54,299 nt of DNA, from positions 1 to 54,299 of the IMG/VR virus record IMGVR_UViG_3300038400_000028; one strand, 5' to 3'. Below are positions 1 to 54,299 of the stretch, piece after piece. A program made the translations under genes and the position numbers. Positions within the stretch are counted from its first letter, which is position 1. The number at the start of each line of letters is the position of its first letter. The notes under the pieces are model-generated. The model was not told the origin of the DNA. It searched no databases and saw only the letters and a list, made by a program, of their open reading frames with translations. Origin of the DNA: a virus. Lineage: Duplodnaviria > Caudoviricetes.

Positions 1-127
1 CAGCGATCGTTTGCCCGTTTGTGTGGATCATGCCATCGCCCAAATAGCTCGCCGCCAGATTCCCTGCGTTCAGTGTCGCCTGTGGGCTGGCGCCGGTCAG
101 CGGCCGCGGGTCGATCACGAGTGGGCT
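1..127. repeat. 127-nt terminal direct repeat (copy 1), circular assembly overlap
   Basis: Identical to 54173-54299; a tail ORF reads in frame across the junction. Confidence 0.95.
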
Positions 128-1222
128 GGTGCCGTTGCCCGTCGCAATGATCGATCCGCTCCGGTCGTCGTCGAGCGCCAGGATCGCGATATAGTCAATG
201 TCGCATGTCCCACTGCCCGCTGATGCCTTGCCGGAGATGCGCAGGTTGGATGGTGCAAAGTTAGAGGTCGTAACCCCCAAAAACATGATGCGCGGGGTGA
301 GACTGGAGCCATCAACTGTGAGGAGTGGCGTCGTTTGCGATTCGAGTGAGCACTGGAGTTGGAACGTCGTCGCGGCTGTGTTCGGGCGCACGGCTATCCA
401 GACGCCGACGCGGCGCGAGGTCGAGTCGAAGCCCGAGAGTGTAGTATCGATGAGTGGCAACAATGTCGTATCGGCCGGCGCCCAGCGTGCCACGTTCCCG
501 CCGCGCGCCTTGGCCGCCGCGTCGGCGGTGGATGTGACTGTCGCGCCAAGAAAGCCGCTTTCGGCCTCGTAGAGCTGCAGCCGGCTCGTCGCGCTCGCAT
601 ACAGGATCGTCGCGGCCGTATTCGAGAGTAGTCCGGCCGACCACGCCATCTGTATCTTGGTCGGTGAGCTCGTGGGAATGCTGGTCGTAAGCGTCGCACT
701 CAGCACGGTCGGATTGGCCGATGTGCTGCTCGTGGCACTCTCGGTCGTCGGGTCGAGCAAGAGCCCGCGCCGCAGGAAAGCGACGTTGACCGCCTCGATC
801 ATGTACATGCCCACATCGCGGTTGAAGCTGACGGGAAGGCTCGCCGCGCTGTTCGTTTCATCGCCTGGCGCTCTGCCTAGCACCAGACAGTTGTAGACCC
901 GCGCCGCGCCAGTCGGCGCCCATTGCAGGATGACGGGGCTGACATTCTGGCCCAGCCGATAGAAACGCTCGGCCTGGTCGAGCAAAAAAACAAGGTTGTA
1001 GAGGCTGGTCAGTACCTCGCTCTCCGTCTCGCCCATTACATGCGCCTGGAAGGACTCGACCTCATCCATGTAGGGGCCGCTGCCGCCGAGCGTGGACTTG
1101 CGCAGCCGCGCGATCTTTGGCGCCCAGCTGTCGCGCGCCAGCATATACTTGCGGTTGCCCGCCGAGTGCCAGATGAGGTTACAAGTGGTCGTGCCATCGG
1201 TTAGTTGCAGAATCATTGGCAT
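1..1222 (-). CDS. Distal tail (Dit-like)/minor tail protein, 5' part; continues across the junction to 54060 (about 444 aa)
   Basis: Missed by the ORF track. ATG at 1222 just after the TMP stop (MPMILQLTDGTTTCNL...), open to position 1 and in frame with 54060-54290; function inferred from position. Confidence 0.75.
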   Translation of the reverse strand, partial: MPMILQLTDGTTTCNLIWHSAGNRKYMLARDSWAPKIARLRKSTLGGSGPYMDEVESFQAHVMGETESEVLTSLYNLVFLLDQAERFYRLGQNVSPVILQWAPTGAARVYNCLVLGRAPGDETNSAASLPVSFNRDVGMYMIEAVNVAFLRRGLLLDPTTESATSSTSANPTVLSATLTTSIPTSSPTKIQMAWSAGLLSNTAATILYASATSRLQLYEAESGFLGATVTSTADAAAKARGGNVARWAPADTTLLPLIDTTLSGFDSTSRRVGVWIAVRPNTAATTFQLQCSLESQTTPLLTVDGSSLTPRIMFLGVTTSNFAPSNLRISGKASAGSGTCDIDYIAILALDDDRSGSIIATGNGTSPLVIDPRPLTGASPQATLNAGNLAASYLGDGMIHTNGQTIA

Positions 1223-1225
1223 CGT

Positions 1226-4200
1226 CTATCGCCTCGTTCGCTTAAATACATCAGCCCTTACCCCCGCCTCGTCGAGCGCCTTCTTGGCGCCGCGATAGCC
1301 GGCATCCTCGATCGCCTGCGCGTTCGTCGCGCCACGGGCATCAACCGAAATGCTGACCGTCGTGCCCGCCATCGCGAAATTCCCGGGCGAGCCGGCCAGG
1401 AGCGACGATGGCGCGGTCAGCCCCTGCCCACCTTGCCCAGGTGGTGGCTGCTGGGCGTTATTGATCTGCACCAGGAGATCATAGAGTTGCATCCAGATCG
1501 GGTTTTGGCCTGCGTCCGGCACGGCGTTGAGCACCGCCTGGAGCTGGTCTGCCAGTGCGCTGAGGCTATTATTATTGGTTATCTGCGAGCGTTCCCCAAA
1601 TGCCGCTTGCTCGGCCTGCTGCGCTTTCTGGATATCTGCGATCTGCTGGCTGATGCTATTGCGCTCGGTGTCCGTCTGCGCGGCCGCTAGGCCCTGCTGG
1701 AGCTTCGCCAGTTCAAAGATCTGGCTAGAGCGCATCTTGTAGAACTTCGCGGCTTGCTCGGGGTCATTCATCGCGGCGGCTACTTGCTCGGCCTCAGCCA
1801 GTTGCTGACGAAGAAGATCGCGGTGTGCCGCCGCTGTGACGGTCAATATGCCCCCGTCTGTCGTTTTCATCACGGCCGCGCCAATATCTTCGAGCGCCTT
1901 GGTGTTGCGTGCTTTTTGCCGATCAATACTCGCGGTCGCGTCGAACGCATCAGCGAGCGCTGAATGCACCCGATCGGGTAGCTCCTCCATAATGCTTGCC
2001 AGCGAGTCGACTAGGTCCTCAGCCTCCTTCTTGGCGTCCTCCGTCATGTCAGACATCGAGATGATCAGCTGTGTTGAGATCATCTGGATGCCTTCCAGCA
2101 GATCGGGCAGCATCCCCTCCAGGCCACCAAGCAGGCCGAGCATACTCATCTCACCGATGCCGGCAAACACCTGGGACGGCGAATGGATATCGAGTGCATC
2201 CGCCATCGTCCCGAGCATTTGATCGGCAGCACCTTGCATCGCGTCGATCGCACCCTGAAGGTGATCCTCGACCCCCTGGATCAGCCCCTCCATGATGTTC
2301 GTGCCGAGATCGGTCGCATCGTCCGGCGCGCTGCTCTCGCGCAACACCTCGCCGAACCTATCACCGGCGTCGCGCATCACATCGACGCCGCCGGTCGCTA
2401 CATCGGATAGGATGTTGTAGAAGGCATTGGCCGTGCTCGAAACGCCATCGATAATACCTTCGACGATCGGCACGCCGACCTCGTCGGCGAAGACCGATGA
2501 GGGAGAACTGATCCCGAGCGCATCCTTGGCCGACTGGAGCGCACCTGCGGCGAGGTTGCGCATGTAGCTGATGATCTGATCGCCGCCCGCTTTCAGTCCG
2601 TTCAGCAGGCCATTGATGATGTCGTTGCCGATCCCCGCCGATTTGCCGATCAGGCCATTCCAGATGCCAAGGATGAGATCGATCGTCGTATCGAAGGACG
2701 CCTTGATCAGCTGTAGCCCACCAGTGATGACCCCCAGGATATCGGTCACGAACCGTGCCGACATATCCTGGATCGTCTGCCAAGCACCCGACCAGTCACC
2801 GTTAATCGCCTGAAGCGCGGCAGTCAGGACGCCGCGAATCAGCGTCAGCGCGGCGTCGATTACGCTGCTGATGATCTGCCAGGCGCCACTGAAGGCGGCC
2901 TGTATCTCGGCGCCGTGGTCGTTGATAAACTGCGCGAGGAATTGGAGTGCGGGGACAACCGTAGCCTGAATCAACTGCATCGCCACCTGGATGATGTCAT
3001 TGATCTGGGTGTATATCTGGCCGGTAGTAGCCAGGATCTCATCACCGTGCGCCTGCCAAAAGGCGCTGATTTGCGCGAGAGCAGCGTTGATGACCTCGGC
3101 CAGCGGCTCGATAAGCGAGAGCACCGTATCATGGACGCTCTGCCAGGTCGTCTGCGCCTGACCGACCATCTCGGCGCCGTTCGCCTCAAAGTAGGCGATG
3201 ATGTCGCCCAGCACCTGGCTGACGAGCGCCTCGATCTGCGGCAAGGTTTCCTGAGCAACGCCATAGAGCAGGGCAAACGCAGGGCTGACCTCAGACAGAA
3301 CATTCAGAAAGCCTTCGATGGGGTTCGCGGCATCGGTGAAGGTCGCCGACAGCTCCCCGGCCAGGCCGGTAATCGCATCGCGCAGATCGAAGAGCGTCCC
3401 GATAATCGGGTCATCTTCCTGAAGACCAAAGATCCCGCCAGTGAAATCGCGGTTGAAGAAGATGTCAAAGAGGCCCTGCGCAGCGCTGGCAACGTCCTGG
3501 AATGTACCGACAAGTGGACTCAGATCCAGGCCAGTCATCTCGCGGATGTCGTCGAGTAGGACGCCCGTCCCACCGCCCTCGCTGAACGCATCATCGAACA
3601 ACCCGCCCAGCGTGACGACCGCATCGCCCAGCGTGTCGAAGATCGGCGAAACGCCATCCAGCCTGTAGAGCGCATTCGCTAACCCACCGATAGCCCCGCC
3701 ACCATTGGCCGCGCCCGTCTCAAAGGCTTGCACCAACTCGCCAAACCCTGCCGCGGCGCTCTCGACGATCGGCACGATCGTGTCGTTGAGGAAGCCGGCC
3801 AGGTCAGAAAGCAGCGGCAGCACGGCCGCGCCCATCGTCTCGGCCGCCTCGCCGAGTCGGTCATGGAACTGCGCCCAGCCGCCGTCTGCCTTTGCGGCTG
3901 CTTCGGCCTGCCCGCCAAATTCTTTGTTGAGCTCGTCGAGTACGAGCTTCTGGTATTCGGCGATGTGGCCGGTTTCAAACAGGCGCTTGCCCAGTTTCAG
4001 CTGCTCGTCGCTGAAACTGACGCCCTGGCGCTGGGCCGCCGACATCGCATCGGCGCTGTTGAGGATCTTGCCGACCATGATCGACATGTCTTCGGGCGTC
4101 TTCTTGAGCGCCTGGGCCATATCGACCGTGAGCACGGTCGCGAAGTCGAGCATCTCACCTTTGATATTCCCAAAGGTGAGCAGCATATTGGTTGCGGCCT

Positions 4201-4564
4201 GAACCTGGTCGTCACCGAAGAGGGATTTACCGGAAGCGGCTGAGAGAGAGGCAGCGAGGCTTTCGACGTGCTCGGCCGACACACCAGCCGCATTGCCCAT
4301 TGAGGTGATGGTCTGCTCGGTCTGGGCCATCACCAGCTGGTGTGCCCGCGCGTCGTCGATACCGCCCTTGAGCACGGCGCCGAACGCCACGACACCGGCA
4401 GCAGCGGCGGCCAGTCCGATCTTGAGCGCCCCGCTGATGATGTTGCCGATATGGGAGAAGCCGGATTCGGCACGCGCCTCGGCGTCGCTGATACCCTGGT
4501 CCAGGCCCTTCAGCGACACCTCGGTGCCGAGTACGGCGTTGCCTAGTGAGTCTTCGGCGGCCAT
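1226..4564 (-). CDS. Tape measure protein
   Basis: 1112 aa, Ala/Gly-rich helical, periodic W/F repeats, two ALxIxSPSxVF motifs, downstream of tail chaperones. Confidence 0.92.
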   Translation of the reverse strand: MAAEDSLGNAVLGTEVSLKGLDQGISDAEARAESGFSHIGNIISGALKIGLAAAAAGVVAFGAVLKGGIDDARAHQLVMAQTEQTITSMGNAAGVSAEHVESLAASLSAASGKSLFGDDQVQAATNMLLTFGNIKGEMLDFATVLTVDMAQALKKTPEDMSIMVGKILNSADAMSAAQRQGVSFSDEQLKLGKRLFETGHIAEYQKLVLDELNKEFGGQAEAAAKADGGWAQFHDRLGEAAETMGAAVLPLLSDLAGFLNDTIVPIVESAAAGFGELVQAFETGAANGGGAIGGLANALYRLDGVSPIFDTLGDAVVTLGGLFDDAFSEGGGTGVLLDDIREMTGLDLSPLVGTFQDVASAAQGLFDIFFNRDFTGGIFGLQEDDPIIGTLFDLRDAITGLAGELSATFTDAANPIEGFLNVLSEVSPAFALLYGVAQETLPQIEALVSQVLGDIIAYFEANGAEMVGQAQTTWQSVHDTVLSLIEPLAEVINAALAQISAFWQAHGDEILATTGQIYTQINDIIQVAMQLIQATVVPALQFLAQFINDHGAEIQAAFSGAWQIISSVIDAALTLIRGVLTAALQAINGDWSGAWQTIQDMSARFVTDILGVITGGLQLIKASFDTTIDLILGIWNGLIGKSAGIGNDIINGLLNGLKAGGDQIISYMRNLAAGALQSAKDALGISSPSSVFADEVGVPIVEGIIDGVSSTANAFYNILSDVATGGVDVMRDAGDRFGEVLRESSAPDDATDLGTNIMEGLIQGVEDHLQGAIDAMQGAADQMLGTMADALDIHSPSQVFAGIGEMSMLGLLGGLEGMLPDLLEGIQMISTQLIISMSDMTEDAKKEAEDLVDSLASIMEELPDRVHSALADAFDATASIDRQKARNTKALEDIGAAVMKTTDGGILTVTAAAHRDLLRQQLAEAEQVAAAMNDPEQAAKFYKMRSSQIFELAKLQQGLAAAQTDTERNSISQQIADIQKAQQAEQAAFGERSQITNNNSLSALADQLQAVLNAVPDAGQNPIWMQLYDLLVQINNAQQPPPGQGGQGLTAPSSLLAGSPGNFAMAGTTVSISVDARGATNAQAIEDAGYRGAKKALDEAGVRADVFKRTRR

Positions 4565-4662
4565 GCATGCGCTCGCGTGTCATATAACGCGGGCGCGAGG
4601 TGCGGCGGCGTTCGTCGGTGCGCGTGGGGCAGTACGCGCGACGCGCGCCGGAGGGGATTAGA

Positions 4663-4770
4663 TTAATCGCTGGTCGTGTTGCCGAGCTTGTAGCGTTTGA
4701 TGGCCTCGGCGATAGCCATCAGCGATCGATAGATTACCTGCCAGAGCAAGCGCTCAGGATCCTGTGTCAT
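4663..4770 (-). CDS. 35-aa small protein MTQDPERLLWQVIYRSLMAIAEAIKRYKLGNTTSD
   Basis: ATGA overlap with upstream stop; amphipathic helix; below ORF-track cutoff. Confidence 0.5.
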   Translation of the reverse strand: MTQDPERLLWQVIYRSLMAIAEAIKRYKLGNTTSD

Positions 4771-5144
4771 GCGCTTTCGACCTTTTCAGCATCCTCAGAT
4801 GTAGTGACCCGAAAGCCCCGTGCGCGAAACCACTCTGCCGCCGCCTGCGGGTCCTGCCGGATGAACTCAACGGGCTGTGGTTTGGGTGCTGGCTGCACCT
4901 GGATCTGTAACTGGCGCATCATCCGCCGATAGGCTTGCCGTTCCAAATGCGGCGCGATTGCCGCCTGCACCGCGTCGATCTGCTCGACAGCGCGCAGGGT
5001 TGGAAGCTGCTCAATCAGGATCGTCAAGTAGCAGACCGGCATCCGTAAATAGTCTAGCGGCGACCCTCCGTAGTAGTAGCAGAGGCGGGCGAGCGTTTGC
5101 CGCGCGGCGTTTTCGCCTGTGGCGCCGGCGGCTCCGCTTCCCCC
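4767..5144 (-). CDS. Tail assembly chaperone C-terminal extension (gpGT-like, -1 frame)
   Basis: The -1 frame is open from the slippery site: ...TLARLCYYYGGSPLDYLRMPVCYL... Confidence 0.8.
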   Translation of the reverse strand, partial: GGSGAAGATGENAARQTLARLCYYYGGSPLDYLRMPVCYLTILIEQLPTLRAVEQIDAVQAAIAPHLERQAYRRMMRQLQIQVQPAPKPQPVEFIRQDPQAAAEWFRARGFRVTTSEDAEKVESA

Positions 5145-5530
5145 ACGGGGGTTGGCTCCGCTGATACGTCGGCGGCTTTCTGTGCTGCGCGCCAGCGCGT
5201 AATGATCTTTTGCTTGCCCCAGGTCGGGATTTTTTCCAAGCGCTCACGTGGGAAATCCGGCATTAGGATCAGCAGCATCTCGTCGATGATGCGCAGCATC
5301 TGCTGCATTGCTTTTTGGACCCTGCTAGGGTCACGCTGGGCTACGCCTTTTGATTGCATCAGCGCCTGCGCCTGATCGACCTCTCGCTGCAACTGGTTGT
5401 ATGCTCCAAAGTCCTCGCTACTGAACATCTGCATCGTGCGCATGTCGTAGCGCTGACCATCGCCGCCGAACGTGTCATCGACGTAGACGATCGGCTCGGG
5501 GATTAGGTCGGCAAGACTGAAGGAAGGCAT
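5054..5530 (-). CDS. Tail assembly chaperone (gpG-like)
   Basis: Between major tail and TMP genes; slippery site near its 3' end. Confidence 0.8.
   Translation of the reverse strand: MPSFSLADLIPEPIVYVDDTFGGDGQRYDMRTMQMFSSEDFGAYNQLQREVDQAQALMQSKGVAQRDPSRVQKAMQQMLRIIDEMLLILMPDFPRERLEKIPTWGKQKIITRWRAAQKAADVSAEPTPVGEAEPPAPQAKTPRGKRSPASATTTEGRR
5138..5144 (-). other. Programmed -1 frameshift site G GGG GAA
   Basis: GGGGGAA in the 0 frame, followed by a GC-rich hairpin (GGCG-AAAA-CGCC). Confidence 0.75.
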
Positions 5531-5564
5531 AAGCGTTGCTCCTTATTGCATAGGGCGCGATCGA

Positions 5565-6152
5565 CTAGCCCGTCTGTGCGGTCAGCCAACCCAGCTCGTC
5601 GCCGGCAGCCTGGGTATCATCCTCGAACGGCGTGACAACCAGTTCCAGCCCTGCGCGGCCATCCTTCGTGAAGGCTGGCGCGGGCTCGCCGTCAAAGACC
5701 GCCATCGGCAGATAGTACTGTATCGGATAGCTACCGTAGGGTGATGCAATCTCCGATCGAAACAGCATGGTGTAAAGCTTCGGCATTCGCCCGCGCTTGA
5801 TTGGCATGCGCTTGACCGCTGGTGGCCCGGCGTCCGATGTGACGTTGGCCGCGTCGTTCAGTACCCGCGCGTAGTTCTCCAGAGTCAGATCGACAATCAT
5901 GGTCGTGATGGTGGGGTCCTCTTCAGGTCGCACGGCCTTGACTACCCCCTGGTGATTATCGTCGTAGAACTTCGTCAACGCGCCGGCGTGGTTGACGGTT
6001 TGCCCACCGTCGGTATCGCCCACGAACACGAACCCGCTCGCGATTGGATCAGCACTGGCCGCTGGCTCGGCCGTGCTCGCCGTGCCATGAATATAAAGTT
6101 TGAGTGTCATGCCGGCGAGCTGCTCGAAGGGCGCCAGATTTGCATCGGCCAT
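5565..6152 (-). CDS. Major tail tube protein
   Basis: 195 aa, acidic and beta-rich with a VGDTDGG motif; between terminator and chaperone genes. Confidence 0.8.
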   Translation of the reverse strand: MADANLAPFEQLAGMTLKLYIHGTASTAEPAASADPIASGFVFVGDTDGGQTVNHAGALTKFYDDNHQGVVKAVRPEEDPTITTMIVDLTLENYARVLNDAANVTSDAGPPAVKRMPIKRGRMPKLYTMLFRSEIASPYGSYPIQYYLPMAVFDGEPAPAFTKDGRAGLELVVTPFEDDTQAAGDELGWLTAQTG

Positions 6153-6164
6153 GCCGTTATCCTC

Positions 6165-6611
6165 CTATGGAACGAAGTTGCGATGGCAGCACGCTCGAAG
6201 CGAAACGCGCGCCAGGTCGATATTCAGATCGCCGTCTTTGAGGTGCTCAGGCGAGTCGTCCAGCACCAGCCAGTAGAGCAGGCCATTGCCGCGGTCGGTT
6301 GCAACGACGGTGCGCTCGCTCGCGTCGCAGATGACCGCCAGCGCGCCGTAGACGCGGTTTGCCTCTTCCTGGCTTGCGCCGTAGCAGCGTGCCTCTAGTC
6401 GGCTGCGCTGCTGCCTGCCGTACAAATCGACCGCGCCGCCAGGGGCGTAGCTGACAGTGAGCGCCTTGGATGGGAGCGGCCATGCCTCCTCATCGTCGGC
6501 GGCGTCCAGGCCGAACTTGTGCTTGCTCGCCACGCGGCCCTCGGTTTCGAGGTTCAGGTCAGCGTCGCTCACCAGCCGCGCAATGACGATCTCGAGCAGA
6601 TCGGCGATCAC
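6165..6611 (-). CDS. Tail terminator/completion protein
   Basis: GTGA overlap start; RLEARCYG..EA motif; position. Confidence 0.65.
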   Translation of the reverse strand: MIADLLEIVIARLVSDADLNLETEGRVASKHKFGLDAADDEEAWPLPSKALTVSYAPGGAVDLYGRQQRSRLEARCYGASQEEANRVYGALAVICDASERTVVATDRGNGLLYWLVLDDSPEHLKDGDLNIDLARVSLRACCHRNFVP

Positions 6612-6913
6612 AGCCTTGCCCCACAGATGATACAAAACTGCGCGCCAGTCGGCGGTGTATCACCACACTCACGACAACACAGTCGTTGAGTTGAGCCGGT
6701 CGCAGGGGTCTCATTGGATTGCACGCGCCTGTTGGGTGGGTCTCCAGCAGGTCGCACCCCCTGGTTTACCCCGACATGCGAGAACTGCCTGAGAATATTT
6801 GAGGGCGTAGCCTCATGCTGCGCGGGCGGCGCTACGTTCGGCCTCGGTGTTTGTGGGTTTGGATTGACTTTAGCCATAACGTCCCCTGGCGCTGGTCCGA
6901 CATAAATGCCCAT
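6608..6913 (-). CDS. Hypothetical protein with C-terminal zinc ribbon
   Basis: CRECG...FCIICG; translationally coupled on both sides. Confidence 0.6.
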   Translation of the reverse strand: MGIYVGPAPGDVMAKVNPNPQTPRPNVAPPAQHEATPSNILRQFSHVGVNQGVRPAGDPPNRRVQSNETPATGSTQRLCCRECGDTPPTGAQFCIICGARL

Positions 6914-7239
6914 TACTGGCAGTGCTTCCTCACGATATCGAGCGCTATCGGTTTCACGCGCCCAAGCCCCTCGCTGATGTAGCGATACAAGCGATGTATC
7001 CTCAGCGCGTATCTGACACCCCTGACCCCCACGCTGCCCCGAATACGATCGCCCTCTTCATGTGCCGCGTCGCCCGCAATCGCGCGCTGGAGCGTGCCCG
7101 AGCGCTTGCCGTGGCCAGGATAGAGCTCAGCTTTTGCTTCGGTCTCGATCCGCTGATCGATCTCCGTCAGCGCTTGCACGAGCTGGCGCGCTTTCTTTGC
7201 TCGCAGCGCCGCGCCCTTCCATGCGATCTTCGCTGACAT
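6913..7239 (-). CDS. HK97 gp10-like neck protein
   Basis: SGTLQRAI and VRYALRIH motifs; GGAGG RBS. Confidence 0.7.
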   Translation of the reverse strand: MSAKIAWKGAALRAKKARQLVQALTEIDQRIETEAKAELYPGHGKRSGTLQRAIAGDAAHEEGDRIRGSVGVRGVRYALRIHRLYRYISEGLGRVKPIALDIVRKHCQ

Positions 7240-7375
7240 CGGCCCCCTCCCCGGGTAGCGCAGGCTGCCCGTCCACACCTTCCAGGCTCTCCAATGAAAC
7301 AAAGATGCGCCCGCGCAGGCTGATCAAGTGACCAGCCTGGGCCAGTTGCCCCATCTTCTTTGGTGTAATCTTCAT
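7127..7375 (-). CDS. Small hypothetical protein
   Basis: ATGA coupling to upstream gene; 3' end overlaps the next gene. Confidence 0.4.
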   Translation of the reverse strand: MKITPKKMGQLAQAGHLISLRGRIFVSLESLEGVDGQPALPGEGADVSEDRMEGRGAASKESAPARASADGDRSADRDRSKS

Positions 7376-7734
7376 CGGGTGGTCCCTTTCTCCAGCCTGG
7401 CGCTCTGGTGCTTGGCCGCGCGCCCGCGCCGCCGTAACACGTGCTCGATCGTATATGGCCCCGCGTCGGTTGTGCCGTCTTCCAGCACGATGTTGACAAT
7501 ACGATCCTTCGGCTTCACGTCGCGGCCGACTCCAAATAGCAGCAGGTAGGTCGTGATCGTCGGCCGCTCGGCGAGCGCACTATCCGCGACACGCTGCTCT
7601 TTCTCCACGAAGCGGCAGCGCATCCCCTGCTCCCATACCTGCCAGCTTTTCTGCTCAGCCTTGAGTCCGTCGCGTCCGATGCTGGTGAAGCGCTCCACGT
7701 CGCAGCGGTGGATGAAGTGCGCATCTACGCCCAT
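7372..7734 (-). CDS. Head closure/stopper protein
   Basis: 120 aa, DVKPKDRI motif, position in head-tail module. Confidence 0.7.
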   Translation of the reverse strand: MGVDAHFIHRCDVERFTSIGRDGLKAEQKSWQVWEQGMRCRFVEKEQRVADSALAERPTITTYLLLFGVGRDVKPKDRIVNIVLEDGTTDAGPYTIEHVLRRRGRAAKHQSARLEKGTTR

Positions 7735-7931
7735 ACCACGTCCTCGGGCTCCAGATCGAACGGCGCGGCCAGTGCAGCGATCACGGCGTTCAGACGTTCA
7801 TCTGGGATCTCAACCTCTGCCCCTGGCGCGAACAGTACATCGTCGATGCCAGCCACCTTGAACGACAGCGCGAGGTCGCCGCGCCGGAGATTGATCGCGA
7901 CTTTGCCTTCGCTGTCGGTGATTGCTCGCAC
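7725..7931 (-). CDS. Hypothetical protein
   Basis: Fits operon spacing. Confidence 0.5.
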   Translation of the reverse strand: MRAITDSEGKVAINLRRGDLALSFKVAGIDDVLFAPGAEVEIPDERLNAVIAALAAPFDLEPEDVVWA

Positions 7932-7935
7932 TGCC

Positions 7936-8277
7936 TTAGCTCAACTGAAACGCGAACAGGTTCGTGTTTGCGCTCACGGTCACAACCAAGTTGTTGCTTG
8001 AGTTGTTGTAGTACGCTACCGGAAACCCGCCCCAGATTTGGATCTTGGCGGCCGTCGTCGTGAGCGTCAGGTCGGTGATCGCCAGGCCATCCTGCGTACC
8101 CGGCGTGACGACCGTCGCCGTACCGCCGGCTGTGCATTCAAGGATCAGTCCAACCCTGCCGTTGTTCGGGATATTGTAGTTGTTGCCGCTGGTCGCGGCG
8201 GTCTTGTTGTCGGTGTAGTTCGCCGCCGACGCTGCCACCCGCGTGGCCTTGTAAACGGTGACGGTCACTTCAGCCAT
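7936..8277 (-). CDS. Putative virion decoration protein (paralog A)
   Basis: Thr/Asn-rich beta protein; shares YxIPNNGRV, TVVTPGT and FPxxxYNN with 8290-8640. Confidence 0.6.
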   Translation of the reverse strand: MAEVTVTVYKATRVAASAANYTDNKTAATSGNNYNIPNNGRVGLILECTAGGTATVVTPGTQDGLAITDLTLTTTAAKIQIWGGFPVAYYNNSSNNLVVTVSANTNLFAFQLS

Positions 8278-8289
8278 AGGTCGGCCTCC

Positions 8290-8640
8290 TTATGATGGCA
8301 GTCGTAGCACGGCGAAGGTCAGTCCCGTCACCTCCGAAAACGTGACGGCGATCTGTCCTGCGGCGTTGTTATAAACCCCAGGCGGAAACGGCCCGATCAT
8401 CTTGTCGCCAACAGTCGCAAGGACCGTCGCGGTGTAGTCGGCCAGCGCCAGCGTATCGGTCGTGCCGGGCGTCACCACCGTTACCGTGCAATCACCTGCG
8501 CCGGTCTTCTTGATGTGCAGAAACACGCGCCCGTTGTTCGGGATCAGGTAGGTATCCGTCGCGCTGCCGGCGGCATAGCTTGGCGTGAGTCCGCTCGACG
8601 TGCGGGTAATGACCTGGATCGTCGGTGTGCTCATCGTCAC
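8290..8640 (-). CDS. Putative virion decoration protein (paralog B)
   Basis: Same motifs as 7936-8277. Confidence 0.6.
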   Translation of the reverse strand: MTMSTPTIQVITRTSSGLTPSYAAGSATDTYLIPNNGRVFLHIKKTGAGDCTVTVVTPGTTDTLALADYTATVLATVGDKMIGPFPPGVYNNAAGQIAVTFSEVTGLTFAVLRLPS

Positions 8641-9155
8641 ATCCCCATATAACTCAATCGCCGGTAGAGTGCGGCACGGGCTGTCTCCCAGTCCGGCGCC
8701 TGGTAGCTATACTCGCCGCCGACCGATTCGCTTTTCATCGCGGTCTGCTCGAGCGCCAGTCGGACCAGTTCGACGATGACCGCCCTGCGCCGTGCCTGAT
8801 CATCGATCGGCACATAGGTGACGGTCACGATCCCCGCACCCCAGCCGCCGCCCAGATGCTCGATCCGTCCTTCATTGCCCCACACCTGATAGGCTGTAGT
8901 TGCCACGGCCAAGGCAGTGCCGCCGCCCTTGTCGGCGGTCGTGATGCCCGATACACTTACCGCTGGTCGCCGCAAGAACAGATTTGTCGTACTGCCGCCG
9001 TCGTAAACCTCCGTCACCGTCGCCACACCATCACCTGTCGCGCCGAACCGCCGCACGACCTCGTTTTCCTCGTCGGTGATGATGTCGGCGAGATCAGTAT
9101 CGTCGAGGTCCGTCTGGACCTTGCGGCGCACATCGGCAACGGTGACGAGCGACAT
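8637..9155 (-). CDS. Head-tail adaptor (gp6/gp15-like)
   Basis: LVTVADVR N-terminus, SESVGGEYSY C-terminus. Confidence 0.8.
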   Translation of the reverse strand: MSLVTVADVRRKVQTDLDDTDLADIITDEENEVVRRFGATGDGVATVTEVYDGGSTTNLFLRRPAVSVSGITTADKGGGTALAVATTAYQVWGNEGRIEHLGGGWGAGIVTVTYVPIDDQARRRAVIVELVRLALEQTAMKSESVGGEYSYQAPDWETARAALYRRLSYMGM

Positions 9156-9161
9156 GGCCGG

Positions 9162-9662
9162 TTACTCCTTGCGCTTGCCGCGCTTGACCGGCTCCGGTTC
9201 GTTGATCGCTTCCTCGAAAACCGGCGACGGTGTGAACTCAACAACGGGCGGCTGGTCCTGGCTATCCTCCTGAACGACCTCGCCGGGTGCGCCCTCGGCC
9301 TGCTCTTCGAAGGTGAGCAGGCCGAGGGCGTGATCGTCCGACGGCTTTATTTCGTCATCGCTCATCGGGCTGATCTTGTTCTCGCTCGGCCCCTGGCGCA
9401 GCTTGTTCTCGCTCGGCCCCTGGCTCGCCTTCGTCAGTCCCAGGCGCTCGGCCTCCTCCAGTGGGATCGTATTGCCGGCGGCAACCAACAGCGTCGCGCG
9501 GCTCGGGTCATTCGCTTCGACGGCCTTGCCATCCTTGTCCAGATAGAGCCGCCGGTCGGCGACCCACTCATTGCGATTTGCCATTGGTTTCTCCAGGTCT
9601 AGCGGCGTTGCAGCCACAGGCCCGCATGCCGCATGTTCAGCACCACAGATCGGGCAGCGCAT
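9162..9662 (-). CDS. Hypothetical head-associated protein
   Basis: TAATG coupling; N-terminal CPICG..H..C; acidic tail; internal repeat. Confidence 0.6.
   Translation of the reverse strand: MRCPICGAEHAACGPVAATPLDLEKPMANRNEWVADRRLYLDKDGKAVEANDPSRATLLVAAGNTIPLEEAERLGLTKASQGPSENKLRQGPSENKISPMSDDEIKPSDDHALGLLTFEEQAEGAPGEVVQEDSQDQPPVVEFTPSPVFEEAINEPEPVKRGKRKE
9375..9424. repeat. Two-copy 27-nt-period coding repeat (QGPSENK)
   Basis: cttgttctcgctcggcccctggc at 9375 and 9402. Confidence 0.85.
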
Positions 9663-10021
9663 TACACCGCCGTCCAGGTGCCGGTGTACCAATTGACTTC
9701 CCAGGTTCCAGCGACGACGCACTCAATCTCACAACCCTCGCCCGCGGCGTCGGCAGTCAGATAAGCGCCGGCCGCCTGCTGGGCGCCAGTGGACGGCAGT
9801 GCAATCGTCTCGGTGCCGTTCGGGTCGATCCGAAGCTCCTGGGCTGTCTTGACCTTAAAGCGATACCACTGGCCGACCGTCGCCGCAGGCAGACTGAACG
9901 TAATTGCCGCGCCCGCGCCCGCGTTCGTGAAGGTCAGGCCATTATCGGTATTGGCGACGACGGTATAGTTCGCGGTCTTGGCTTGTACGGTGCGCAGCCC
10001 GCGCCCGCTGAGTGTGCTCAT
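9662..10021 (-). CDS. Putative capsid decoration/fibre protein
   Basis: KTANYTV...ITFSLPAA beta-rich motif common in virion accessory proteins. Confidence 0.55.
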   Translation of the reverse strand: MSTLSGRGLRTVQAKTANYTVVANTDNGLTFTNAGAGAAITFSLPAATVGQWYRFKVKTAQELRIDPNGTETIALPSTGAQQAAGAYLTADAAGEGCEIECVVAGTWEVNWYTGTWTAV

Positions 10022-10030
10022 AGCCCCTCC

Positions 10031-10957
10031 TTACGCTGGCTGGCCGGTCTCGCGACCGATCTTACCCGCCTCGCCGTCGAAGCTCGTGTTGTTCCAAACG
10101 TCGGTTGCGGTGCCAACCACATCTGGCGTATTGAAATTGGCGGTTGATGTCTGGAAATAGTTATCGACGATGAAATTGTCTGCCCCGCCACCGTTGTTCG
10201 TGTTCAGCACGACCGTGGTATTCGGCGTGCCGCCATCGGTGAACGTGTTCCCACGAATACGGCAGCCGAACGCGGCGATCTTGACACCGTTCGTGAAGCC
10301 GTAAAAATGGTTATCGACGATCAGCCACTCGCTCTGGCCGACGCCGATATTGCCGACGCCAAGAATACAGAAGTTCGTCAGCGCGTCGAACCGGCAGTCT
10401 TGCACCAGCACGCCGTAGCAACCGCCTGTATCGGAAATACCGTTGTATCCACTGGCAAAGCGGCAGCCGACGATCTCGGCGTGCGAGGCGTCCCGCTCGG
10501 CGTCCCCCGCGCCTGCGTCGCGATACAGCTGGATGCAGGCATGATCGGTGGGGCCAGCAAACAGGATGTTTTCAAATCGCCAGCCCTGCTGGAGTACCTT
10601 GACGAGCGGGTTGGTCGTCGCACCGCTGGCGGGTGTCGTCCAGGTTGAGGCACTGTGTCCGCCGGCCGGCGTCGGGGCCGCGTCGGCGTGCCGCGGACGA
10701 TTGCCGCCGCCGGTGATCGTCACGTCGAACACCTGCACCGGCGTCGTCAGTTGCTCCCTGATCTTGCCGACGAAGTAGATGTGATCGCCGCTCTGGAGCA
10801 GCGAGAACGCTTTCGCCATCGTCAAGAAAGGCGACTGCCAGCTACGACCGCTGTTGCCGTCGCTGCCGCCCACCGCATCGACGTACCACTCCGTCCCGAC
10901 AACGGTTGCCGACCGCCCCTCGCGCAGCCGCCCCTGACGTTCGTTCAAGTAGGGCAT
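10031..10957 (-). CDS. Right-handed beta-helix (pectin-lyase-like) protein, possible head fibre
   Basis: WYVDAVGGSDGNSGRSWQSPFLT start; repeated IxGNxF/IVDNxF rungs. Confidence 0.75.
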   Translation of the reverse strand: MPYLNERQGRLREGRSATVVGTEWYVDAVGGSDGNSGRSWQSPFLTMAKAFSLLQSGDHIYFVGKIREQLTTPVQVFDVTITGGGNRPRHADAAPTPAGGHSASTWTTPASGATTNPLVKVLQQGWRFENILFAGPTDHACIQLYRDAGAGDAERDASHAEIVGCRFASGYNGISDTGGCYGVLVQDCRFDALTNFCILGVGNIGVGQSEWLIVDNHFYGFTNGVKIAAFGCRIRGNTFTDGGTPNTTVVLNTNNGGGADNFIVDNYFQTSTANFNTPDVVGTATDVWNNTSFDGEAGKIGRETGQPA

Positions 10958-10969
10958 TGCTTACTCCTG

Positions 10970-10978
10970 TGCTATACT
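10970..10978 (+). promoter_or_regulatory. Extended -10 promoter TGcTATACT
   Basis: Directly upstream of the tRNA-like element. Confidence 0.5.
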
Positions 10979-11067
10979 GAACAAAGAGCGCGGCGGCCTG
11001 TATTTGGAGATGGGCGACCGCTTGAGCGGTAAGTGCAGTGTTCGAGTCCTGCCCGCGCTCTTTGTTC
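10979..11067 (+). ncRNA. tRNA-like cloverleaf RNA (non-canonical)
   Basis: 15-bp closing stem; GCCTGT/ATGGGC arm; ACCGC-TTGA-GCGGT arm; GCAG..TTCGAGT..CTGC T-arm. Confidence 0.55.
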
Positions 11068-11070
11068 TCC

Positions 11071-12360
11071 TTACGGCGTCAGGTCGATTTCCACGAAGGC
11101 CGAGGGACGGAGCACCCCGAACGCTGCGCGCATCTCAGCCAGCAGCGCGATCATGTTGCGGATGAAGAAATCCGAATGCGAGTCGCTCATCAGGATGTTG
11201 GCCTCCTCGCGGTCCCAGAGCACCGCGAGGCGCCAGTCGGCGACCATGGCCTGCCCCTCGGTTTCGCCCTCGCTCTCGACCACCGGCAGCCCCCAGAGCC
11301 GCGGGGTGCCCAGCACACTGGGGCCGCCGAAATAGTAGCGTGCCTCGTTGTCCTGGGTCAGATCAAGGTCTTCCCAGTCGTTCGGATGCATCACATAGGC
11401 GGTTGGGGTAGCCCGTCCTGTCACACGCACCTTCGTGCGTGCGCGTCGTGTTGTGGTCAGGATGTCTGTATCGAACGCCTGGGGAGTGATGCCGGATGTG
11501 TTGTGGACGCCGGTAAAGTTCTCGCCGGTGCCGTCACCGTTCAGCACCTGATCCTCCAACTCTTCCTCCAGCCCATAGGTCAGGAAGGAGTTGACCAGCG
11601 TGCGAAGCTGCCCGGCGTCCGCGATCGAGCGGCGGGTCGCCGGTATCCAGTGCGCAATCGTCTTGACCGACTCGCTAACAACGAGGGTCGTCAGGCTGCT
11701 CTCGGGCTTGGCTCCGCTGCTGCCGCTGGTGGCCGTCGCCTCAGCGACCGGCGCGGCGGCGTTCGTAAAGCCGGTAATCCGCACGTAGTCTACTGTGTCG
11801 CTGTCGGTCGTGCCATTCGTGATGATGTCACGAATCGTCAGCGGGCGCATGAACGTGCCCATATCCTGCACGCCCAGGAAGCGCGGATAGACCAGCGCGC
11901 CTGCGCTCGTGTTCGACGCGCCGGTCAGGAGCGTCTTCATCCCGCCGGGGACGGCGACCCGCGGCGAGTGACCGAACTGCCCCCGCGTCACCGCGCCGCC
12001 GACCATCATCCGCGCACGCCATGCTTTGAACTCCGGATCTTCCAGCATCTGCTGCCCCGGCGTCAACTGCGGCCGATCCGTCTGGTCACGCTCCTCACGA
12101 CGCTCGCGTCCGGCACCGAGTCGGTTGACCGGCTCTTTCGCCTCACGCTGCCGGCGCTCGTTAGCCGCGCGCAACTCCTGCTGGTCGCGAATCTCTTTGA
12201 CTTCCAGCTCACGCTCTTCGATTTCCTTGTTGAGCGTGATGACCTCCTGCTTGGTGCTGGCGTCGAGCTGCTCATCACCGGCCTTGTCCCAAATCGCATT
12301 GACCTTCTCGACACGCTCCGCGATCTCGGTAAGCAGCGCCTGCTCACGTTGTCTGCTCAT
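11071..12360 (-). CDS. Major capsid protein, HK97 fold with N-terminal delta domain
   Basis: Coiled-coil N-terminus; EDQVLNGDGTG, MHPNDW, LWGLPVV, FIRNMIALLAEMR motifs. Confidence 0.95.
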   Translation of the reverse strand: MSRQREQALLTEIAERVEKVNAIWDKAGDEQLDASTKQEVITLNKEIEERELEVKEIRDQQELRAANERRQREAKEPVNRLGAGRERREERDQTDRPQLTPGQQMLEDPEFKAWRARMMVGGAVTRGQFGHSPRVAVPGGMKTLLTGASNTSAGALVYPRFLGVQDMGTFMRPLTIRDIITNGTTDSDTVDYVRITGFTNAAAPVAEATATSGSSGAKPESSLTTLVVSESVKTIAHWIPATRRSIADAGQLRTLVNSFLTYGLEEELEDQVLNGDGTGENFTGVHNTSGITPQAFDTDILTTTRRARTKVRVTGRATPTAYVMHPNDWEDLDLTQDNEARYYFGGPSVLGTPRLWGLPVVESEGETEGQAMVADWRLAVLWDREEANILMSDSHSDFFIRNMIALLAEMRAAFGVLRPSAFVEIDLTP

Positions 12361-13343
12361 GAATACACTCCTAGCTCACGTAGTCGCTGCTGCTGGCGCG
12401 ACCACGCGGCGCGCAGCGCGTTCGTATCTTGATAGCCGCCGCCCTTCTGCGGCTCGCTGGCCGCGAGCAGGGACTTGAGCGCCTCCGTAGCGCCGTTCAG
12501 TGCCTCGATCGTGCTCTCGATCCGCTTGCGGTTTTCGCCCGACAGCACCCGGCCCTCTTTGGCACGCAAAGAGACCAGCGACTCCAGGCGTGTAATATAG
12601 CGTTCGACGGCAGCATGCACCGTCTGTTGTTCGATCGTGAGTGGGATGCCCTTCTGCCCCGTTGCCGACGTAGCTGGGTTCATCCCCCAGTTAACATCCG
12701 AAAAATCATAGATGTCGGCCTGGTAGAGGTTGCGGATCGTGCGGTCGTCCTGCTCTTCCATGTCCCAGCGCTTCAACTCGAACGCATAGGACATCTCATC
12801 GAGCGCGCCGGATTTGAGACCCGCGAGCACCAGGCCGGGCCGCGTCGCGACATCATCGCTCAGATAGGTGCGCTGGACCGCGACCCCGCCAGTGGCGTCG
12901 GGCGCGTAGCTCTTAACGGCTGGCGGCAAGTCAGCGCGGTCCACCTCGAAGATGCGATCGATCACCGCGATCGGCGGTTCAGCGCTGTTGTGCTGCCACA
13001 GAAAGCGCGCACGCTTGCGCCCGTTCACCGTGCCGTCGCCGACCAGGCCAGGATGCGACCGATCGCCGCCGTCATCCACGTTGCCATGCACGATGGCGAT
13101 CCCTGTCGCAGTGCGGTCGTCGATGCCCATCATGAAGGCAGGTGTTGTCTTGTATTCCAGCGATGGCGCCTGCCCACGCTCCATCATTCCACGCGCCTCC
13201 CAGCTGTCGCAGACATAGGAGGGATCAGCGGCGAAATTGTAGAGCCGGCACTGGCCGCTTATGAAATGCATGCAGGTGCCGCAACGCTGATCGCCTTCTG
13301 CATCGCGGTAGTTTGGTGCGTCGGATTGGGCTTTGCCTGGCAT
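12357..13343 (-). CDS. HK97-type prohead protease with N-terminal 4-Cys domain
   Basis: GNVDDGGD, FLWQHN, EMSYAF, FSDVNWGMNP; N-terminal CxxC...C...C-x2-W. Confidence 0.88.
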   Translation of the reverse strand: MPGKAQSDAPNYRDAEGDQRCGTCMHFISGQCRLYNFAADPSYVCDSWEARGMMERGQAPSLEYKTTPAFMMGIDDRTATGIAIVHGNVDDGGDRSHPGLVGDGTVNGRKRARFLWQHNSAEPPIAVIDRIFEVDRADLPPAVKSYAPDATGGVAVQRTYLSDDVATRPGLVLAGLKSGALDEMSYAFELKRWDMEEQDDRTIRNLYQADIYDFSDVNWGMNPATSATGQKGIPLTIEQQTVHAAVERYITRLESLVSLRAKEGRVLSGENRKRIESTIEALNGATEALKSLLAASEPQKGGGYQDTNALRAAWSRQQQRLRELGVYS

Positions 13344-13361
13344 GGCATATCACCAGAGAAT

Positions 13362-13398
13362 CAAAAACGCCAGGCGATCCGGTCTAGGATCATCCTGG
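13362..13398 (-). terminator. Hairpin plus U-run upstream of the protease gene
   Basis: ACGCCAGG...CCTGGCGTTTTT on the minus strand. Confidence 0.5.
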
Positions 13399-13435
13399 CG
13401 TGTGAAACGCGCTTCGATTTACTTTTGCCGTCTAC

Positions 13436-13639
13436 CTACCGATGGCCCTGATCGTACTCCTTCAGGTTCACGATATGGCGTTCTCGGCGACTATCCATGA
13501 TCTCGATCTCTCGTGTCGTCGGATTGTAGCGTGCGAGCAGACGCAGGGTTTTCGGATGGCGTACCTCAACGAATGCGCTCGCCTGCGCTGACTTTAGTAT
13601 AGCACCACTGGTTGCGTTGTCAAGATGTTGTGTCGTCAT
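13436..13639 (-). CDS. Small protein with Com-like pattern but no Cys
   Basis: EVRHPKTLRLLARY...EIEIMDSR. Confidence 0.5.
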   Translation of the reverse strand: MTTQHLDNATSGAILKSAQASAFVEVRHPKTLRLLARYNPTTREIEIMDSRRERHIVNLKEYDQGHR

Positions 13640-13657
13640 GGTGTGTGCCTACGATAG

Positions 13658-13899
13658 TTAATAAAGCGCAACAATCGCCGTCGCAGTTGTGCCGGTCGAG
13701 TACACCCGCTTGATCTGAATCCAATGGATGACCCCGACCGCGAGCGCATTGAACGTCACCGTGTCGCCGCCCAGCGTGTCGACCTTGAGATCGCCAGCCC
13801 GTCGATGTAGATGCCCCGCGTCGGTGTCGTCAGGTCAACCGTGTCGCTTGGTGTTACTGCCGCCGCCTTCGTGATCGGGGTTGTCAGTCGAGATGCCAT
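13658..13899 (-). pseudogene. Head spike-base protein (RcGTA Rcc01079-like) with a 1-nt frameshift
   Basis: AAAVTPSDTVDL..TRGIYI in one frame, AGDLKV..GDTVTF..RVYSTGTTATAIVAL in the -1 frame; span is 242 nt. Confidence 0.8.
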
Positions 13900-13936
13900 G
13901 GATGTGCCTTTCGTTAGTCAAAACTCGGCCCGGCGG

Positions 13937-14392
13937 TCATGTAGTAATCTCCCTTGCGCCTTGCCAAGCTGCCGTAAACCCATGCTCAACAAACCAATCA
14001 TGCGCTTCCTTCGATCGAACACCTATCGTAGTCTCATGCCAGTGACTATTTCCAAAGTTCTCGCTACTTATATACACCGTATTCGGCTCTATTAACACAA
14101 CCTTTGAGTGCATATCTGGGCGTGTAGCGATGCTTATATTAGGGAATATCGACTTAATTGATCGGGCGCGAGTGATAAACTTTTCATGGCACAACAAATA
14201 TATGCCATTGGGCCGACGCCGGAATTGTGTTTCTACGTACCCTATATCCGGCAAAGAGTACGTCATTATCCTGACAGTCCCCACCTGTCTATGCAACTGC
14301 GACAACTTCATCGCCCAAGTATGCGATGAAGCATAAAGTTTTATTTCACCGCTCTTAAACAAAATTCCATGTATATCATTTTCCCACCCCAT
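13937..14392 (-). CDS. Phospholipase D-like (HKD) nuclease-domain protein
   Basis: MHSKVVLIE..VYISSENF...ETTI; AT-rich relative to flanks. Confidence 0.8.
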   Translation of the reverse strand: MGWENDIHGILFKSGEIKLYASSHTWAMKLSQLHRQVGTVRIMTYSLPDIGYVETQFRRRPNGIYLLCHEKFITRARSIKSIFPNISIATRPDMHSKVVLIEPNTVYISSENFGNSHWHETTIGVRSKEAHDWFVEHGFTAAWQGAREITT

Positions 14393-14527
14393 CTATTCAC
14401 CCGCCTTAGCTACTTCTGCTCCAATAACGGTCATGCTCCTCTGTTCAGTCGTCAAAACTAAGTAATGCCTGCCCCAGTAGTACTTGAGATAGGCGATGAT
14501 TGACCATTGAATGATTTTGTGTATCAT
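14393..14527 (-). CDS. 44-aa small protein MIHKIIQWSIIAYLKYYWG...
   Basis: GAGGTG RBS; stop abuts the PLD ATG; N-terminus resembles 20707-20919. Confidence 0.5.
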   Translation of the reverse strand: MIHKIIQWSIIAYLKYYWGRHYLVLTTEQRSMTVIGAEVAKAGE

Positions 14528-14561
14528 GTGCTACTCACCTCTTCGTTGCTCATTTTGTACC

Positions 14562-16835
14562 TCACTCGAAACTCGGCCCGAACGTCCTGACGCAGTTGGT
14601 GTGTCCCAGCGGATTCGCCCGCGCCCATGCCAGCGTTTGCGTTGTACCGTTGAGCTGATTACACTCGTCATCCGAGTCCTCGCCTCCGCCGTCGAACACA
14701 ATTACCCGCCTCACCCCCGTCTCATCATACCGATCGACCGCGACGATCTGCTGTGCTGTGCCCAGCTCTGTCCTGGCAATCGCCCGCGCGCGTCCCTTGT
14801 AGGTTTCCGTGATAAGGCTGCGCAGTCCTGGCGTGTCTTCGTCGCCGCGCACTAGCTGGTCGAGCGTCCAGCCCTGATCGGCGGCGTGGCTGAGGAGGTT
14901 TTGGAGCTCTGCCCTGGTCGCATCGTCGATCAGAGTCACGCGCGATCCTGCCGTCTTCAATGCCCTGACCACCGCAGGATCGGACAACTCGAATGCAACC
15001 TCAACACCCAGCGCATCATTCCAGAGCGGCCAGGAGGACTCCAGTACCTCGACATAATAACGCTTAACGGTCTTTTCCAGGTCAAGCCAATCGTCGTCCT
15101 TGATCAGGTCATCGAGGCCGGGGAGATCGGCTTTTGTCTCCAGTACGAGCCCCCACGCCTTCCCCACCCGCGCCGCAACCCGATTGGCCAGGCCGGCGAA
15201 GAACCGATCGACAGCCTGCTCCATCCGCTTGGCCGAGGCCGCGCGCACCTTCTGCATCGCTCGCACGAGTTTTGCAGGTGACATGCGGGCTTTGGTTTTC
15301 GGCGGAGCGGGAAGTTGCAATGGCGCTGCTGACGTGGCAAGTGTTGGATCGAGGCCAACCAACCGCAGCGCATCGGGCACATCGATCCCGACATTGACGG
15401 CCACCTGCGCAACAGTTAGCAGCCCCTGAAGACGACGAAGCCTATCATCCGTCGTTTCGTCTTCAGGCGGCAGTCCAAGTTGCGCACGTGCCTCGTTGCG
15501 GCTGACCACACCTGACTCGATGTGATAGCCCAGGATCGGCGTGGATTGCGGCGCGGCAAGTTGCTTCGGCTCCGCGTTTGATGTCGGCGTTAATTCGGGA
15601 TTGAGCACCGCGCCAGTTGGCTCAAGCGAGGCTGCAACCGTAACCCGAAACAACTCATCCGGTCGCGGATCACCCAGCCCAAGCATCGCCCGGGATTCGT
15701 AGAACCCCAGGTATCCGCTCGTGAACGCCTTATCGACCCGCCCCCACTTCGCATCTTCATTCTCTTGCAGCGCCTGCACCTTCGCAAGGTTGTGCCGCAC
15801 CGCGACACCGTTGCCAAACTCCGGCGCAAGGTCGGCCTGAATCTCACTCGACACCGTGCGCCAGAGCGGCACTAGCGTTGCCAGCGTGAAGCGGAGCCAT
15901 GCCTGCTCCGAGTTGGCGTAGGTCGGATCGTCGCCCAGGCCAGCCACCACCGACGGCACTTTCATCACGGCGCAGATACGCTGCTCGGGGATATCGTGGA
16001 GCGCGGCGAAGCTCAGCTCTTCCATGTTGAGCGAGAGACGTTCGATCTCAGCGCCGGCCTCCAGGATCAACACCCCGCCGAGGTTGTCGCCGCCATAGTT
16101 TTCCTTGAACTGCGCCTTGGCCCGCCGCACTTCGTCATCGTTCATGAAGCGCTGGGCGCTCTGCTTCACGATCGTGCGCGGCACCGCATCGTTCTTAAGC
16201 AGCGTCGTCACGTAGCGCGATGCCTCATTGTCCGAGTCGACCTCGCGCGCGGCGGCCAGGATCGGCGGCTGGGCCATCCACGGCTGCTTCGGGTCGAGCG
16301 CCGGCCACTTGATATGTACGATGTCTTCGCGCGGGATGTCGGTCGGCTTGTCTGTGCCGTTCGACAGTTCGTAGTGGTCGATCCAAGATGCGGCATCGGG
16401 ATCGTTTGCAGCAATCGGCGTGATCTGCCCATCGTGGTACGGTCGCAATTCGACCACCTGCCCGCGGCTGTTACGACCTTTGTGGAGATAGGCATTACCA
16501 CCGATCGCCATCCAAGTAACGATCGCGGCGTGCAGTTCGGCCTCGCCCATGTCCGCGTTCGGGTTTTTCAGGAGCTTGCGAAGCGGGTGATTGGGGACCT
16601 GCGCGGCATCGTCTGACTCATCTTCCCAGACCAGCAAGGGCGGCTCGGGGAAGGAAAAGGCCAGTGCCTCGATACAGGCGAAGTAGACCGCGTTGCGCTG
16701 ATAGCCTTCTGCAACAAGGTTTCTCCACGATGGCTCCAGAAACGACCGCGTGAACCAGCGCGGCACGATGGCGAAGCCGCTGGATTTGTAGAGCCAGCGA
16801 GCCAGGCGATAGCGAACGGCAGTCGTGAACCTCAT
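14562..16835 (-). CDS. Portal protein fused to a MuF/gp7-like minor head domain
   Basis: HPLRKLLKNPN, GNAY, RICAVMKVP portal motifs; C-terminal RARAIARTE...DEC...HTNCVR. Confidence 0.9.
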   Translation of the reverse strand: MRFTTAVRYRLARWLYKSSGFAIVPRWFTRSFLEPSWRNLVAEGYQRNAVYFACIEALAFSFPEPPLLVWEDESDDAAQVPNHPLRKLLKNPNADMGEAELHAAIVTWMAIGGNAYLHKGRNSRGQVVELRPYHDGQITPIAANDPDAASWIDHYELSNGTDKPTDIPREDIVHIKWPALDPKQPWMAQPPILAAAREVDSDNEASRYVTTLLKNDAVPRTIVKQSAQRFMNDDEVRRAKAQFKENYGGDNLGGVLILEAGAEIERLSLNMEELSFAALHDIPEQRICAVMKVPSVVAGLGDDPTYANSEQAWLRFTLATLVPLWRTVSSEIQADLAPEFGNGVAVRHNLAKVQALQENEDAKWGRVDKAFTSGYLGFYESRAMLGLGDPRPDELFRVTVAASLEPTGAVLNPELTPTSNAEPKQLAAPQSTPILGYHIESGVVSRNEARAQLGLPPEDETTDDRLRRLQGLLTVAQVAVNVGIDVPDALRLVGLDPTLATSAAPLQLPAPPKTKARMSPAKLVRAMQKVRAASAKRMEQAVDRFFAGLANRVAARVGKAWGLVLETKADLPGLDDLIKDDDWLDLEKTVKRYYVEVLESSWPLWNDALGVEVAFELSDPAVVRALKTAGSRVTLIDDATRAELQNLLSHAADQGWTLDQLVRGDEDTPGLRSLITETYKGRARAIARTELGTAQQIVAVDRYDETGVRRVIVFDGGGEDSDDECNQLNGTTQTLAWARANPLGHTNCVRTFGPSFE

Positions 16836-17146
16836 CTGCTTCTCAGATAGAGGCCGATGCGACTATTCCAAAAGTCACACTCAGCCTCGATAAGCCGACG
16901 TGGGAAAAGGCAGCTAGCCTCACAATGCCCAATGACGATCCGCGCCGGGGAAATCCAGCCGGTGACAAGTTCCCCATCGTCCCAGTACTCACCCCATCGT
17001 GCTGCGATCCAATGCGCTGCCTTGCCGCGCAATCGCCATAGCAGAGCCGAAAGCGTCATCAAGAACGGACAAACGTAGGCGTCGGGCTGATTGTTATAGC
17101 TCTGTCTGCGTATCCACCAAAATAGCGGCAATGGTATCTGGCTCAT
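16832..17146 (-). CDS. Hypothetical Trp-rich protein
   Basis: ATGA-coupled at both ends between terL and portal. Confidence 0.55.
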   Translation of the reverse strand: MSQIPLPLFWWIRRQSYNNQPDAYVCPFLMTLSALLWRLRGKAAHWIAARWGEYWDDGELVTGWISPARIVIGHCEASCLFPRRLIEAECDFWNSRIGLYLRSR

Positions 17147-18456
17147 CGGAATAACCCTCCACTCGGCCCGCGCTTGACCCAGCCGACGATGTAGCGCTCA
17201 GCATCCATATAGTGAAAACTGTGCTTGTCCTCGATCTCTTCTGTCGGCTCGCCCCTGGCATCCAGCTTCCGGCTATAGCTCTGCTTCTGATTCAGATAGC
17301 CCGTCACATCGTCGAACACGACGATCTCGCCTTTCGCATGCGCACCATAGACACGGTTGATACTGATCTCCACATCGGTGACGGCTGGCGGCATGACCGG
17401 CAACCCGCCGGCGCGAAATTCGTCGCGCCACTGCCCCTCGGACTTCGCTCCGCCGACACAGATCGGGATCTTCGGCTCGCCTCTGAGCAGGTGTGTCGCA
17501 TGCTCTTTGGCCGTACGTCCGCCGGCGAGATACTCGCGATACAGGAACAGCCGCCCTGTCTCGCGTATTTCGCCATGATGCATAATGCTCGGAGCCAATT
17601 CAGCGGCGTAGAACAGCCCCGCCGTATTGACCCCTCCGAAGTCAAGGCCAAGGTAGCGTGGCCAATCGTCAGGGATTGCGAAGCGTGGGCAGGTGTGGCG
17701 CTGCTCATCGAAGTTGTCATAGATGAGACCAGCTGGCCTCTCGTACAGCCCGCGATAGAACATTCCAAACTTCCAGACTGGCAGATCGACCTTGGCCCGT
17801 TCCCACTCCTGGCGCGGGAACACTGGATTGAGGATGCTATCAAACTGGATAACATCGATCTCGGGGTGGCGCTTGCCTGCCTTGATCCACACATCATAGA
17901 GCTTCGTTTTGAGCCAGCCCATATTGTAGATCGTCGTCGTAAGAAGCAGGCGCCCCTGCGCGAGCGAAAGGCGCCGGAGCATTGCCTCGTAGGTCTCAAC
18001 CGTGAAGTCATCTTGGCCAGCTTCGTCGGCCCATGCACCTTTTGCCGTCGAGGCCTCGAGCCCACCGTCACTCCCTGCACTGCGCAGGATAATACGACCC
18101 CACATCCGATCGTCAGCGTGCTTGGCCCAGAACTGCCCGATCGTCGGGTCGCGCAGCTCGATAATGCGATCACCCGACCAATAGCGACCGATGCCGTAGA
18201 CATGCTCAAAAGTCTCTCTGAGCGCCGGTAACATCTTGAGCTTGAACAGATCATAGCTCGCTGTGACGGCCAGATAGTCGCCTGCGCCACGCCGATCGAT
18301 CTCGCGCTTGAGCCACAGCGGGCCCCAGCTGGTCTTGCCTGACTGTGTGCCAGCAAGTACGACCACGAAACGCTTATCACTGCGCCAGGCCCGTGCCTGC
18401 CCAGCATGCATGCGTGTGCGGTACTGCTGATCATTCGTTCGTGTCCACAGACTCAT
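17143..18456 (-). CDS. terL: Terminase large subunit
   Basis: Walker A AGTQSGKT, Walker B WADEAG, nuclease GLDFG and HYMDAERY. Confidence 0.93.
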   Translation of the reverse strand: MSLWTRTNDQQYRTRMHAGQARAWRSDKRFVVVLAGTQSGKTSWGPLWLKREIDRRGAGDYLAVTASYDLFKLKMLPALRETFEHVYGIGRYWSGDRIIELRDPTIGQFWAKHADDRMWGRIILRSAGSDGGLEASTAKGAWADEAGQDDFTVETYEAMLRRLSLAQGRLLLTTTIYNMGWLKTKLYDVWIKAGKRHPEIDVIQFDSILNPVFPRQEWERAKVDLPVWKFGMFYRGLYERPAGLIYDNFDEQRHTCPRFAIPDDWPRYLGLDFGGVNTAGLFYAAELAPSIMHHGEIRETGRLFLYREYLAGGRTAKEHATHLLRGEPKIPICVGGAKSEGQWRDEFRAGGLPVMPPAVTDVEISINRVYGAHAKGEIVVFDDVTGYLNQKQSYSRKLDARGEPTEEIEDKHSFHYMDAERYIVGWVKRGPSGGLFR

Positions 18457-18976
18457 CGGCGGGTACTTCGATCACGACTTCACGAACCGGCGCAAAAGCG
18501 CCGGGCGGGCCGGTCTCCTGACGATCAACGAACAGGCCATGATGCTTGCCAAGAAGAGCAAGGGCAGCCTGCTGATCGTGAACTTCAATCTTCGTTCCAT
18601 ATCGCGTCGGTGTTACCGACTTGATCAAATGCAGCGGGGCGTCGCGTGTTAGCCTTAATCCGGTCATCTCCCCAGCATCGTCAAAGTTAAACAGATCGCG
18701 AATATCGGCGCGAGCCATATCGGCAAGCCTGGCGAGCACCTCGTCAGCAGGCATCGCACGAAGCGCTAATCCAGCCTGGATCGCAGCCGCGATGTCAGCA
18801 TATGTCAACAGCCGCTGCCCTTGCGAGCGCGCTGTTTTGACCGAGTACCCTGCCCGTCGAGCTGCTTCAGCTGCATTCAGACAAGCCAGGTACTCCTCAA
18901 CAAAAAGGCGCTGTTTGGGAGGCAGCGCAGCCAGCGCGGCATCAAACCGCTCTTGTAATGTCGGGCTATCAGTCAC
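18431..18976 (-). CDS. terS: Terminase small subunit
   Basis: KQRLFVEEYLACLNAAEAARRAGYS HTH; ALALLGKHHGLF; GTG start at 18976. Confidence 0.9.
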   Translation of the reverse strand: MTDSPTLQERFDAALAALPPKQRLFVEEYLACLNAAEAARRAGYSVKTARSQGQRLLTYADIAAAIQAGLALRAMPADEVLARLADMARADIRDLFNFDDAGEMTGLRLTRDAPLHLIKSVTPTRYGTKIEVHDQQAALALLGKHHGLFVDRQETGPPGAFAPVREVVIEVPADESVDTNE

Positions 18977-19160
18977 TTGATTTCGGCTCCGGCCGCCGCA
19001 CGCGCACGATATGCGGCGCGATGAGTTGCACCCGCGCCTCGCAATCCACGAGCTCCCCGTTGGCACGCCGTTCCGTCCAGCGGACAAAGAGGCTGTCCCC
19101 ATCAACGACGAACTTCGGATCGCTCTCCTCAACGATGGGGTTGTGTTGGATGAGTAGCAT
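18969..19160 (-). CDS. Hypothetical protein
   Basis: GGAGG RBS; stop overlaps the terS start region. Confidence 0.55.
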   Translation of the reverse strand: MLLIQHNPIVEESDPKFVVDGDSLFVRWTERRANGELVDCEARVQLIAPHIVRVRRPEPKSSD

Positions 19161-19246
19161 AATCGCCTCCAAACGCTAACCCGACAATCCCGCGCCCTTC
19201 CCGTCCAGCCCTCCCCGCAGATCCAACGATTGCGATATCCAAGCTC
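19161..19246 (-). pseudogene. Displaced original 3' end of gene 19839-20231
   Basis: ELGYRNRWICGEGWTGRARDCRVSVW aligns with ELDFKSGKRICGLRWKGKATECPVRVY. Confidence 0.75.
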
Positions 19247-19745
19247 AAAGGTCACGCCATAATCGACCAGTCGTAATCGCAGAAATAAGACTCCGCGAAA
19301 CATTGTACTCACAAGCAAGTGTCTTTTGTTGGCCACGGGCACCGGTATAACGTATGCGTATCTCCTGAACCTGCTCAACTGTCAACTTTGCCGAGCCATT
19401 ACGCTCACCGCGCGCGCGGCGTTCAGGATGTTTGCTAAACGGCACCATGCCACGAGCCTGGCGCCCTTTGGTGATTTTATCGTTATTATTGTCATCAACT
19501 GTTCCTATCCACAGGTGATCGGGCCGAACACACGACGGATTATCACAGTAATGACATACATATAGACCAGATGGGATCGGGCCATAAGCCAGGGTATAAG
19601 CAACGCGGTGAGCACCAATCGTCTTCCCCGCAACCTTAAATATCCCGTACCCTTGCTTATCCCGAAATGCACACCAGATCCAACATCCGTCCTCTGACTT
19701 CTTAACCTTCGACCAGAAACGATCCGTAAGTGGTATACTAGCCAT
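19245..19745 (-). CDS. Free-standing HNH homing endonuclease with C-terminal HTH
   Basis: CWIW..GYG..AHRVAY..VCHYCDNPSCVRPDHL..GT..DN; own promoter; low GC. Confidence 0.9.
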   Translation of the reverse strand: MASIPLTDRFWSKVKKSEDGCWIWCAFRDKQGYGIFKVAGKTIGAHRVAYTLAYGPIPSGLYVCHYCDNPSCVRPDHLWIGTVDDNNNDKITKGRQARGMVPFSKHPERRARGERNGSAKLTVEQVQEIRIRYTGARGQQKTLACEYNVSRSLISAITTGRLWRDL

Positions 19746-19827
19746 GTCAGCCTCCTTATCAGGTTGACCACACCCCGGCTGTTTGCGCCAGCGCGGGGTA
19801 AACTATTTACATCTATATTATACCACA
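19746..19827 (-). promoter_or_regulatory. TGTGGTATAAT promoter plus two-hairpin leader sequestering the RBS
   Basis: CCCCGCGCTG-GCGCAAA-CAGCCGGGG, then GTCAACCT/AGGCTGAC pairing over GGAGG. Confidence 0.65.
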
Positions 19828-19838
19828 AACAGCATACT

Positions 19839-20231
19839 TTATCGCTTTCCAATCACATAAACCCGAACAGGACACTCAGTAGCTTTTCCTTTCCATCGTA
19901 AACCACAAATCCGCTTACCGCTCTTAAAATCAAGCTCCACCCACACCTCGCGATCGATCAGCGGCTGCCGGTGCCCCCTGCTGTCGTCAGGCAAGTCGAC
20001 CACCAAACACTCGAGTGTTCCCGCCGGTCCCTCAACCCGTAGCCAGAGCCTGGCCATGTCTTCGTCGTGTGCCAGCGTGTAGGCCACGTAGCACAGCGCA
20101 GGCGGCGCGTGATGGGCCTTCGCCCGAGCCTCCATCACGTTCGGCGCATACATTACGGCGAACCCTACGTGATCGGGTGTCCCCCACGAGCCGAGCGCCA
20201 GGACGAGCACCGCGGCACTAGCGAGGCCCAT
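19839..20231 (-). CDS. Secreted protein, possibly RlpA-like double-psi beta-barrel
   Basis: Signal peptide; GFAVMY, CLVVD and VELDF pattern; fold call is tentative. Confidence 0.55.
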   Translation of the reverse strand: MGLASAAVLVLALGSWGTPDHVGFAVMYAPNVMEARAKAHHAPPALCYVAYTLAHDEDMARLWLRVEGPAGTLECLVVDLPDDSRGHRQPLIDREVWVELDFKSGKRICGLRWKGKATECPVRVYVIGKR

Positions 20232-20541
20232 CAGCCCGCCGTCGAGCCGCCTGCACCTCGTGAATGAGTGCTAAGACGACACCCGGCCAGAGTGCTGTAA
20301 TGTAGCGTGCGTTCGCGGCACTGGTCGGGCCATTGCCCGTGATGGCAACGACGCGCGGATCGTCTTGCCCAACGAAAACCATCTGAATATCTGTTTCTTC
20401 GGACTTCGCCAGCTGATCGGCAACATAGGCGGTAGCGGCTTCTAATGTGCTCGTCGCACTATGCCCCCACTGCCAGCGATGTTGCGTCGCCGCCTGGGCA
20501 AGCGTGGTTAGTTCCTGAAGTTCAGCATCGGAAAGCATCAT
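20218..20541 (-). CDS. Ead/Ea22-like protein
   Basis: LAQAATQHRW...ANARYITALWPGVVLALIHEV. Confidence 0.7.
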   Translation of the reverse strand: MMLSDAELQELTTLAQAATQHRWQWGHSATSTLEAATAYVADQLAKSEETDIQMVFVGQDDPRVVAITGNGPTSAANARYITALWPGVVLALIHEVQAARRRADGPR

Positions 20542-20729
20542 GTCCTTCCTTTCGGCCCATCGGCCGCCTGTCGCTCGTTCAGCAACTGCCGCCGCAGACG
20601 CCGAGCGATGCTCTTCCAGTCGTCGCGCTGCTGCACCGTCTCGTACAGCTGCTGCTCTAAGCGCAAGAGCCGGTCGAGCAGGTGCGCGCGGTCGGACATC
20701 GGCGCTTCATCGGTGCCCATCGGCCTCAC
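20538..20729 (-). CDS. Small coiled-coil hypothetical protein
   Basis: Coupled within the operon; start may be the internal MSDRAH. Confidence 0.5.
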   Translation of the reverse strand: MRPMGTDEAPMSDRAHLLDRLLRLEQQLYETVQQRDDWKSIARRLRRQLLNERQAADGPKGRT

Positions 20730-20919
20730 GAAGTGCCCAAACGACCTTATGAAAAGCCTCTGGCGTCAGCCCCTGCGCAAAGTTCGTGTAGTAGTGATAC
20801 TGCTGGTCGTTCATCAGAACGACATAGCGGCCATCCTGCCCGTAGGCCGAGGCATGGAAAGCGCCCCAACAGTGTCTGAGATAGGCCACAATCAGCCAGT
20901 GAATGAGTTTACGTATCAT
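20707..20919 (-). CDS. Hypothetical protein MIRKLIHWLIVAYLRHCWG...
   Basis: GAGGG RBS; resembles 14393-14527. Confidence 0.5.
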   Translation of the reverse strand: MIRKLIHWLIVAYLRHCWGAFHASAYGQDGRYVVLMNDQQYHYYTNFAQGLTPEAFHKVVWALREADGHR

Positions 20920-21073
20920 ATGCGCCCTCTGGCTCATCGGCCTCATCGTCCAGAAACAGCCCCGTGTGCCCTGGGTCCAGCTCATCGCCGCGCTTCGACC
21001 GGAATAACGCAAAGGTCAGCACGCCCAACATGAAGCAGCCGACCCCAACACAGAAGAGCAGAAGTCCGATCAT
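20909..21073 (-). CDS. Small single-TM protein
   Basis: MIGLLLFCVGVGCFMLGVLTFALFRSKR plus acidic tail; ATGA coupling. Confidence 0.5.
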   Translation of the reverse strand: MIGLLLFCVGVGCFMLGVLTFALFRSKRGDELDPGHTGLFLDDEADEPEGAYDT

Positions 21074-21159
21074 TGCCTACCCCCAGTCTCCCAGTAAATC
21101 GCCAGCAGGATCAGCACGGCCAATACAACAGCAGCCAGCACGGCAACCGAGAGATTCAC
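21070..21159 (-). CDS. 29-aa TM peptide
   Basis: MNLSVAVLAAVVLAVLILLAIYWETGGRQ; GTGA overlap with the holin stop. Confidence 0.45.
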   Translation of the reverse strand: MNLSVAVLAAVVLAVLILLAIYWETGGRQ

Positions 21160-21470
21160 TGCACCAACCGCTCCCGCTCGACTCGATCCACCGGCGCTGC
21201 TGGCGTGTGTACGACATTCAGCCGGCTGATCAGATCGTTAAAAACGTTCGATCCCCTGCTGATGAGCAGGCCCGTCAGCACGCTCCCGACGAACGGCACG
21301 CTGGCCGGATAGCCGAGGAGTGCCAGCAAATCCGCGCCGTAGGCCAGGCAGAGCGCGACGCCCAGTGCGGCGGCCACATAGGGCTTGTAGGCCGATGGGA
21401 TCGGTGTGCCGAAATACTCAATGAGCGCCTCGACGACGATGACCAAGACAACGATAAGTGCAAACACCAT
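21156..21470 (-). CDS. Holin
   Basis: Three hydrophobic segments; LTGLLISRGSNVFNDL motif typical of phage holins. Confidence 0.75.
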   Translation of the reverse strand: MVFALIVVLVIVVEALIEYFGTPIPSAYKPYVAAALGVALCLAYGADLLALLGYPASVPFVGSVLTGLLISRGSNVFNDLISRLNVVHTPAAPVDRVERERLVQ

Positions 21471-21479
21471 AGCTACCCC

Positions 21480-21839
21480 TTATGGCAAAAGCCCAAACAG
21501 CTTCCCGAGTGCCTGTAATGCGGGGACGCTCGACAATGCTCCAATGACAACAATTGCCGTCCGCATCCCCTTCCATTGGTTCAGTCGCGCTTCATTCTGA
21601 TCGATCAACTGGTCGATCTTGTCTTCCAGCTTCGCAATCCGCTCGATGATCCCCACCTGGCGCGTTCGCACATCACCGTACATCAGCGCCTCTAGCTGGG
21701 CCACAGCTTTGATGAGCGGCGCGATCTGGGTGGCGGCCTCAGCAGACACTTGCTCGCGCACGGTGCGCATAGCGGTCGAAAGCTCCTGGACCGCCGAGAG
21801 CACCTGCTTGTAATACTGCTGCTCGTCACTCGCGCTCAT
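21480..21839 (-). CDS. Coiled-coil protein with C-terminal membrane anchor (lysis-associated)
   Basis: LMYGD...GIIERIAKLE coil followed by a hydrophobic tail. Confidence 0.6.
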   Translation of the reverse strand: MSASDEQQYYKQVLSAVQELSTAMRTVREQVSAEAATQIAPLIKAVAQLEALMYGDVRTRQVGIIERIAKLEDKIDQLIDQNEARLNQWKGMRTAIVVIGALSSVPALQALGKLFGLLP

Positions 21840-22317
21840 TGATCTTGATACGCTCTTGCAATAATGTAATGACCTGATCTTGGAGCGCGATCAAACGACC
21901 CTGCGTTGCGGCGTTCTCTTGCTGGTGCCGCGCTGACACGTCACGAACGATCGCAATCGTCAGCCCACCGTCGAGCGGGCCAAGCGCGATCTCGACGTTG
22001 ATGACCGTCCCGTCGGCACGGAGCGCCGGAAGCGTCCGGCCGAGCGCCATCGGACGCTGGCGTGGGGCCGCGTTATAGAGCGCGCGGTGGCCGCGATGCC
22101 GCGGACGGATAGACTCCGGGATAAGCAAATCAACATTCTTTTGTAGCAACGCCTCGATGCTGTAGCCAAACAGCAGTGCGGCCTGGCTGTTGGCGGCAAC
22201 GATCGCGCCAGCGGGATCAACCACGAGCGCGGCATCAGGGACGACATGTATCCATTCCGCCACAATGCTATCCCCCGGTTGGGCGATCCCCACGCCCGTA
22301 ATCTCTGCTACAATCAC
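21826..22317 (-). CDS. Stand-alone PAS (S-box) domain protein, FixL-like
   Basis: PDAALVVD..GAIVAANSQAALLFGYS..LL...VDLLIP..R..H...GR.LPALRADG...VEIAL...AIVRDVS. Confidence 0.9.
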   Translation of the reverse strand: MIVAEITGVGIAQPGDSIVAEWIHVVPDAALVVDPAGAIVAANSQAALLFGYSIEALLQKNVDLLIPESIRPRHRGHRALYNAAPRQRPMALGRTLPALRADGTVINVEIALGPLDGGLTIAIVRDVSARHQQENAATQGRLIALQDQVITLLQERIKINERE

Positions 22318-22396
22318 TGATAGCTCCTCGACGGTCTAGCCCGCCGTGGGGTCAGCCGTGCGGTGGGGATACCAGCCCTACCGTGCGGCGCTCCAC

Positions 22397-22708
22397 CTAG
22401 TCCCCGACTGCGCACGAGCGCGCTTGCTCGTCCAATATCCGATCGATCTGCTCTAAATGGCGCTGGTGCAAAGTCAATTGTTCGCGCATCCGCACAGCCA
22501 TTTCGCGATCGACCTCCTGCGCGCTCGCCAAAAACATGACCGCCTGCACTGCCAAACGCTGCGCGATATCGGCGAATTGTGCCAGGAGGTCATCCGCCGC
22601 CGCCTGAATAGCGACCTGATCGCCCGCTGTGACCGCTGCGCTGAACCGATCGACGGCCGCGATCTGCTGCTCTCTGATAGAGCGCCGTCGGCGATAGACG
22701 CGAGTCAT
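22397..22708 (-). CDS. Helical hypothetical protein
   Basis: ATGA-coupled to the amidase stop. Confidence 0.55.
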   Translation of the reverse strand: MTRVYRRRRSIREQQIAAVDRFSAAVTAGDQVAIQAAADDLLAQFADIAQRLAVQAVMFLASAQEVDREMAVRMREQLTLHQRHLEQIDRILDEQARSCAVGD

Positions 22709-23418
22709 AGATGCTCCAGCTGCTCGAGCAGCGCGAACCCAAGGCCATTTTTCATGTGGCCAATCCCGCCCCACTCCGGCTTAACCTCGTCGATCTCAAC
22801 GACGGCGCCAGAGGGCAGGAAAGCCGTGCCGTTCAGGGCGATGGGGAAGTTCAGCCCAGGCCCTTGATGCACCGCGGCGCCGCGCACGCGGTAGGTGCCT
22901 GGCGCATTGACCATCAGGCTCTGCTTGAAAGTGGCCCAATCGAAATTCGCGGGGTCAGTCTTCCGACCGCGCGGGATGGCAATATCGAGGTGACGCACGA
23001 CATGAGAAAGCGGGATGTGATACTCCGTCATCTTTGCCTGCACCAGGGCACGGAAAGCGGCAATCTGGACAGCGGGGTAGGGATCGGGCGGATGGGTCGT
23101 CTTATTCGGCATCTCCATCCCGGTGAGATTCTCCAGCTCGATCCCGAGCGATCCCGCCTGGATCTCCTCACTGTCCAGATCGTTCCAGAACGACGCGCCG
23201 GCGTGCCAAGCCGCGCGGGCGTCGGCGACGAGCTGGGCGATGTGGCCATCCTTACGGACGAGGTAATGCGAGGAAACACGGGAATTGGGGTTACAGAGCC
23301 AGTTTAGGGAAGAGAGGTATGGGCCGACCGTCGCATGGCCGACGATCAGCGTGATGGGCTGCCCGTTGCGCGAGCTGTGATTAGGGGAACTGTGCGATCG
23401 GTCGATGTCGAGGGTCAT
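22705..23418 (-). CDS. Endolysin: N-acetylmuramoyl-L-alanine amidase (Amidase_2/AmpD-like) with SH3b-like tail
   Basis: IVGHAT, VSSHYLV, AWHAG, SLGIELE, VVRH..RKTDP. Confidence 0.92.
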   Translation of the reverse strand: MTLDIDRSHSSPNHSSRNGQPITLIVGHATVGPYLSSLNWLCNPNSRVSSHYLVRKDGHIAQLVADARAAWHAGASFWNDLDSEEIQAGSLGIELENLTGMEMPNKTTHPPDPYPAVQIAAFRALVQAKMTEYHIPLSHVVRHLDIAIPRGRKTDPANFDWATFKQSLMVNAPGTYRVRGAAVHQGPGLNFPIALNGTAFLPSGAVVEIDEVKPEWGGIGHMKNGLGFALLEQLEHL

Positions 23419-23457
23419 GCCCAGCCCTTCCGCAGCGCGGACGAGCTCAGCGCCCTT

Positions 23458-23487
23458 ATGGTAACACGGGAAGACGGGCGGCGTCAA
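23458..23487 (-). promoter_or_regulatory. Promoter of the lysis/late arm
   Basis: TTGACG-18 nt-TACCAT with extended TG. Confidence 0.6.
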
Positions 23488-23523
23488 GAGGGTGGAAGAA
23501 TTGTAATCTGGAAAGATTGCCTC

Positions 23524-23581
23524 TTGACTTGTACGTACAGACGTGTTATACTGTACGTACTGAGATAAACGATGTACGGAC
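23524..23581 (+). promoter_or_regulatory. Strong promoter with TGTACGTACA-type operators
   Basis: TTGACT-17 nt-TATACT; TGTACGTACA 23530-39, TGTACGTACT 23552-61, TGTACGGAC 23573-81. Confidence 0.8.
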
Positions 23582-23595
23582 GAAAGGGCAAAGAC

Positions 23596-23817
23596 ATGAC
23601 AGAGCAGACAAAGAAAACCGCACACATCCGCCGCAGTCTCCTGAGCATTTGGCTCGACGCCGGCAAAGGCCGCGGCGGCACATGCAAAACCGAGGTTGAT
23701 TTCGATAAGCAGTGTGAGCTAGTGAAGGGCGCAGGCTACGAGCTGATCGACCTGGACGCTCACGACGCCAGCACAGGGCGCCCCCTTCCCTCAAATGCGT
23801 GGGCATGGAGGAAATAA
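23596..23817 (+). CDS. Small hypothetical protein (candidate anti-defence)
   Basis: AAGGG RBS; first gene of an operator-controlled operon. Confidence 0.65.
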   Translation: MTEQTKKTAHIRRSLLSIWLDAGKGRGGTCKTEVDFDKQCELVKGAGYELIDLDAHDASTGRPLPSNAWAWRK

Positions 23818-24243
23818 ATGGCACACACCGCATATCAGCTCGGGCGACTACTGGCCGCCCTTGAGCATCTCAAGGCAACAAACCAGCCGCGCCAACTGTA
23901 TGTCCAGGCATCGAGCCAGCCATCGGCGCTTGTGCCGATCCTGGCACGCGCGACCACATTCCCCGGCGCGGTCGATATTCTGACGCCTATCGTCGGCCAG
24001 TTGCCCGATGACGCATTTAGCAGGGAACTGACCAACGAAGAGTCGAGCGATTTCGCTCTGGGCTACTACCATCAGCGGGCCGATTTCAGGAAGGGGGTGC
24101 TTCCCGCACTTCCCGAAACCGAGCCGGATCTTGACGCCCGCTATGAGTTGCGCATGGACACCGATCTCAAAGCCTGGGTCAAAGCGAACGGCGGTGACAA
24201 GCTCATCCGTGCTTTGCTTCGCGAGGCCCGCGACAAAAGGTAA
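23818..24243 (+). CDS. Cas11c/Cas8c(Csd1) C-terminal-like domain fused to an RHH-like domain
   Basis: AYQLGRLLAALE, ASSQP, ELTNEESSDFALGYYHQR; C-terminal RYELRMDTDLKAWVKANGGDKLIRALL. Confidence 0.8.
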   Translation: MAHTAYQLGRLLAALEHLKATNQPRQLYVQASSQPSALVPILARATTFPGAVDILTPIVGQLPDDAFSRELTNEESSDFALGYYHQRADFRKGVLPALPETEPDLDARYELRMDTDLKAWVKANGGDKLIRALLREARDKR

Positions 24244-24335
24244 GGCCCCGCCACTTGCCCGAGCGACGGGGCCACCGTGGAGAGAGAGGAGATTAGGAGT
24301 ACACGAAGCATACCACAAGCGGGGCCGCTCTGCAA
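24243..24335 (-). ncRNA. Putative sRNA with anti-SD motifs (span includes its promoter)
   Basis: TTGCAG-17 nt-TATGCT; transcript ACTCCTAATCTCCTCTCTCTCC followed by a GGCCCCG/CGGGGCC hairpin. Confidence 0.5.
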
Positions 24336-24351
24336 GAGGGCCCACGAAATA

Positions 24352-24430
24352 TGCTATACTGCGTGAAACAACACCCCGGCACGGCGCGACGAGCTCAGCA
24401 GGCACCCGCGCGGCCGGGGTGTTTCGGCGT
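24352..24430 (+). ncRNA. Putative hairpin sRNA (span includes its promoter)
   Basis: TGcTATACT, then AACACCCCGG...CCGGGGTGTT stem with inner GCGCG/CGCGC; no ORF. Confidence 0.55.
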
Positions 24431-24442
24431 AAAGTGCCGAGG

Positions 24443-24877
24443 CTATCTCGGCACGGTCATTTTCCAGATACCGAGTTGCTCAGTTACACCATCCCAAGCA
24501 ACCACATCAGCACGCTTAATATCACCGACCAGCATCGGAACCTCAGTTTGATCCGGTCCCAGCGGCAGCGTCCCCATGACAATCAAATGCTGCAAGGCGC
24601 CGTCGGCGTCGAACTCCTGCTTGACCCCCCGTACCAGCATGGAGCGCGCCGATCGTAGATCAATATCGATGTCCGTGTCGGCATTCATCGGCAGCGTGAC
24701 GGTCATCGTTCCCGTCGCCACCTGCGCAATCCATCCACCTGGCGGCAGTCCTCGCGCCTCGCGGGTCGATGCCGGCAACGCGGCTTGGAGAATGCGGATC
24801 GCCTGACGCTCACGCGTCTCGGCCGGCATGCCACAACCAGCGAACAAGACTAACGCTATAAGTACGAACCAGCGCAT
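24443..24877 (-). CDS. Lipoprotein (possible superinfection exclusion)
   Basis: Lipobox LFAGC; lies downstream of the repressor. Confidence 0.7.
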   Translation of the reverse strand: MRWFVLIALVLFAGCGMPAETRERQAIRILQAALPASTREARGLPPGGWIAQVATGTMTVTLPMNADTDIDIDLRSARSMLVRGVKQEFDADGALQHLIVMGTLPLGPDQTEVPMLVGDIKRADVVAWDGVTEQLGIWKMTVPR

Positions 24878-25065
24878 AGATTACAACAAGATTAAAGACT
24901 ACCGCAAAGGGTATTTACAGCTTGACTCGACTTATGGTAGTATGGTTGAATAATCGTCCGGCTCGAAGGTCTCTATCCGCCGGCCCCGCCCGCTGGCCTC
25001 CTCTTTCGTTTCAGCGCGCTACCCGCGTGGCGCTGGCGCGCTGGCCTATCCCCCAGGAGGCTTGT

Positions 25066-25353
25066 GTGTCGCTCAGAACGATCAGGAACCTCTTCTATCT
25101 TTCGGTCATTGCCGTCGCGGTCATCCTCGACTGCACCGGCGGCGTGATTGGCTGGGCAGCGGCTGTCATCGTGCTGGCAGGCGCCAAGCCAATATTCAGC
25201 CTTGGGTGCCAAGCCGCAGAGCAAAAAGGCGCAAAAGATGCGCTTACACGAGTCAGGCAGCGCGCACTAGCCGATCTTGCTACTGACGACCCTGTTCTTC
25301 AAGAAGAGCATCAGCAGCTTCAACAAGCCGGCGCCGCAACGCATCCCGATTAA
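25066..25353 (+). CDS. Two-TM membrane protein with a structured leader
   Basis: AGGAGG RBS plus GTG; upstream GCCTCCT can pair with the RBS. Confidence 0.55.
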   Translation: MSLRTIRNLFYLSVIAVAVILDCTGGVIGWAAAVIVLAGAKPIFSLGCQAAEQKGAKDALTRVRQRALADLATDDPVLQEEHQQLQQAGAATHPD

Positions 25354-25636
25354 CCCCCTGCATGCGCATCAGCCGTGCATACCAGGCATCTGCTAGCACT
25401 TCTGCCTGTTCCTTAGTCGCACGCGGATCGAGCAGCGCTCCTACGTCCTCCCAGGAACCGCCCACCGCATCGTTGACCGCTTTTAGAGTGCTCGCACCTG
25501 GGTCCTGGATATCTCGCGAAATGAGACGCGAGATGTAACCGGGCTTCTTGCCGGCCTGCACTGCGACTGCCCCAACCTTCAGTCCCTGAAGGCTCACAAG
25601 GCGATCGAAATACACTCCTACTGCCTCCACACTCAT
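25280..25636 (-). CDS. XRE-family HTH repressor (CI-like)
   Basis: GLKVGAVAVQAG..PGYISRL...DPGASTLKAV; divergent from the cro-like gene. Confidence 0.8.
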   Translation of the reverse strand: MSVEAVGVYFDRLVSLQGLKVGAVAVQAGKKPGYISRLISRDIQDPGASTLKAVNDAVGGSWEDVGALLDPRATKEQAEVLADAWYARLMRMQGVNRDALRRRLVEAADALLEEQGRQ

Positions 25637-25639
25637 ACC

Positions 25640-26030
25640 TCCATTATAGCAATGATTACCCCTAGGTAAATACCCGCGCGCGTATTGACTTTGTTACGTG
25701 TGCGTGATACAATCCGCATAGGTGACAAATATATCCCCCAAAGGTGATAGTATGCTGCCCAAAGAGGAACTGATACCTATTGTCGACTCCGCTTTTGACG
25801 AGGTGCGCGCCAGGCTGCGTGTGGCAAACGATACCGAGCTCGCCCGAGTGCTTGGAACCTCGCAAAAAACTATCTCCGAACTCCGTAACGGCCACTGGAC
25901 CACCATCGACGCCGCGCTGATCAGCGTGCTCGTCACCGCGCTCCGACCCATCGAACAAATTGCGTGAAAATTCATCCCGCATAGGTATTGACATTATGAC
26001 CTATACGTGATATACTTTACGCATAGGTTA
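25640..26030. promoter_or_regulatory. Immunity switch: two rightward promoters and repeated CGCATAGGT-type operators
   Basis: TTGACT-17-TACAAT (about 25685) and TTGACA-17-TATACT (about 25988); CGCATAGGT near 25716, 25978 and 26020, with variants near 25657, 25735 and 25998. Confidence 0.75.
25752..25967 (+). CDS. Cro-like HTH protein
   Basis: NDTELARVLGTSQKTISELRNG. Confidence 0.8.
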   Translation: MLPKEELIPIVDSAFDEVRARLRVANDTELARVLGTSQKTISELRNGHWTTIDAALISVLVTALRPIEQIA

Positions 26031-26059
26031 TGAATTTATCACGCACAGGAGCCACCCCA

Positions 26060-26257
26060 ATGACCACAACCACCGCCCGCCGCGACATCCTCGCCCAGGT
26101 CGCCCTCGACATCCGCCGGTGCAGCGAGGCCGAGGCCCGCGTAAAGCACCAGGCGGGCGACTGGCGAGCCGATGCGCTGGAGCGCGCTGGCGAACTGGCT
26201 TTGGGTGGTTATCTGGTGAAGAGCCGCAAAGCCGCCGAGCAGGCACGCGAGCAGTAG
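26060..26257 (+). CDS. Hypothetical early protein
   Basis: AGGAG RBS after a strong promoter. Confidence 0.6.
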   Translation: MTTTTARRDILAQVALDIRRCSEAEARVKHQAGDWRADALERAGELALGGYLVKSRKAAEQAREQ

Positions 26258-26269
26258 AGGAGCACGACG

Positions 26270-26806
26270 ATGGGCTACTACAACGAATGTTCCATGGACG
26301 ACCCGAACGCCGAAATCATCAGCAACGAAGGCTGGTCGGTTGACGATCGCCCCGCCACACAGTTGCCCGCCGGCCTGCGCATCGCGCGCTACGATGAGCC
26401 AGGCTGGGCGTACCGGACCCCGACCACGACACTCTGGGTAACAGATGCACCGCCGCTGACCACCGACCACCCCGCCATTACCAAGCGCATCGGCGAGTAC
26501 GACCCGACGACCCGCCAGTACCCCGCCTACGTCTCCATCGACGGCGAGCCCGAGCAGCTCGTCGGCATCCGCTGGAGCGCCGGCGCGGCCGACCTGTGCG
26601 CAGACGAGTACATCTTTCAGTACTACGTGGATCGACACACGCCCGAGGCGGCGGCGCGGATCGCGCTGGCGTTCGCACCAGCGCAACCTGTTGACGACAC
26701 CCCGTATTGCTTCTTCCATCCCGACGCAACCGATCACGACACACGGCACTGCCCCAAGCTCGATGAGCCAGGGTTTGGCGAGCCGTCCTACAGCGTTTTC
26801 AACTAG
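26270..26806 (+). CDS. Acidic hypothetical early protein
   Basis: GAGGAG RBS; C-terminal C..H...H...C. Confidence 0.65.
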   Translation: MGYYNECSMDDPNAEIISNEGWSVDDRPATQLPAGLRIARYDEPGWAYRTPTTTLWVTDAPPLTTDHPAITKRIGEYDPTTRQYPAYVSIDGEPEQLVGIRWSAGAADLCADEYIFQYYVDRHTPEAAARIALAFAPAQPVDDTPYCFFHPDATDHDTRHCPKLDEPGFGEPSYSVFN

Positions 26807-26824
26807 CCGGGCAGGGAGCACGTC

Positions 26825-27034
26825 ATGAGGTACATCGTCACCGGCGTCGCGCAAATTTGCATCTACTCGCAGTGGACCGAGCGCGCCGTCCGCGTCGAGG
26901 TGCGTGGGGCAGACGCTGGCGCGGCGAAGGATCTCGCGCTGGAACTGGAGAAGCGCAACGCCGAACGCCTGGACCCGCACGCGACCGTCCAGTGGCACAC
27001 ACCCGCGCTGGTCCAGGTGCAGCCAATATTTTAG
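26825..27034 (+). CDS. Hypothetical protein
   Basis: GGGAG RBS. Confidence 0.6.
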   Translation: MRYIVTGVAQICIYSQWTERAVRVEVRGADAGAAKDLALELEKRNAERLDPHATVQWHTPALVQVQPIF

Positions 27035-27043
27035 GAGAGAGAT

Positions 27044-27388
27044 ATGCCCATCACACCCGACGACCTCGCAGCTGCCCTGCGCACCACCCTGGAGCGTGGT
27101 TCCGCGCCAGAGGCTCACTGGACCCTGACGCGCTGGGAAACGCAGCAGGACAAGCCCGACGCCGGGCGCGGCCTGGCGCGGCTGCTCTGGCGCAACTACA
27201 GCTACGCGATCGGGCAGCTGGCCCAACTCAGCGAGTTCGACCGGCGCGCAATGGCGGAGGCGTACGTCCGCTATCATCAGAGTTTTGGAGCCAAGCAGGA
27301 CCTGACCGCAAGCATGGTGCTCGCGGACTGGCAAATAGCTATCGACCGGCAGGTGGCGGCGCAGCACAGCGCAGGTATTGAAGGGTAG
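27044..27388 (+). CDS. Hypothetical protein
   Basis: AGGAG RBS. Confidence 0.65.
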   Translation: MPITPDDLAAALRTTLERGSAPEAHWTLTRWETQQDKPDAGRGLARLLWRNYSYAIGQLAQLSEFDRRAMAEAYVRYHQSFGAKQDLTASMVLADWQIAIDRQVAAQHSAGIEG

Positions 27389-27516
27389 CCAAGGAGACCG
27401 CATCAGATAGTACTCACCCTACTATCGACCGCCGTAAGTATACCACAAAGTGAACAGATTGTAATCAAAGGCGCCACGGGGTGAGCGCGGCGCCAGAGAC
27501 ACGAAGGGCTAGCTTC

Positions 27517-27798
27517 ATGTCTGCCGACATCATACCACAACCGGACGCCGACGCCATCGCCGAGGTCGTGCGCGAGCGATACACCTGGCTCACGCGACGC
27601 GAGCACGTTTCGACGCTGGACGAGCTGGATGAGGTGGTAGCGCTGGAGCGGCTGCTGATGGCACACGCGGCCTATCAGGTTGAGGCCAAGCGCGGCACGG
27701 GGATTATCCGGCGCGCTGTAGAACTGATGCGAGTCGGCCGCGGCTGGTCGCAGGCGCTGGAGATCGCTCGCCGGGAGGCACACAATGCCGTGGCATAG
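27517..27798 (+). CDS. Hypothetical protein
   Basis: Operon context. Confidence 0.6.
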   Translation: MSADIIPQPDADAIAEVVRERYTWLTRREHVSTLDELDEVVALERLLMAHAAYQVEAKRGTGIIRRAVELMRVGRGWSQALEIARREAHNAVA

Positions 27799-27985
27799 CC
27801 AGGATGAGGCCGACGAACGTCAGCGCTCCATCGCGCAACTCCGTGCCGACTTCCAGGCGATGCCGCCGGAGATCCAGGAGGAGACACGGGGACGAGTCCA
27901 GCGGCTGCTCGTGGACGAGGCCAAACGCAAGCAGGGCCAGCCGAGCTACCTGCGGCGGATCGCTCGTAAGGTGTATGGAATATGA
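27785..27985 (+). CDS. Hypothetical protein
   Basis: GGAGG RBS. Confidence 0.6.
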
Positions 27986-28479
27986 GTGCGGAGACCTACC
28001 AATGTACTCTGTGTGGTGAGATGAAGCCACGAGAGAGCTTTCCAAAAAATAATGGGAAAAAGGGATGTGGCTCGCGCTGCAAAGTCTGCCATGCAAAGGA
28101 ACAATCCCACTATCGCGCAAAGTATCCAGAGAAGAAACAAACATATGATGAGCAGTGGAGGGCTGCGCATATACAGCATAAACGAGAATATAACGAAAAA
28201 TGGTACCAGCAACACCAGGGAAAGAGAACCGAACATAGCCGCAACTATACCGATCGAAAACGAACTAACGGCGGCGTATTCACAAAAGAAGAGTTTCAGG
28301 CACTATGTACATTCTACAACAATCGCTGTGTGCGATGCGGTTCAGATGGACCACTTCAAGCAGATCATATCATACCCGTCAGCAAGGGCGGCAGTAACAA
28401 TATAAGCAATATCCAGCCTTTATGTGCTAGCTGCAATCATAAAAAGCACGTAAAGATTATTGATTATCGGGTTAGTTGA
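27982..28479 (+). CDS. HNH endonuclease
   Basis: CVRCG...[28 protein letters not shown]; AT-rich. Confidence 0.9.
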
Positions 28480-28611
28480 GCTTCAAGGAGGTGATTGCCA
28501 AAGATCACAGCAGGCCAAAAACCGTTTATGCAACGACTGGGGCGGCGTGATGTTGTTTGTAATTGGGTACAACACTGCGGGCGCCGCCCTGGTCGAAGTC
28601 GAGGGACACGA

Positions 28612-28767
28612 ATGAGCTTTTCGAAACGCGCCAATATGGCCCGCAAGCGCTACGCCACACTACAGCGGCGGATCGATCGCTTTGTATCCATCGGAGCGGG
28701 GATCGTGCTGTTCGCTGTCTTTGCCTACATCATCATATCGTTGGGCCGATCAGCGGGTCTGTGGTAA
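28612..28767 (+). CDS. Small single-TM protein
   Basis: GAGGG RBS; hydrophobic C-terminus; start uncertain (28495 possible). Confidence 0.45.
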   Translation: MSFSKRANMARKRYATLQRRIDRFVSIGAGIVLFAVFAYIIISLGRSAGLW

Positions 28768-28787
28768 GGGCCAAAGGATAGAAAGCT

Positions 28788-29225
28788 ATGTCTACACATC
28801 ATTTTCTTACACTTCGCCAGCGACTGATCGACTGTCGCATCAGCCTACGAGCAGCCAAGGATGCCTTCGAGTTAGCAAAGGCCGAGGCAGAACAAGAGGC
28901 ATTCAACAGCGGGCGCGCCAGCGGATCAAATGAGGCCGCGCGCCAACGCAGCCTGACCATCGCGCTGGAACAAGATGGCGCCTATCGCACCGCTCACTTC
29001 AATCTGCGATCTGCCGAAAACGAGCTTGACCGCATCGAGCAACTCTTAGAGGCCGCGCGCGACGAACGACGCGCCAGCGAATGGCAGATCCGCGCCAGAC
29101 TGGCCGATGTGTTGCTCGGCACCGGCATTCCATCGGACGACAGCGACCCGGTCGGCGACAGTGCATTCGACGACGCACTGCTCTACAACCTTGACACCCA
29201 GGCGGCACTAGCCGCCGGGCGATAA
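28788..29225 (+). CDS. Coiled-coil hypothetical protein
   Basis: GSNEAAR motif; helical. Confidence 0.65.
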   Translation: MSTHHFLTLRQRLIDCRISLRAAKDAFELAKAEAEQEAFNSGRASGSNEAARQRSLTIALEQDGAYRTAHFNLRSAENELDRIEQLLEAARDERRASEWQIRARLADVLLGTGIPSDDSDPVGDSAFDDALLYNLDTQAALAAGR

Positions 29226-29264
29226 CCAACCGTTACTCGTGGACAACAACAGGAGACACCAGCC

Positions 29265-29987
29265 ATGACCACTCTCACCGACCCGTACACCGCCGCGATG
29301 ACCGCGCCCGAACAGGAGCGCCATTATTTTGGCCTCGTGACCACCGTCGACTCCTATTTCTGTGTCCTGCAGAAAGGTACCGGCAAGCGTGTTTGGGACC
29401 CGACTCGCGACGCCGCCAGTGACCGCCGCATCGCTATCAAGCTCAGCGTCGAGTGTGCCAAGCGCGACGGCGGCGCCTATACCGTTGATCAGGACTGCCT
29501 CAACTTTGAGAGGGCTTGGATCGGCTACACCCTGCCGAGCCTCCAAAAGCTCGGCCTGAGCGACCTGCGTGCGCTGAAAGGCAAATCCTGCCACATCAAG
29601 CGCATCTCTACCGGCGAACACTACACGAATCAGAAAGGCGAACAGAAGGAAAAAAGCGCGATCGTCTTCATCGAATTGTTTGAGGATGCCGCAGCATGCA
29701 ACGCAGCCTCCGAGACATTCTACGGCGATCGGCGCGGCAAGGCCGGTGTCGAAGAGGCCGATGTACCCGAGCCGCCCAAGTCGGCGATGCCGCCCGAGCA
29801 GCAATTCGCGCTGAACTCGCTCCCTGCGCTCTGGAAGGCCAGCGGCCACAACGCCGAAGCGTTTACTAAGCTGATCAACGACAATCCAATGATCAAGCGC
29901 TGGTACCCCGCAACCCATCCGCATGTCCGTGCGTTGATAGCTGGGACAATCGAGGAAGCACCAGCCGACGACGATCTGCCGTTCTAG
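29265..29987 (+). CDS. Putative ssDNA-binding protein
   Basis: Acidic DDDLPF C-terminal tip; adjacent to the recombinase. Confidence 0.55.
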   Translation: MTTLTDPYTAAMTAPEQERHYFGLVTTVDSYFCVLQKGTGKRVWDPTRDAASDRRIAIKLSVECAKRDGGAYTVDQDCLNFERAWIGYTLPSLQKLGLSDLRALKGKSCHIKRISTGEHYTNQKGEQKEKSAIVFIELFEDAAACNAASETFYGDRRGKAGVEEADVPEPPKSAMPPEQQFALNSLPALWKASGHNAEAFTKLINDNPMIKRWYPATHPHVRALIAGTIEEAPADDDLPF

Positions 29988-30046
29988 CGGCTATTCCAGC
30001 CGGATCGGGCGCAATACCCGATCCAGCTGTATCCAAGGAAACAGCG

Positions 30047-30655
30047 ATGACAACAGCACTCACCAAACGAGAACCACAAAACCGATTGACACTTGACACC
30101 ATGAATCTGATCATGGCGCTCGCGCCGAGCTGGCATACCTGTCGCTGGTTCGGTATCAGCAGCCCGGAACAAGCCACTGTACTGATGGCGAAAGCCGCCG
30201 ATCTGGGGCTGCCAATCACCAGTGCCTTCGACTTGATCAAACCGATTTCGACGCCGAACGGCACCGACCTGGCGCTCTCGCCACGTGGCGCCCAGGCGCT
30301 CATCCTCGCGAGCGGCCTCCTGGAAGATATGCAGATTGACAACCAGCCCGAGCGCTGCACCGTCACATTGAAACGGCGCGGTGTCCCGACACCAATCACG
30401 ATCACGTTCGCTATTGACGACGCACGGAAAGCCGGCTTGACTGCTGGCAGCCCGACATCTAGCGGCAAGCCGCGCGGCGACGGCGGCTATGAACGATGGC
30501 TCGCCAACATGCTGCGCTGGCGAGCGCTGGGCTTCGCTCAGGATTTGCTCTTCGCCGATGTCTGCGGCGGCCTCAGTAGCGCGGCAAAATACGATATCCC
30601 GATCACTGAAGAGGGTGATTTTGCCGAAAGCGAGGCCACCAATGATCGCGCTTAA
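30047..30655 (+). CDS. RecT/Red-beta-like ssDNA annealing protein
   Basis: TFAIDDARKAGL...YERWLANMLRWRAL...FADVCGGL. Confidence 0.75.
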   Translation: MTTALTKREPQNRLTLDTMNLIMALAPSWHTCRWFGISSPEQATVLMAKAADLGLPITSAFDLIKPISTPNGTDLALSPRGAQALILASGLLEDMQIDNQPERCTVTLKRRGVPTPITITFAIDDARKAGLTAGSPTSSGKPRGDGGYERWLANMLRWRALGFAQDLLFADVCGGLSSAAKYDIPITEEGDFAESEATNDRA

Positions 30656-31478
30656 CAGCGTACCGGGTGGCCTCCAACTGACCACACCATACGATGCGGC
30701 GTTCCTACACGAGTTCAAGCTGGCCGTGCCGCACACAGCACGCCAGTGGGCCAAACCGCACTGGATCGTCGATGTCGCCTACGGCCCCAAGCTGATCGAG
30801 TTGATCTACGCCTACTTTGGCCAGCAGCTGTCATTGCCACAAGCTACTGCCGCGCCAGCGACGCCAGAAATCCGCGCGATCGAGTTGCGCTATCTGGGCC
30901 GCTGCAAAGAGCGCGGCGACGGCAGCGAGACCAGCGCCTACGGGTATGCTGGCGGCGCCTGGTCAGTCGTGTTGCCCGAGTCGGTACTGCGCGCCTGGTT
31001 TTACGCCGCGCCCGAGCGCGAGCAGCAAGGCAAGCCCCAGACACTCTTCGCTGTGCTGGGTATCGCGCCGGACGCCGATACAACCGCTATCAAGAAAGCG
31101 TTCCGGCGGCTGGCGCTCCAGTGGCACCCCGACACCTGCAAAGAGCCGGACGCCGCCGAACAGTTCAGAAAGATCAACGACGCCTATCAGATCCTGAACG
31201 ACCCAATCAAGGCGAAGAAGTATCGCGCTGGCCTGGCACTCGAAGCCAGCTTGGCGACCACACAGCAGGCCGACGCTGATTACTTTCGGTCGCTCTACAA
31301 CGACGGCTACCGCGCGCCGCTCCGCTGCGGCTATATCCTGGCAGAAGGCCAGCAGCGGCTGGGCCGGTTCGTCATCAGCAAGATTCTCGGCTGGGAAGAC
31401 ATCACGCGGGCCGACGGCAAAACGCTCGTCAGCTCGTGGGACATGGACGCCGAGCGCATCAAAGAGGAGTGGGTCTAA
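30642..31478 (+). CDS. J-domain (DnaJ-like) protein
   Basis: VLGI..IKKAFRRLALQWHPD..FRKINDAYQIL. Confidence 0.9.
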   Translation: MIALNSVPGGLQLTTPYDAAFLHEFKLAVPHTARQWAKPHWIVDVAYGPKLIELIYAYFGQQLSLPQATAAPATPEIRAIELRYLGRCKERGDGSETSAYGYAGGAWSVVLPESVLRAWFYAAPEREQQGKPQTLFAVLGIAPDADTTAIKKAFRRLALQWHPDTCKEPDAAEQFRKINDAYQILNDPIKAKKYRAGLALEASLATTQQADADYFRSLYNDGYRAPLRCGYILAEGQQRLGRFVISKILGWEDITRADGKTLVSSWDMDAERIKEEWV

Positions 31479-32017
31479 TGCAAACTGCACTCGTGCCTGG
31501 CTCGCTCCAGGCGATCGCCAAACAGGACGGCAAAAGCATCGCCGAGACGTTCCTGGGGGCCGACGCGATCATCCTGGTCGATGTCTCCGGCAGTATGTCC
31601 GGCAGCCCGTTTGATCAGGCATGCGGCGAGTTGCGCAAGCTTCAGGCCGATCTGCCCGGCAAGGTCGCCGTCGTCGGCTTCAGCGATGCGCCCGAGTTCG
31701 CGCCCAGCGGTCGCCCGCGCTTCAGCAGCGGCGGCACCGACCTGGCGCGAGCGCTGGCCTTCGTGCATGTGGCCGACGGCTGCGGTGTGCGCTTTATCGT
31801 CATCAGTGACGGCTATCCGAACGACCCCGACGCCGCGCTTAAAGAGGCCAGCACATTCGAGAGCCGGATCGACTGCGTATTCATCGGCCCTGAAGGCGAC
31901 TCGGGCGCCGCGTTTTTGAAGAAACTCGCGGCGGTCAGCGGCGGCCAATACAGTAAAAACCAGGTCGGCGAGGTCGCCGAGCGAGCCAAGCAGCTGCTAC
32001 TGGTCGCAGCATCGTAG
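31478..32017 (+). CDS. vWA-domain protein
   Basis: MIDAS DVSGSM, GGTDL, ISDG. Confidence 0.88.
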   Translation: MQTALVPGSLQAIAKQDGKSIAETFLGADAIILVDVSGSMSGSPFDQACGELRKLQADLPGKVAVVGFSDAPEFAPSGRPRFSSGGTDLARALAFVHVADGCGVRFIVISDGYPNDPDAALKEASTFESRIDCVFIGPEGDSGAAFLKKLAAVSGGQYSKNQVGEVAERAKQLLLVAAS

Positions 32018-32142
32018 GGAGGCAGCCGGGCCTCGTACCACGCCTATGGCGTGAGAGCCGGAGAGACACCTGCTCAGTGGTGTGACTTCGCCGGGGTGAG
32101 CGGAACCCGGCACCATACGAATCGGCCTTGTAGCGAGCACCT

Positions 32143-34239
32143 ATGACAGCAACGACAACCACGAACCTAAATGAAGCGCTGGCCTACGCCGCGCGCGGCT
32201 GGTGCGTCGTCGCGCTGCACACGCCACAGGCGGATGGCTCATGCTCATGCGGGAAATCAACCTGTGACAGCATCGGCAAGCATCCACGCTGGGATGCGCA
32301 GCTGCTGCCGAACGGTCTGAAAAACGCGACGACCGACCCCGGTGTCGTCCAGGTCTGGTGGGCACTCTGGCCTGACGCCAATATCGGCATTGTGACCGGT
32401 GCGGCGAGTGGCTTCTGGGCGCTCGACATTGATCCACAGCACGGTGGCGATCTGAGCCTGGAGCAGATCATCACGCAGTACGGCACCTTACCAGAAACGG
32501 TAGAGGCCACGACCGGCAGCGGCGGCAGTCACCTGCTCTTCAGCCGGCCGGTCGCCGGCATTCGGAACCGTGTCAAATTTGCGCCGGGGCTGGACACGCG
32601 CGGCGATGGCGGCTACATCGTCGCCGCGCCGTCACTCCATGCGTCCGGCCAGCGCTACACCTGGCGCGTATCACCAGATGACGCGCCACTCGCAGACGCA
32701 CCGCAGTGGCTGCTCGATCTCGTCTGTCCACCGGTGCGCTCGCCGTCGCCAGGAGCCGCGCAGGCAGCGATGAACGGCCACCATGCCGCGCTGCCAAAAC
32801 GCACGCTCACCTACATCGTATTCGGCGCCCAGAAAGGCGATCGAAATACCGAGCTGTATCACGCCGCACAGCAGTGCTACGCCGCTGGCTATACGCAAGC
32901 TGAGACCGACAAATTGCTTCGGCCGCGCGCCCTGCAAGACGGTCTGGCCGATCTCGAGATCGACAAAACGATCGCCAGTGCCTATCAGAGTATGTACGTC
33001 AGCGGACCGGCACAGAACCCACAGGCGGCACAGCAGCAAGCTAGCACAGCTGCTGGTAGCACCGGTACAGCAGGACAACCAGGTGGACCCCAGAAGCTGA
33101 AATACTCGCAGATGGTCGCTCAGACACTCGCTTCGCTGGGCTATAGCTTCCGACTCAATCTCTGTAGTGACACGATCGAGGTCAACGATATGCCAATCAC
33201 TAGCATTGTCGCGGCCCAAATCCGCACAGACGCGCGGGATGCCGGCATTAAATCAAAGGAAATCATCAAAGATACCTACACCGTCGAGGCAGCACGCAAC
33301 GCCTATCACCCGATTAAAGATTATTTCAACGGCCTGATCTGGGACGGTGGCGATCATATCGCCGAGCTGGCCGCGGCGTTTCAGAGCAACGATCCGCCGG
33401 TCGTTTACGCCGACAGTACCACAACGCCACTCATCCATGTCTACCTGCATCGCTGGCTGATCGGAGTCGTTGCCAAGGCGCTCGACGCGCATCAGAATAT
33501 GATGCTCGTGCTGGCGGGCCCGCAGGGGATCGGCAAATCAGTCCTCTCGCGCTGGCTCTGCTCATCACTCCTGGCCTATTTTATCGAGGCGCCGATCAAC
33601 CCGAACGATAAAGACACGGATGTCCGGCTGATGAACCACCTGCTCTGGGAAGTCAGCGAGCTCGACGCGACGACGCGACGCGCCGACGTATCCGCACTGA
33701 AGGCGTTCATCACCAAGCGCGTGGTCATCGTGCGAAAAGCCTTCGGCGAGCACGATACGATCAAGCCGGCACTGGCCAGCCTGATCGGTACGGTCAACGA
33801 AAGCACTGGCTTTTTGAGCGACGAAACCGGCAACCGGCGCTTCCTGGTCGCCTCGATCGAGCGGATCGACTGGGCATATCAAACCAGAATCAATGTTGAT
33901 CAGATCTGGGCTGAGGCTGTCGCACGCTACCGCGCAGGCGAGCCGTGGATGCTCGAACGGCCGGAGTCACAGGTGCAGGCACAACAGAATCGTCTGCATG
34001 AGGCCGAGAGCGTCTTGGAGGGCTGGATCACTGAGCATTTTTATATCGGCGCATCAGTCCAAACCGCGCAGATGACCGCGAGCGAGATTATCGACGTGCT
34101 GCGCATGCGCCATGACATCCGATTGCATGGCAGCGAACGGGCCCAGGCGATGGAACTGTCGCGCGTGCTAGCGCACCTGGGCGTGCGCAAAGTCCGCACA
34201 AATACATGGCGCGGCTATGTGGGGATCATGCCGAAATGA
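32143..34239 (+). CDS. Bifunctional primase-polymerase fused to a VapE/VirE-type helicase
   Basis: GKHP, ANIGIVTG, LDID, TGSGGSH, GYIVAAPS; Walker A GPQGIGKS; DETGNRRF. Confidence 0.92.
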   Translation: MTATTTTNLNEALAYAARGWCVVALHTPQADGSCSCGKSTCDSIGKHPRWDAQLLPNGLKNATTDPGVVQVWWALWPDANIGIVTGAASGFWALDIDPQHGGDLSLEQIITQYGTLPETVEATTGSGGSHLLFSRPVAGIRNRVKFAPGLDTRGDGGYIVAAPSLHASGQRYTWRVSPDDAPLADAPQWLLDLVCPPVRSPSPGAAQAAMNGHHAALPKRTLTYIVFGAQKGDRNTELYHAAQQCYAAGYTQAETDKLLRPRALQDGLADLEIDKTIASAYQSMYVSGPAQNPQAAQQQASTAAGSTGTAGQPGGPQKLKYSQMVAQTLASLGYSFRLNLCSDTIEVNDMPITSIVAAQIRTDARDAGIKSKEIIKDTYTVEAARNAYHPIKDYFNGLIWDGGDHIAELAAAFQSNDPPVVYADSTTTPLIHVYLHRWLIGVVAKALDAHQNMMLVLAGPQGIGKSVLSRWLCSSLLAYFIEAPINPNDKDTDVRLMNHLLWEVSELDATTRRADVSALKAFITKRVVIVRKAFGEHDTIKPALASLIGTVNESTGFLSDETGNRRFLVASIERIDWAYQTRINVDQIWAEAVARYRAGEPWMLERPESQVQAQQNRLHEAESVLEGWITEHFYIGASVQTAQMTASEIIDVLRMRHDIRLHGSERAQAMELSRVLAHLGVRKVRTNTWRGYVGIMPK

Positions 34240-34255
34240 GCGCTAGAAAGCCAAA

Positions 34256-34500
34256 TGACAACCTAGGTTGTCACCGTGACAACCTGCGTGACAACCTGTT
34301 TACGGGATTAGTACGCCCTAATGACAACCTGACAACCTCAAATCAGTTTCTACAGTATGCTTTTTACATGTTTGTTGCTTTATATACCTAGTATATCTCT
34401 ATAGAGATAGGTTGTCATAGGTTGTCACGTTGTCATTAGGTAGTCTAGGAGCGGATAAATCGAGTGACAACCTGCGTGACAACCTACCAAGAGGTTGACA
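34256..34500. repeat. Replication origin: TGACAACCT iterons flanking an AT-rich core
   Basis: Forward copies at 34256, 34277, 34289, 34322, 34330, 34465, 34477; inverted at 34265, 34409, 34419. Confidence 0.85.
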
Positions 34501-34504
34501 TTTC

Positions 34505-34726
34505 GTGATTGAGATGCGGCAAACCTATGTTTTAGTCAAGGTCGGCGGACGCTCGTGGAGTCCGGTGTATCACGAACTGGCGGCCGATGGCTCGACGCCA
34601 CTTTGCGGCACGCAGATCAAGGCCAGCGACTGGACACTCTACACACGGCAGCAGGCATGGCGTCGGCGAGAGTGTCGCCAGTGCCGCGCGCTGCTCGCGC
34701 GACAGGAGGCAATTCATGTTCATTGA
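34505..34726 (+). CDS. Small Zn-finger protein
   Basis: H...LCG...CRQC. Confidence 0.55.
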   Translation: MIEMRQTYVLVKVGGRSWSPVYHELAADGSTPLCGTQIKASDWTLYTRQQAWRRRECRQCRALLARQEAIHVH

Positions 34727-35153
34727 AACGACTGCGCTTGCCAATATTACCTGCCGTGTTTGCGGACAATCTGTCAGGGCGCCAATCACAGCCAGTGGCC
34801 TCTTATGCGATGTTTGCCGTATTGATCCGGCCGCGACCGAGCGCTATGTCACACAGGTGCGAAGCGCAACGGAGTCGCGCTTCCAGAAGGCTGTGGAGAG
34901 CTGGGGCGCGCTGTATGACCTGGCTGGCGAGACGGACCAGCGGCGCTATCACAATGTCGGTGAGGCCAGGGCCAAAGGCGCGTCGGGTTTCGCGGCGAAA
35001 TATGATCAGGCGCTGGCCCGAGATGACGGTCTGGGCATGCTGCTCAGAAGCAAGGAGCGATGCGACGCGGTAGCCGATGAGTGGCAGCGCGTGCGTAGGT
35101 GGGCCAAGACGGCGCTGGCTGAAGTGGAGGCGGCGCGCGATGCCACACATTGA
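34716..35153 (+). CDS. Hypothetical protein with N-terminal CxxC pairs
   Basis: AGGAGG RBS; CRVC...CDVC. Confidence 0.65.
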   Translation: MFIETTALANITCRVCGQSVRAPITASGLLCDVCRIDPAATERYVTQVRSATESRFQKAVESWGALYDLAGETDQRRYHNVGEARAKGASGFAAKYDQALARDDGLGMLLRSKERCDAVADEWQRVRRWAKTALAEVEAARDATH

Positions 35154-35523
35154 CATTGCCCAGCTCGCCGCCGAGTACCAGGCCGGCGCGTCGCTCCGCA
35201 CGCTGGCCCAGCGCTATGCCTACTCACATACGCAGATCGCGGACATCCTGGAGGCTGCAGGTGTACCGCGACGCGCGAAGGCATGGCGGCATCCGTTTCG
35301 CATTTGCCCGGCCTGCGGCTGCTCGTTTCGTCCGAAGCAGCCTGATCAAGAACGTTGCTCGGGCGATTGCCACAGAGGCACACACGCGGCTATGTGCCGC
35401 AAAGGACATCCACTTATCCCGGAGAATCTCACGCCGTGCTACGGGCACACTAGTCAGCGCTGCCGGCAGTGTATGAACGCTACATCGGCGCGCTACCGCG
35501 CCAGGAAAGGGGAGTCGCGCTAA
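35140..35523 (+). CDS. HTH plus Zn-finger protein
   Basis: YQAGASLRTLAQRY; CPAC; CRKGH..ENL..RCRQC. Confidence 0.65.
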   Translation: MPHIDIAQLAAEYQAGASLRTLAQRYAYSHTQIADILEAAGVPRRAKAWRHPFRICPACGCSFRPKQPDQERCSGDCHRGTHAAMCRKGHPLIPENLTPCYGHTSQRCRQCMNATSARYRARKGESR

Positions 35524-35867
35524 TGCCAGTTGATTGGTCGCGCTATCCTGACGATTGGAGCACTATCGCGCTCCGTATAAAAGAGGCCGCTGGTTGGCGC
35601 TGTCAGGACTGCGGGATGCAGTGCCGGCGACCAGGCGAAGCGTTCGACTCGCACCGCCGTACTATGAGCGTGCATCATCTCGGCGCGCCAAAGGACGACG
35701 GCAGCGCTGGTGATCCACACGACAAGATGGATGTACGGCCGTGTAACTTACTGGCGCTGTGTTCTGCATGTCACCTGCGGCGCGATTTGCCGCTGCACAT
35801 CCTGCACGCTGCCGAGACCCGCCGGGCGAAGCGTCGCGCGGCTGGGCAGCTGGAGATTGAGCTATGA
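35523..35867 (+). CDS. HNH-family nuclease
   Basis: YPDDW..IA..AGWRCQDCG...VHH...NLLALCSACH. Confidence 0.8.
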   Translation: MPVDWSRYPDDWSTIALRIKEAAGWRCQDCGMQCRRPGEAFDSHRRTMSVHHLGAPKDDGSAGDPHDKMDVRPCNLLALCSACHLRRDLPLHILHAAETRRAKRRAAGQLEIEL

Positions 35868-36049
35868 CCATCGTCAAGCCCTGCCCCGAGTGCGGTGCTA
35901 CCCTCGTCGAGCGTGTGAACCGCGCGACCAACGAGCCGTTCCTGGGGTGCAGCCGCTGGCCGGAGTGCAAACACACCGAGCCGCTGCCGGAGAGCGTGAA
36001 ACTGCGGCGCGCTGGACAGCAGGAGCTATTCGGAGAGGAAACGAAGTGA
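35864..36049 (+). CDS. Topoisomerase-type C4 zinc-finger protein
   Basis: CPECGATLVER...FLGCSRWPECKHT. Confidence 0.85.
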   Translation: MTIVKPCPECGATLVERVNRATNEPFLGCSRWPECKHTEPLPESVKLRRAGQQELFGEETK

Positions 36050-36573
36050 AACTCGGAACCAAGAGCCTGCTCTTCGGGGCGCATCAGTTCATTCTACATC
36101 CGCTCTTCTTGGCCTGGGCCTGGTGGAAGCTCTACGCCCCGCCGCTCAATCCGCGCCTGTGGGTCGCTTTCATCGTGCATGACTGGGGCTACTGGGGCAA
36201 GGCCAATATGGACGGCGACGAGGGCCAGCGCCATCCCGAGCTGGGCGGGCGCATTATGGCGCGGCTGTTTGGCCAGGCGTGGGGCGATTTCACACGGCTG
36301 CACAGCCGCCACTACGCCGCGCTGGAGGGCCGCGAGCCGTCGCCGCTCTGTGCGGCCGACAAGCTCGTGCTGATCGTGACGCCGCGTTGGCTGTATCTCC
36401 CGATGGTCCGCGCGACCGGCGAGGCGGCCGAGTATCAGGCGCTGTACGCGCGCTGGCTGGGCGTCGAGAAGGTGACGGTCGAGGAGTGGTACGACGGCCT
36501 CAGATCGCATTGGATGGAGGAGGTCTATCGGCTAGCGCCAGCGGCGGCGCGACGATTGGAGCAACCGCAATGA
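36046..36573 (+). CDS. HD-like hypothetical protein
   Basis: VHDWG...RHPELG...LHSR...AADKL. Confidence 0.6.
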   Translation: MKLGTKSLLFGAHQFILHPLFLAWAWWKLYAPPLNPRLWVAFIVHDWGYWGKANMDGDEGQRHPELGGRIMARLFGQAWGDFTRLHSRHYAALEGREPSPLCAADKLVLIVTPRWLYLPMVRATGEAAEYQALYARWLGVEKVTVEEWYDGLRSHWMEEVYRLAPAAARRLEQPQ

Positions 36574-37112
36574 CACACCCCGCCCTCATCCTCGGCCTCG
36601 ACTATTCCAGCGCGGCAATCGGCTGGTGTGTGCGCAACAGCCACGTCGTCGATCGCGGCGTTATCCGGCTCGACAAGAAAGCCGACATCAGCGAGCGTTG
36701 CTGGTCAGCGCAGCGCGCGGTCGAGGATCTGCTGATGCGCCACGCGGTCGATGCCGTGGCGCTAGAAAGCCCGGTCGCACGGTTCGCGAAGGCGGTCATC
36801 CCCCAGGCACGCATCAGCGGCGTGGTGCTCGCCACGCTGGCCCAGCATAGTCGCGCCTGGTGCGAAGTCACCCCCACAGCCGCCAAGCTGGCGCTCGCCG
36901 AGGATGGCGCGGCGACCAAGCGCGAGATGCTCGAAGCAGCGGCTGCGCACTTCGGGTATGACTCGGCGACGCTGGTGTATCGCTCGCGGCGCGACGAGTG
37001 GGCCGCGTGGCTCGACGGCTGTGGGGCGTGTGAATACAGCGAGCACGAGGCCGATGCGCTGGGGGTGGCGTTGGCGGCCGCGGGCAAGGTGGAGGTGTGC
37101 AATGTTGTCTGA
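36570..37112 (+). CDS. RuvC-like Holliday junction resolvase
   Basis: ILGLD, VALESP, AKLA...ATKREM, HEADAL. Confidence 0.85.
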   Translation: MTHPALILGLDYSSAAIGWCVRNSHVVDRGVIRLDKKADISERCWSAQRAVEDLLMRHAVDAVALESPVARFAKAVIPQARISGVVLATLAQHSRAWCEVTPTAAKLALAEDGAATKREMLEAAAAHFGYDSATLVYRSRRDEWAAWLDGCGACEYSEHEADALGVALAAAGKVEVCNVV

Positions 37113-37959
37113 TGTTGATGTGCTCGATCTCGGGAGCGATCTGCGGCTGCGTTATCGCTATTTCATGCGTGAGTCGCTCCAGCATCCTGCCAAGCTGCAT
37201 CTGGGGCTGCTGGCCTGGCTGATCGAGCGCTACACGCGACCGGGTGAGACCATCGCCGACCCGATGGGGGGCATCGGCTCGACTGCCTACGCGGCCCTTC
37301 TGCAGCGCAACGTCATCTTGCGCGAGATCGAGCCGAAGTGGCTCAATCTGGCGTGCAAGAATGCCGCTTGTATCACCCGCGCGGCCGGGCTGTTCGCCGG
37401 CACCATCAACCTGGGCCAGGCCGATGCCCGTGAGCCGTGGGGATATATGGCCGATCATATCCTCTTCAGCCCGCCCTACGGGTGCGATGCACAGCACAAA
37501 GCCGGCACACGCACGCGCAACCTGGCCGATCGGCTGAGTAAGTTCGACTCTCGCCAGGTGCGCTATTCGCAGCGCTGGTCATCCCTGGCCAAGCGCGCCA
37601 CAACGCAGCAAGGCGCCGCCGCCCTCTTTAACTTCGCCTACGGCGACCACGTGGCCCAGCTCGGGCATCTGCGTGGCGAGCGCTACTGGCAGGCGATGGA
37701 ACAGGTCTACACCCAGGCCCGCTCCGCGCTCCATCCCGGCGGCCTGTTGATCCTCATCATCAAAGATCACATCAGGGACGGGATGCGCGTTCAGACCGCC
37801 GAGCAGACTGTGATGCTGTGTGAGCGGCTCGGCTTCACCCTGGCTGCCAGGCACGCGCGACGGGTGTGTCCACTCAGCCTCTGGCAGCGGCGGCGCAAGG
37901 AGCGCGGCGAGCCGGTTGTGGAAGAGGAAGATGTGCTAGTGTTTCGAGGTGAAGCATGA
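37102..37959 (+). CDS. Amino (N4C/N6A) DNA methyltransferase
   Basis: HPAK, ADPMGGIGST, FSPPY. Confidence 0.85.
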   Translation: MLSDVDVLDLGSDLRLRYRYFMRESLQHPAKLHLGLLAWLIERYTRPGETIADPMGGIGSTAYAALLQRNVILREIEPKWLNLACKNAACITRAAGLFAGTINLGQADAREPWGYMADHILFSPPYGCDAQHKAGTRTRNLADRLSKFDSRQVRYSQRWSSLAKRATTQQGAAALFNFAYGDHVAQLGHLRGERYWQAMEQVYTQARSALHPGGLLILIIKDHIRDGMRVQTAEQTVMLCERLGFTLAARHARRVCPLSLWQRRRKERGEPVVEEEDVLVFRGEA

Positions 37960-38822
37960 CCGATTCACGCCTGACGGCCTATCTGAAAACAGCGCGCGAG
38001 CGACAGCATGCCTTTTATGCGCGCCAGGCGTTCCGCTTCGCCGCCCAGGCCGGCGACACGGCGGCGATGGAAGAGGCGATGGCACTCGGCGCGGTCGACT
38101 ACCAGCCGGAGCCAAACGTGTACAGCAGATATATACCCGGCGAGGAAAAGATGCTTGACCAGATCATCACCGGCGACGCGCGCGAGCTCGCGAAAGATAT
38201 CCCCGATTCGTCGGTGGATATGATTTTCACTGACCCGGTGTACGAAAATGTGGAGGATTACGCATGGCTGGCTGAGACTGCTGCGCGTGTCCTGAAACCG
38301 GAGAAAGCCTGCTTGGTTTGGTGTAGCAGCGTGAAACAGTACGAAGTACAGCCGCTCATGCGAAAGCACCTTACCTTTGTCCTACAGCTGACGTACACGA
38401 AGGTCGCGAAAGCCTACAAGGTGTGGGGCTATAAAACCTTCCTCTGGACCACGCCATGCCTGTGGTTTCAGAAGGACGGTGATCACTTCCACGCGGACCA
38501 CGAGTGGCTGATCGATAGTGTGCTGGACTATGGCAATGCGATCACCAGCACGGCGACGCCGCCCGCAAAAACCCATAAGTGGCACAAGAACCCGGAGGCA
38601 TATAGCTACTGGCTACAGCGCTTTACGAGACCCGGGGATGTGGTGTGGGACCCGTTCACCGGCAGCGGGTCGCTGCCACTCGTTTGCTTAGAGCACGGCC
38701 GGCACTTCATCGCCTCCGAGATCGTGCCGGAGATCGCTGATCAGGCCCGCGCCCGCATCGCGCAGGTGCAGAGCCAGACGCGGATGCCGCTGATCGAACA
38801 ATACGCAATGGAGCTGACATGA
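37956..38822 (+). CDS. Beta-class amino DNA methyltransferase (alternative start 38151)
   Basis: SVDMIFTDPVY...HKWHKNP...VWDPFTGSGS. Confidence 0.88.
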   Translation: MTDSRLTAYLKTARERQHAFYARQAFRFAAQAGDTAAMEEAMALGAVDYQPEPNVYSRYIPGEEKMLDQIITGDARELAKDIPDSSVDMIFTDPVYENVEDYAWLAETAARVLKPEKACLVWCSSVKQYEVQPLMRKHLTFVLQLTYTKVAKAYKVWGYKTFLWTTPCLWFQKDGDHFHADHEWLIDSVLDYGNAITSTATPPAKTHKWHKNPEAYSYWLQRFTRPGDVVWDPFTGSGSLPLVCLEHGRHFIASEIVPEIADQARARIAQVQSQTRMPLIEQYAMELT

Positions 38823-38898
38823 TCGCCACAACGTCCATCATCACATCCCTGCTAGGCGCCCATGCCCCGGTGGCGATCGGCGTTTCGGGGATGGTGCT

Positions 38899-40149
38899 GT
38901 GAAAACATTTCGCACCCTCTTCTCTGGCGGCGAGTTGTTTGGTGCGGGCGCTCGCGCGGCTGGCTGGCAGCACCTCGACGGCTATGAGATCGATGAGCGT
39001 ATCGCCGCCGTGGCGCGCCTGAACGGTTTCGACGTGCGAACGATTGATGTATGCCAGGTCGATTACGACAGTCTGCCGCCAGCCGACCACTTGCACGCCT
39101 CGCCCAGCTGCAAGCACGCCAGCCAGGCCAATACACAGGCTGGTGAGACCGACGAGGACCGGACGGCGGCCGACGCCGTGTGCCGGGCTGTTCGAGCGCA
39201 CCAGGGCGCGACGGTGTCGCTCGAAAACGTTTGGGGCTACCGCACCTTCGAGTCGTTTCGGCGCATCCTGGCTACGTTGAAGGCGTGTGGTTTCGTCGTC
39301 GACTTTCGCCACATCAACGCAGCTGATTACGGCGTCCCGCAGACCCGCAAGCGTCTGATCCTGCGCGCTGTCCGAGGCTCGGGCCGCGTGCCGCCGCTGC
39401 ACCCGACGCACCGCAAAGGCGGCGATATGTTCCATGCGCCCTGGATCGGGTGGTACGCGGCAATTGCCGACCTCATCCCGACGCTGCCAGCGACGGAGCT
39501 GGCCCCCTGGCAGCTGGCGCGGCTGCCCGCGGAACTGCGCGAGACGATGTTGTTGAGCGGCGCAATGGCGAACGGCGCCGATGTTGTTACTAGATCGGTC
39601 GATGAACCCGCTGTGACGGTTGTGGCGGCAGAAATAACTAAAATGCCCGTGCGCGCGTACCTCATCGGTTCGGGCGGCTATAACGGGCTCGTCACGCAGC
39701 GGCTGCGTGACGAGCCCTGCTTCACCGTGACATCCACGCATGAGTCCCAGGTGATACGTGCGCTCCTTGTCCAAAGCAAGAACACAAGCCAGGAGTGGGG
39801 TGATGGCTATTGGGTAGACGAGCAGCCGGCGCCGACCGTCGTAAGCGATCACAAACCCAGCCACATGCCGCGCGCCTACCTGCTCGATGGCGACAACGCG
39901 CGTGCCGATACGGGCGAGCAGCTCGCCCGTATCGGCACAGAGCCAGCCATGACGCTCCGCGGCTCGCGCACGACCGCCCAGCGCGCTTACGTCGGTCGCT
40001 GGGTCAGGCTTACGGTGCGGGCCCTCGGCCGTTTCCAGACCGTGCCGGATAGCTACGTCAGCCTGACCGCCGAGATCAATGGGAACGCTGTTCCTCCGCT
40101 TCTTGCTCAACGGATAATGGAATCTTTGTTACCCGCGTACGAACGTTAG
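38899..40149 (+). CDS. C5 cytosine DNA methyltransferase
   Basis: LFSGG, HASPSC, LENV, YGVPQTRKR, RFQTVPD, GNAVPP. Confidence 0.9.
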   Translation: MKTFRTLFSGGELFGAGARAAGWQHLDGYEIDERIAAVARLNGFDVRTIDVCQVDYDSLPPADHLHASPSCKHASQANTQAGETDEDRTAADAVCRAVRAHQGATVSLENVWGYRTFESFRRILATLKACGFVVDFRHINAADYGVPQTRKRLILRAVRGSGRVPPLHPTHRKGGDMFHAPWIGWYAAIADLIPTLPATELAPWQLARLPAELRETMLLSGAMANGADVVTRSVDEPAVTVVAAEITKMPVRAYLIGSGGYNGLVTQRLRDEPCFTVTSTHESQVIRALLVQSKNTSQEWGDGYWVDEQPAPTVVSDHKPSHMPRAYLLDGDNARADTGEQLARIGTEPAMTLRGSRTTAQRAYVGRWVRLTVRALGRFQTVPDSYVSLTAEINGNAVPPLLAQRIMESLLPAYER

Positions 40150-40705
40150 GGGTGGTACCGGCATGTTTATTGACAGTGCGCTCCATATAGGAGGACATTT
40201 TTCTTTTGATATGGTTGCGGGGTCTTTTCCCCTCGTAGTATGTTCCTGCGCAGATCATGTTGATACTCGACGGACTAAGCCCGAAGGTTATGGCAATCTC
40301 TCTTGTTGGCGCACCCTGTCTTTTCATTTCGCGAATTTGCTGGTTGCGCTCAGTCATGGCGTTCCGAATTGCATAAGCCATTTCAATGCGTTGAATAGCC
40401 TCTTTTGCTTTTTCCTGCTTGATAACAAGGAATGGCAGCAGTTTTATCAGGACAGTATAAACATCATCGTAATTGCGAACACGCCAGACGTATTTCGTTT
40501 TCCATTCAGCTTTCATATAGGTAATTTCCTCCACACAACCAAGCTGGAGTTTATCGTGAATACCCATAATAACCGCACGGTTTGTGTTTGCAATGGTAAG
40601 GTCAACCGAGTGTTGTTGTTTGATCTTCAGATAGATACAGCCCTCTCCGTCCATAAAGCCAGCCAGCCAAGTGATGAATTGGTCGTCAGTCCATGTATCA
40701 AACAT
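40076..40705 (-). CDS. Free-standing LAGLIDADG homing endonuclease plus HTH
   Basis: WLAGFMDGEGCI, LLPFLVIKQE; AGGAG RBS; low GC; antisense to the operon. Confidence 0.9.
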   Translation of the reverse strand: MFDTWTDDQFITWLAGFMDGEGCIYLKIKQQHSVDLTIANTNRAVIMGIHDKLQLGCVEEITYMKAEWKTKYVWRVRNYDDVYTVLIKLLPFLVIKQEKAKEAIQRIEMAYAIRNAMTERNQQIREMKRQGAPTREIAITFGLSPSSINMICAGTYYEGKRPRNHIKRKMSSYMERTVNKHAGTTPNVRTRVTKIPLSVEQEAEEQRSH

Positions 40706-40780
40706 GATGTGCTCCTGTGTGTGCAAAGAAGTAAGTTGTTGTCGGTACCGTTAATTATAGCATGTTTCGCACATTTGTTC
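40081..40780. mobile_element. LAGLIDADG element supplying a replacement MTase 3' end
   Basis: NAVPPLLAQRIMESL before and NGVSCLLAQRIMESLR* after the AT-rich insert. Confidence 0.8.
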
Positions 40781-40782
40781 AA
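40754..40782 (-). promoter_or_regulatory. LAGLIDADG gene promoter
   Basis: TTGAAC-17 nt-TATAAT with extended TG. Confidence 0.7.
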
Positions 40783-40831
40783 CGGCGTAAGTTGCCTGCT
40801 CGCCCAGCGGATTATGGAGAGTCTACGATGA
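40781..40831 (+). pseudogene. Displaced original 3' end of the C5 MTase
   Basis: NGVSCLLAQRIMESLR*; its stop overlaps (ATGA) the next gene. Confidence 0.8.
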
Positions 40832-41130
40832 CCCAACCCGACACCGACTCCATCCGCCGCATGCTCGACGACGGCACGCCGATCCCGCCGTGGATCGTGC
40901 GCGGGCTGTGCGACAGAGTAGAGCAGTGCGAAAACGTGATGTCACAGGTAGCTCGCCTGACCCAGGAGGTGCAAACGGATCTGCGTCAGTTTGAAACCGC
41001 GATACGGCCAGAGCTAGGCGCGCTTTTGTGCCTGCTCGCTGCCGCACGCGCCTGGGACGATGCGGTGGAGCGCTGTGACGGCATCGTGGCGGCTGAGGAG
41101 CGACTGCGAGAGGCACTGAGGGGGCTATGA
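40828..41130 (+). CDS. Hypothetical protein
   Basis: ATGA coupling. Confidence 0.6.
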   Translation: MTQPDTDSIRRMLDDGTPIPPWIVRGLCDRVEQCENVMSQVARLTQEVQTDLRQFETAIRPELGALLCLLAAARAWDDAVERCDGIVAAEERLREALRGL

Positions 41131-41834
41131 CGATTGCACTCCGACTCGCCGACCGCGCCGGCGCCGAATGGGCACAGCGCCAGGTCGCGGCGCATCACTA
41201 CCTACATGCGCCGGTTGACCCGCGTAGCCGGCCGCTCGTCTACATCGTACAACTCATCGCACCGAAAGTTGATCGACCGATCGGCTGCCTAATTTTCGGC
41301 AGGCCGGAGGCCACACGCTGCTACGATGGCGCGCTGACCTACGGTTCATCGGCTGATATTCAGGACGGTCGTGCTCGGTTTGACCGCTGGGAGGTGCTGA
41401 ACCTGGCGCGCGTCTGGTTTGATCCTTGTGTGCAGCAGCCGGGCTATCTCTATCACAATCCCGCCTATCTACCGGGCTTCTATGATCGGCACTACACTTT
41501 TCGCTCCACACTGGCCAGCGCGGTCATTGCCCAAGCGCTCTCTCGTGTGGGCCACGACTATTTGACCGCGCATCCGCCGGTCGATTGTGCCTATCCGTAC
41601 CAGATCAAGGCCGTGCTGAGTTACTGCGATCGGCGGCAACATAAAGGCACCATTTACCGTGCTGCTGGCTTTGAGTTGGCGCGCACGAACGAGCGCCAGA
41701 TCGAAACGTGGTACACGATCGCCGTGGCGCCGCTGTCGCCCGAGCAGGATGCCGATATCCGCCACCTATCCGAGACTTCGCAACGTTCGCAGCGCATTCG
41801 CGGCCGGCGAACGCAATTGGAGCTAGGGCTATGA
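41127..41834 (+). CDS. Mom-like DNA modification protein
   Basis: HHYLH, IFGRP, NLARVW, VLSYCD..HKGTIYRAAGF. Confidence 0.75.
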   Translation: MTIALRLADRAGAEWAQRQVAAHHYLHAPVDPRSRPLVYIVQLIAPKVDRPIGCLIFGRPEATRCYDGALTYGSSADIQDGRARFDRWEVLNLARVWFDPCVQQPGYLYHNPAYLPGFYDRHYTFRSTLASAVIAQALSRVGHDYLTAHPPVDCAYPYQIKAVLSYCDRRQHKGTIYRAAGFELARTNERQIETWYTIAVAPLSPEQDADIRHLSETSQRSQRIRGRRTQLELGL

Positions 41835-42094
41835 GCCGCACGCCGCCGACCAGCCAGACGACGATGAGCCGTGTGAAGCAGCTCGCCTGCCTGAAGCGCC
41901 AGATCGATCTCGCCGAACTGCAACGCACGGTCTATGTGCGACGCGCGACGAGTGAGACCGAACCCGAGAGCGCCTTTGAGTGGTCGCTGCGGGTCGGGGT
42001 GGCCGATGCTGATCTGCTCCGGCTGCGCACCGAGTGGCTCGCAATCAAGCTGGCGCTGTGTGCCTGGCAAGCGCGGCGGAAGAAGAAGGTATAA
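41831..42094 (+). CDS. Hypothetical protein
   Basis: ATGA coupling. Confidence 0.55.
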   Translation: MSRTPPTSQTTMSRVKQLACLKRQIDLAELQRTVYVRRATSETEPESAFEWSLRVGVADADLLRLRTEWLAIKLALCAWQARRKKKV

Positions 42095-42096
42095 TC

Positions 42097-42447
42097 ATGG
42101 CCGAGCGCGGCGTGACCCTCAAGCGAGCAGGCGAGATCCTCGGCGGCGACCGGCCGCTGTCGAAGCGCACCATCTCGGCCATGGTCACGCGCGGCGACCT
42201 GGAAGCCTATGGCGAGCGCAAGACGCGGCGCGTCACCGAGCGCAGCATCGAACTGTACCAAAGGGGCACCCCATGGCGCGACGCAAGAAACCAGAGCGCC
42301 AGCGGCGCAAGCGCGGAACCGGATACGCCGGCCAGGCGAAGAACGGGACATGGACCGCGTTCTTCCCCAAGACTCCAAAGGGATGGCACACCCGAAGAGG
42401 ATTTTGCACCCGCGAGGCTGCCGAAGCTTGGTGTGATTCGCTCGTAG
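42097..42447 (+). CDS. Excisionase-like winged HTH
   Basis: TLKRAGEILG..SKRTISAMVTRGDLEA..RRVTERSI; directly before int. Confidence 0.75.
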   Translation: MAERGVTLKRAGEILGGDRPLSKRTISAMVTRGDLEAYGERKTRRVTERSIELYQRGTPWRDARNQSASGASAEPDTPARRRTGHGPRSSPRLQRDGTPEEDFAPARLPKLGVIRS

Positions 42448-43448
42448 CACGCCAGCATGCGCGAGAGGATATTTCGCACGGACAGCAACGAGTTAGCGAG
42501 CAGATCGACCGCTGGATCGAGCGCTCGTCCAGAGAACGCGAATGGAAAGCGAAAACCCTGGCCGATGTGAACTACAAGCTCGGCTATGTCAAGCCCTACA
42601 TCGGCAGCATGGCACTTGCTGATGTTCTGCCCGACGATATCGATAGAATGATGGACGATCTCGAGCGAGCACTCGCCGAGACGACCACACGCCAGATCCG
42701 CAACTACCTCTATCAGGTTTTTGAGTCAGCTGTAAAACGACGCTACATCACGTTCAACCCGGTCATCAAACCAGAGCGTCGCAAGCGAGCGCGGCAGAAG
42801 GAGCCGCAACGCCTGAGCGCGCCACAGACGGCGCTGCTACTGCGCGCGGCGGGATCGTCGTTTTACGCGGTGGCCTGGTGGCTGATCGTCTGCTGTGGTC
42901 TCAGAGCAGGGGAGATCTGCGGGCTACGGCGCTTGGATATCGACCTGGATGCAGCTGTGCTTCTGGTCGCCCAGGAGTACACCGACGTGCGCGGCACGGC
43001 GACGCAGGATCTGCCCAAAGGCGACAAGGTGCTGCCGGTGCCCTTCCCTCGCGCGCTCATCCCGCTGATCCGTGGGCAGTTCGCCGCGCTCACCCGTCGA
43101 GCCGCCCACGGCACCAAATACGGTTACTGGCAGGAGCATCAGCTGGTCTTCCCAGGCCGCGGTGGACGGCCGATGAATCCCACGAGCCTGCGCCATGCAT
43201 TGAAGGCACTGACCGACGCCTGCAAGCTGCCGCCCATCACGACCCACATGCTGCGCCACACCTGCGGCGGGCTGCTGATCGCAGCGGGCGCGCCCGAAAA
43301 CATCATCGGCGGGATACTCCGGCACGGGCCACGCACGATCACTGGCCACTACGCGCCGCCCTCGGTCGAGGTCATGCGGCCGTGGGTAGAGCGAGTATAC
43401 CAGGCGTTGGCCGGCGAGCTCGAGGAGCAAGCAAGGAAAGAGGCTTGA
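42273..43448 (+). CDS. int: Tyrosine integrase
   Basis: Arm-binding N-terminus RRKRGTG; GLRAGE, HMLRH, LRH...ITGHY. Confidence 0.93.
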   Translation: MARRKKPERQRRKRGTGYAGQAKNGTWTAFFPKTPKGWHTRRGFCTREAAEAWCDSLVARQHAREDISHGQQRVSEQIDRWIERSSREREWKAKTLADVNYKLGYVKPYIGSMALADVLPDDIDRMMDDLERALAETTTRQIRNYLYQVFESAVKRRYITFNPVIKPERRKRARQKEPQRLSAPQTALLLRAAGSSFYAVAWWLIVCCGLRAGEICGLRRLDIDLDAAVLLVAQEYTDVRGTATQDLPKGDKVLPVPFPRALIPLIRGQFAALTRRAAHGTKYGYWQEHQLVFPGRGGRPMNPTSLRHALKALTDACKLPPITTHMLRHTCGGLLIAAGAPENIIGGILRHGPRTITGHYAPPSVEVMRPWVERVYQALAGELEEQARKEA

Positions 43449-43493
43449 CAACGGGTGTATACTATGCCTAAGCGGATAAGCGGTTGAGGTGAT

Positions 43494-43709
43494 ATGCTGA
43501 CAGATCGAGATGTTATCAAGCGACTTCAATCGGCCGTTCAGGCCGCCGGCTCACAGAGGGCATTTGCAGCCGCACACGGGGTTTCTGAGCAGTACCTTAG
43601 CGATGTTTTGCGTGGCCGGCGGGAGATAGGTCAGAAGATCCTTGATACGCTTGGGCTTGAGCGTGTTGTCAGCTACCGCGAGGCCGATCGGTTAAAAAAG
43701 GACCAGTAA
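43494..43709 (+). CDS. Small HTH protein
   Basis: GSQRAFAAAHGVSEQYLSDVLRGRRE. Confidence 0.8.
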   Translation: MLTDRDVIKRLQSAVQAAGSQRAFAAAHGVSEQYLSDVLRGRREIGQKILDTLGLERVVSYREADRLKKDQ

Positions 43710-43713
43710 AAAG

Positions 43714-43884
43714 ATGCGTTGGTTACGCCGGTTATTATGTGGTCACTACTGGGTAGAGCGCGAGCTTGCCTATAGCGATTTCGAGATCAGCAAGAAGTAT
43801 GATGGATTTAATATCTGGATATGTACACGATGTGGTAAGCGCATCTTTCGGCGGTCATTCGATCCGCCTATTTCTAGTGTGTAG
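43714..43884 (+). CDS. Small Cys/His protein MRWLRRLLCGH...CTRCGK
   Basis: Common phage small-protein pattern; below ORF cutoff. Confidence 0.55.
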   Translation: MRWLRRLLCGHYWVERELAYSDFEISKKYDGFNIWICTRCGKRIFRRSFDPPISSV

Positions 43885-44012
43885 TGATCAGCAAAGTGAT
43901 CAGTAACGATCGGCTGCGATCGGTCAAAACGCGCAGTTATCTGCGTGACAAAAGAGGCAGTTTAGCGCATCGAGACGGGATAGGACGCGAAATAGCACGG
44001 TGAATCCTGCTA

Positions 44013-44055
44013 TTTTGTAAACAGCAGGTTGTCGGTTCGAGTCCGACCACCGGCT
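44013..44055 (+). other. attP core: 3' half of tRNA-Thr(TGT)
   Basis: TTTGTAA anticodon loop, GTCGG-TTCGAGT-CCGAC T-arm, acceptor 3' strand; no D-arm or 5' half. Confidence 0.85.
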
Positions 44056-44066
44056 TTACCCGTCCT

Positions 44067-44107
44067 GATGCGCTAGATCACTGATTGATCTAGCGCATCT
44101 TCGTTTC
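44067..44107 (+). terminator. Hairpin replacing the tRNA terminator after integration
   Basis: GATGCGCTAGATCA/TGATCTAGCGCATC followed by TTCGTTT. Confidence 0.7.
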
Positions 44108-44130
44108 AAAAAAACAGTATTGTGATCAGT

Positions 44131-44693
44131 TCAACCCCGATTAAGAGAGGATTTTAGTTTTCGGTAGTCTTTGGGTCTAGCCTTTTTGGCGTGGCGAATC
44201 TTTTCAAGGTAGGGAGGCAAGACAAGTTGATCGTAGCGTCTGACAAGATCATCGACTATGGAGTTCGGGTAGTCGCGCGGGGATTCGTAGATTCGTTCAC
44301 CAGTCCTGATGTCAACGAGATACCCGCGAGGCCAGCCGCTTGCCTGCTCCTCGATGCTCATGTTGATGTTGACGTGAAAGTGAAGGTAGCCAAAGACGTT
44401 ACAAAGGGTGCCAGGAGGATACTTGACGATCGTTTTTGCTTCATACCAATAGGCTTCCTCTAGGCTTCCTCTTCGTCATCGGTCTCGCGAACAATGTAAA
44501 TCCAGTAGGGCTGACCTTGGGCGTAGAGGGATCGGATAACGGCGCACTTGAGTGATAGATAGTGGTTTCGAGCCTCTCCATCATGCGCATAAGGCCGATC
44601 TCCTGTTCCCTTGCCAACATAGAAAACAGATGTACCAAACCGATCCATTGACAATTCGTAGACAAAATACCTCTTCCGTGCTAAACTCGGCAT
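44131..44693 (-). pseudogene. GIY-YIG (LEM-3-like) nuclease broken by an 11-bp tandem duplication
   Basis: FVYEL..FYVGKG..R..H; TAGGCTTCCTC twice at 44450-44471; removing one copy gives EEEAYWYE..LCN and a single 183-aa ORF. Confidence 0.85.
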
Positions 44694-44774
44694 GCTGCAC
44701 CTCCTATACAGGTGTAGAGCCGCCGGATGTTAGCGCATCGCGGGCGGCATTACTTGTTGGCCTATTATACCACA
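44694..44774 (-). promoter_or_regulatory. TGTGGTATAAT promoter plus two-hairpin leader
   Basis: GCCGCCCGCGATG-CGCTAA-CATCCGGCGGC, then CTACACCT/AGGTGCAG over the RBS. Confidence 0.65.
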
Positions 44775-44823
44775 TTTAGCGCATTCTAATGCGGTAAAGT
44801 GATCGGTTTCGGAGTAATAAAAG

Positions 44824-45192
44824 ATGACAACTGACAGAATCAAGTGGGTTCTGATCGAAAACCAATGGGCAGGCAAGAGCGAGCCGAATTATTGGGTACA
44901 GCGTGAAGGCTATGACGAGCGCGAGGCCAGCGCCGACCTGGGCGCTGCGCCAGAGGCGCGTTACGGCGTACATCTGGAAGAGGATGGGGAAAACCTTATC
45001 GAGGTACTGAATCGGCACGACGGCTTACTTGCCTGTGCGGAGAAGGCTGAAGAACTTGCCTGTGCGGTAGCGGCCTACTTCAACAAGCGCGGGGTTAAGC
45101 ACTCGGAGCGCAAGGGCAATGAGGATATAGCCGCTATGGCCGATGCCTTGTCTGACTATGGCTATGCCGTCAATCTGGCGAACAAGGAGTAA
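44824..45192 (+). CDS. Hypothetical protein
   Basis: GGAG RBS. Confidence 0.6.
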   Translation: MTTDRIKWVLIENQWAGKSEPNYWVQREGYDEREASADLGAAPEARYGVHLEEDGENLIEVLNRHDGLLACAEKAEELACAVAAYFNKRGVKHSERKGNEDIAAMADALSDYGYAVNLANKE

Positions 45193-45193
45193 C

Positions 45194-45382
45194 ATGGCCG
45201 CCCGGCACATCCAGCTCAACGCCCTGATCGACGCCATTGCAGCCGCGATCCGCAGTGGCGGCGACGCCAGGTCAGCTGCAACCGCGACCGGCCTGCGCCG
45301 GGCCGTGTGGCAGACGCTGACGGAGCCACAGCAGGCGCGGGTGCTGGACGTGGCGCGGCGGCGGGCGAGCACAGTAAAATAG
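45194..45382 (+). CDS. Hypothetical protein
   Basis: AAGGAG RBS. Confidence 0.55.
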   Translation: MAARHIQLNALIDAIAAAIRSGGDARSAATATGLRRAVWQTLTEPQQARVLDVARRRASTVK

Positions 45383-45429
45383 CCTCGCTAAAGCCCCTAG
45401 GAAGCCCGAGGGGCATCTGGAGGTGACGC

Positions 45430-45852
45430 ATGCCTAACATCCACGCCGAAGATATGAATTACTGGAAGTCCGGCTCATCGGTGCCGGACACCTGGCTCGA
45501 CCGTGCGAAGAAAGAGATCAAAGCCGCTGGCGGGAAGGTCGTCAGCGAGGCATTCGGCAGCGATGCGACCGGCCGCGCCGCATATATGCTGGAATTTGCC
45601 TTTGCTGACGAGCGCTATCGCGTCGTTTGGCCAGTGCTGAGGAGCCGCACGAACAACGAGCGCGCCGCCCGTATTCAAGCCGCAACCTGCCTTTACCACG
45701 ACATCAAGGCCAAGTGTGTAAGCGCAAAAGTCCATGGACCTCGCGCAGCTTTCTTCCAGTATCTCGCCTTGCCCGATGGACGGACGGCGGCACAGCTCGC
45801 CGCGCCCGAACTGACCACGACATGGCCGAAGTTACTGACGAGTGGAGAATAG
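45430..45852 (+). CDS. Hypothetical protein
   Basis: GGAGGTG RBS; C-terminal AFFQYLALPDGRT. Confidence 0.7.
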   Translation: MPNIHAEDMNYWKSGSSVPDTWLDRAKKEIKAAGGKVVSEAFGSDATGRAAYMLEFAFADERYRVVWPVLRSRTNNERAARIQAATCLYHDIKAKCVSAKVHGPRAAFFQYLALPDGRTAAQLAAPELTTTWPKLLTSGE

Positions 45853-45854
45853 CT

Positions 45855-46394
45855 ATGGTGATCGGCTTCGACTTCGACGGAACCCTGGTCCAGACCTGGA
45901 CCGCGACGCCGCTGCCAGGCGTGCGCGAACGGCTGGCCGAGTTACCGGAAGGGACGAGAACCGCGATATGCACGAATCAGGCGGGGCCAGTGTGGCGGGC
46001 GATGACAAAAGAGGAGAAATACCCGACGTGCGAGGATGTCGCACAGCGGATCATTGCTGGTCTAGCGGCGCTTGATTGGCGGCCTGATTATCTCTTCGTC
46101 GCGACGCACCCCGGGCCGGACCAGCAAACATATGCCTGGGATATCGCGGCGCGAAATGCTATTACGCCGCTGTATGACCTTCTGGAACACGTCGCATGGT
46201 GTTCTGTTTCAGCACTGCTAGACGATCGGAAGCCGCGTCCGGGCATGCTGCTCTCGGCGGCGATGGAATGCGATTGTGTTCCTGACGAGATGCTCTACAT
46301 CGGCGACATGGCGACCGACCACCAGGCCGCCATCGCCGCCGGCTGCCGCTATCTCGACGCGGCTGTGTGGCGCGAGCGAGGGTTGGAGCTATGA
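45855..46394 (+). CDS. HAD-family phosphatase (PNKP/GmhB-like)
   Basis: DFDGTL, CTNQ, RKPRPGML, YIGD...D. Confidence 0.88.
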   Translation: MVIGFDFDGTLVQTWTATPLPGVRERLAELPEGTRTAICTNQAGPVWRAMTKEEKYPTCEDVAQRIIAGLAALDWRPDYLFVATHPGPDQQTYAWDIAARNAITPLYDLLEHVAWCSVSALLDDRKPRPGMLLSAAMECDCVPDEMLYIGDMATDHQAAIAAGCRYLDAAVWRERGLEL

Positions 46395-46798
46395 CCGACG
46401 ATGCCATCAACCGAATCACCCGCAAGTTCTTCGAGGGGCTGCGGGCCCGCTACCCCGGCCATCCCTGGCTCGTGACCCAGCGGGCCAAAGATCTGCTCGG
46501 CAGAGATGATGCGATGGTCTGGAATGAGCCGCGCCGCATTGACGAATGGTGGTGGATGGACGTGGAGTTTAAGGAGGGCGAGACGCTCATCCGTGGTGGG
46601 CGCGTTTCGTGGCTTCAGGACGGCAGCGGCTACTACACGATCAGCATGGACTATGCCAAAGAGGGCTGTAGCTTGTACTGCTGGCCATCGTTTCACGCGC
46701 TGGCTGATGCGCAGGAGTTCGTCGAGCGCCTGATGCTGATGTCGTTGGAGCAGGCGAGGCAAATCCACGGCCAGCAGTGGCCGAACGTGGTACTGTGA
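46391..46798 (+). CDS. Hypothetical protein
   Basis: ATGA coupling. Confidence 0.6.
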   Translation: MTDDAINRITRKFFEGLRARYPGHPWLVTQRAKDLLGRDDAMVWNEPRRIDEWWWMDVEFKEGETLIRGGRVSWLQDGSGYYTISMDYAKEGCSLYCWPSFHALADAQEFVERLMLMSLEQARQIHGQQWPNVVL

Positions 46799-47172
46799 TG
46801 AAGGCGCTCGACGAGCTGCTCATTGCCCATATCGCCGCTTGGTGGCGCGACACAGACAATCAAGACTTTGAGGAGCAGGTGAACGCGACCTACGCCGTTT
46901 ACCTGGCTGGCGGTGGCAATGATGAGCACTACAGCGCACGCTGGGCACCGCTGCGAGCTGTGTTTACGGGTCGCTTGCGACGAGCGATCAAGGCAGAGCA
47001 GGGCACGGGCTACTGGTACGTCAATGGCCATGTGCTCTACTTTGAGGCTGGCGAGCAAATGTGTCCTGAATGTAAAAAGCCGCACGATAATCTGTTCGCG
47101 CGCTGTGCGCCTTGCCAGGATGCGAAAAACTACCGCGACACGCTTGTCGTCGCGGCGAGAGGAAAGCTCTAA
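46798..47172 (+). CDS. Hypothetical protein with C-terminal CxxC pairs
   Basis: TGATG coupling; CPEC...CAPC. Confidence 0.6.
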   Translation: MKALDELLIAHIAAWWRDTDNQDFEEQVNATYAVYLAGGGNDEHYSARWAPLRAVFTGRLRRAIKAEQGTGYWYVNGHVLYFEAGEQMCPECKKPHDNLFARCAPCQDAKNYRDTLVVAARGKL

Positions 47173-47182
47173 GGAGGCTGTT

Positions 47183-47680
47183 ATGACTCACGCTATCCCC
47201 CGCGATCCCGTTACGCTGATGGCAGCGCGGATCGTTATCGGTCTGATGGCGCTGCTGGTCGTGCTGTCATTGCTGCCGCGCCAGGACGCACCGCTCGCGC
47301 CTATCGTGCGCGCCCAGGATATGGCGACGCCAATGGTCATTATCGTGACGCCGACTGCCCATGTTGGCCCCGAGCCGCCCGCACCTGCCCAGGCTCCAGC
47401 GGTAGAGGAGTCCGCGCCGACTGCGGCGCCAGTCGCTCCTGTCGCTGCCGCACCAGCAGCCGATCCGCCATCCCAGATCATCCACAGTGCCGATGGCTCG
47501 GTTTCGCTGCCGGGGAGCGAGGCGTGGATGGCGCCGCAGCCAGCGGCAACGAACGCCGATCCCGCGCTCCAGATCCAGCGCGATGCCGCTGCGGCATACC
47601 AGCAGCTGCCCGTCGCCCAGCCACCGAGTGCTGAGAATGCCCAGCCAGTGACGGTGCGCCGACCACACACCGGGAGGTAA
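47183..47680 (+). CDS. Membrane-anchored Pro/Ala-rich protein
   Basis: AAGGAGG RBS; N-terminal TM; IIVTPT motif. Confidence 0.7.
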   Translation: MTHAIPRDPVTLMAARIVIGLMALLVVLSLLPRQDAPLAPIVRAQDMATPMVIIVTPTAHVGPEPPAPAQAPAVEESAPTAAPVAPVAAAPAADPPSQIIHSADGSVSLPGSEAWMAPQPAATNADPALQIQRDAAAAYQQLPVAQPPSAENAQPVTVRRPHTGR

Positions 47681-47682
47681 GG

Positions 47683-48255
47683 ATGGCTCGCTCTAACGCT
47701 GTACTCGACACGCTCGACCTGGGCGACAATCTTCAGAAGGCGCTCGCGTCGGTCAGAGGGCTGCGTGGCGGCGAAGCGCGGGCGCTGGGCGTGTCATTAC
47801 TAGCTCTTGCCGCTGGCATGTTGCCCCTCGTCTGGTACTTCGATGTCCAGCCAACCGCCGACTGGATCGGCGCGGCATCGCCTGGCCTGATCGGCGCACT
47901 GCCGGGCGAACTGGCCTTGCTGGCGCCGGTGATCGGTATCGTGCTCTATCTCCTCCCGACGCTGTTCGAGGTGGCCTTGCCACGACTGGCGGCGGCCGGC
48001 TTTCGCTTCGCCGAAATCCTGGCCTATGGCGCGTCCGTCTTCGACGCAACGACCGACTGGCCGCGTGTGGCGCAGGTCATGGACATGGCCCGCCCGCGCT
48101 TCGTGACGTTCGGTATTGTGGCGACGCCGGTCTGGTATGTCGCGCGCTTCCTGCTATTGGCATTTGCAACGATTGGGTTCGAGCTGGTGTTTGCGATCTG
48201 CCTGATCTGCGGCCTAGCGCTGCTCTCCAACAGTTTCCGAAAGGCGGTGCCATGA
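47683..48255 (+). CDS. Multi-pass membrane protein
   Basis: About four hydrophobic segments. Confidence 0.7.
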   Translation: MARSNAVLDTLDLGDNLQKALASVRGLRGGEARALGVSLLALAAGMLPLVWYFDVQPTADWIGAASPGLIGALPGELALLAPVIGIVLYLLPTLFEVALPRLAAAGFRFAEILAYGASVFDATTDWPRVAQVMDMARPRFVTFGIVATPVWYVARFLLLAFATIGFELVFAICLICGLALLSNSFRKAVP

Positions 48256-48824
48256 ACGAGAGCAGACTAGCTTATCTGATCGACCTTCTGTTTCTCCTGC
48301 TGGCACCACTCCACCCGGCACTGATCATGCTCGCCGTCGTGCAGTACGTTGTCAGACGATCGGCCTGGCTCTGCGGCGGGCTGCTAGCACTCTTCGGGCA
48401 GGACGAGGTGACGGCGTTGGCGCTCGTGCTGTTGCCGGGAGCAGTGGTGTATCTGCCGGATACGGAGGGGCCTGTCAATAGTTATGTCGCACCCGGCACT
48501 GGTTCTGCGGGCGATCAAACTGGTGCTAGCACTGGTTCTGTCCAAACGGTTCCACCGCAGCAGCGTCAGCTAGAACCGGCATTGGTTCCAAGTTTTGAGG
48601 CCGTGATCGAGTACCTCAAACAACATAATCTGACTGACGAACAGGCGATCGATATGCTCGCGCTGATGCGCCGCGACGCGGGCGATTTGCTGTCGGCCAA
48701 CAAGATTAGGGATGTCGTCGGCGGGAACGAGGCCGCAGTCAAGGCCCGCGTCGCAGCCTGGCGCAGCACACCGCAGCCGCAGCGCACGCAAGGCCGTGTA
48801 CCACGTCCGCACGGCGGATGGTGA
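48252..48824 (+). CDS. Membrane protein with C-terminal HTH-like domain
   Basis: N-terminal TMs; LSANKIRDVVGGN. Confidence 0.65.
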   Translation: MNESRLAYLIDLLFLLLAPLHPALIMLAVVQYVVRRSAWLCGGLLALFGQDEVTALALVLLPGAVVYLPDTEGPVNSYVAPGTGSAGDQTGASTGSVQTVPPQQRQLEPALVPSFEAVIEYLKQHNLTDEQAIDMLALMRRDAGDLLSANKIRDVVGGNEAAVKARVAAWRSTPQPQRTQGRVPRPHGGW

Positions 48825-48830
48825 TAACCA

Positions 48831-48884
48831 CACGGCAATTGCCGTGAAGCGGGCAAGCAAAATCGCACGGCAATTGCCGTGAAG
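48831..48884. repeat. Two perfect 16-bp palindromes CACGGCAATTGCCGTG (parC/operator-like)
   Basis: 48831-48846 and 48866-48881, each followed by AAG. Confidence 0.85.
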
Positions 48885-48896
48885 AAAGGAATTGAC

Positions 48897-49931
48897 ATGA
48901 CAACGATCGTCGGCTTCGATCCTGGCAACAGTGAGGCGACCTTGATCGCTAGCAAGAACGCATGCACCATCCCGAGCTACACCGGCTCGGGCAGCCTCAA
49001 CGAGCTGCGGCGCATTCGCGGCGGCGCCGGCAGGGATGGTTTGGAGCAGGGCGAGTATGTGTTGGAGTGCGACGGCCGCTCGCTGTTCGTCGGCGCGCTG
49101 GCACTGGAACAGACCCGCGACGCCACCTCGGCGCGCGGTGATGTCTCGCGTTACTGGAACGGCCACACCCGCCGGCTTCTGCTCACGCTGGCAGCTGCTG
49201 CGCTGCCTCGCGCCGAGACGAGCATCCGCGTCGTGACCGGCTTGCCGGTCCAGGTGTGGAGCAAAGAGACGGTCAAGCAAGTACAGCAGTCGCTGGTCGG
49301 CGAGCATCATTTTACGCTGAATGGCAGGGCGCGCGGACTGACGGTCGAGGGTTGTTTGGTGATGATGGAGGGGGCTGGCGCGCTGGCCGCGCACGGCCTG
49401 GGCACCGATGTGCCGCAGGCGGTCATCGACGTGGGCGGGCGAACAACCGATCTCTTCTGGGCCCAGGGTCAGAAGCCGGATATCTCACGCTGTGACGGGC
49501 TGCCCGTTGGTATCGAGAAAGCGGGCGATCAGCTGAGTGCCGCGGTGCTGCTGGAGTACGGCCGCACGCTCCGGCGCAACGAGGTGCGCGCCCAGCTCCG
49601 CGCGTATGCGGCCAGCAGCACCGCGCCACCGTTGTTCGCCGACGGCCGGCAACTACGCCTGAACGGCCATGTCGCCTCGGCGATCGACGCTGTAGCGGAC
49701 GAGATCGCTACGTTCGTCGCGCGGACCTGGGGCGAGGGCGAGCGTGGCAAGGTCGCCGGCGAGGCTGCCCGCGTGCTGCTGATCGGCGGCGGCGCCTATT
49801 ATGTAACACGCCAACTCCAGCACCTGATCGCGCATCTCGACGTACCGCGCCATCCCGAGCTCGCGAACTCCCAGGGCTACTTCGCGGTCGGGCAGCAGAT
49901 CCCTGATGCCGCTTGGAGCAAGCTACGATGA
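48897..49931 (+). CDS. ParM/StbA-family actin-like ATPase
   Basis: GFDPGN, VVTGLP, MEGAGA, VIDVGGRTTD, LIGGGA. Confidence 0.9.
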   Translation: MTTIVGFDPGNSEATLIASKNACTIPSYTGSGSLNELRRIRGGAGRDGLEQGEYVLECDGRSLFVGALALEQTRDATSARGDVSRYWNGHTRRLLLTLAAAALPRAETSIRVVTGLPVQVWSKETVKQVQQSLVGEHHFTLNGRARGLTVEGCLVMMEGAGALAAHGLGTDVPQAVIDVGGRTTDLFWAQGQKPDISRCDGLPVGIEKAGDQLSAAVLLEYGRTLRRNEVRAQLRAYAASSTAPPLFADGRQLRLNGHVASAIDAVADEIATFVARTWGEGERGKVAGEAARVLLIGGGAYYVTRQLQHLIAHLDVPRHPELANSQGYFAVGQQIPDAAWSKLR

Positions 49932-50212
49932 GCCAGCGGGCGCCCATCCATCGTATCGATATCAACGGCCAGTTTCGCGCCGACGATCCGGCGCTGGCCG
50001 AGCTACTCGCCGAGGCCGCTGCGCGCGGTGTTTCGGTGCAACAGCACATCTACGATCTGCTGCGGGCCCGCTACCTGGCGCGGCGCGGCCAGTCGCTCGA
50101 CGCACTGCTCTGGACGCCGTGTGGTGTGGCGCCTGCGATGCCCGAGCCGCCAGCGCCAGCTACGGCCGCCAGCGCAGCAGCCGCGGCCTGGCTCGACCTG
50201 GCTGACCCATAG
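49928..50212 (+). CDS. Putative ParR-like DNA-binding adaptor
   Basis: ATGA-coupled to ParM; beta-helix-helix pattern. Confidence 0.55.
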   Translation: MSQRAPIHRIDINGQFRADDPALAELLAEAAARGVSVQQHIYDLLRARYLARRGQSLDALLWTPCGVAPAMPEPPAPATAASAAAAAWLDLADP

Positions 50213-50230
50213 CCTCCCCTCTCCCCCGAA

Positions 50231-50259
50231 GCCCCGCCCCGCCCAGCGCGGGGCTTTAT
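50231..50259 (+). terminator. Intrinsic terminator
   Basis: GCCCCGC...GCGGGGC-TTTAT. Confidence 0.6.
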
Positions 50260-50304
50260 CGTTGGATGACGATAATATGTTTCCTGGATTGTCGAGATAG
50301 CAGT

Positions 50305-50337
50305 TTGACAATCTCCTAATTCCGTGTATAATTAGGA
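50305..50337 (+). promoter_or_regulatory. Consensus promoter with an inverted-repeat operator
   Basis: TTGACA-16 nt-TATAAT; TCCTAATT/AATTAGGA. Confidence 0.8.
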
Positions 50338-50373
50338 CATAGGCAATAGTAAGCGATACGAAAGGTGACGACA

Positions 50374-50751
50374 ATGGGTATTCACCCGATGGCACAAAGC
50401 AACGTTGCTGATGCGCTAAACACACGGGTAGCACAGGCGATGCGGGTATTCCACATAAACGCACGTGATGCTATCCTCCAAGTCGCCAATGCGAGCGATG
50501 GACTACGGCTTGTTGATCAGACTGACCCGGCAGACACAGATAGCAGAGAAGTGCGGTTGTATGCACAATTAGACTCACCGCTATGTGTCAATGCCTGGCT
50601 TGTATCGCCAAATGCCGATGCAACGAGTATTACCGATCCTGATGTGTTCTTGCGCGCCGGCATAGGGTTCGACACACAGGAGTTGGATTGGGGATGGCAC
50701 GTTGACGATCGACCTGATTATATCGATGACGAAGGTAGAGAATGGCTGTAA
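50374..50751 (+). CDS. Acidic hypothetical protein (candidate anti-defence)
   Basis: First gene after a strong promoter; Asp-rich; lower GC. Confidence 0.65.
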   Translation: MGIHPMAQSNVADALNTRVAQAMRVFHINARDAILQVANASDGLRLVDQTDPADTDSREVRLYAQLDSPLCVNAWLVSPNADATSITDPDVFLRAGIGFDTQELDWGWHVDDRPDYIDDEGREWL

Positions 50752-50987
50752 AAACTAAACGCGGCAGCAACCGGCAAAAAGGGGCGCCCGCCCTCCCTGG
50801 GGCTGGGCGCCCCGCGACGAAGGCAGTAATCGAAAATGGATCAGGACTGATGCTCACACACGTCTACCCCGAAGGCACGGCCGATCTGGGGAAGGGCATC
50901 GCGTCGATCGAGTCAGTCGGGCGTAGCCGGCTGATCAAGATCCCCCAGTCAGACGGCAGCGAAATCCGCATCCTGCTGGTGAAATAG
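50742..50987 (+). CDS. Small protein with basic GAGRP (AT-hook-like) N-terminus
   Basis: KTKRGSNRQKG..PGAGRP. Confidence 0.6.
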   Translation: MAVKTKRGSNRQKGAPALPGAGRPATKAVIENGSGLMLTHVYPEGTADLGKGIASIESVGRSRLIKIPQSDGSEIRILLVK

Positions 50988-50990
50988 TTT

Positions 50991-51491
50991 ATGAAGGAAG
51001 AGTTACGCCGCGCCCTCCTCGCCGCCCTTGGCCCGCGTCCGAGTGCCGCGCATCGCCGCGAGCTCGCCACACTCCTCCGGCAGCTGGCCGACGAGCAGGA
51101 GCAGATCGCGGAGGCTGACACGCGCAGCGGCCATGTCGTTCGGCGGTCCCAAATCCAGGCCGAGGCCGCGCGCCAGAAAACCGGGCGGCCAAAGGGCAGC
51201 GGCGCGCGGTTCGTGCGCGTGGAGCCACGCGCGACCGGCTTCGGGGCCTACGTCCATGTCGGGCGTGCGCTCTGGCAGGAGCTGGGCGAGCCGGCGCGTA
51301 TGGATATCCAGCGGCTCGGTGCTGCCGTGCGCCTGACTCCGTGCGGCGACGGCGCTGGCTATCGCTTCACCCGCGGTCCGAACGGCATGCCAAAATGCAC
51401 GATCGGCCAAGACGCGCTCGACGCGCTGGGCCTTATTGAGCGGCGGTACGACGCCAGGATCGAAGCCGGCGCGATTGTGTTCGAGGTTTAA
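50991..51491 (+). CDS. Hypothetical basic protein
   Basis: KTGRPKGS motif; last plus-strand gene of the arm. Confidence 0.6.
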   Translation: MKEELRRALLAALGPRPSAAHRRELATLLRQLADEQEQIAEADTRSGHVVRRSQIQAEAARQKTGRPKGSGARFVRVEPRATGFGAYVHVGRALWQELGEPARMDIQRLGAAVRLTPCGDGAGYRFTRGPNGMPKCTIGQDALDALGLIERRYDARIEAGAIVFEV

Positions 51492-51970
51492 TCATGCTTC
51501 CCCGCCGCAGCCACGAGATCAGTCGCCAAGGCGCGTACCGCGTCGATCGCCGCCTTGGCGATGTTCGTCGCGGCAACCGCCTGGTCACGCGCGGGCTGGT
51601 CCGCCGCTTGGAGGGGCACGCGCCCCGGAACGGCATCGACGAACGTGTAGACGTGGACGACATTGCTGTTGCCAGGCCCGCCAGGCGTGCCGGCCTCGGT
51701 CACGATCAGCTCGACCGTTTGCTTATCGGGTGTCTTGCCTGGCCGGAGCCGTGCGAAGCCTGCCGATGTTTTTGCGCTCAGGTCGTCGCGGCCGATCAGT
51801 ACGGGGTTGGCCCAGTTGCTTTCTGTCATGTAGACCGCGGCGTACTCCACGTCGTCGGACTGTGGCGTTTTCTGGTGGACGACGGTCAGCAGCAGGTGTC
51901 CCGCTGCGTCACCGACATCGACAACGACGGGCAGGTTGGGGAAGTCGTCGGGAAGCTGGAGGGCGATCAT
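51488..51970 (-). CDS. Hypothetical protein (end of the late operon)
   Basis: AAGGAG RBS after the tail gene. Confidence 0.6.
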   Translation of the reverse strand: MIALQLPDDFPNLPVVVDVGDAAGHLLLTVVHQKTPQSDDVEYAAVYMTESNWANPVLIGRDDLSAKTSAGFARLRPGKTPDKQTVELIVTEAGTPGGPGNSNVVHVYTFVDAVPGRVPLQAADQPARDQAVAATNIAKAAIDAVRALATDLVAAAGKHD

Positions 51971-51980
51971 GATGGCTCCT

Positions 51981-53741
51981 TTAACTAACGCCAATTGCCA
52001 GCCGGCTCAGGAAGAAATCCAGCGCCGGTCGGGGCACATCCGGCTCGACCTCGATCGTGTCGTCATCGGCCTTGTAGCTGGTATGCTTAATACGAAAACT
52101 CCGGATCTGGTCGATGGTCGTCGCGAGCGACGGCGGCAGGTTGCGAATGACGATCGTATCGTTCGCCGCGATCTCGGCGAGCAGGTGCTGCGCGCCGTAG
52201 GCGTCGAACACGCGCGTGAAGGTGACGCCTGCCCGCGGTGCTGGATCGGCCATGTCGGTCAGCGCCGTGCCGCGAATCGTCTGCGCCAGCGTCGCGTTCG
52301 TTGTATCGGCTGTGACTGCCTGCCGACGCGTGATGCCATAGCGGTTGACGTTACTCGTCGAGGCGCTCGCCGCCGTACGCAGGGTACGGCCGTTAGCATC
52401 CTGGTAGTTTGCGTATACACTGTTGCGCAGGCTTTCCAGACTGCGCTCCACATCAATATCCAGCGCGTCTACATACCACGTCTGACCAGCGCTCCCCTCG
52501 GCCCGAAAGAAGAGCATCGGCGTGTCACCGATGACATCGGCGCCCACTTCCCAGCGCTGGCCTGCCGTGTCGCCTTTTTCGGCGAGGTCAATCAGCGCCT
52601 GCTGCATATCGGCATCCTCATAGATCGCATCAGTCAGGTCGAGGCCAGGTGATTGGATCAGGAAGGCGCTGTTACTCAACTGTGTGGCATTCGTCGCGTT
52701 GACCGTGGTCGCCATGTCTTTCGCGATTTCGTCGCCGTAGATCACGTGTGCCGTCACCGTGTCAGCGGCCAGGTGTGCGAAGACAAACACTGCCGTGAAG
52801 GTAGTTGTCGTAATGGCCGTCACAACTACGCTCTCGGCGACTGTGGCGCTTCCTTGAGCGATGTGCAGACGCTGGCCGACATAGATCCGGGCCATACTCC
52901 CTGGCGTCACCGTGCGTGTGCCAGCTGCGATGGCAGTGCCGAGGGTGGTGCTAATGCGGTTTGTGGTCGCGGTGACGAGGCGCAGGTTCGTTATTTTGAG
53001 GTAGGTATCTCCTGTTTCACCGCCGTAGACTGCCGCCACCGCATTGAAGTCCATGAAAAAGTTGACCACTTTCGCGGCGGCAAAGGTCACGTTGATCGAC
53101 CCCACCGTTGTACCCGCACCAGCCGATGTGATGAGCCATGGGTTGGCAATGCCCGAGAAGTCCGCGTTTCTGGTCTGAAACGCCGCGCGCCAGTTCGCGG
53201 CCGGGGCAACGAACGTGAAATCGAACGATACGCCGATGATGTCGCGCGTACTCTGGTCGGGCAGGAGCAGGCCGATCAGCGCATCGCCAGCGGTCGTGCC
53301 CTGTGTGCTGTTTTTCTGCGGTGCGATATAGATATGGTTTTGGATATCGAAAGCGAATCGATCGGGGATGACTCCTGCGAGATCGTCGGTCGTGAACGGT
53401 CGAAAATCCGTAATGCTGGTCGTGCTCCAGAGGGCGGTATAGGGGAGGTCGGACAAGGCACGCCAGGGACCGAGTGCCTGGAACGCGACCGACCCATCCT
53501 GAATGCGCCGATCTTCCAGGCGACCCGTGAAGAGATCCAATCCACTCCAATATGCGCGTAGCCAGGGTGTGCCGTTCGGATCCCAGAACGCGAACGCATC
53601 GGCCAGGCCAAGCCGCACCTCGTAAGAGAGCTTTTCGGCGCCGTGTTCGTTCGTCGTGATTTCGAGATCCTCGGCGCGCACCGCATGATCGGCGAGGAGC
53701 GTGCCGCCGGGCGTGTCGAAGATACCGAGTCCGATGGCCAT
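51981..53741 (-). CDS. Tail tip/baseplate hub-like protein with an inserted beta-rich domain
   Basis: LFTGRLED N-terminus, SVNRYG-like C-terminus, Thr-rich insert; follows the Dit-like gene. Confidence 0.75.
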   Translation of the reverse strand: MAIGLGIFDTPGGTLLADHAVRAEDLEITTNEHGAEKLSYEVRLGLADAFAFWDPNGTPWLRAYWSGLDLFTGRLEDRRIQDGSVAFQALGPWRALSDLPYTALWSTTSITDFRPFTTDDLAGVIPDRFAFDIQNHIYIAPQKNSTQGTTAGDALIGLLLPDQSTRDIIGVSFDFTFVAPAANWRAAFQTRNADFSGIANPWLITSAGAGTTVGSINVTFAAAKVVNFFMDFNAVAAVYGGETGDTYLKITNLRLVTATTNRISTTLGTAIAAGTRTVTPGSMARIYVGQRLHIAQGSATVAESVVVTAITTTTFTAVFVFAHLAADTVTAHVIYGDEIAKDMATTVNATNATQLSNSAFLIQSPGLDLTDAIYEDADMQQALIDLAEKGDTAGQRWEVGADVIGDTPMLFFRAEGSAGQTWYVDALDIDVERSLESLRNSVYANYQDANGRTLRTAASASTSNVNRYGITRRQAVTADTTNATLAQTIRGTALTDMADPAPRAGVTFTRVFDAYGAQHLLAEIAANDTIVIRNLPPSLATTIDQIRSFRIKHTSYKADDDTIEVEPDVPRPALDFFLSRLAIGVS

Positions 53742-53786
53742 GATTATTGACCTCTATGGTACACTATGGACAAAAGGAGAGGTGAC

Positions 53787-54059
53787 ATGTTGCGCTACTT
53801 TCTTGCTACAACGGTTATCCTGGCCGCCTTACTTGCGCATGTTCAACCTGTTACCCCGATATACCAAGTTGAAACGCCAGTGCCCACGCTGCCCTTTGTG
53901 TGGACGCCTGCGCCAACGACACCCGGACCAGATCAGGGCCCGCCTCCGACATTGCCGATTGTTGCCACACCCTTGCCAGTCACACCATCGCCCGGTCCTT
54001 GCGATCTCTGCGATCCGCCGATCAGGGGCTGGATTTATCTGCCGTTCGTGCGTCGCTAG
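53787..54059 (+). CDS. Secreted Pro/Thr-rich protein with a Chloroflexota-type YLP C-terminal motif
   Basis: Signal peptide, PT repeats, ends IYLPFVRR; antisense insertion between tail genes. Confidence 0.7.
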   Translation: MLRYFLATTVILAALLAHVQPVTPIYQVETPVPTLPFVWTPAPTTPGPDQGPPPTLPIVATPLPVTPSPGPCDLCDPPIRGWIYLPFVRR

Positions 54060-54299
54060 CTAGCGCGGCACGAGGTAGCCATTCCATCTTGTGATCGTTA
54101 ACGTGTTGTTAACCACGCTTGTACCAGCATCGACCGCGCGCCAGTAGGTGCTGTTCGTTTGCAGCATCAGGGCAGCGATCGTTTGCCCGTTTGTGTGGAT
54201 CATGCCATCGCCCAAATAGCTCGCCGCCAGATTCCCTGCGTTCAGTGTCGCCTGTGGGCTGGCGCCGGTCAGCGGCCGCGGGTCGATCACGAGTGGGCT
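54060..54299 (-). CDS. 3' part of the junction-spanning tail gene
   Basis: Same frame as 1..1222 through the 127-nt overlap; ends ...RWNGYLVPR*. Confidence 0.75.
   Translation of the reverse strand, partial: SPLVIDPRPLTGASPQATLNAGNLAASYLGDGMIHTNGQTIAALMLQTNSTYWRAVDAGTSVVNNTLTITRWNGYLVPR
54173..54299. repeat. 127-nt terminal direct repeat (copy 2)
   Basis: Identical to 1-127. Confidence 0.95.

Follow-up and report, generated by a model that had tools for sequence, protein, structure and literature searches.

Holin timing in phages is usually described as an internal clock, which responds only to the energisation of the membrane. Known exceptions are the T-even phages and ICP1, in which superinfection is sensed in the periplasm; the known lysis regulators, i.e. 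RI and RIII of T4, those of ICP1, LydB of P1 and the LysF1a/b proteins, are presented in the available accounts without a cofactor sensor domain. A PAS domain is contained in VqmA of vibriophage VP882, which times the switch from lysogeny to lysis, and it is of a different PAS type from the one discussed here. The phage encodes this protein as a homologue of the quorum-sensing receptor VqmA (PMC8284805). In the main texts covered by a literature search, no description of PAS or other sensor domains in phage lysis cassettes was found.

The PAS domains of known structure closest to the one discussed here are of the FixL, DosP and FG214 type. In FG214, His156 is reported as the proximal and His175 as the distal ligand of the heme in the ferric state, the H156I variant lost heme, and coordination by His156 and Met172 was described for dithionite-soaked crystals (bioRxiv 10.64898/2026.03.15.711900). 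In the FixL/DosP cluster (cluster 3), about 60% of the members are reported to keep the histidine and about 40% to be without it (PMC10468136); therefore, on the figures given there, membership of the cluster is by itself no proof of heme binding.

The window analysed here is the whole virus record IMGVR_UViG_3300038400_000028, of 54,299 bp, which displays direct terminal repeats and is rated 100% complete. PHROG matches on the minus strand include the tape-measure protein, major head protein, protease, portal, large and small terminase and an HNH endonuclease, while those on the plus strand include a primase/helicase, DNA methyltransferases and an integrase; this content, with structural genes and an integrase, indicates a temperate tailed phage. 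The GC content is 56-66% throughout, and portal and endolysin have only distant relatives, with 24-44% identity, in phages of many hosts.

On the minus strand an Amidase_2 gene is followed by a 103-aa ORF, a 79-nt gap, the PAS gene, the gene of a 119-aa anchor protein and two genes for proteins of 104 and 54 aa, with three and one transmembrane segments, respectively (Table 1). The endolysin ORF is listed as 22705-23625, and its translation and upstream bases point to the ATG at 23418 as the probable start. The PAS gene is located within or beside the putative holin-endolysin genes, as is the case for antiholins and lysis-timing regulators. A preliminary description of this DNA, made from the sequence only, had placed the PAS gene between the endolysin and the holin: the assignment to the lysis region stood, whereas the 103-aa ORF intervenes on the endolysin side and the holin lacks a family assignment. 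Indeed, the best PHROG match of the 104-aa protein is phrog_20258 (2.6e-10), of unknown function, while the holin family phrog_1129 is matched only at 0.018, and the ESM Atlas gave unnamed viral clusters, with no named relatives; thus, "holin" is used here as a putative name derived from position, topology and this weak match, not from a family match. For the 103-aa ORF no family was matched at useful E-values in Pfam or PHROG, and for the 54-aa protein none in either collection.

Table 1. Genes of the lysis region of the window, in their order on the minus strand
Feature	Coordinates	Strand	Basis
Endolysin, N-acetylmuramoyl-L-alanine amidase	22705..23418	-	Pfam Amidase_2 (1.1e-27) and PHROG amidase/endolysin families
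Helical protein, 103 aa, without known family	22397..22708	-	ATG overlaps the endolysin stop (ATGA)
Stand-alone PAS protein, FixL/DosP/FG214 heme-PAS type, 163 aa	21826..22317	-	Pfam, PDB search, AF2, Foldseek
Coiled-coil protein, 119 aa, single C-terminal transmembrane segment (tail-anchored)	21480..21839	-	Overlaps the PAS stop by 14 nt
Membrane protein, 104 aa, read as three transmembrane segments; putative holin	21156..21470	-	Hydropathy peaks, PHROG
54-aa protein, one N-terminal transmembrane segment, acidic tail; possible further lysis component	20909..21073	-	Translation

The PAS gene is a real gene, starting with GTG and preceded by GAGGAG at a distance of 7 nt; its 163 codons encode a cytoplasmic protein made of one PAS domain and a helix, with no output domain. 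The match to Pfam PAS_9 (3.9e-9, 37.2 bits, with a cut-off of 27) is accompanied by matches to PAS, PAS_4 and PAS_8, also above their cut-offs; no domain besides PAS was found in Pfam and no match in PHROGs, and the HisKA and HATPase_c domains of FixL-type kinases are absent from the Pfam results. The AF2 model, built on 11 sequences (mean pLDDT 83.8), displays a canonical PAS core at about residues 23-127, with the F-alpha helix at 68-83, a single C-terminal helix of about 35 residues at 128-162 and a disordered stretch at residues 1-15. This helix is placed where, in such PAS domains, a signalling coiled coil makes the link to the kinase domain, and the earlier claim of a complete PAS domain with a coiled-coil tail and no output domain is thus borne out by Pfam, where only PAS families match, and by the model.

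The relatives of known structure all point to heme. A sequence search of PDB chains at E<=0.01 gave 14 distinct matches, namely seven FixL, six DosP/EcDOS and 10jx, which is FG214; the titles of the entries identify all of them as heme-b PAS sensors. In Foldseek, the same three kinds of protein fill all listed ranks above 26, where the first other PAS is found, and the probability for the model is 1.00 against FixL, 10jx and DosP. The histidine of the RPRHRGH motif (residues 71-77), previously noticed near the position of the FixL heme ligand, shares its alignment column with the F-alpha histidine of FixL and with His156 of FG214: in the printed alignments the column of His74, placed in the F-alpha helix of the model, holds the only histidine of the FixL F-alpha segment. 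The column of Arg94 is the one differing between wild-type FixL and 1y28, titled R220A. The alignment with 10jx is ungapped across the pocket, so that His74, His77 and Met90 correspond to His156, His159 and Met172 of FG214, while the column of the distal His175 is occupied by Gly93. In an alignment of 11 phage PAS proteins, composed of the window protein, its two closest relatives (P0002 and P0003) and the products of eight viral loci, His74, His77, Pro85, Arg88 and Met90 are invariant (11/11), whereas Arg94 is limited to the window clade (3/11).

As a domain, and as far as sequence goes, the product of 21826-22317 adds a member to the FixL/DosP/FG214 heme-PAS cluster. That it binds heme through His74 is a prediction and not a result, well founded on the alignment of His74, on the invariance of this residue together with His77 and Met90, and on structural relatives that are exclusively heme proteins; the sequence cannot tell a five-coordinate iron, as in FixL, from six-coordination by His and Met. 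A PAS protein of the lysis module that binds another small ligand, or none, and works in the cytoplasm, as an adaptor or antiholin-like partner for the membrane proteins, appears improbable to us. This possibility draws on the cluster members without histidine mentioned above (PMC10468136) and on the variety of domains found in the same gene slot of other phages, described below. It has to face the invariance of His74, His77 and Met90 in all the members of this PAS lineage and the heme bound by all 14 solved sequence relatives; moreover, these three are among the four heme-pocket positions tested in FG214, where mutation of the aligned residues is reported to have removed or changed heme binding (bioRxiv 10.64898/2026.03.15.711900).

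Close relatives of the phage protein are few. Among 5.8 billion proteins of similar length only two were found: P0002, with 160 aa and 68% identity, and P0003, with 177 aa and 70% identity over the PAS domain. In P0003 the PAS domain runs straight into a hydrophobic C-terminal segment, which replaces the coiled-coil tail, and the protein is therefore a natural fusion of a PAS domain to a membrane anchor. A frameshift fusion of PAS protein and partner in the window, an idea prompted by P0003, was dropped, as no slippery sequence is present in the overlap. An exhaustive HMMER search matched 46,721 representative proteins at E<=1e-3; among the matches listed, multi-PAS proteins with 24-49% identity dominate, and no further stand-alone relative beyond P0002 is present. 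Deposited phage genomes (INPHARED) contained no relative of the PAS proteins of the window or of two of the eight viral loci (L003 and L006), and no match was given by a scan of viral contigs with the single window protein or by a scan of metagenome contigs with the three-member PAS alignment. A scan of species genomes gave one locus (L010), in a Chloroflexota MAG, that encodes a 419-aa PAS-HisKA-HATPase kinase with 50% identity. Among the cellular relatives found this kinase is the closest, and its gene lies among hypF, hypC, hypD, hypE and the gene of an OmpR-type response regulator.

In a maximum-likelihood tree of 43 PAS domains (three of the window clade, 13 from other phages and 27 cellular), the window clade has a support of 100/100 and lies among cellular PAS domains, while the other phage domains are found across a branch with a support of 85/78, present in 80% of the bootstrap trees. 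The cellular rows are the L010 kinase and 26 of the 150 listed HMMER matches, picked for high identity, the other 124 being left out; since they are the best matches to the window protein, the tree only suggests that different phage lineages recruited PAS domains separately. Most likely, the PAS gene of the window was captured from a host sensor kinase; a Chloroflexota host is only suggested, by a single PAS match of 50% identity.

Such an origin is also the starting point for a decoy, in which the PAS domain with its helix stub would heterodimerise with a host PAS kinase and silence or lock its output, the location among lysis genes being incidental. The resemblance to a PAS-HisKA-HATPase kinase encoded beside a response regulator, the retention of the PAS domain and of the start of the linker helix without HisKA, and the grouping with cellular domains are what such a protein would display. 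Nonetheless, we consider it quite unlikely: it leaves unexplained the 14-nt overlap with the anchor gene, the fusion in P0003 and the recurrent PAS-anchor pairs beside hydrolases in other phages; furthermore, no relative of the anchor family was found in the 401 Chloroflexota genomes sampled, and none of the capsid protein in the one MAG searched, that of L010.

The earlier description of a coiled-coil, membrane-anchored gene overlapping the PAS gene proved correct, as the PAS stop codon lies inside 21480-21839 and the only hydrophobic segment of the encoded protein is C-terminal, at about residues 94-116. Three homologues of this protein are known (P0154-P0156), 46-58% identical and with the last 40 residues or so almost invariant; five metagenome loci (L011-L015) encode homologues, while the family (alignment A5) was not found in viral contigs. 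PHROG matches are weak, for instance phrog_937, "hemolysin", at 1.6e-3 in one of the four family members, and the ESM Atlas gave unnamed viral clusters. An identity with XhlA (PF10779) was considered and rejected, with no Pfam match at E<=0.1 and an XhlA cluster in the ESM Atlas at 0.89, below the 0.9 line.

None of the five loci encodes a PAS protein near the anchor gene. In four of them the sequence extends for at least 900 nt upstream, and a helical, non-PAS protein is found there; L014 starts only 94 nt before the anchor gene. In L012 and L015 an Amidase_2 gene is followed by those of a 210-aa helical protein without family, the anchor protein, small transmembrane proteins and terminase; in L011 the C-terminus of an amidase is followed by proteins of 92 and 68 aa and by the anchor protein, which in L013 is preceded by a non-PAS ORF. 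A profile of the 11 PAS proteins detected nothing in these loci at E<=0.01, while the window and L010, used as positive control, were found; among the other window proteins only the amidase has matches there, with 33% identity, and the 103-aa ORF has none. Thus, a cassette frame made of amidase, helical protein, anchor, small transmembrane proteins and terminase exists without PAS, and in the window the PAS gene is an optional addition, because it is missing from all five metagenome loci with anchor homologues.

This finding, together with the 79-nt non-coding gap that precedes the PAS gene, while its neighbours overlap or abut, and with the great abundance of PAS domains in the HMMER search, is also what would be displayed by a passenger (moron) gene that entered the late operon at a permissive junction and has a function unrelated to lysis. 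We hold this to be unlikely: GC and GC3 of the PAS gene match those of the neighbouring genes, it is provided with a ribosome-binding site and shares 14 nt with the downstream gene, the relatives at 68-70% identity keep the full length, and independent phage groups place PAS domains in the same kind of slot.

These groups emerged from scans of IMG/VR with the PAS alignments, which gave eight loci with PAS domains 34-42% identical to that of the window. In six of them (L002, L003, L004, L005, L007 and L009), the PAS gene (134-146 aa) is overlapped or abutted by a small gene, whose product of 67-86 aa has a coiled coil and a C-terminal transmembrane segment. A hydrolase gene comes directly after the anchor gene in five loci, identified by Pfam as Amidase_3 (L002), Phage_lysozyme (L003), Peptidase_M15_4 (L005), Peptidase_M15_3 (L007) and, at 24.3 bits, just under the cut-off of 25, Peptidase_M15_4 (L009), while in L004 an Amidase_2 gene lies two genes after it; five Pfam families are thus represented, and in several loci holin-like and lipoprotein genes come next. 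In the remaining two, L006 and L008, membrane proteins adjoin the PAS gene, without a recognised hydrolase. No homology between this second anchor family and the 119-aa protein was detected by BLASTP, and hhalign gave a probability of 2.3%, then of 9.2% with larger alignments; therefore, it is the architecture that recurs, and not one conserved pair. In the 43-domain tree the six loci form only two related groups, which together with the window make three lineages and not seven independent observations. The expectation of a position conserved in related phages fails in part, at the loci of the partner protein; PAS genes of this type do recur beside lysis genes in other viral contigs.

The second anchor family was also followed on its own. 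Of 106 viral stretches confirmed by a scan, 80 were retained, which correspond to 64 non-redundant loci; Pfam was run on the 126 ORFs directly flanking the anchor gene, with an automatic choice of ORFs that missed at least the M15_4 gene of L018, the same locus as L005. Upstream of the anchor gene, a PAS protein is found in 20 of the 64 loci, a Cupin_2 protein in two and a Terminase_6N protein in 14; downstream, a T4-type portal is found in 16. In 14 loci the anchor gene sits between Terminase_6N and the T4-type portal, without PAS nearby; the family is not a dedicated lysis-cassette gene. What recurs is a small tail-anchored coiled-coil gene with a sensor-type domain encoded directly upstream, in many cases, although not in all, beside an endolysin. 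The full H-x2-H...P-x2-R-x-M pattern is present in only 8 of the 20 PAS proteins of this set; PAS types without the His-Met motif, as well as the Cupin_2 proteins, fill the same slot, so that position, and not heme chemistry, is what recurs. This speaks for the adaptor that binds another ligand or none.

The reading that we regard as the best, and still tentatively, as slightly less than an even chance is given to it, is that the window PAS protein is a captured sensor of a host kinase that tunes the timing of lysis. Its starting points were described above: the PAS fold and the family assignment, the invariant residues of the pocket, the overlap of the two genes, the PAS-anchor fusion of P0003 and the recurrence in other phages. 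The protein would bind heme b through His74, with Met90 as a possible sixth ligand and Arg94 as a possible contact to bound O2; it would dimerise like its relatives, and a new ligand or redox state of the heme would be signalled into the C-terminal helix. This helix, or the surface of the PAS domain, would then act on the 119-aa membrane protein, at its cytoplasmic coiled coil; together with the 104-aa holin-like protein, the 119-aa protein would set the moment of membrane breach. Coiled-coil contact with the product of 21480-21839 had been proposed in the preliminary description and may be part of such a mechanism; a complex prediction with the PAS protein and residues 1-95 of the partner (score 0.00, mark 0.32) was counted neither way. 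Lysis would be advanced or delayed by the O2 or redox state of the host cell, in a direction that is not guessable.

A wider proposal, rather doubtful at present, is that unrelated phages have repeatedly built a plug-in, sensor-gated lysis clock, in which a cytoplasmic sensor domain, a heme PAS in the window and another PAS type or a cupin elsewhere, is coupled to a tail-anchored coiled-coil protein acting on the holin, and the latent period is set by oxygen, redox or metabolic state; the window would then be the first heme-based case, derived from a host two-component kinase.

If the tuning of lysis by the PAS protein is true, a cytoplasmic sensor bearing a cofactor in the lysis cassette would represent a new input to holin timing, and the phage could delay or speed up lysis depending on oxygen or redox state, with effects on burst size and on survival in stratified or fluctuating habitats. 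In addition, the protein would provide a natural heme-PAS module of very small size that signals by contact with a protein instead of through an enzyme, and could be of interest for the study of PAS signalling and for engineered lysis switches controlled by gas or redox state.

The domain-less heme-type PAS protein of a phage lysis cassette, coupled to a membrane anchor, has no known counterpart as a protein. Among the sensors, FixL of Bradyrhizobium japonicum and Rhizobium meliloti (1drm, 1dp6, 1d06, 8js5) is the best match both in sequence (E 4e-14, 31-32% identity) and in fold (Foldseek 3e-10): its F-alpha histidine and the arginine at the R220 position align, and in the phage protein, as in the dimeric 8js5 construct, the PAS core is followed by a helix. 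However, FixL carries the HisKA and HATPase domains of a kinase, while the phage protein ends after the helix and is encoded in a lysis region, and the column of the arginine changed in 2cmn holds a leucine in the phage protein. FG214 of Fimbriimonas ginsengisoli (10jx) has 37% identity in Foldseek and shares the H-x2-H...P-x2-R-x-M pattern; it is a one-component regulator with an HTH DNA-binding domain and the distal His175, whereas the phage protein has Gly93 at this position and no DNA-binding domain. DosP/EcDOS (1v9y, 1s66, 9cdr) is matched both in sequence (1e-7 to 3e-6) and in fold, and differs by its cyclic-di-GMP enzyme domains, the phage PAS having no output domain. A PAS core with a C-terminal helix and no output is also found in PpSB1-LOV and W619_1 (8a36, 7r4s, 5luv; fold ranks 36-46); these are bacterial flavin photoreceptors and not phage proteins, with 18-20% identity.

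As for the lysis systems, the likeness to the T4 holin T and its antiholins RI and RIII lies in small accessory proteins, encoded in or near the lysis genes, that shift holin firing on a signal; RI, however, is described as sensing superinfection in the periplasm (PMC11413866, PMC8385771), no PAS or cofactor domain is known to take part, and no relation in sequence exists. The products of 21480-21839 and 21156-21470 have the same architecture as LysF1a/LysF1b of F1-cluster mycobacteriophages and XhlA/XhlB of PBSX, from phages of monoderm hosts, where a single-transmembrane protein and a multi-transmembrane, holin-like protein adjoin the endolysin; LysF1b is described with an N-terminal transmembrane segment (N-out, C-in; bioRxiv 10.64898/2025.12.04.692442), instead of the C-terminal anchor of the 119-aa protein, and neither system is known to have a sensor domain. 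Finally, whereas VqmA of VP882 is a transcription factor that works at prophage induction, the PAS protein of the window is a domain-less protein encoded in the lysis cassette.

In two viral loci, L031 and L064, the slot directly 5' of the small tail-anchored gene is occupied not by a PAS but by a Cupin_2 protein, as assigned with Pfam. When compared by eye, the N-terminal helix of these two proteins resembles the one found in the PAS proteins of L004, whose PAS is of the window's type, and of L021, an anchor-family locus with an upstream PAS; this likeness suggests that Cupin_2 and PAS proteins have a docking helix in common, on which the sensor domains have been exchanged. The same slot can also host PAS proteins of a different subtype: in L037, L039, L040 and L058, the ORF immediately 5' of the tail-anchored gene is about 175 aa long and encodes such a protein, which, by eye, opens with its own hydrophobic segment.

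The small coiled-coil family with a C-terminal TM segment is also found away from PAS: in 14 of the 64 non-redundant viral loci it lies alone between the Terminase_6N large terminase and the T4-type portal. A homolog of ribosomal protein S21 (Pfam, 3.4e-11) is encoded a little way upstream of the tail-anchored gene in the viral contig L065.

Coordinates of the features discussed in the text
Feature	Locus	Position
Cupin_2 protein	L031	1949-2350
Cupin_2 protein	L064	3496-3993
Anchor gene between terminase and portal	L023, L025, L027, L044, L067, L069, L073, L076, L077, L081, L083, L086, L089, L090	~4000 in most
S21 homolog	L065	3542-3787
LigT-like protein	L008	6113-7600
Gap before PAS gene	window	22318-22396
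Methyltransferase/Mom-like run	window	36904-40149 and 41127-41834
hyp genes and PAS kinase	L010 (Chloroflexota MAG)	721-7708

In the window, a CCGCACGG-like motif recurs within the 79-nt gap that precedes the PAS gene; it may represent a hairpin or an insertion scar. Elsewhere in this genome, three DNA methyltransferase genes in a row are followed by a gene with a match to Mom-like DNA modification proteins, and the run ends just before the integrase.

In the viral locus L008, the stand-alone PAS gene lies within the head-gene region and adjoins a gene for a 495-aa protein with matches to 2'-5' RNA ligase/LigT; its match to the anti-CBASS protein Acb1 is weaker (25.2 bits, below the cut-off of 27). 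Finally, the closest cellular PAS kinase found is directly preceded by hypF, hypC, hypD and hypE and followed by an OmpR-type response regulator; this kinase may regulate hydrogenase genes as a heme-PAS sensor.

Follow-up and report, generated by a model that had tools for sequence, protein, structure and literature searches.

The timing of late-gene expression and lysis in phages is known to be set by proteins, namely Q-type antiterminators, late activators and sigma factors; RNA immunity factors such as c4 and CI are negative regulators in cis-linked arrangements. The c4 RNA is excised from the transcript that also carries its target. In regulation of the DsrA-rpoS type and in the engineered cis-repressed, trans-activated riboregulators the leader folds on the ribosome-binding site, and a small RNA releases the site by binding to the upstream arm. 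In P1 and P7 the pairing sequences of c4 have been described as differing between related phages and defining specificity; the RNA binds around the ribosome-binding site, whereby synthesis of the antirepressor is blocked (PMC12197685). The P4 CI RNA pairs with leader sequences and acts on termination, thereby deciding whether the transcript is extended (PMC4825925). The lambdoid late promoter is described as always active, with transcription stopped immediately downstream, and read-through switches on the lysis and late genes (PMC7547250). The design rule of the engineered small transcription activating RNAs (STARs) is complementarity to the 5' arm of a terminator hairpin together with an unpaired flank and, by that report's own account, no natural or synthetic small RNA had until then been known to activate transcription (bioRxiv 10.1101/022772).

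The window examined here is the whole 54,299-nucleotide stretch of the IMG/VR record IMGVR_UViG_3300038400_000028. The nearest genome relatives of its endolysin are Roseiflexus and Chloroflexus assemblies, and the carriers of the locus are uncultured soil phages, probably of Chloroflexota. Further endolysins (P0002 and P0004-P0009) are 57-84% identical. Since the loop of a candidate small RNA and its target in the late leader change together in eleven related phages, the locus very probably is a real, previously undescribed RNA switch of the late genes; the 38 further phage sRNAs of an sRNA review may include similar ones. We lean slightly towards a trans-acting small RNA whose loop pairs with the late leader and activates late expression, where we infer from the sequence that the RNA is produced, that it meets the leader and that the effect is positive.

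The putative small-RNA gene

The putative gene consists of the following elements:

24331..24360, plus strand: small-RNA promoter read from the sequence, with a weak -35-like TGCAAG (24331-24336), an 18-nt spacer and the extended -10 TGCTATACT (24352-24360)
24370..24423, plus strand: stem-loop 1, predicted by folding, with an 11-bp outer stem (24370-24380/24413-24423), inner pairs and the apical region 24389-24406
24388..24399, plus strand: recognition sequence GACGAGCTCAGC in the apical loop, complementary to the minus-strand RNA from 23440-23451
24434..24464, plus strand: stem-loop 2 and T-run, by folding the likely small-RNA terminator; the terminator scan lists 24434-24454 followed by GGTCATTTTC

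The small RNA would be about 60-100 nt long and would run on the plus strand roughly from 24367 to 24427 or 24464, its gene being laid out as an extended -10 promoter of its own, followed by the long hairpin and then the short one of the terminator. The original prediction had put one copy of a repeated 12-mer in the loop of a promoter-preceded plus-strand hairpin with no ORF. The copy at 24388-24399 does lie in the loop of a strong hairpin, and no credible plus-strand ORF was found 3' of stem-loop 1. As for the promoter, an extended -10 (TGnTAnnnT) stands 3-12 nt 5' of the hairpin in 11/11 loci of this kind, the motif having been part of model R1 or of the filter by which some of these loci were found, but the -35 is weak and the promoter is absent from the list of the consensus promoter scan.

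The inverted repeat of stem-loop 1 is 100% complementary. The region 24360-24470 folds with -53.7 kcal/mol (z -3.8), and 24362-24430 folded alone gave z -2.1. The convergent gene 24443-24877 has its stop codon within stem-loop 2. The region of stem-loop 1 also folds on the minus strand; it is followed 3' only by TTT on the plus strand and by GTTGTTT on the minus strand, the terminator scan does not list it, and a terminator role leaves its covarying loop unexplained. The Rfam search at 24349-24434 gave zero matches even at E up to 10, C4 and IsrK included, and at gathering score no family was found in the window or in the related loci L002, L015, L089, L091 and L171. The GAAAC at the 5' end of the small RNA was also considered as resembling a CRISPR repeat, which was rejected since neither L002 nor L015 preserves the motif.

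Contigs from four DNA runs were compared with the window. A related contig of run X5 has at least 8 changes in 24327-24363, and among the positions listed none falls in the -10 or in 24388-24399. A variant of run X2 differs at two positions inside the loop, with G for A at 24397 and A for G at 24398, which by themselves count neither for nor against the pairing.

The late promoter, the proposed target and the endolysin leader

The other partner lies about 950 bp away on the opposite strand, where the late transcript would start at a strong sigma70-like promoter:

23458..23487, minus strand: late/lysis promoter, sigma70-like, TTGACG, 18 nt, TACCAT, with TG before the -10; listed by the consensus scan
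23440..23451, minus strand: target, the predicted first ~12 nt of the late transcript (mRNA GCTGAGCTCGTC), beginning 6 nt past the -10
23419..23451, minus strand: leader hairpin of the minimum-energy fold, in which the target pairs with the Shine-Dalgarno region GGAAGGG (23425-23431)
22705..23418, minus strand: Amidase_2 endolysin, the first late-arm gene (Pfam PF01510, E 6e-28; PHROG endolysin/amidase)
23524..24273, plus strand: inserted accessory cassette between the target and the small-RNA gene, absent in L002

Downstream of the endolysin, on the same strand, the lysis, packaging and structural genes follow, including terminase, portal, capsid and tape measure. The late promoter agreed with the sigma70-like assignment made for it earlier, and the minus-strand leader does read as had been stated, with GCGC on either side of the match, which is situated 22-33 nt upstream of the endolysin ATG (23418-23416), that is, at -33 to -22 relative to the AUG. 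The 4-bp GCGC/GCGC hairpin which had been proposed to present this sequence as a loop was not supported: it is weak (-5.0 kcal/mol; range -0.8 to -5.0) and is not the predicted fold. The minimum-energy fold of the window leader has -21.9 to -22.8 kcal/mol, with 10/12 target bases paired with the Shine-Dalgarno region, and the hairpin is without a U-tract. Twelve bases in the apical loop of the small RNA would pair with the late/lysis transcript over its first 12 bases; the computed duplex of the window loop with its cognate leader has -27 to -28 kcal/mol, in contrast to -10 to -20 with ten foreign leaders, and the Shine-Dalgarno (23425-23431) and the start codon lie outside it. Neither the small-RNA promoter nor the late promoter contains the operator-like motif of the immunity region.

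The cassette is variable: a contig of run X2 joins 23468 to 24267, and in run X5 there are 906 other letters instead. Its ORF2 matches the C-terminus of Cas_Csd1 (6e-11). The cassette is no part of the switch.

The repeated 12-mer and its counterparts in related loci

The repeat itself was found where it had been reported: GACGAGCTCAGC occurs on the plus strand at 23440-23451 and 24388-24399, and the window contains no other exact copy. With one mismatch allowed there are 3 matches to the 12-mer against 0.64 expected, and 3 were reached in 4/100 shuffles. The window holds 308 maximal direct repeats of at least 12 nt, 30 of them within 1 kb (block shuffles gave 117 and 4.9). Generic repeats linking leader and upstream sequence show no enrichment across endolysin loci: direct ones of at least 12 nt were seen in ~9 loci and inverted ones in ~7. 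A single 12-nt direct repeat by itself is not beyond chance, and this one gains its weight only from the comparison with related loci. Five entries of the generic repeat list, L038 (15-mer), L039, L092 (14-mer), L094 and L095, were discarded as coding repeats without a hairpin. An origin of the repeat as target-site duplication by the inserted cassette was also discarded, since L002 is without the cassette yet has its own repeat.

The locus screen gave 33 rows, 12 of which were kept (7 distinct GC-rich loci); 21 rows were dropped by eye as low-complexity and AT-rich (L004, L055, L057, L062, L071, L081, L102, L112, L117, L118, L125). A hairpin scan with 556 matches was too permissive and was left out, and the MAFFT alignments of the hairpins came out of register. 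The search of 171 sources with model R1 yielded nothing else convincing, blastn of 22700-25000 against the phage GenBank collection gave zero matches, and no related loci were found with the lipoprotein-like neighbour as search anchor.

The same anatomy was found in 11 distinct loci, each with its own loop-leader match of 9-17 nt and with no common core among the recognition sequences. The match is GACGAGCTCAGC in the window, GACAGGCTTGGC in L002 and GACAGGCCTCGC in L015; it is 17 nt long in L089 (with one G:U, the only internal difference, wobble-compatible in the predicted RNA duplex), 16 in L091, 11 in L171, 13 in L008, 9 in L019, 16 in L022, 12 in L038 and 11 in L092. The 12-nt match to the window loop was reached by 0/378 other 60-nt windows of the locus (null maximum 9), and in the six loci tested the cognate match was reached by 0 of 326-696 other 60-nt windows per locus (null maximum 8-9). 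In an 11x11 matrix the cognate leader was the unique best by exact match in 9/11 cases and had the lowest duplex energy in 9/11. Among the exceptions, L019 and L092 have their specificity in common, the L008 loop scores better on the L015 leader, and another part of the L092 leader matches the L015 loop over 11 nt.

Each of the 11 hairpins is predicted to be far more stable than its shuffles (z -2.1 to -7.4; for 8/11, 0/200 shuffles were as good), and in the 10 homologous hairpins outside the window the stem sequences differ while the pairing is kept (z -2.7 to -7.4). The target begins 2-9 nt past a -10 element in all loci, equivalent promoters standing directly 5' of it. The distance from target to small-RNA gene is ~950 bp in the window, compared with ~90-140 bp in the relatives without the inserted cassette. 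Loop covariation in related phages had been named beforehand as a check, and eleven loci with a sequence of their own in each were the outcome. Since loop and leader covary across these 11 distinct loci, the RNA-RNA reading is supported.

Predicted folding of the leaders and the probable sign of the control

In three leaders, those of the window, L002 and L171, the target makes up the 5' arm of the predicted hairpin and the Shine-Dalgarno region the opposite arm; 10/12, 10/12 and 10/11 target bases, respectively, are paired in the minimum-energy fold. When the target was blocked, the unpaired probability of the Shine-Dalgarno rose from 0.10 to 0.51 in the window, from 0.19 to 0.59 in L002 and from 0.31 to 0.48 in L171. 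L002 and L015 can also adopt the window-type fold: two of its pairs have changed in both bases, and no pair is lost. In these two loci and the window, the variable positions of the target keep their pairing to the loop as well as to the Shine-Dalgarno arm (three-way covariation). The minimum-energy fold of L015 uses another partner, the homologous fold being 2.3 kcal/mol above the minimum.

In a second set of leaders, which includes L171 again, the hairpin predicted by ViennaRNA runs into a U-tract, with 5-7 U in 9 nt for L008, L019, L038, L092 and L171, and a U5 for L022; the simple terminator scan lists only the L019 leader, in a shorter register, and flagged neither L038 nor L092. The target bases paired in the minimum-energy fold are 12/13 in L008, 8/9 in L019, 14/16 in L022, 8/12 in L038 and 9/11 in L092. 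The complementarity spans the whole outer 5' arm and unpaired flanking bases, and 8-14 of the 9-16 complementary bases of these five loci lie within the 5' arm. Taken by these folds, the leader hairpin appears to be inhibitory in 8/11 loci, being either Shine-Dalgarno sequestering or terminator-like.

According to the model, without the small RNA the first bases of the transcript would form the 5' arm of the leader hairpin and the endolysin ribosome-binding site its 3' arm, and the first late gene would be closed by default. Pairing with the small RNA would take the 5' arm away, whereby the ribosome-binding site would open, a translational activation of the anti-antisense kind. In the sister group the 5' arm is in a hairpin with a U-tract directly past the late promoter, and there the small RNA would serve as an antiterminator in trans. 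Because pairing would engage the 5' arm of a leader hairpin that appears to be inhibitory, it should lift a block and not impose one. Thus from the proposal of trans-acting loop-leader control of the first late gene the pairing is retained, being backed by covariation in 11 loci, and the control is probably positive, opposite to the sign proposed at first.

The original sign corresponds to a small RNA that forms a kissing complex at the 5' end of the late mRNA and so keeps the late arm silent in the lysogen, as an immunity factor similar to P1 C4 or P4 CI, by blocked ribosome entry, triggered cleavage or polarity. We regard this as rather unlikely, even though the same loop-leader covariation applies to it. 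The phage is temperate, since it encodes a partition protein and, at 41934-43448, an integrase. Neither promoter shows an immunity-type operator and both look constitutive, so that a standing repressor RNA would explain the silence of a sigma70-type late promoter. The target of L089 is unpaired (0/17 bases) and adjoins the hairpin that holds the ribosome-binding site, and in L015 the accessibility of the Shine-Dalgarno falls from 0.47 to 0.18 when the target is blocked. The fast change of specificity between close relatives resembles the heteroimmunity pattern described for c4 (PMC12197685). Against silencing, the duplex at -33 to -22 from the AUG leaves the Shine-Dalgarno and the start codon uncovered, in 8/11 loci the target is already locked in an inhibitory hairpin, where a repressor would be redundant and pairing would undo the block, and neither a second target nor a processing context as in C4 and CI was found, nor an Rfam match.

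Activation of the late leader, the reading that we prefer, has difficulties of its own. It fails or is neutral in 3/6 loci tested by accessibility folding; the leader fold of L091 is weak, and neither in L089 nor in L091 is the ribosome-binding site paired with the upstream segment. Fast diversification of specificity is a trait of immunity (repressor) RNAs such as c4 and counts against activation. So do the absence of the small-RNA promoter from the consensus scan, the terminator scan with L019 as its only listing, the place of the sister-group hairpin in a 5' UTR and the exceptions in the matrix, and no RNA run was found that contains 23300-24600. The small-RNA promoter looks constitutive, and an activator with such a promoter is an incomplete switch, since nothing was found that would keep it off in the lysogen. 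Since all the promoters look sigma70-like, the question is open to direct reporter tests.

Direction of regulation and possible protein operators

In the sister group the long hairpin does not stand alone as a small RNA but serves as 5' UTR to a divergent operon: L008, L019, L038 and L092 have a ribosome-binding site and an ORF 3' of it, and the L019 operon encodes a Sigma70_r2/r4 protein, i.e. a gene of the sigma-70 family. This arrangement would suit the reverse direction, in which a short RNA that starts at the late promoter and stops at the leader hairpin would do the regulating, with the hairpin-bearing transcript as its target. Stx phages are described as making a regulatory short RNA of this kind from the constitutive late promoter, terminated just downstream (PMC7547250). 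Nevertheless we hold it to be very unlikely, as no co-directional gene is found past the hairpin in the window, L002, L015 and L089, where the next gene is convergent or ends earlier, and the complementary bases of the leader are paired in its own hairpin while those of the long hairpin are in the open loop.

The shared DNA operator offered as an alternative in the original prediction is unlikely, and the wider proposal that the two copies are operators of one DNA- or RNA-binding protein with co-evolving specificity, without RNA-RNA function and with the hairpin as a bidirectional terminator, is highly improbable: both copies are on one DNA strand with one at +1 of the late promoter, the GAGCTC of the window's copy is palindromic, and the hairpin, which folds on the minus strand too, stands at the 3' end of a convergent gene in the window, L002 and L015, but the 11 loci lack a common sequence core, the match varies between 9 and 17 nt and the spacing from ~90 to 950 bp, the second copy is always in the hairpin loop with the stem pairing kept through changed sequence, the target covaries on the RNA with the Shine-Dalgarno arm as well, the single L089 difference is wobble-compatible (G:U) in the predicted RNA duplex, and no covarying regulator gene was identified.

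Comparison with known systems

If the model is correct, a separately transcribed small RNA that unlocks the lysis/late leader would be a new way to build a late switch. Orthogonal keys would mean that one phage can neither trigger the lysis genes of another nor be triggered by it, and eleven naturally orthogonal loop-target pairs could be used as they are in building synthetic RNA circuits. For these uncultured soil phages the switch would offer a first handle on their regulation. The broadest form of the proposal, a natural programmable key-and-lock late switch in which the antisense loop invades a terminator or ribosome-binding-site hairpin and each lineage has its orthogonal key, is put forward tentatively, at somewhat less than an even chance.

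Like c4 (immI; the C4 family of Rfam), the locus would give a small phage RNA that exposes short sequences for pairing with the leader of a developmental gene, and the covarying pairing sequences were found here too. The likeness to P1 C4 and P4 CI drawn at the outset is retained to the extent that short specific loop-target pairs differ between related phages. Membership in these families was not supported: there is no Rfam match, and the small RNA would come from its own promoter on the opposite strand and not from processing of the target transcript. Furthermore, unlike c4, it has a single target at the extreme 5' end, off the ribosome-binding site, which is not covered, and the predicted effect is positive. 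With P4 CI and its IsrK/SeqA relatives the locus has in common that RNA rather than protein would decide on a phage transcript. P4 CI is processed from the transcript of its own target, has two sites (seqA, seqC) and causes termination, whereas here the site is single, the 12-mer occurring exactly just twice, once in the loop and once in the target. The RNA would come from a gene of its own, and by pairing with the hairpin's 5' arm it should keep transcription from terminating; IsrK/SeqA, too, gave no Rfam match. The layout of promoter and immediate stop recalls lambdoid PR'/tR'. The lambdoid antiterminator is the protein Q acting on RNA polymerase, whereas here an RNA would act on the terminator hairpin.

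The nearest counterparts in mechanism are activators. By folding, the window, L002 and L171 fit the anti-antisense activators, with the ribosome-binding site paired upstream and a small RNA complementary to that segment; as distinct from the DsrA-rpoS type, the pair here is phage-encoded and placed at the late operon, and the recognition sequence is in the apical loop of a long hairpin. The predicted layout of L008, L019, L022, L038 and L092, in which an intrinsic terminator right after the promoter is the target and the complementarity is to the 5' arm of the hairpin, is that of the engineered STARs. The STARs were designed, whereas the present pairs are known from their sequence, and the window would have the translational version, with sequestering of the Shine-Dalgarno and no terminator. 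If confirmed, these loci would be a natural case of sRNA-driven antitermination or riboregulation, the counterpart of the engineered STARs and riboregulators.

The late operon and the repeated 12-mer

The IMG/VR record of 54,299 bp is a complete virus with direct terminal repeats, and it is a temperate tailed phage with the following genes:

minus strand: tape measure, major head protein, portal and terminase
22705-23418: Amidase_2 endolysin
41934-43448: integrase
48879-49931: partition protein
plus strand: primase-helicase

Since the nearest genome relatives of the endolysin come from Roseiflexus, Chloroflexus and Roseiflexaceae assemblies (38-49% identity), a Chloroflexota host would be plausible, but only as a guess. 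The lysis genes include one for a PAS-domain protein (PF13426, 4e-9; 21826-22317, minus strand), located between those for the endolysin and for a coiled-coil/membrane protein, which is an unusual location for a PAS sensor domain. The early arm carries genes for a DnaJ-domain protein (PF00226, 1e-20) and then a weak von Willebrand A-like protein (30489-32017, plus strand). Three consecutive DNA methyltransferase genes, followed by one for a Mom-like modification protein (36904-41834, plus strand), are a heavy investment in DNA modification.

The two copies of the 12-mer described in the original prediction were confirmed at 23440-23451 and 24388-24399, each on the plus strand. The latter is situated within the apical region of a predicted hairpin (24370-24423), the candidate small RNA, which is preceded by an extended -10 read from the sequence (TGCTATACT, 24352-24360) and has a further small hairpin, carrying a T-run, on its 3' side (24434-24454). 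This promoter was absent from the consensus promoter scan because its -35 is poor. The other copy begins 6 nt past the -10 of a minus-strand promoter (TTGACG, 18 nt, TACCAT) contained in the scan list, so the endolysin transcript is predicted to start with these bases. By itself a 12-nt repeat has little meaning here, since the window holds 30 direct repeats of at least 12 nt within 1 kb.

Immediately upstream of the small-RNA -10 (24310-24348, plus strand) there is a short dyad centred on a conserved TGCAA. It occurs at the same position in two related loci, L002 and L015, and in the alignment of the three the arm sequences vary while their complementarity is retained. The dyad may act as a site of control at the small-RNA promoter or fold into a small hairpin there.

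Covariation of loop and leader in related loci

Related loci were gathered using the endolysin as anchor. The protein search gave 198 relatives, 120 of which were listed, and an alignment of 12 of the listed ones was used to retrieve loci from viral contigs (54 loci), metagenome contigs (80 kept of 164) and genome contigs (34 loci); all retrievals, the initial ones included, amounted to 173 loci with several duplicates. The window, L002 and L015 were used to build a covariance model, which was run over 171 sources and matched L089 (E 1e-4) and, weakly, L171 (E 0.022) and L091 (E 0.2). A custom scan for direct repeats in which one copy falls within a hairpin loop and each copy is preceded by a -10 motif, from which 21 AT-rich rows were removed by eye, contributed a sister group of five (L008, L019, L022, L038, L092). 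The same loop-leader arrangement was thus present in 11 distinct loci, a small number, some of them related; the covariance model and the filters used in finding them included the promoter motif.

In L002, the closest relative (endolysin 83% identical), the 800-bp cassette separating the two 12-mer copies of the window is missing and some 90 bp separate the hairpin from the late promoter. The loop and the leader of L002 both read GACAGGCTTGGC, with 4 changes relative to the window found in both copies, and those of L015 both read GACAGGCCTCGC. The loop-leader match extends over 17 nt in L089, where the single difference is a G:U pair, 16 nt in L091 and 11 nt in L171. In the six loci tested, the cognate match was 11-14 versus a null maximum of 8-9, and none of the 326-696 other 60-nt windows per locus attained it.

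The originally predicted complementarity and its conservation in relatives were borne out by locus-specific matches in all 11 loci. The diagonal of the 11x11 loop-leader matrix was 9-13 nt versus an off-diagonal mean of 5.2, and in 9 of 11 cases no other pair scored as well as the cognate one, by exact match and likewise by duplex energy. As exceptions, L019 and L092 have one specificity in common, the L015 loop matches 11 nt elsewhere in the L092 leader, and the GC-rich L008 loop has a better score on the L015 leader than on its own. Every hairpin folds well (z -2.1 to -7.4) despite unrelated stem sequences, and no Rfam family was matched in the window, L002, L015, L089, L091 or L171. In two contigs of a soil sequencing run (X2) the recognition loop has two substitutions, A to G at 24397 and G to A at 24398.

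Predicted pairing partner of the target in the leader

The 4-bp hairpin formerly placed around the target proved to be weak (-0.8 to -5.0 kcal/mol). In the predicted fold of the window leader 10 of the 12 target bases are paired with the Shine-Dalgarno region instead (-21.9 to -22.8 kcal/mol). This fold is also present in L002 and L015, with 2 pairs altered on both sides and none broken, so the variable target positions covary with both the loop and the ribosome-binding arm. When the target was blocked, the predicted Shine-Dalgarno accessibility increased in the window, L002 and L171, was the same in L089 and L091, and decreased in L015, which has a different minimum-energy fold.

In all five sister-group loci the target makes up the 5' arm of a predicted hairpin right behind the late promoter, followed by a U-tract, and the complementarity spans the outer 5' arm and reaches into the unpaired flanking bases. 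Judged from these folds the element looks like an attenuator; a simple terminator scan flagged only that of L019.

Direction of control

Inhibition by a leader hairpin would be relieved by a trans RNA pairing to its 5' arm, hence the small RNA is taken to switch the lysis/late operon on, a reading built on promoters, RNA ends and folds that are predictions throughout. The switch would be translational in the window and transcriptional in the sister group. No operator controlling the small-RNA or the late promoter was found in the window, and this leaves the activation model incomplete.

In the sister group a divergent operon has the hairpin as its 5' UTR. In L019 the transcript with the hairpin (327-1704, minus strand) carries genes for a coiled-coil protein and a member of the sigma-70 family (Sigma70_r2 1e-10, r4 1e-8), suggesting that an operon for a phage sigma factor diverges from the lysis operon. 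In these loci a leader may take the place of the free small RNA as regulator, and control could even run the opposite way.

The original prediction, taken as a negative model, would have the small RNA repress the late genes. Repression would account for the silence of a constitutive-looking late promoter in the lysogen, for the fast diversification of specificities, and for L089 and L015; we consider it possible but less probable than the positive switch, which is preferred.

Accessory cassette and probable immunity region

The cassette between target and small-RNA gene (23524-24273, plus strand) has two genes under a near-consensus promoter (TTGACT, 17 nt, TATACT) overlapped by two TGTACGTAC palindromes. 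Its ORF2 (23818-24243, 141 aa) shows a match (PF09709, 6e-11) to the C-terminus of Cas8c/Csd1, and the tail of the ORF2 product resembles a ribbon-helix-helix domain; by these similarities the cassette could provide a Cas mimic like an anti-CRISPR, along with its own repressor. In an unrelated viral contig (L005) there is a homologous cassette that carries these palindromes too; the cassette is absent from L002, and in another sequencing run (X5) other DNA is in its place.

The probable immunity region (25640-26050) contains an HTH gene (25722-25967, plus strand) divergent from an unnamed gene (25280-25636, minus strand), 4 listed promoters, and 3 exact CGCATAGGT copies inside longer repeats of 37-38 nt, which look like operators.

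Comparison with known systems

Anti-antisense activators such as DsrA likewise relieve an inhibitory leader hairpin by pairing. In our literature search a natural phage case of sRNA-driven late-gene antitermination was not found. A 2025 review of phage small RNAs gives c4, sar, OOP, aQ, 24B_1 and VpdS, as well as a 550-nt cis-antisense RNA that represses an endolysin gene (PMC12197685); nothing comparable to a loop RNA with its own gene that acts on the leader of a late operon is listed in the passages and table legend consulted (PMC12197685). In E. coli, an sRNA attenuating the terminator of another sRNA has been described (PMC9765468). The engineered STARs work by the same principle as proposed here, a trans RNA directed to the 5' arm of an inhibitory hairpin relieving the inhibition (bioRxiv 10.1101/022772).

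Follow-up and report, generated by a model that had tools for sequence, protein, structure and literature searches.

A phage gene for a C5 cytosine DNA methyltransferase (MTase) most probably carries, at its conserved motif X, a free-standing homing cassette that replaces the end of the gene in which it resides. Because the gene end is replaced by the cassette itself, no intron or intein would be needed. The cassette lies in a viral record of 54,299 nt (IMGVR_UViG_3300038400_000028), the whole of which is called the window below. It comprises 697 bp (40083-40779) and contains a recoded MTase 3′ end together with an antisense LAGLIDADG gene that has its own promoter-like site and ribosome-binding site. 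An earlier note on this DNA had proposed an AT-rich insert of about 700 bp, and an intron-less element at motif X that donates a recoded C-terminus. The insert indeed measures 697 nt with a GC content of 0.448 against 0.607 for the whole window, and the donated C-terminus is backed by a related phage with an empty allele (L002), by a contig of a soil metagenome run (X3) and by two loci where a homologous endonuclease accompanies another MTase (L040 and L044).

Two ends of one methyltransferase gene

The MTase ORF (38899..40149, plus strand) terminates with the residues AEINGNAVPPLLAQRIMESLLPAYER and a stop codon. Its product belongs to the Pfam family DNA_methylase (PF00145, E 2.7e-25) and has 1187 homologues at E<=1e-10. 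The host part of the gene, delimited from the ORF and the Pfam match, extends up to the Gly codon of GN in motif X (38899..40083, plus strand), and the insertion point is in this motif, GN/xV, where the slash marks the point. What follows is a replacement 3′ end (40084..40149, plus strand), recognized by its sequence and codon usage, which encodes NAVPPLLAQRIMESLLPAYER and closes with TAG; its GC3 is 0.41 versus 0.77 in the MTase body. The original 3′ end is stranded on the far side of the insert (40781..40831, plus strand), where the earlier note had placed a second, differently coded MTase end still coupled to the next gene. It consists of 16 codons reading NGVSCLLAQRIMESLR up to the stop and is the presumed right homology arm. 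The operon continues with a gene (40828..41130, plus strand) that encodes 100 aa and matches no Pfam family; the ATG of this gene (40828) and the TGA of the old end (40829-31) overlap as ATGA. The new and old ends have 12 of 15 residues in common and are identical at 27/45 nt, nine of the 12 common residues being spelled by different codons.

The extent of the cassette (697 nt, no strand assigned) was set by the joint of an X3 contig and by composition, GC being 0.40-0.50 over about 40080-40790 and 0.58-0.73 in the flanks. Its boundary is ambiguous by a few bases because AACG is present at both junctions (40084-87 and 40781-84). In a flank-to-flank peptide comparison the window scored 50, and mismatched flank pairs submitted to the same generic comparison gave a mean of 32.9 (sd 5.8), a 95th percentile of 43.5 and a maximum of 59; the test alone is modest. 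The case for an end duplication draws its weight from the position of the duplicate exactly at the junctions and from the existence of empty alleles. A blastn search of 38899-41130 against GenBank phages returned no match.

Empty and occupied alleles

In the related phage L002, which is without the endonuclease, the MTase end is uninterrupted, INGNGVPCLLAQRIMESLP followed by the stop, and is ATGA-coupled to the next gene. Upstream of the junction, 74/90 nt are identical between the window and L002; the stranded old end of the window shares 35/45 nt with the L002 end, versus 28/45 for the new end. The earlier note had anticipated an empty allele in related phages and had named, as evidence against its reading, endonuclease-less relatives with both copies of the end: L002 provides the former and has a single end only. 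No member of the endonuclease family was present in G001 and G002, the complete records of L002 and L088 (0/2), and no LAGLIDADG-type motif was found among 80 IMG/VR relatives of the MTase. In most of the best 120 of the 1187 MTase homologues, the protein ends 14-17 residues past GN.

Run X3 contains one contig in which 40087 is joined to 40793 with eight other letters in between, a net loss of 697 nt. This readable joint is codon-precise and restores the empty allele, NGNGVACL. Three more X3 contigs join 40082 to 40780 (skipping 697), 40004 to 40796 and 40004 to 40797, the sequence in between being unreadable. The empty-allele contigs show at least 85% likeness over sides of 30-42 letters and represent related phages whose strain identity with the window is unproven. 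The same run also holds pieces with occupied junctions, at 40061-40271 (1 difference) and 40466-40788 (no difference). From another study, run X2 yielded a 43.7-kb contig that covers 38808-42104 and carries the cassette, with 186 differences and 8 gaps (about 94% identical). Run X1, a possible source of the window, gave only short pieces of less than 95% likeness. Presence and absence of the cassette fall at the predicted point; as far as these sequences tell, the cassette appears polymorphic among close soil relatives, which supports its mobility.

A small endonuclease encoded backwards

The endonuclease gene (40076..40705, minus strand) encodes 209 aa with a single LAGLIDADG motif and was classed as I-CreI-like from profile, model and Foldseek comparisons. 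It starts with an ATG at 40705, and its stop, TGA (40078-40076), falls within host sequence immediately to the left of the junction; this genome has one copy. The protein comprises an I-CreI-like core (residues 7-92), a long helix and a helix-turn-helix (134-153). Its motif reads WLAGFMDGEG (residues 13-22), in which D19, G20, E21 and G22 are invariant in 8/8 homologues; the catalytic residue is presumably that of I-CreI, from which we assigned it. Against Pfam LAGLIDADG_1 the window protein scores 21.2 bits (E 5.6e-4), under the cut-off of 23.1; the homologues in L040, L041 and L044 pass LAGLIDADG_3 with 27.3, 23.2 and 31.7 versus a cut-off of 22.5. Another homologue, P0003, is labelled as a CsgD-family regulator by a JGI source. 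Compared with the PDB, the family profile matched I-CreI, I-CvuI and I-MsoI (I-CreI over residues 5-111 with E ~2e-5; best match 4.9e-11).

The predicted structure (pLDDT 79.9) has helices at residues 7-21, 43-53 and 79-92 and strands at 22-27, 33-40, 57-63 and 71-76, i.e. the alpha-beta-beta-alpha-beta-beta-alpha fold of solved LAGLIDADG members. Foldseek retrieved I-CreI and I-CvuI with E 3e-7, probability 1.00 and a TM score on the target of 0.53-0.62 (0.58 for I-CreI). The homodimer model reached 0.62, the best of 3 controls scoring 0.00; contact agreement was 100% and partner pLDDT at least 87. In the calibration this mark was reached by 20/30 paired versus 1/23 single-chain proteins. The modelled interface is the LAGLIDADG helix, with residues 8-21, 40-45 and 92-95 involved. 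The pass may stem from likeness to solved I-CreI dimers. The enzyme is I-CreI-like and is predicted to pair through its motif helices.

A ribosome-binding site AGGAG (40712..40716, minus strand), identified by sequence reading, stands 6 nt before the ATG. Further upstream, a sigma-70-like promoter-like site (40754..40782, minus strand; 10/12 matches) is composed of TTGAAC (40782-40777), a spacer of 17 nt and TATAAT (40759-40754) with TG ahead of the -10; the scan counted 3 sites in the region versus 1.0 +/- 1.2 in shuffles. Three bases of the -35 box belong to the insert and three to host sequence. This straddling of the right junction, pointed out in the earlier note, is present in the window but looks incidental, as the scan of L040 found no promoter-like site. 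A promoter read by eye in L040 failed the scan criteria.

At its other extremity the gene overlaps the MTase over 74 nt (40076..40149, both strands; sequence reading), where one strand codes for the C-terminus of the endonuclease and the other for the new end of the MTase. Dual coding of the last ~24 endonuclease codons, as initially described, is a real overlap, but its full length looks incidental. The overlap is needed only for the conserved C-terminus up to ...KIP (residue 196), and the last 13 codons are unconserved and absent from P0004 and from the L040 homologue. The codons for MESLLPAYER in the MTase have, on their complementary strand, those of the conserved endonuclease block VRT.VTKIP; the odd ...LPAYER extension of the MTase would exist because the final codons of the new end also have to specify, on the other strand, the conserved end of the endonuclease.

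Recurrence at other methyltransferases

Unrelated C5 MTase genes in L040 and L044 each have, at their end, a reversed gene for an endonuclease homologue with 35-37% overall identity. In L040, the homologue (37% overall, best segment 42%; HTH_7 match, E 1e-8) is antisense after an 832-aa C5 MTase, whose new end reads GNAIPVRMAAALVQAILSEKGDCE before the stop; the stranded old end, AVPVRTATALVLSMLGER and a stop, stands directly before the next gene. L044 shows the same convergent arrangement at an MTase end that includes GNSVPP, its old end, read from a 1-kb contig, being tentative. The idea that the same endonuclease would be met with replacement ends in other MTases is supported by the pair of ends in L040 and by the convergent genes of L044. 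L041 is atypical: of its MTase only 15 codons are left, which end in motif I and are fused to the frame opposite the endonuclease. This recurrence is seen in DNA at 41-43% best-segment identity, and the closest homologues, P0002-P0004, are 65-69% identical.

The tails of three MTase homologues (P0019, P0036 and P0091, 48-61% identical overall) can encode VRT[RQE][VT][TI]KIP on the other strand. Tails compatible with this pattern amount to 4/120, the window's own included, versus 0/41,507 internal sequence windows. Another 14 MTase tails, which we read as sharing the pattern ...RG[VC]Y.., are codon-incompatible with the C-terminus of this endonuclease. When IMG/VR was scanned with the endonuclease protein alone, 9 pattern matches and no relative were obtained; alignment scans gave 37 loci in IMG/VR, 4 in genomes and 43 in metagenome data. 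Among all loci of the alignment scans, the MTase-associated subfamily is limited to L040, L041 and L044. An opposite-strand motif X within 1.5 kb accompanies 2/81 other motif copies, L041 having been recognized by eye. Apparent gene-end duplicates at L073, L019, L056 and L079 were discarded since tRNA-gene-like translations caused their scores, and those at L065, L063 and L041 since they were low-complexity matches.

A stop-free frame opposite the endonuclease gene

On the MTase strand, in codon-by-codon register with the reversed endonuclease gene, the ORF list gives a stop-free frame of 222 codons (40163..40831, plus strand), here a putative relay ORF. It starts 14 nt past the new MTase stop, behind GGGGTGG and 7 nt, and closes at the old stop; it differs from the MTase frame and yet re-joins the old end. 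A G/purine-rich run followed by 7 nt precedes the start in all 3 frames with a visible beginning. In two of these (L040 and L044) the start codon overlaps the new stop as GTGA, and the window ATG lies 14 nt downstream.

This frame has an even chance of being without present function, as a product of codon bias or of ancestry inside a read-through insertion. TTA, CTA and TCA are rare in GC-rich hosts, as the present ones are, and the codon-aligned antisense frame is generally the most open; yet when genes were compared by orientation, with normalization for third-position composition, the median observed/expected ratio was 1.04 in 32 same-orientation LAGLIDADG genes versus 0.27 in 8 opposite-orientation ones (Mann-Whitney P = 7e-5; 7e-4 with one MTase-family representative). 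The per-gene tests are weak (P = 0.03, 0.004 and 0.04; Poisson 0.006-0.20) and the L044 frame stops before the presumed old end finishes, whereas an unselected property would be expected to decay at 35-37% overall protein identity. The purine-rich run before all three visible starts and the GTGA overlap in two of them also speak for a function.

Alternatively, and at slightly less than an even chance in our estimation, the cassette would be a purpose-built ribosome relay, combining end replacement with a stop-free host frame, two features so far described separately. TTA, CTA and TCA, which read as stops on the host strand, would be selected out of the endonuclease gene. Ribosomes leaving the MTase would restart at the ribosome-binding-like run and the start near the new stop, translate a nonsense protein of 222-290 codons across the insert and finish at the old stop. 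As this stop overlaps or adjoins the start of the next gene, they would pass into the latter. Such translation would allow a 0.7-kb antisense insert without Rho-dependent polarity or loss of translational coupling. A literature search found no antisense or polarity argument of this kind.

The homing model and its alternatives

In the model that we favour, a homing endonuclease would have homed into the last conserved block (motif X, GN/xV) of the MTase gene. The cassette would substitute the last 15 MTase codons with differently spelled ones, followed by a short extension and a stop, and would leave the original 16-codon end downstream, unused by the MTase. During mixed infection, the endonuclease homodimer would cut the uninterrupted allele at GG/AAC GG. 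The break would then be repaired from the occupied genome, with the MTase body as left arm and the stranded old end as right arm, and repair would copy the cassette into the empty allele. Since the recoded new end would mismatch the right half of the site, the occupied allele would be immune. A weak point of the model is the right homology arm, which would measure only about 50 nt wherever the genes downstream diverge, as those of the window and L002 do.

Mosaicism is a feature of phage genomes, the window and L002 have different genes downstream, the X3 relatives show whole-gene gains and losses nearby, and the L044 old end is out of frame with the stop-free frame. These observations would fit a one-off patchwork, in which an ordinary endonuclease gene normally sits after an MTase and the two ends arose by accident, with no dedicated design, when two diverged phages recombined once, illegitimately or through short homology. 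Such an accident appears very improbable: a new end plus a stranded old end is found again at motif X in L040, where the MTase is another one and the homologue is distant, L044 has the convergent arrangement, three more MTase tails fit an antisense endonuclease end, and the junction is codon-precise.

It is very improbable that the protein is a domesticated or dead element, either a non-cutting helix-turn-helix regulator of modification genes or a decaying enzyme. A helix-turn-helix does follow the nuclease core (HTH_7 in the L040 homologue also), but free-standing homing endonucleases commonly carry additional DNA-binding domains. A homologue is listed by one source as a CsgD-family regulator and the Pfam score of the window protein is under the cut-off, whereas the motif with its acidic residue is invariant in 8/8 homologues, the ORF is intact in every copy seen and its presence is polymorphic among close soil relatives.

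The probability of a self-splicing element, group I intron or intein, with an opposite-strand endonuclease is negligible: antisense LAGLIDADG genes inside inteins are described (bioRxiv 10.1101/2025.01.02.630785) and the host-strand frame across the insert is stop-free, but that frame is not the MTase frame, which the TAG inside the cassette (40147-49) terminates, no Rfam family, group I intron included, matched at E<=1 in 39500-41500, and the stop-free frames of the window, L040, L044 and L041 show no Pfam intein or Hint domain.

Relation to known mobile elements

Both the mORFs of fungal mitochondria and the WHO elements of yeast home by end replacement. The probable phage and antisense version appears to be new; a literature search, with supplements outside its range, found no published phage end replacement. 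The layout is the same here: the endonuclease lies between two MTase ends, the attached one foreign and the displaced one native, and the same pair is present in L040.

One study (PMC3630166) describes mORF 'gene hybrids' in Allomyces macrogynus atp6, with the original Allomyces work as cited therein, and in Glomus atp6, atp9, cox2 and nad3. As in the window, they associate a LAGLIDADG gene (GIY-YIG also occurs) with a foreign C-terminal part, the native C-terminus being located downstream. The inserted and native ends resemble relatives at 64-81% versus 91-98% in that text, compared with 28/45 versus 35/45 nt for the window. The mORF endonucleases described there are organellar, on the same strand and often in phase with the host gene, whereas that of the window is on the opposite strand. 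Unlike mORFs, the cassette has a bacterial-type promoter-like site and a tail-to-tail overlap with the new end, and is inserted in a phage operon with overlapping stop and start codons and a stop-free host-strand frame.

WHO elements at the yeast FBA1 gene (Coughlan et al. 2020, eLife, PMC7282813) similarly replace the 3′ end of their target gene with every integration, the unit being an endonuclease gene plus a resistant end. The new end gives resistance and the displaced 3′ fragment downstream is a recombination arm, according to the same text. WHO proteins are described there as intein-derived, zinc-finger and double-domain, from the eukaryotic nucleus and in tandem clusters; the window has a single small I-CreI-like antisense gene, in a phage, and no cluster of older fragments was seen in it.

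The 'hidden HNH' insertion of ShiLan in actinobacteriophage DNA methylases (Arsenault, Gosselin & Gogarten 2025, PMC11855218) and antisense-intein cases (bioRxiv 10.1101/2025.01.02.630785) share with the window an endonuclease gene off the host frame or strand and a stop-free host-strand frame. In those cases translation of the host protein continues across the insert, which becomes a loop or an intein, whereas the window MTase stops in the cassette and a separate ORF restarts. A ShiLan-type read-through insertion was rejected for the window, the MTase frame stopping at 40147-49.

I-CreI, I-CvuI and I-MsoI have, as the window protein, a single LAGLIDADG motif and the same core, the dimer of the window protein being predicted. 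They are intron-encoded in algal organelle rRNA genes, whereas the window enzyme is free-standing, carries in addition a long helix and a helix-turn-helix, and is 16-24% identical to I-CreI-type enzymes in structural alignments.

Implications

Such cassettes can mislead annotation in three ways: through the fragment of a gene that is left stranded, through a 222-codon ORF that is spurious and through an endonuclease that one source calls a regulator. The odd C-terminal extensions and mosaic 3′ ends of some phage MTases would also be accounted for. The enzyme family may supply natural meganucleases against the most conserved coding block of C5 MTases. If the relay proves true, a selfish insertion would be rendered harmless to a translationally coupled operon without splicing; the study of phage gene expression would gain a testable principle, and the insertion of cargo into operons a design rule. 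With the cassette described here, end-replacing homing would be extended to phages that infect soil bacteria, and to endonucleases of the small I-CreI type.

Results

The window is a complete virus record of 54,299 bp with direct terminal repeats, and from ~30 kb to 48 kb its long ORFs are on the plus strand, several of them with overlapping stop and start codons. The ORF of the C5 cytosine MTase (38899..40149, plus strand; Pfam PF00145, E 2.7e-25; C-terminus ...AEINGNAVPPLLAQRIMESLLPAYER*) lies here, with an N6/N4 methylase gene on one side and a Mom-like gene two genes on (Pfam). Its 3′ end enters a cassette of 697 nt (40083-40779) with a GC content of 0.448, against 0.607 for the genome. 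The LAGLIDADG endonuclease ORF of 209 codons runs on the minus strand from an ATG at 40705 to a stop at 40078-40076; AGGAG stands six bases 5′ of this ATG, and a promoter-like site (TTGAAC, 17 nt, TG-TATAAT; 10/12 matches) lies 5′ of the ORF. On the right, the cassette adjoins a second MTase end of 16 codons, NGVSCLLAQRIMESLR* (40781-40831), and the start codon (ATG) of the following ORF overlaps the TGA of this end. Since insert, minus-strand ORF, promoter-like site and both ends can be read directly, the arrangement described in the earlier note (two ends, an insert, an antisense ORF and translational coupling) is present in all its elements.

The new and old ends have 12/15 residues and 27/45 nucleotides in common, and nine of the 12 common residues use different codons. 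In a related complete phage of 53,334 bp (L002), the MTase, 51% identical to that of the window, has a single uninterrupted end ...SEINGNGVPCLLAQRIMESLP*, ATGA-coupled to the next gene. Because the old end is identical to it at 35/45 nt and the new end at 28/45, the native end is the displaced one, and the end now attached to the gene is foreign. In the stretch that adjoins the junction upstream, the two phages are identical at 74/90 nt, much like the old end.

L002 also bears on the concern that relatives without the endonuclease might hold both ends: it has no endonuclease and one end only. The endonuclease family was found in neither of the complete records L002 and L088 (0/2) by a search that recovered the window itself at E 9.5e-144, and a LAGLIDADG-type motif in none of the 80 MTase relatives from IMG/VR. 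The stretch is present in three soil-metagenome runs from three studies, with contigs matched at ≥85% likeness; those of runs X2 and X3 come from related phages, not provably of the same strain. In X2, a 43.7-kb contig spans 38808-42104 with the cassette (186 differences, 8 gaps). In X3, one contig passes from 40087 to 40793; 8 other letters separate these points, so that 697 nt net are missing and NGNGVACL is restored. Three more X3 contigs join 40082 to 40780 (skipping 697) and 40004 to 40796 or 40797, their intervening letters being unreadable. The empty allele sought among related phages is found in L002 and in the one readable X3 join; X3 also contains occupied-junction pieces, 40061-40271 (1 difference) and 40466-40788 (0).

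This region varies in other ways. One contig of X3 passes from 38771 straight to 40845, so that in some relatives the entire C5 MTase, with the cassette, seems to be missing from its place after the N6/N4 methylase gene and before the next gene. The Mom-like gene (41127-41834; Pfam PF25680, E 8.6e-7) is absent from related phages of X3, with joins 41121 to 41826, 41130 to 41852, 41131 to 41851 and 41186 to 41793. One MTase homologue, P0032, reads ...QINGVACLLAQRIMESLRGCYDSIS; its motif X is without GN precisely where the cassette inserts, which may be a repair scar.

Three homologous loci, of 35-37% overall identity (best segment 41-43%), were compared at the DNA level. In L040 (Bacillota MAG), a C5 MTase of 832 aa (PF00145, E 1.3e-27) ends GNAIPVRMAAALVQAILSEKGDCE* and is followed by the endonuclease gene in reverse orientation; a second end, AVPVRTATALVLSMLGER*, stands beyond this gene, directly 5′ of a PAPS-reductase-like gene, and the two are identical at 29/54 nt and 10/18 aa. 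The 1-kb contig L044 repeats the convergent arrangement at GNSVPPQMADAVV...*, with SVIPNLSIRRSL... as tentative old end. Homologues of the endonuclease do lie at other C5 MTases, with both ends seen in L040. L041 (3833-4640; Acidobacteria MAG) is a degenerate case: the MTase is cut to its first 15 codons (MTSIRAVDLFCGAGG), ending in motif I, which continue in the same frame into the opposite strand of the endonuclease gene and then into an old end, itself ATGA-coupled to a helicase gene. The locus has the look of an invasion followed by an in-frame deletion.

In Pfam, the window's endonuclease reaches LAGLIDADG_1 at 21.2 bits, below the 23.1 threshold. A profile of eight homologues matched I-CreI (residues 5-111; E ~2e-5), I-CvuI, I-MsoI and I-OnuI in the PDB (best E-value 4.9e-11), and D19-G20-E21-G22 is unchanged in 8/8 homologues. 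The AlphaFold model (pLDDT 79.9) predicts an alpha-beta-beta-alpha-beta-beta-alpha core (residues 7-92), followed by a long helix and, at 134-153, a helix-turn-helix; its top Foldseek matches are I-CreI and I-CvuI (probability 1.00, TM 0.53-0.62). The last 13 residues are unconserved, with pLDDT <50. Modelled in two copies, the protein reached a score of 0.62, the best of 3 controls 0.00; contact agreement was 100% and partner pLDDT ≥87, with the motif helix as predicted interface. In calibration, the mark of this test was reached by 20/30 paired and 1/23 single-chain proteins, and the pass may owe to resemblance to solved I-CreI dimers. Out of 28 candidates from a 5.8-billion-protein index, only five proteins were found to belong to the family.

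Of the best 120 MTase homologues, four (the window's own, P0019, P0036 and P0091) have tails whose opposite strand, read in the same register as in the window, could code for the conserved block VRT[RQE][VT][TI]KIP of the endonuclease; this holds for none of 41,507 internal windows. On this ground the ...LPAYER-type MTase extension is a shadow of the endonuclease C-terminus. For P0036 and the endonuclease homologue P0002, the longest contig is 7,434 nt in both cases. About 14 more MTase homologues (P0013, P0021, P0040, P0049, P0050, P0061, P0064, P0076, P0087, P0097, P0111 and others) end ...ESLRG[VC]Y..; their codons are incompatible with an antisense C-terminus of this endonuclease, and these tails may be natural or may stem from another, second invading element.

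The MTase-strand frame codon-aligned to the endonuclease gene has no stop from 40118 onward and contains a plus-strand ORF of 222 codons, from an ATG at 40163 (14 nt past the new stop, GGGGTGG 7 nt upstream) to the old stop; the two remaining antisense frames are interrupted by 9 and 16 stops. It is open over the entire endonuclease gene in L040, L041 and L044 too. In L040 and L044 it starts with a GTG overlapping the MTase TGA (GTGA), with AAGGAG or AGGAGG and 7 nt upstream. It enters the old end and terminates at or beside the start of the next gene in the window, L040 and L041; in L044 it terminates earlier, out of frame with the tentatively read old end. Of 56 other distinct LAGLIDADG genes, two are stop-free in this frame and four have ≤1 stop. 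Orientation, assigned from flanking ORFs (by inspection for L044), gave 8 'opposite' and 32 'same' genes among 60, excluding 20 (three near-duplicates of L009, the mixed L067, L036 and 15 ambiguous or unknown). For TTA+CTA+TCA, normalised for third-position composition, the median observed/expected ratio is 0.27 in 'opposite' and 1.04 in 'same' genes (Mann-Whitney P 7e-5; 7e-4 with one MTase-subfamily representative), for a small sample and crude orientation calls; per-gene P values are weak (0.006-0.41).

Other LAGLIDADG genes lie in diverse settings. In L027 (3704-4747), one of 226 codons (GC 0.48) sits backwards within an N6/N4 DNA methylase gene; the host-strand frame is stop-free and fused to the methylase N-terminal part (PF01555, E 9e-11), and the C-terminal part comes next, in a different frame. 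L036 (167-2583) has two double-motif genes of 303 and 308 codons (GC ~0.39) flanking a short minus-strand gene, with fully open opposite-strand frames (308 and 355 codons); no Pfam intein domain was found there. In L051 (2792-3522) and L052, the gene lies backwards where an FtsH-like gene begins, and the N-terminus of the FtsH-like gene is duplicated on either side (LAIVLYIYRWFNRHRTIRF.. and LAIGLYIWRFIGRHKTIRT..), which looks like a 5′-end replacement. Translation of the flanks of small genes in L073, L019, L056 and L079 gives GLEP/GFEP-type peptides, which are typical of tRNA T-arms, and these genes are probably within tRNA gene clusters.

Discussion

Hidden or antisense endonuclease genes with stop-free host frames are published for read-through insertions (PMC11855218) and for inteins (bioRxiv 10.1101/2025.01.02.630785). 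Unlike these, the host protein of the window is not read through, and Pfam finds no intein domain in the stop-free frame. The reports on fungal mitochondrial mORF 'gene hybrids' (PMC3630166) and on WHO elements at yeast FBA1 (PMC7282813) describe an end-replacing design matching that of the cassette, which differs from both in its antisense orientation, tail-to-tail double coding, bacterial-type promoter-like site and stop-free frame. We found no phage case of end replacement in the published literature searched. The proposal of an intron-less homing cassette, inserted at motif X and supplying a recoded MTase end, is supported by the empty alleles and by the recurrence in L040 and L044. We infer that its stop-free frame would serve as a relay retaining ribosomes on the operon mRNA.
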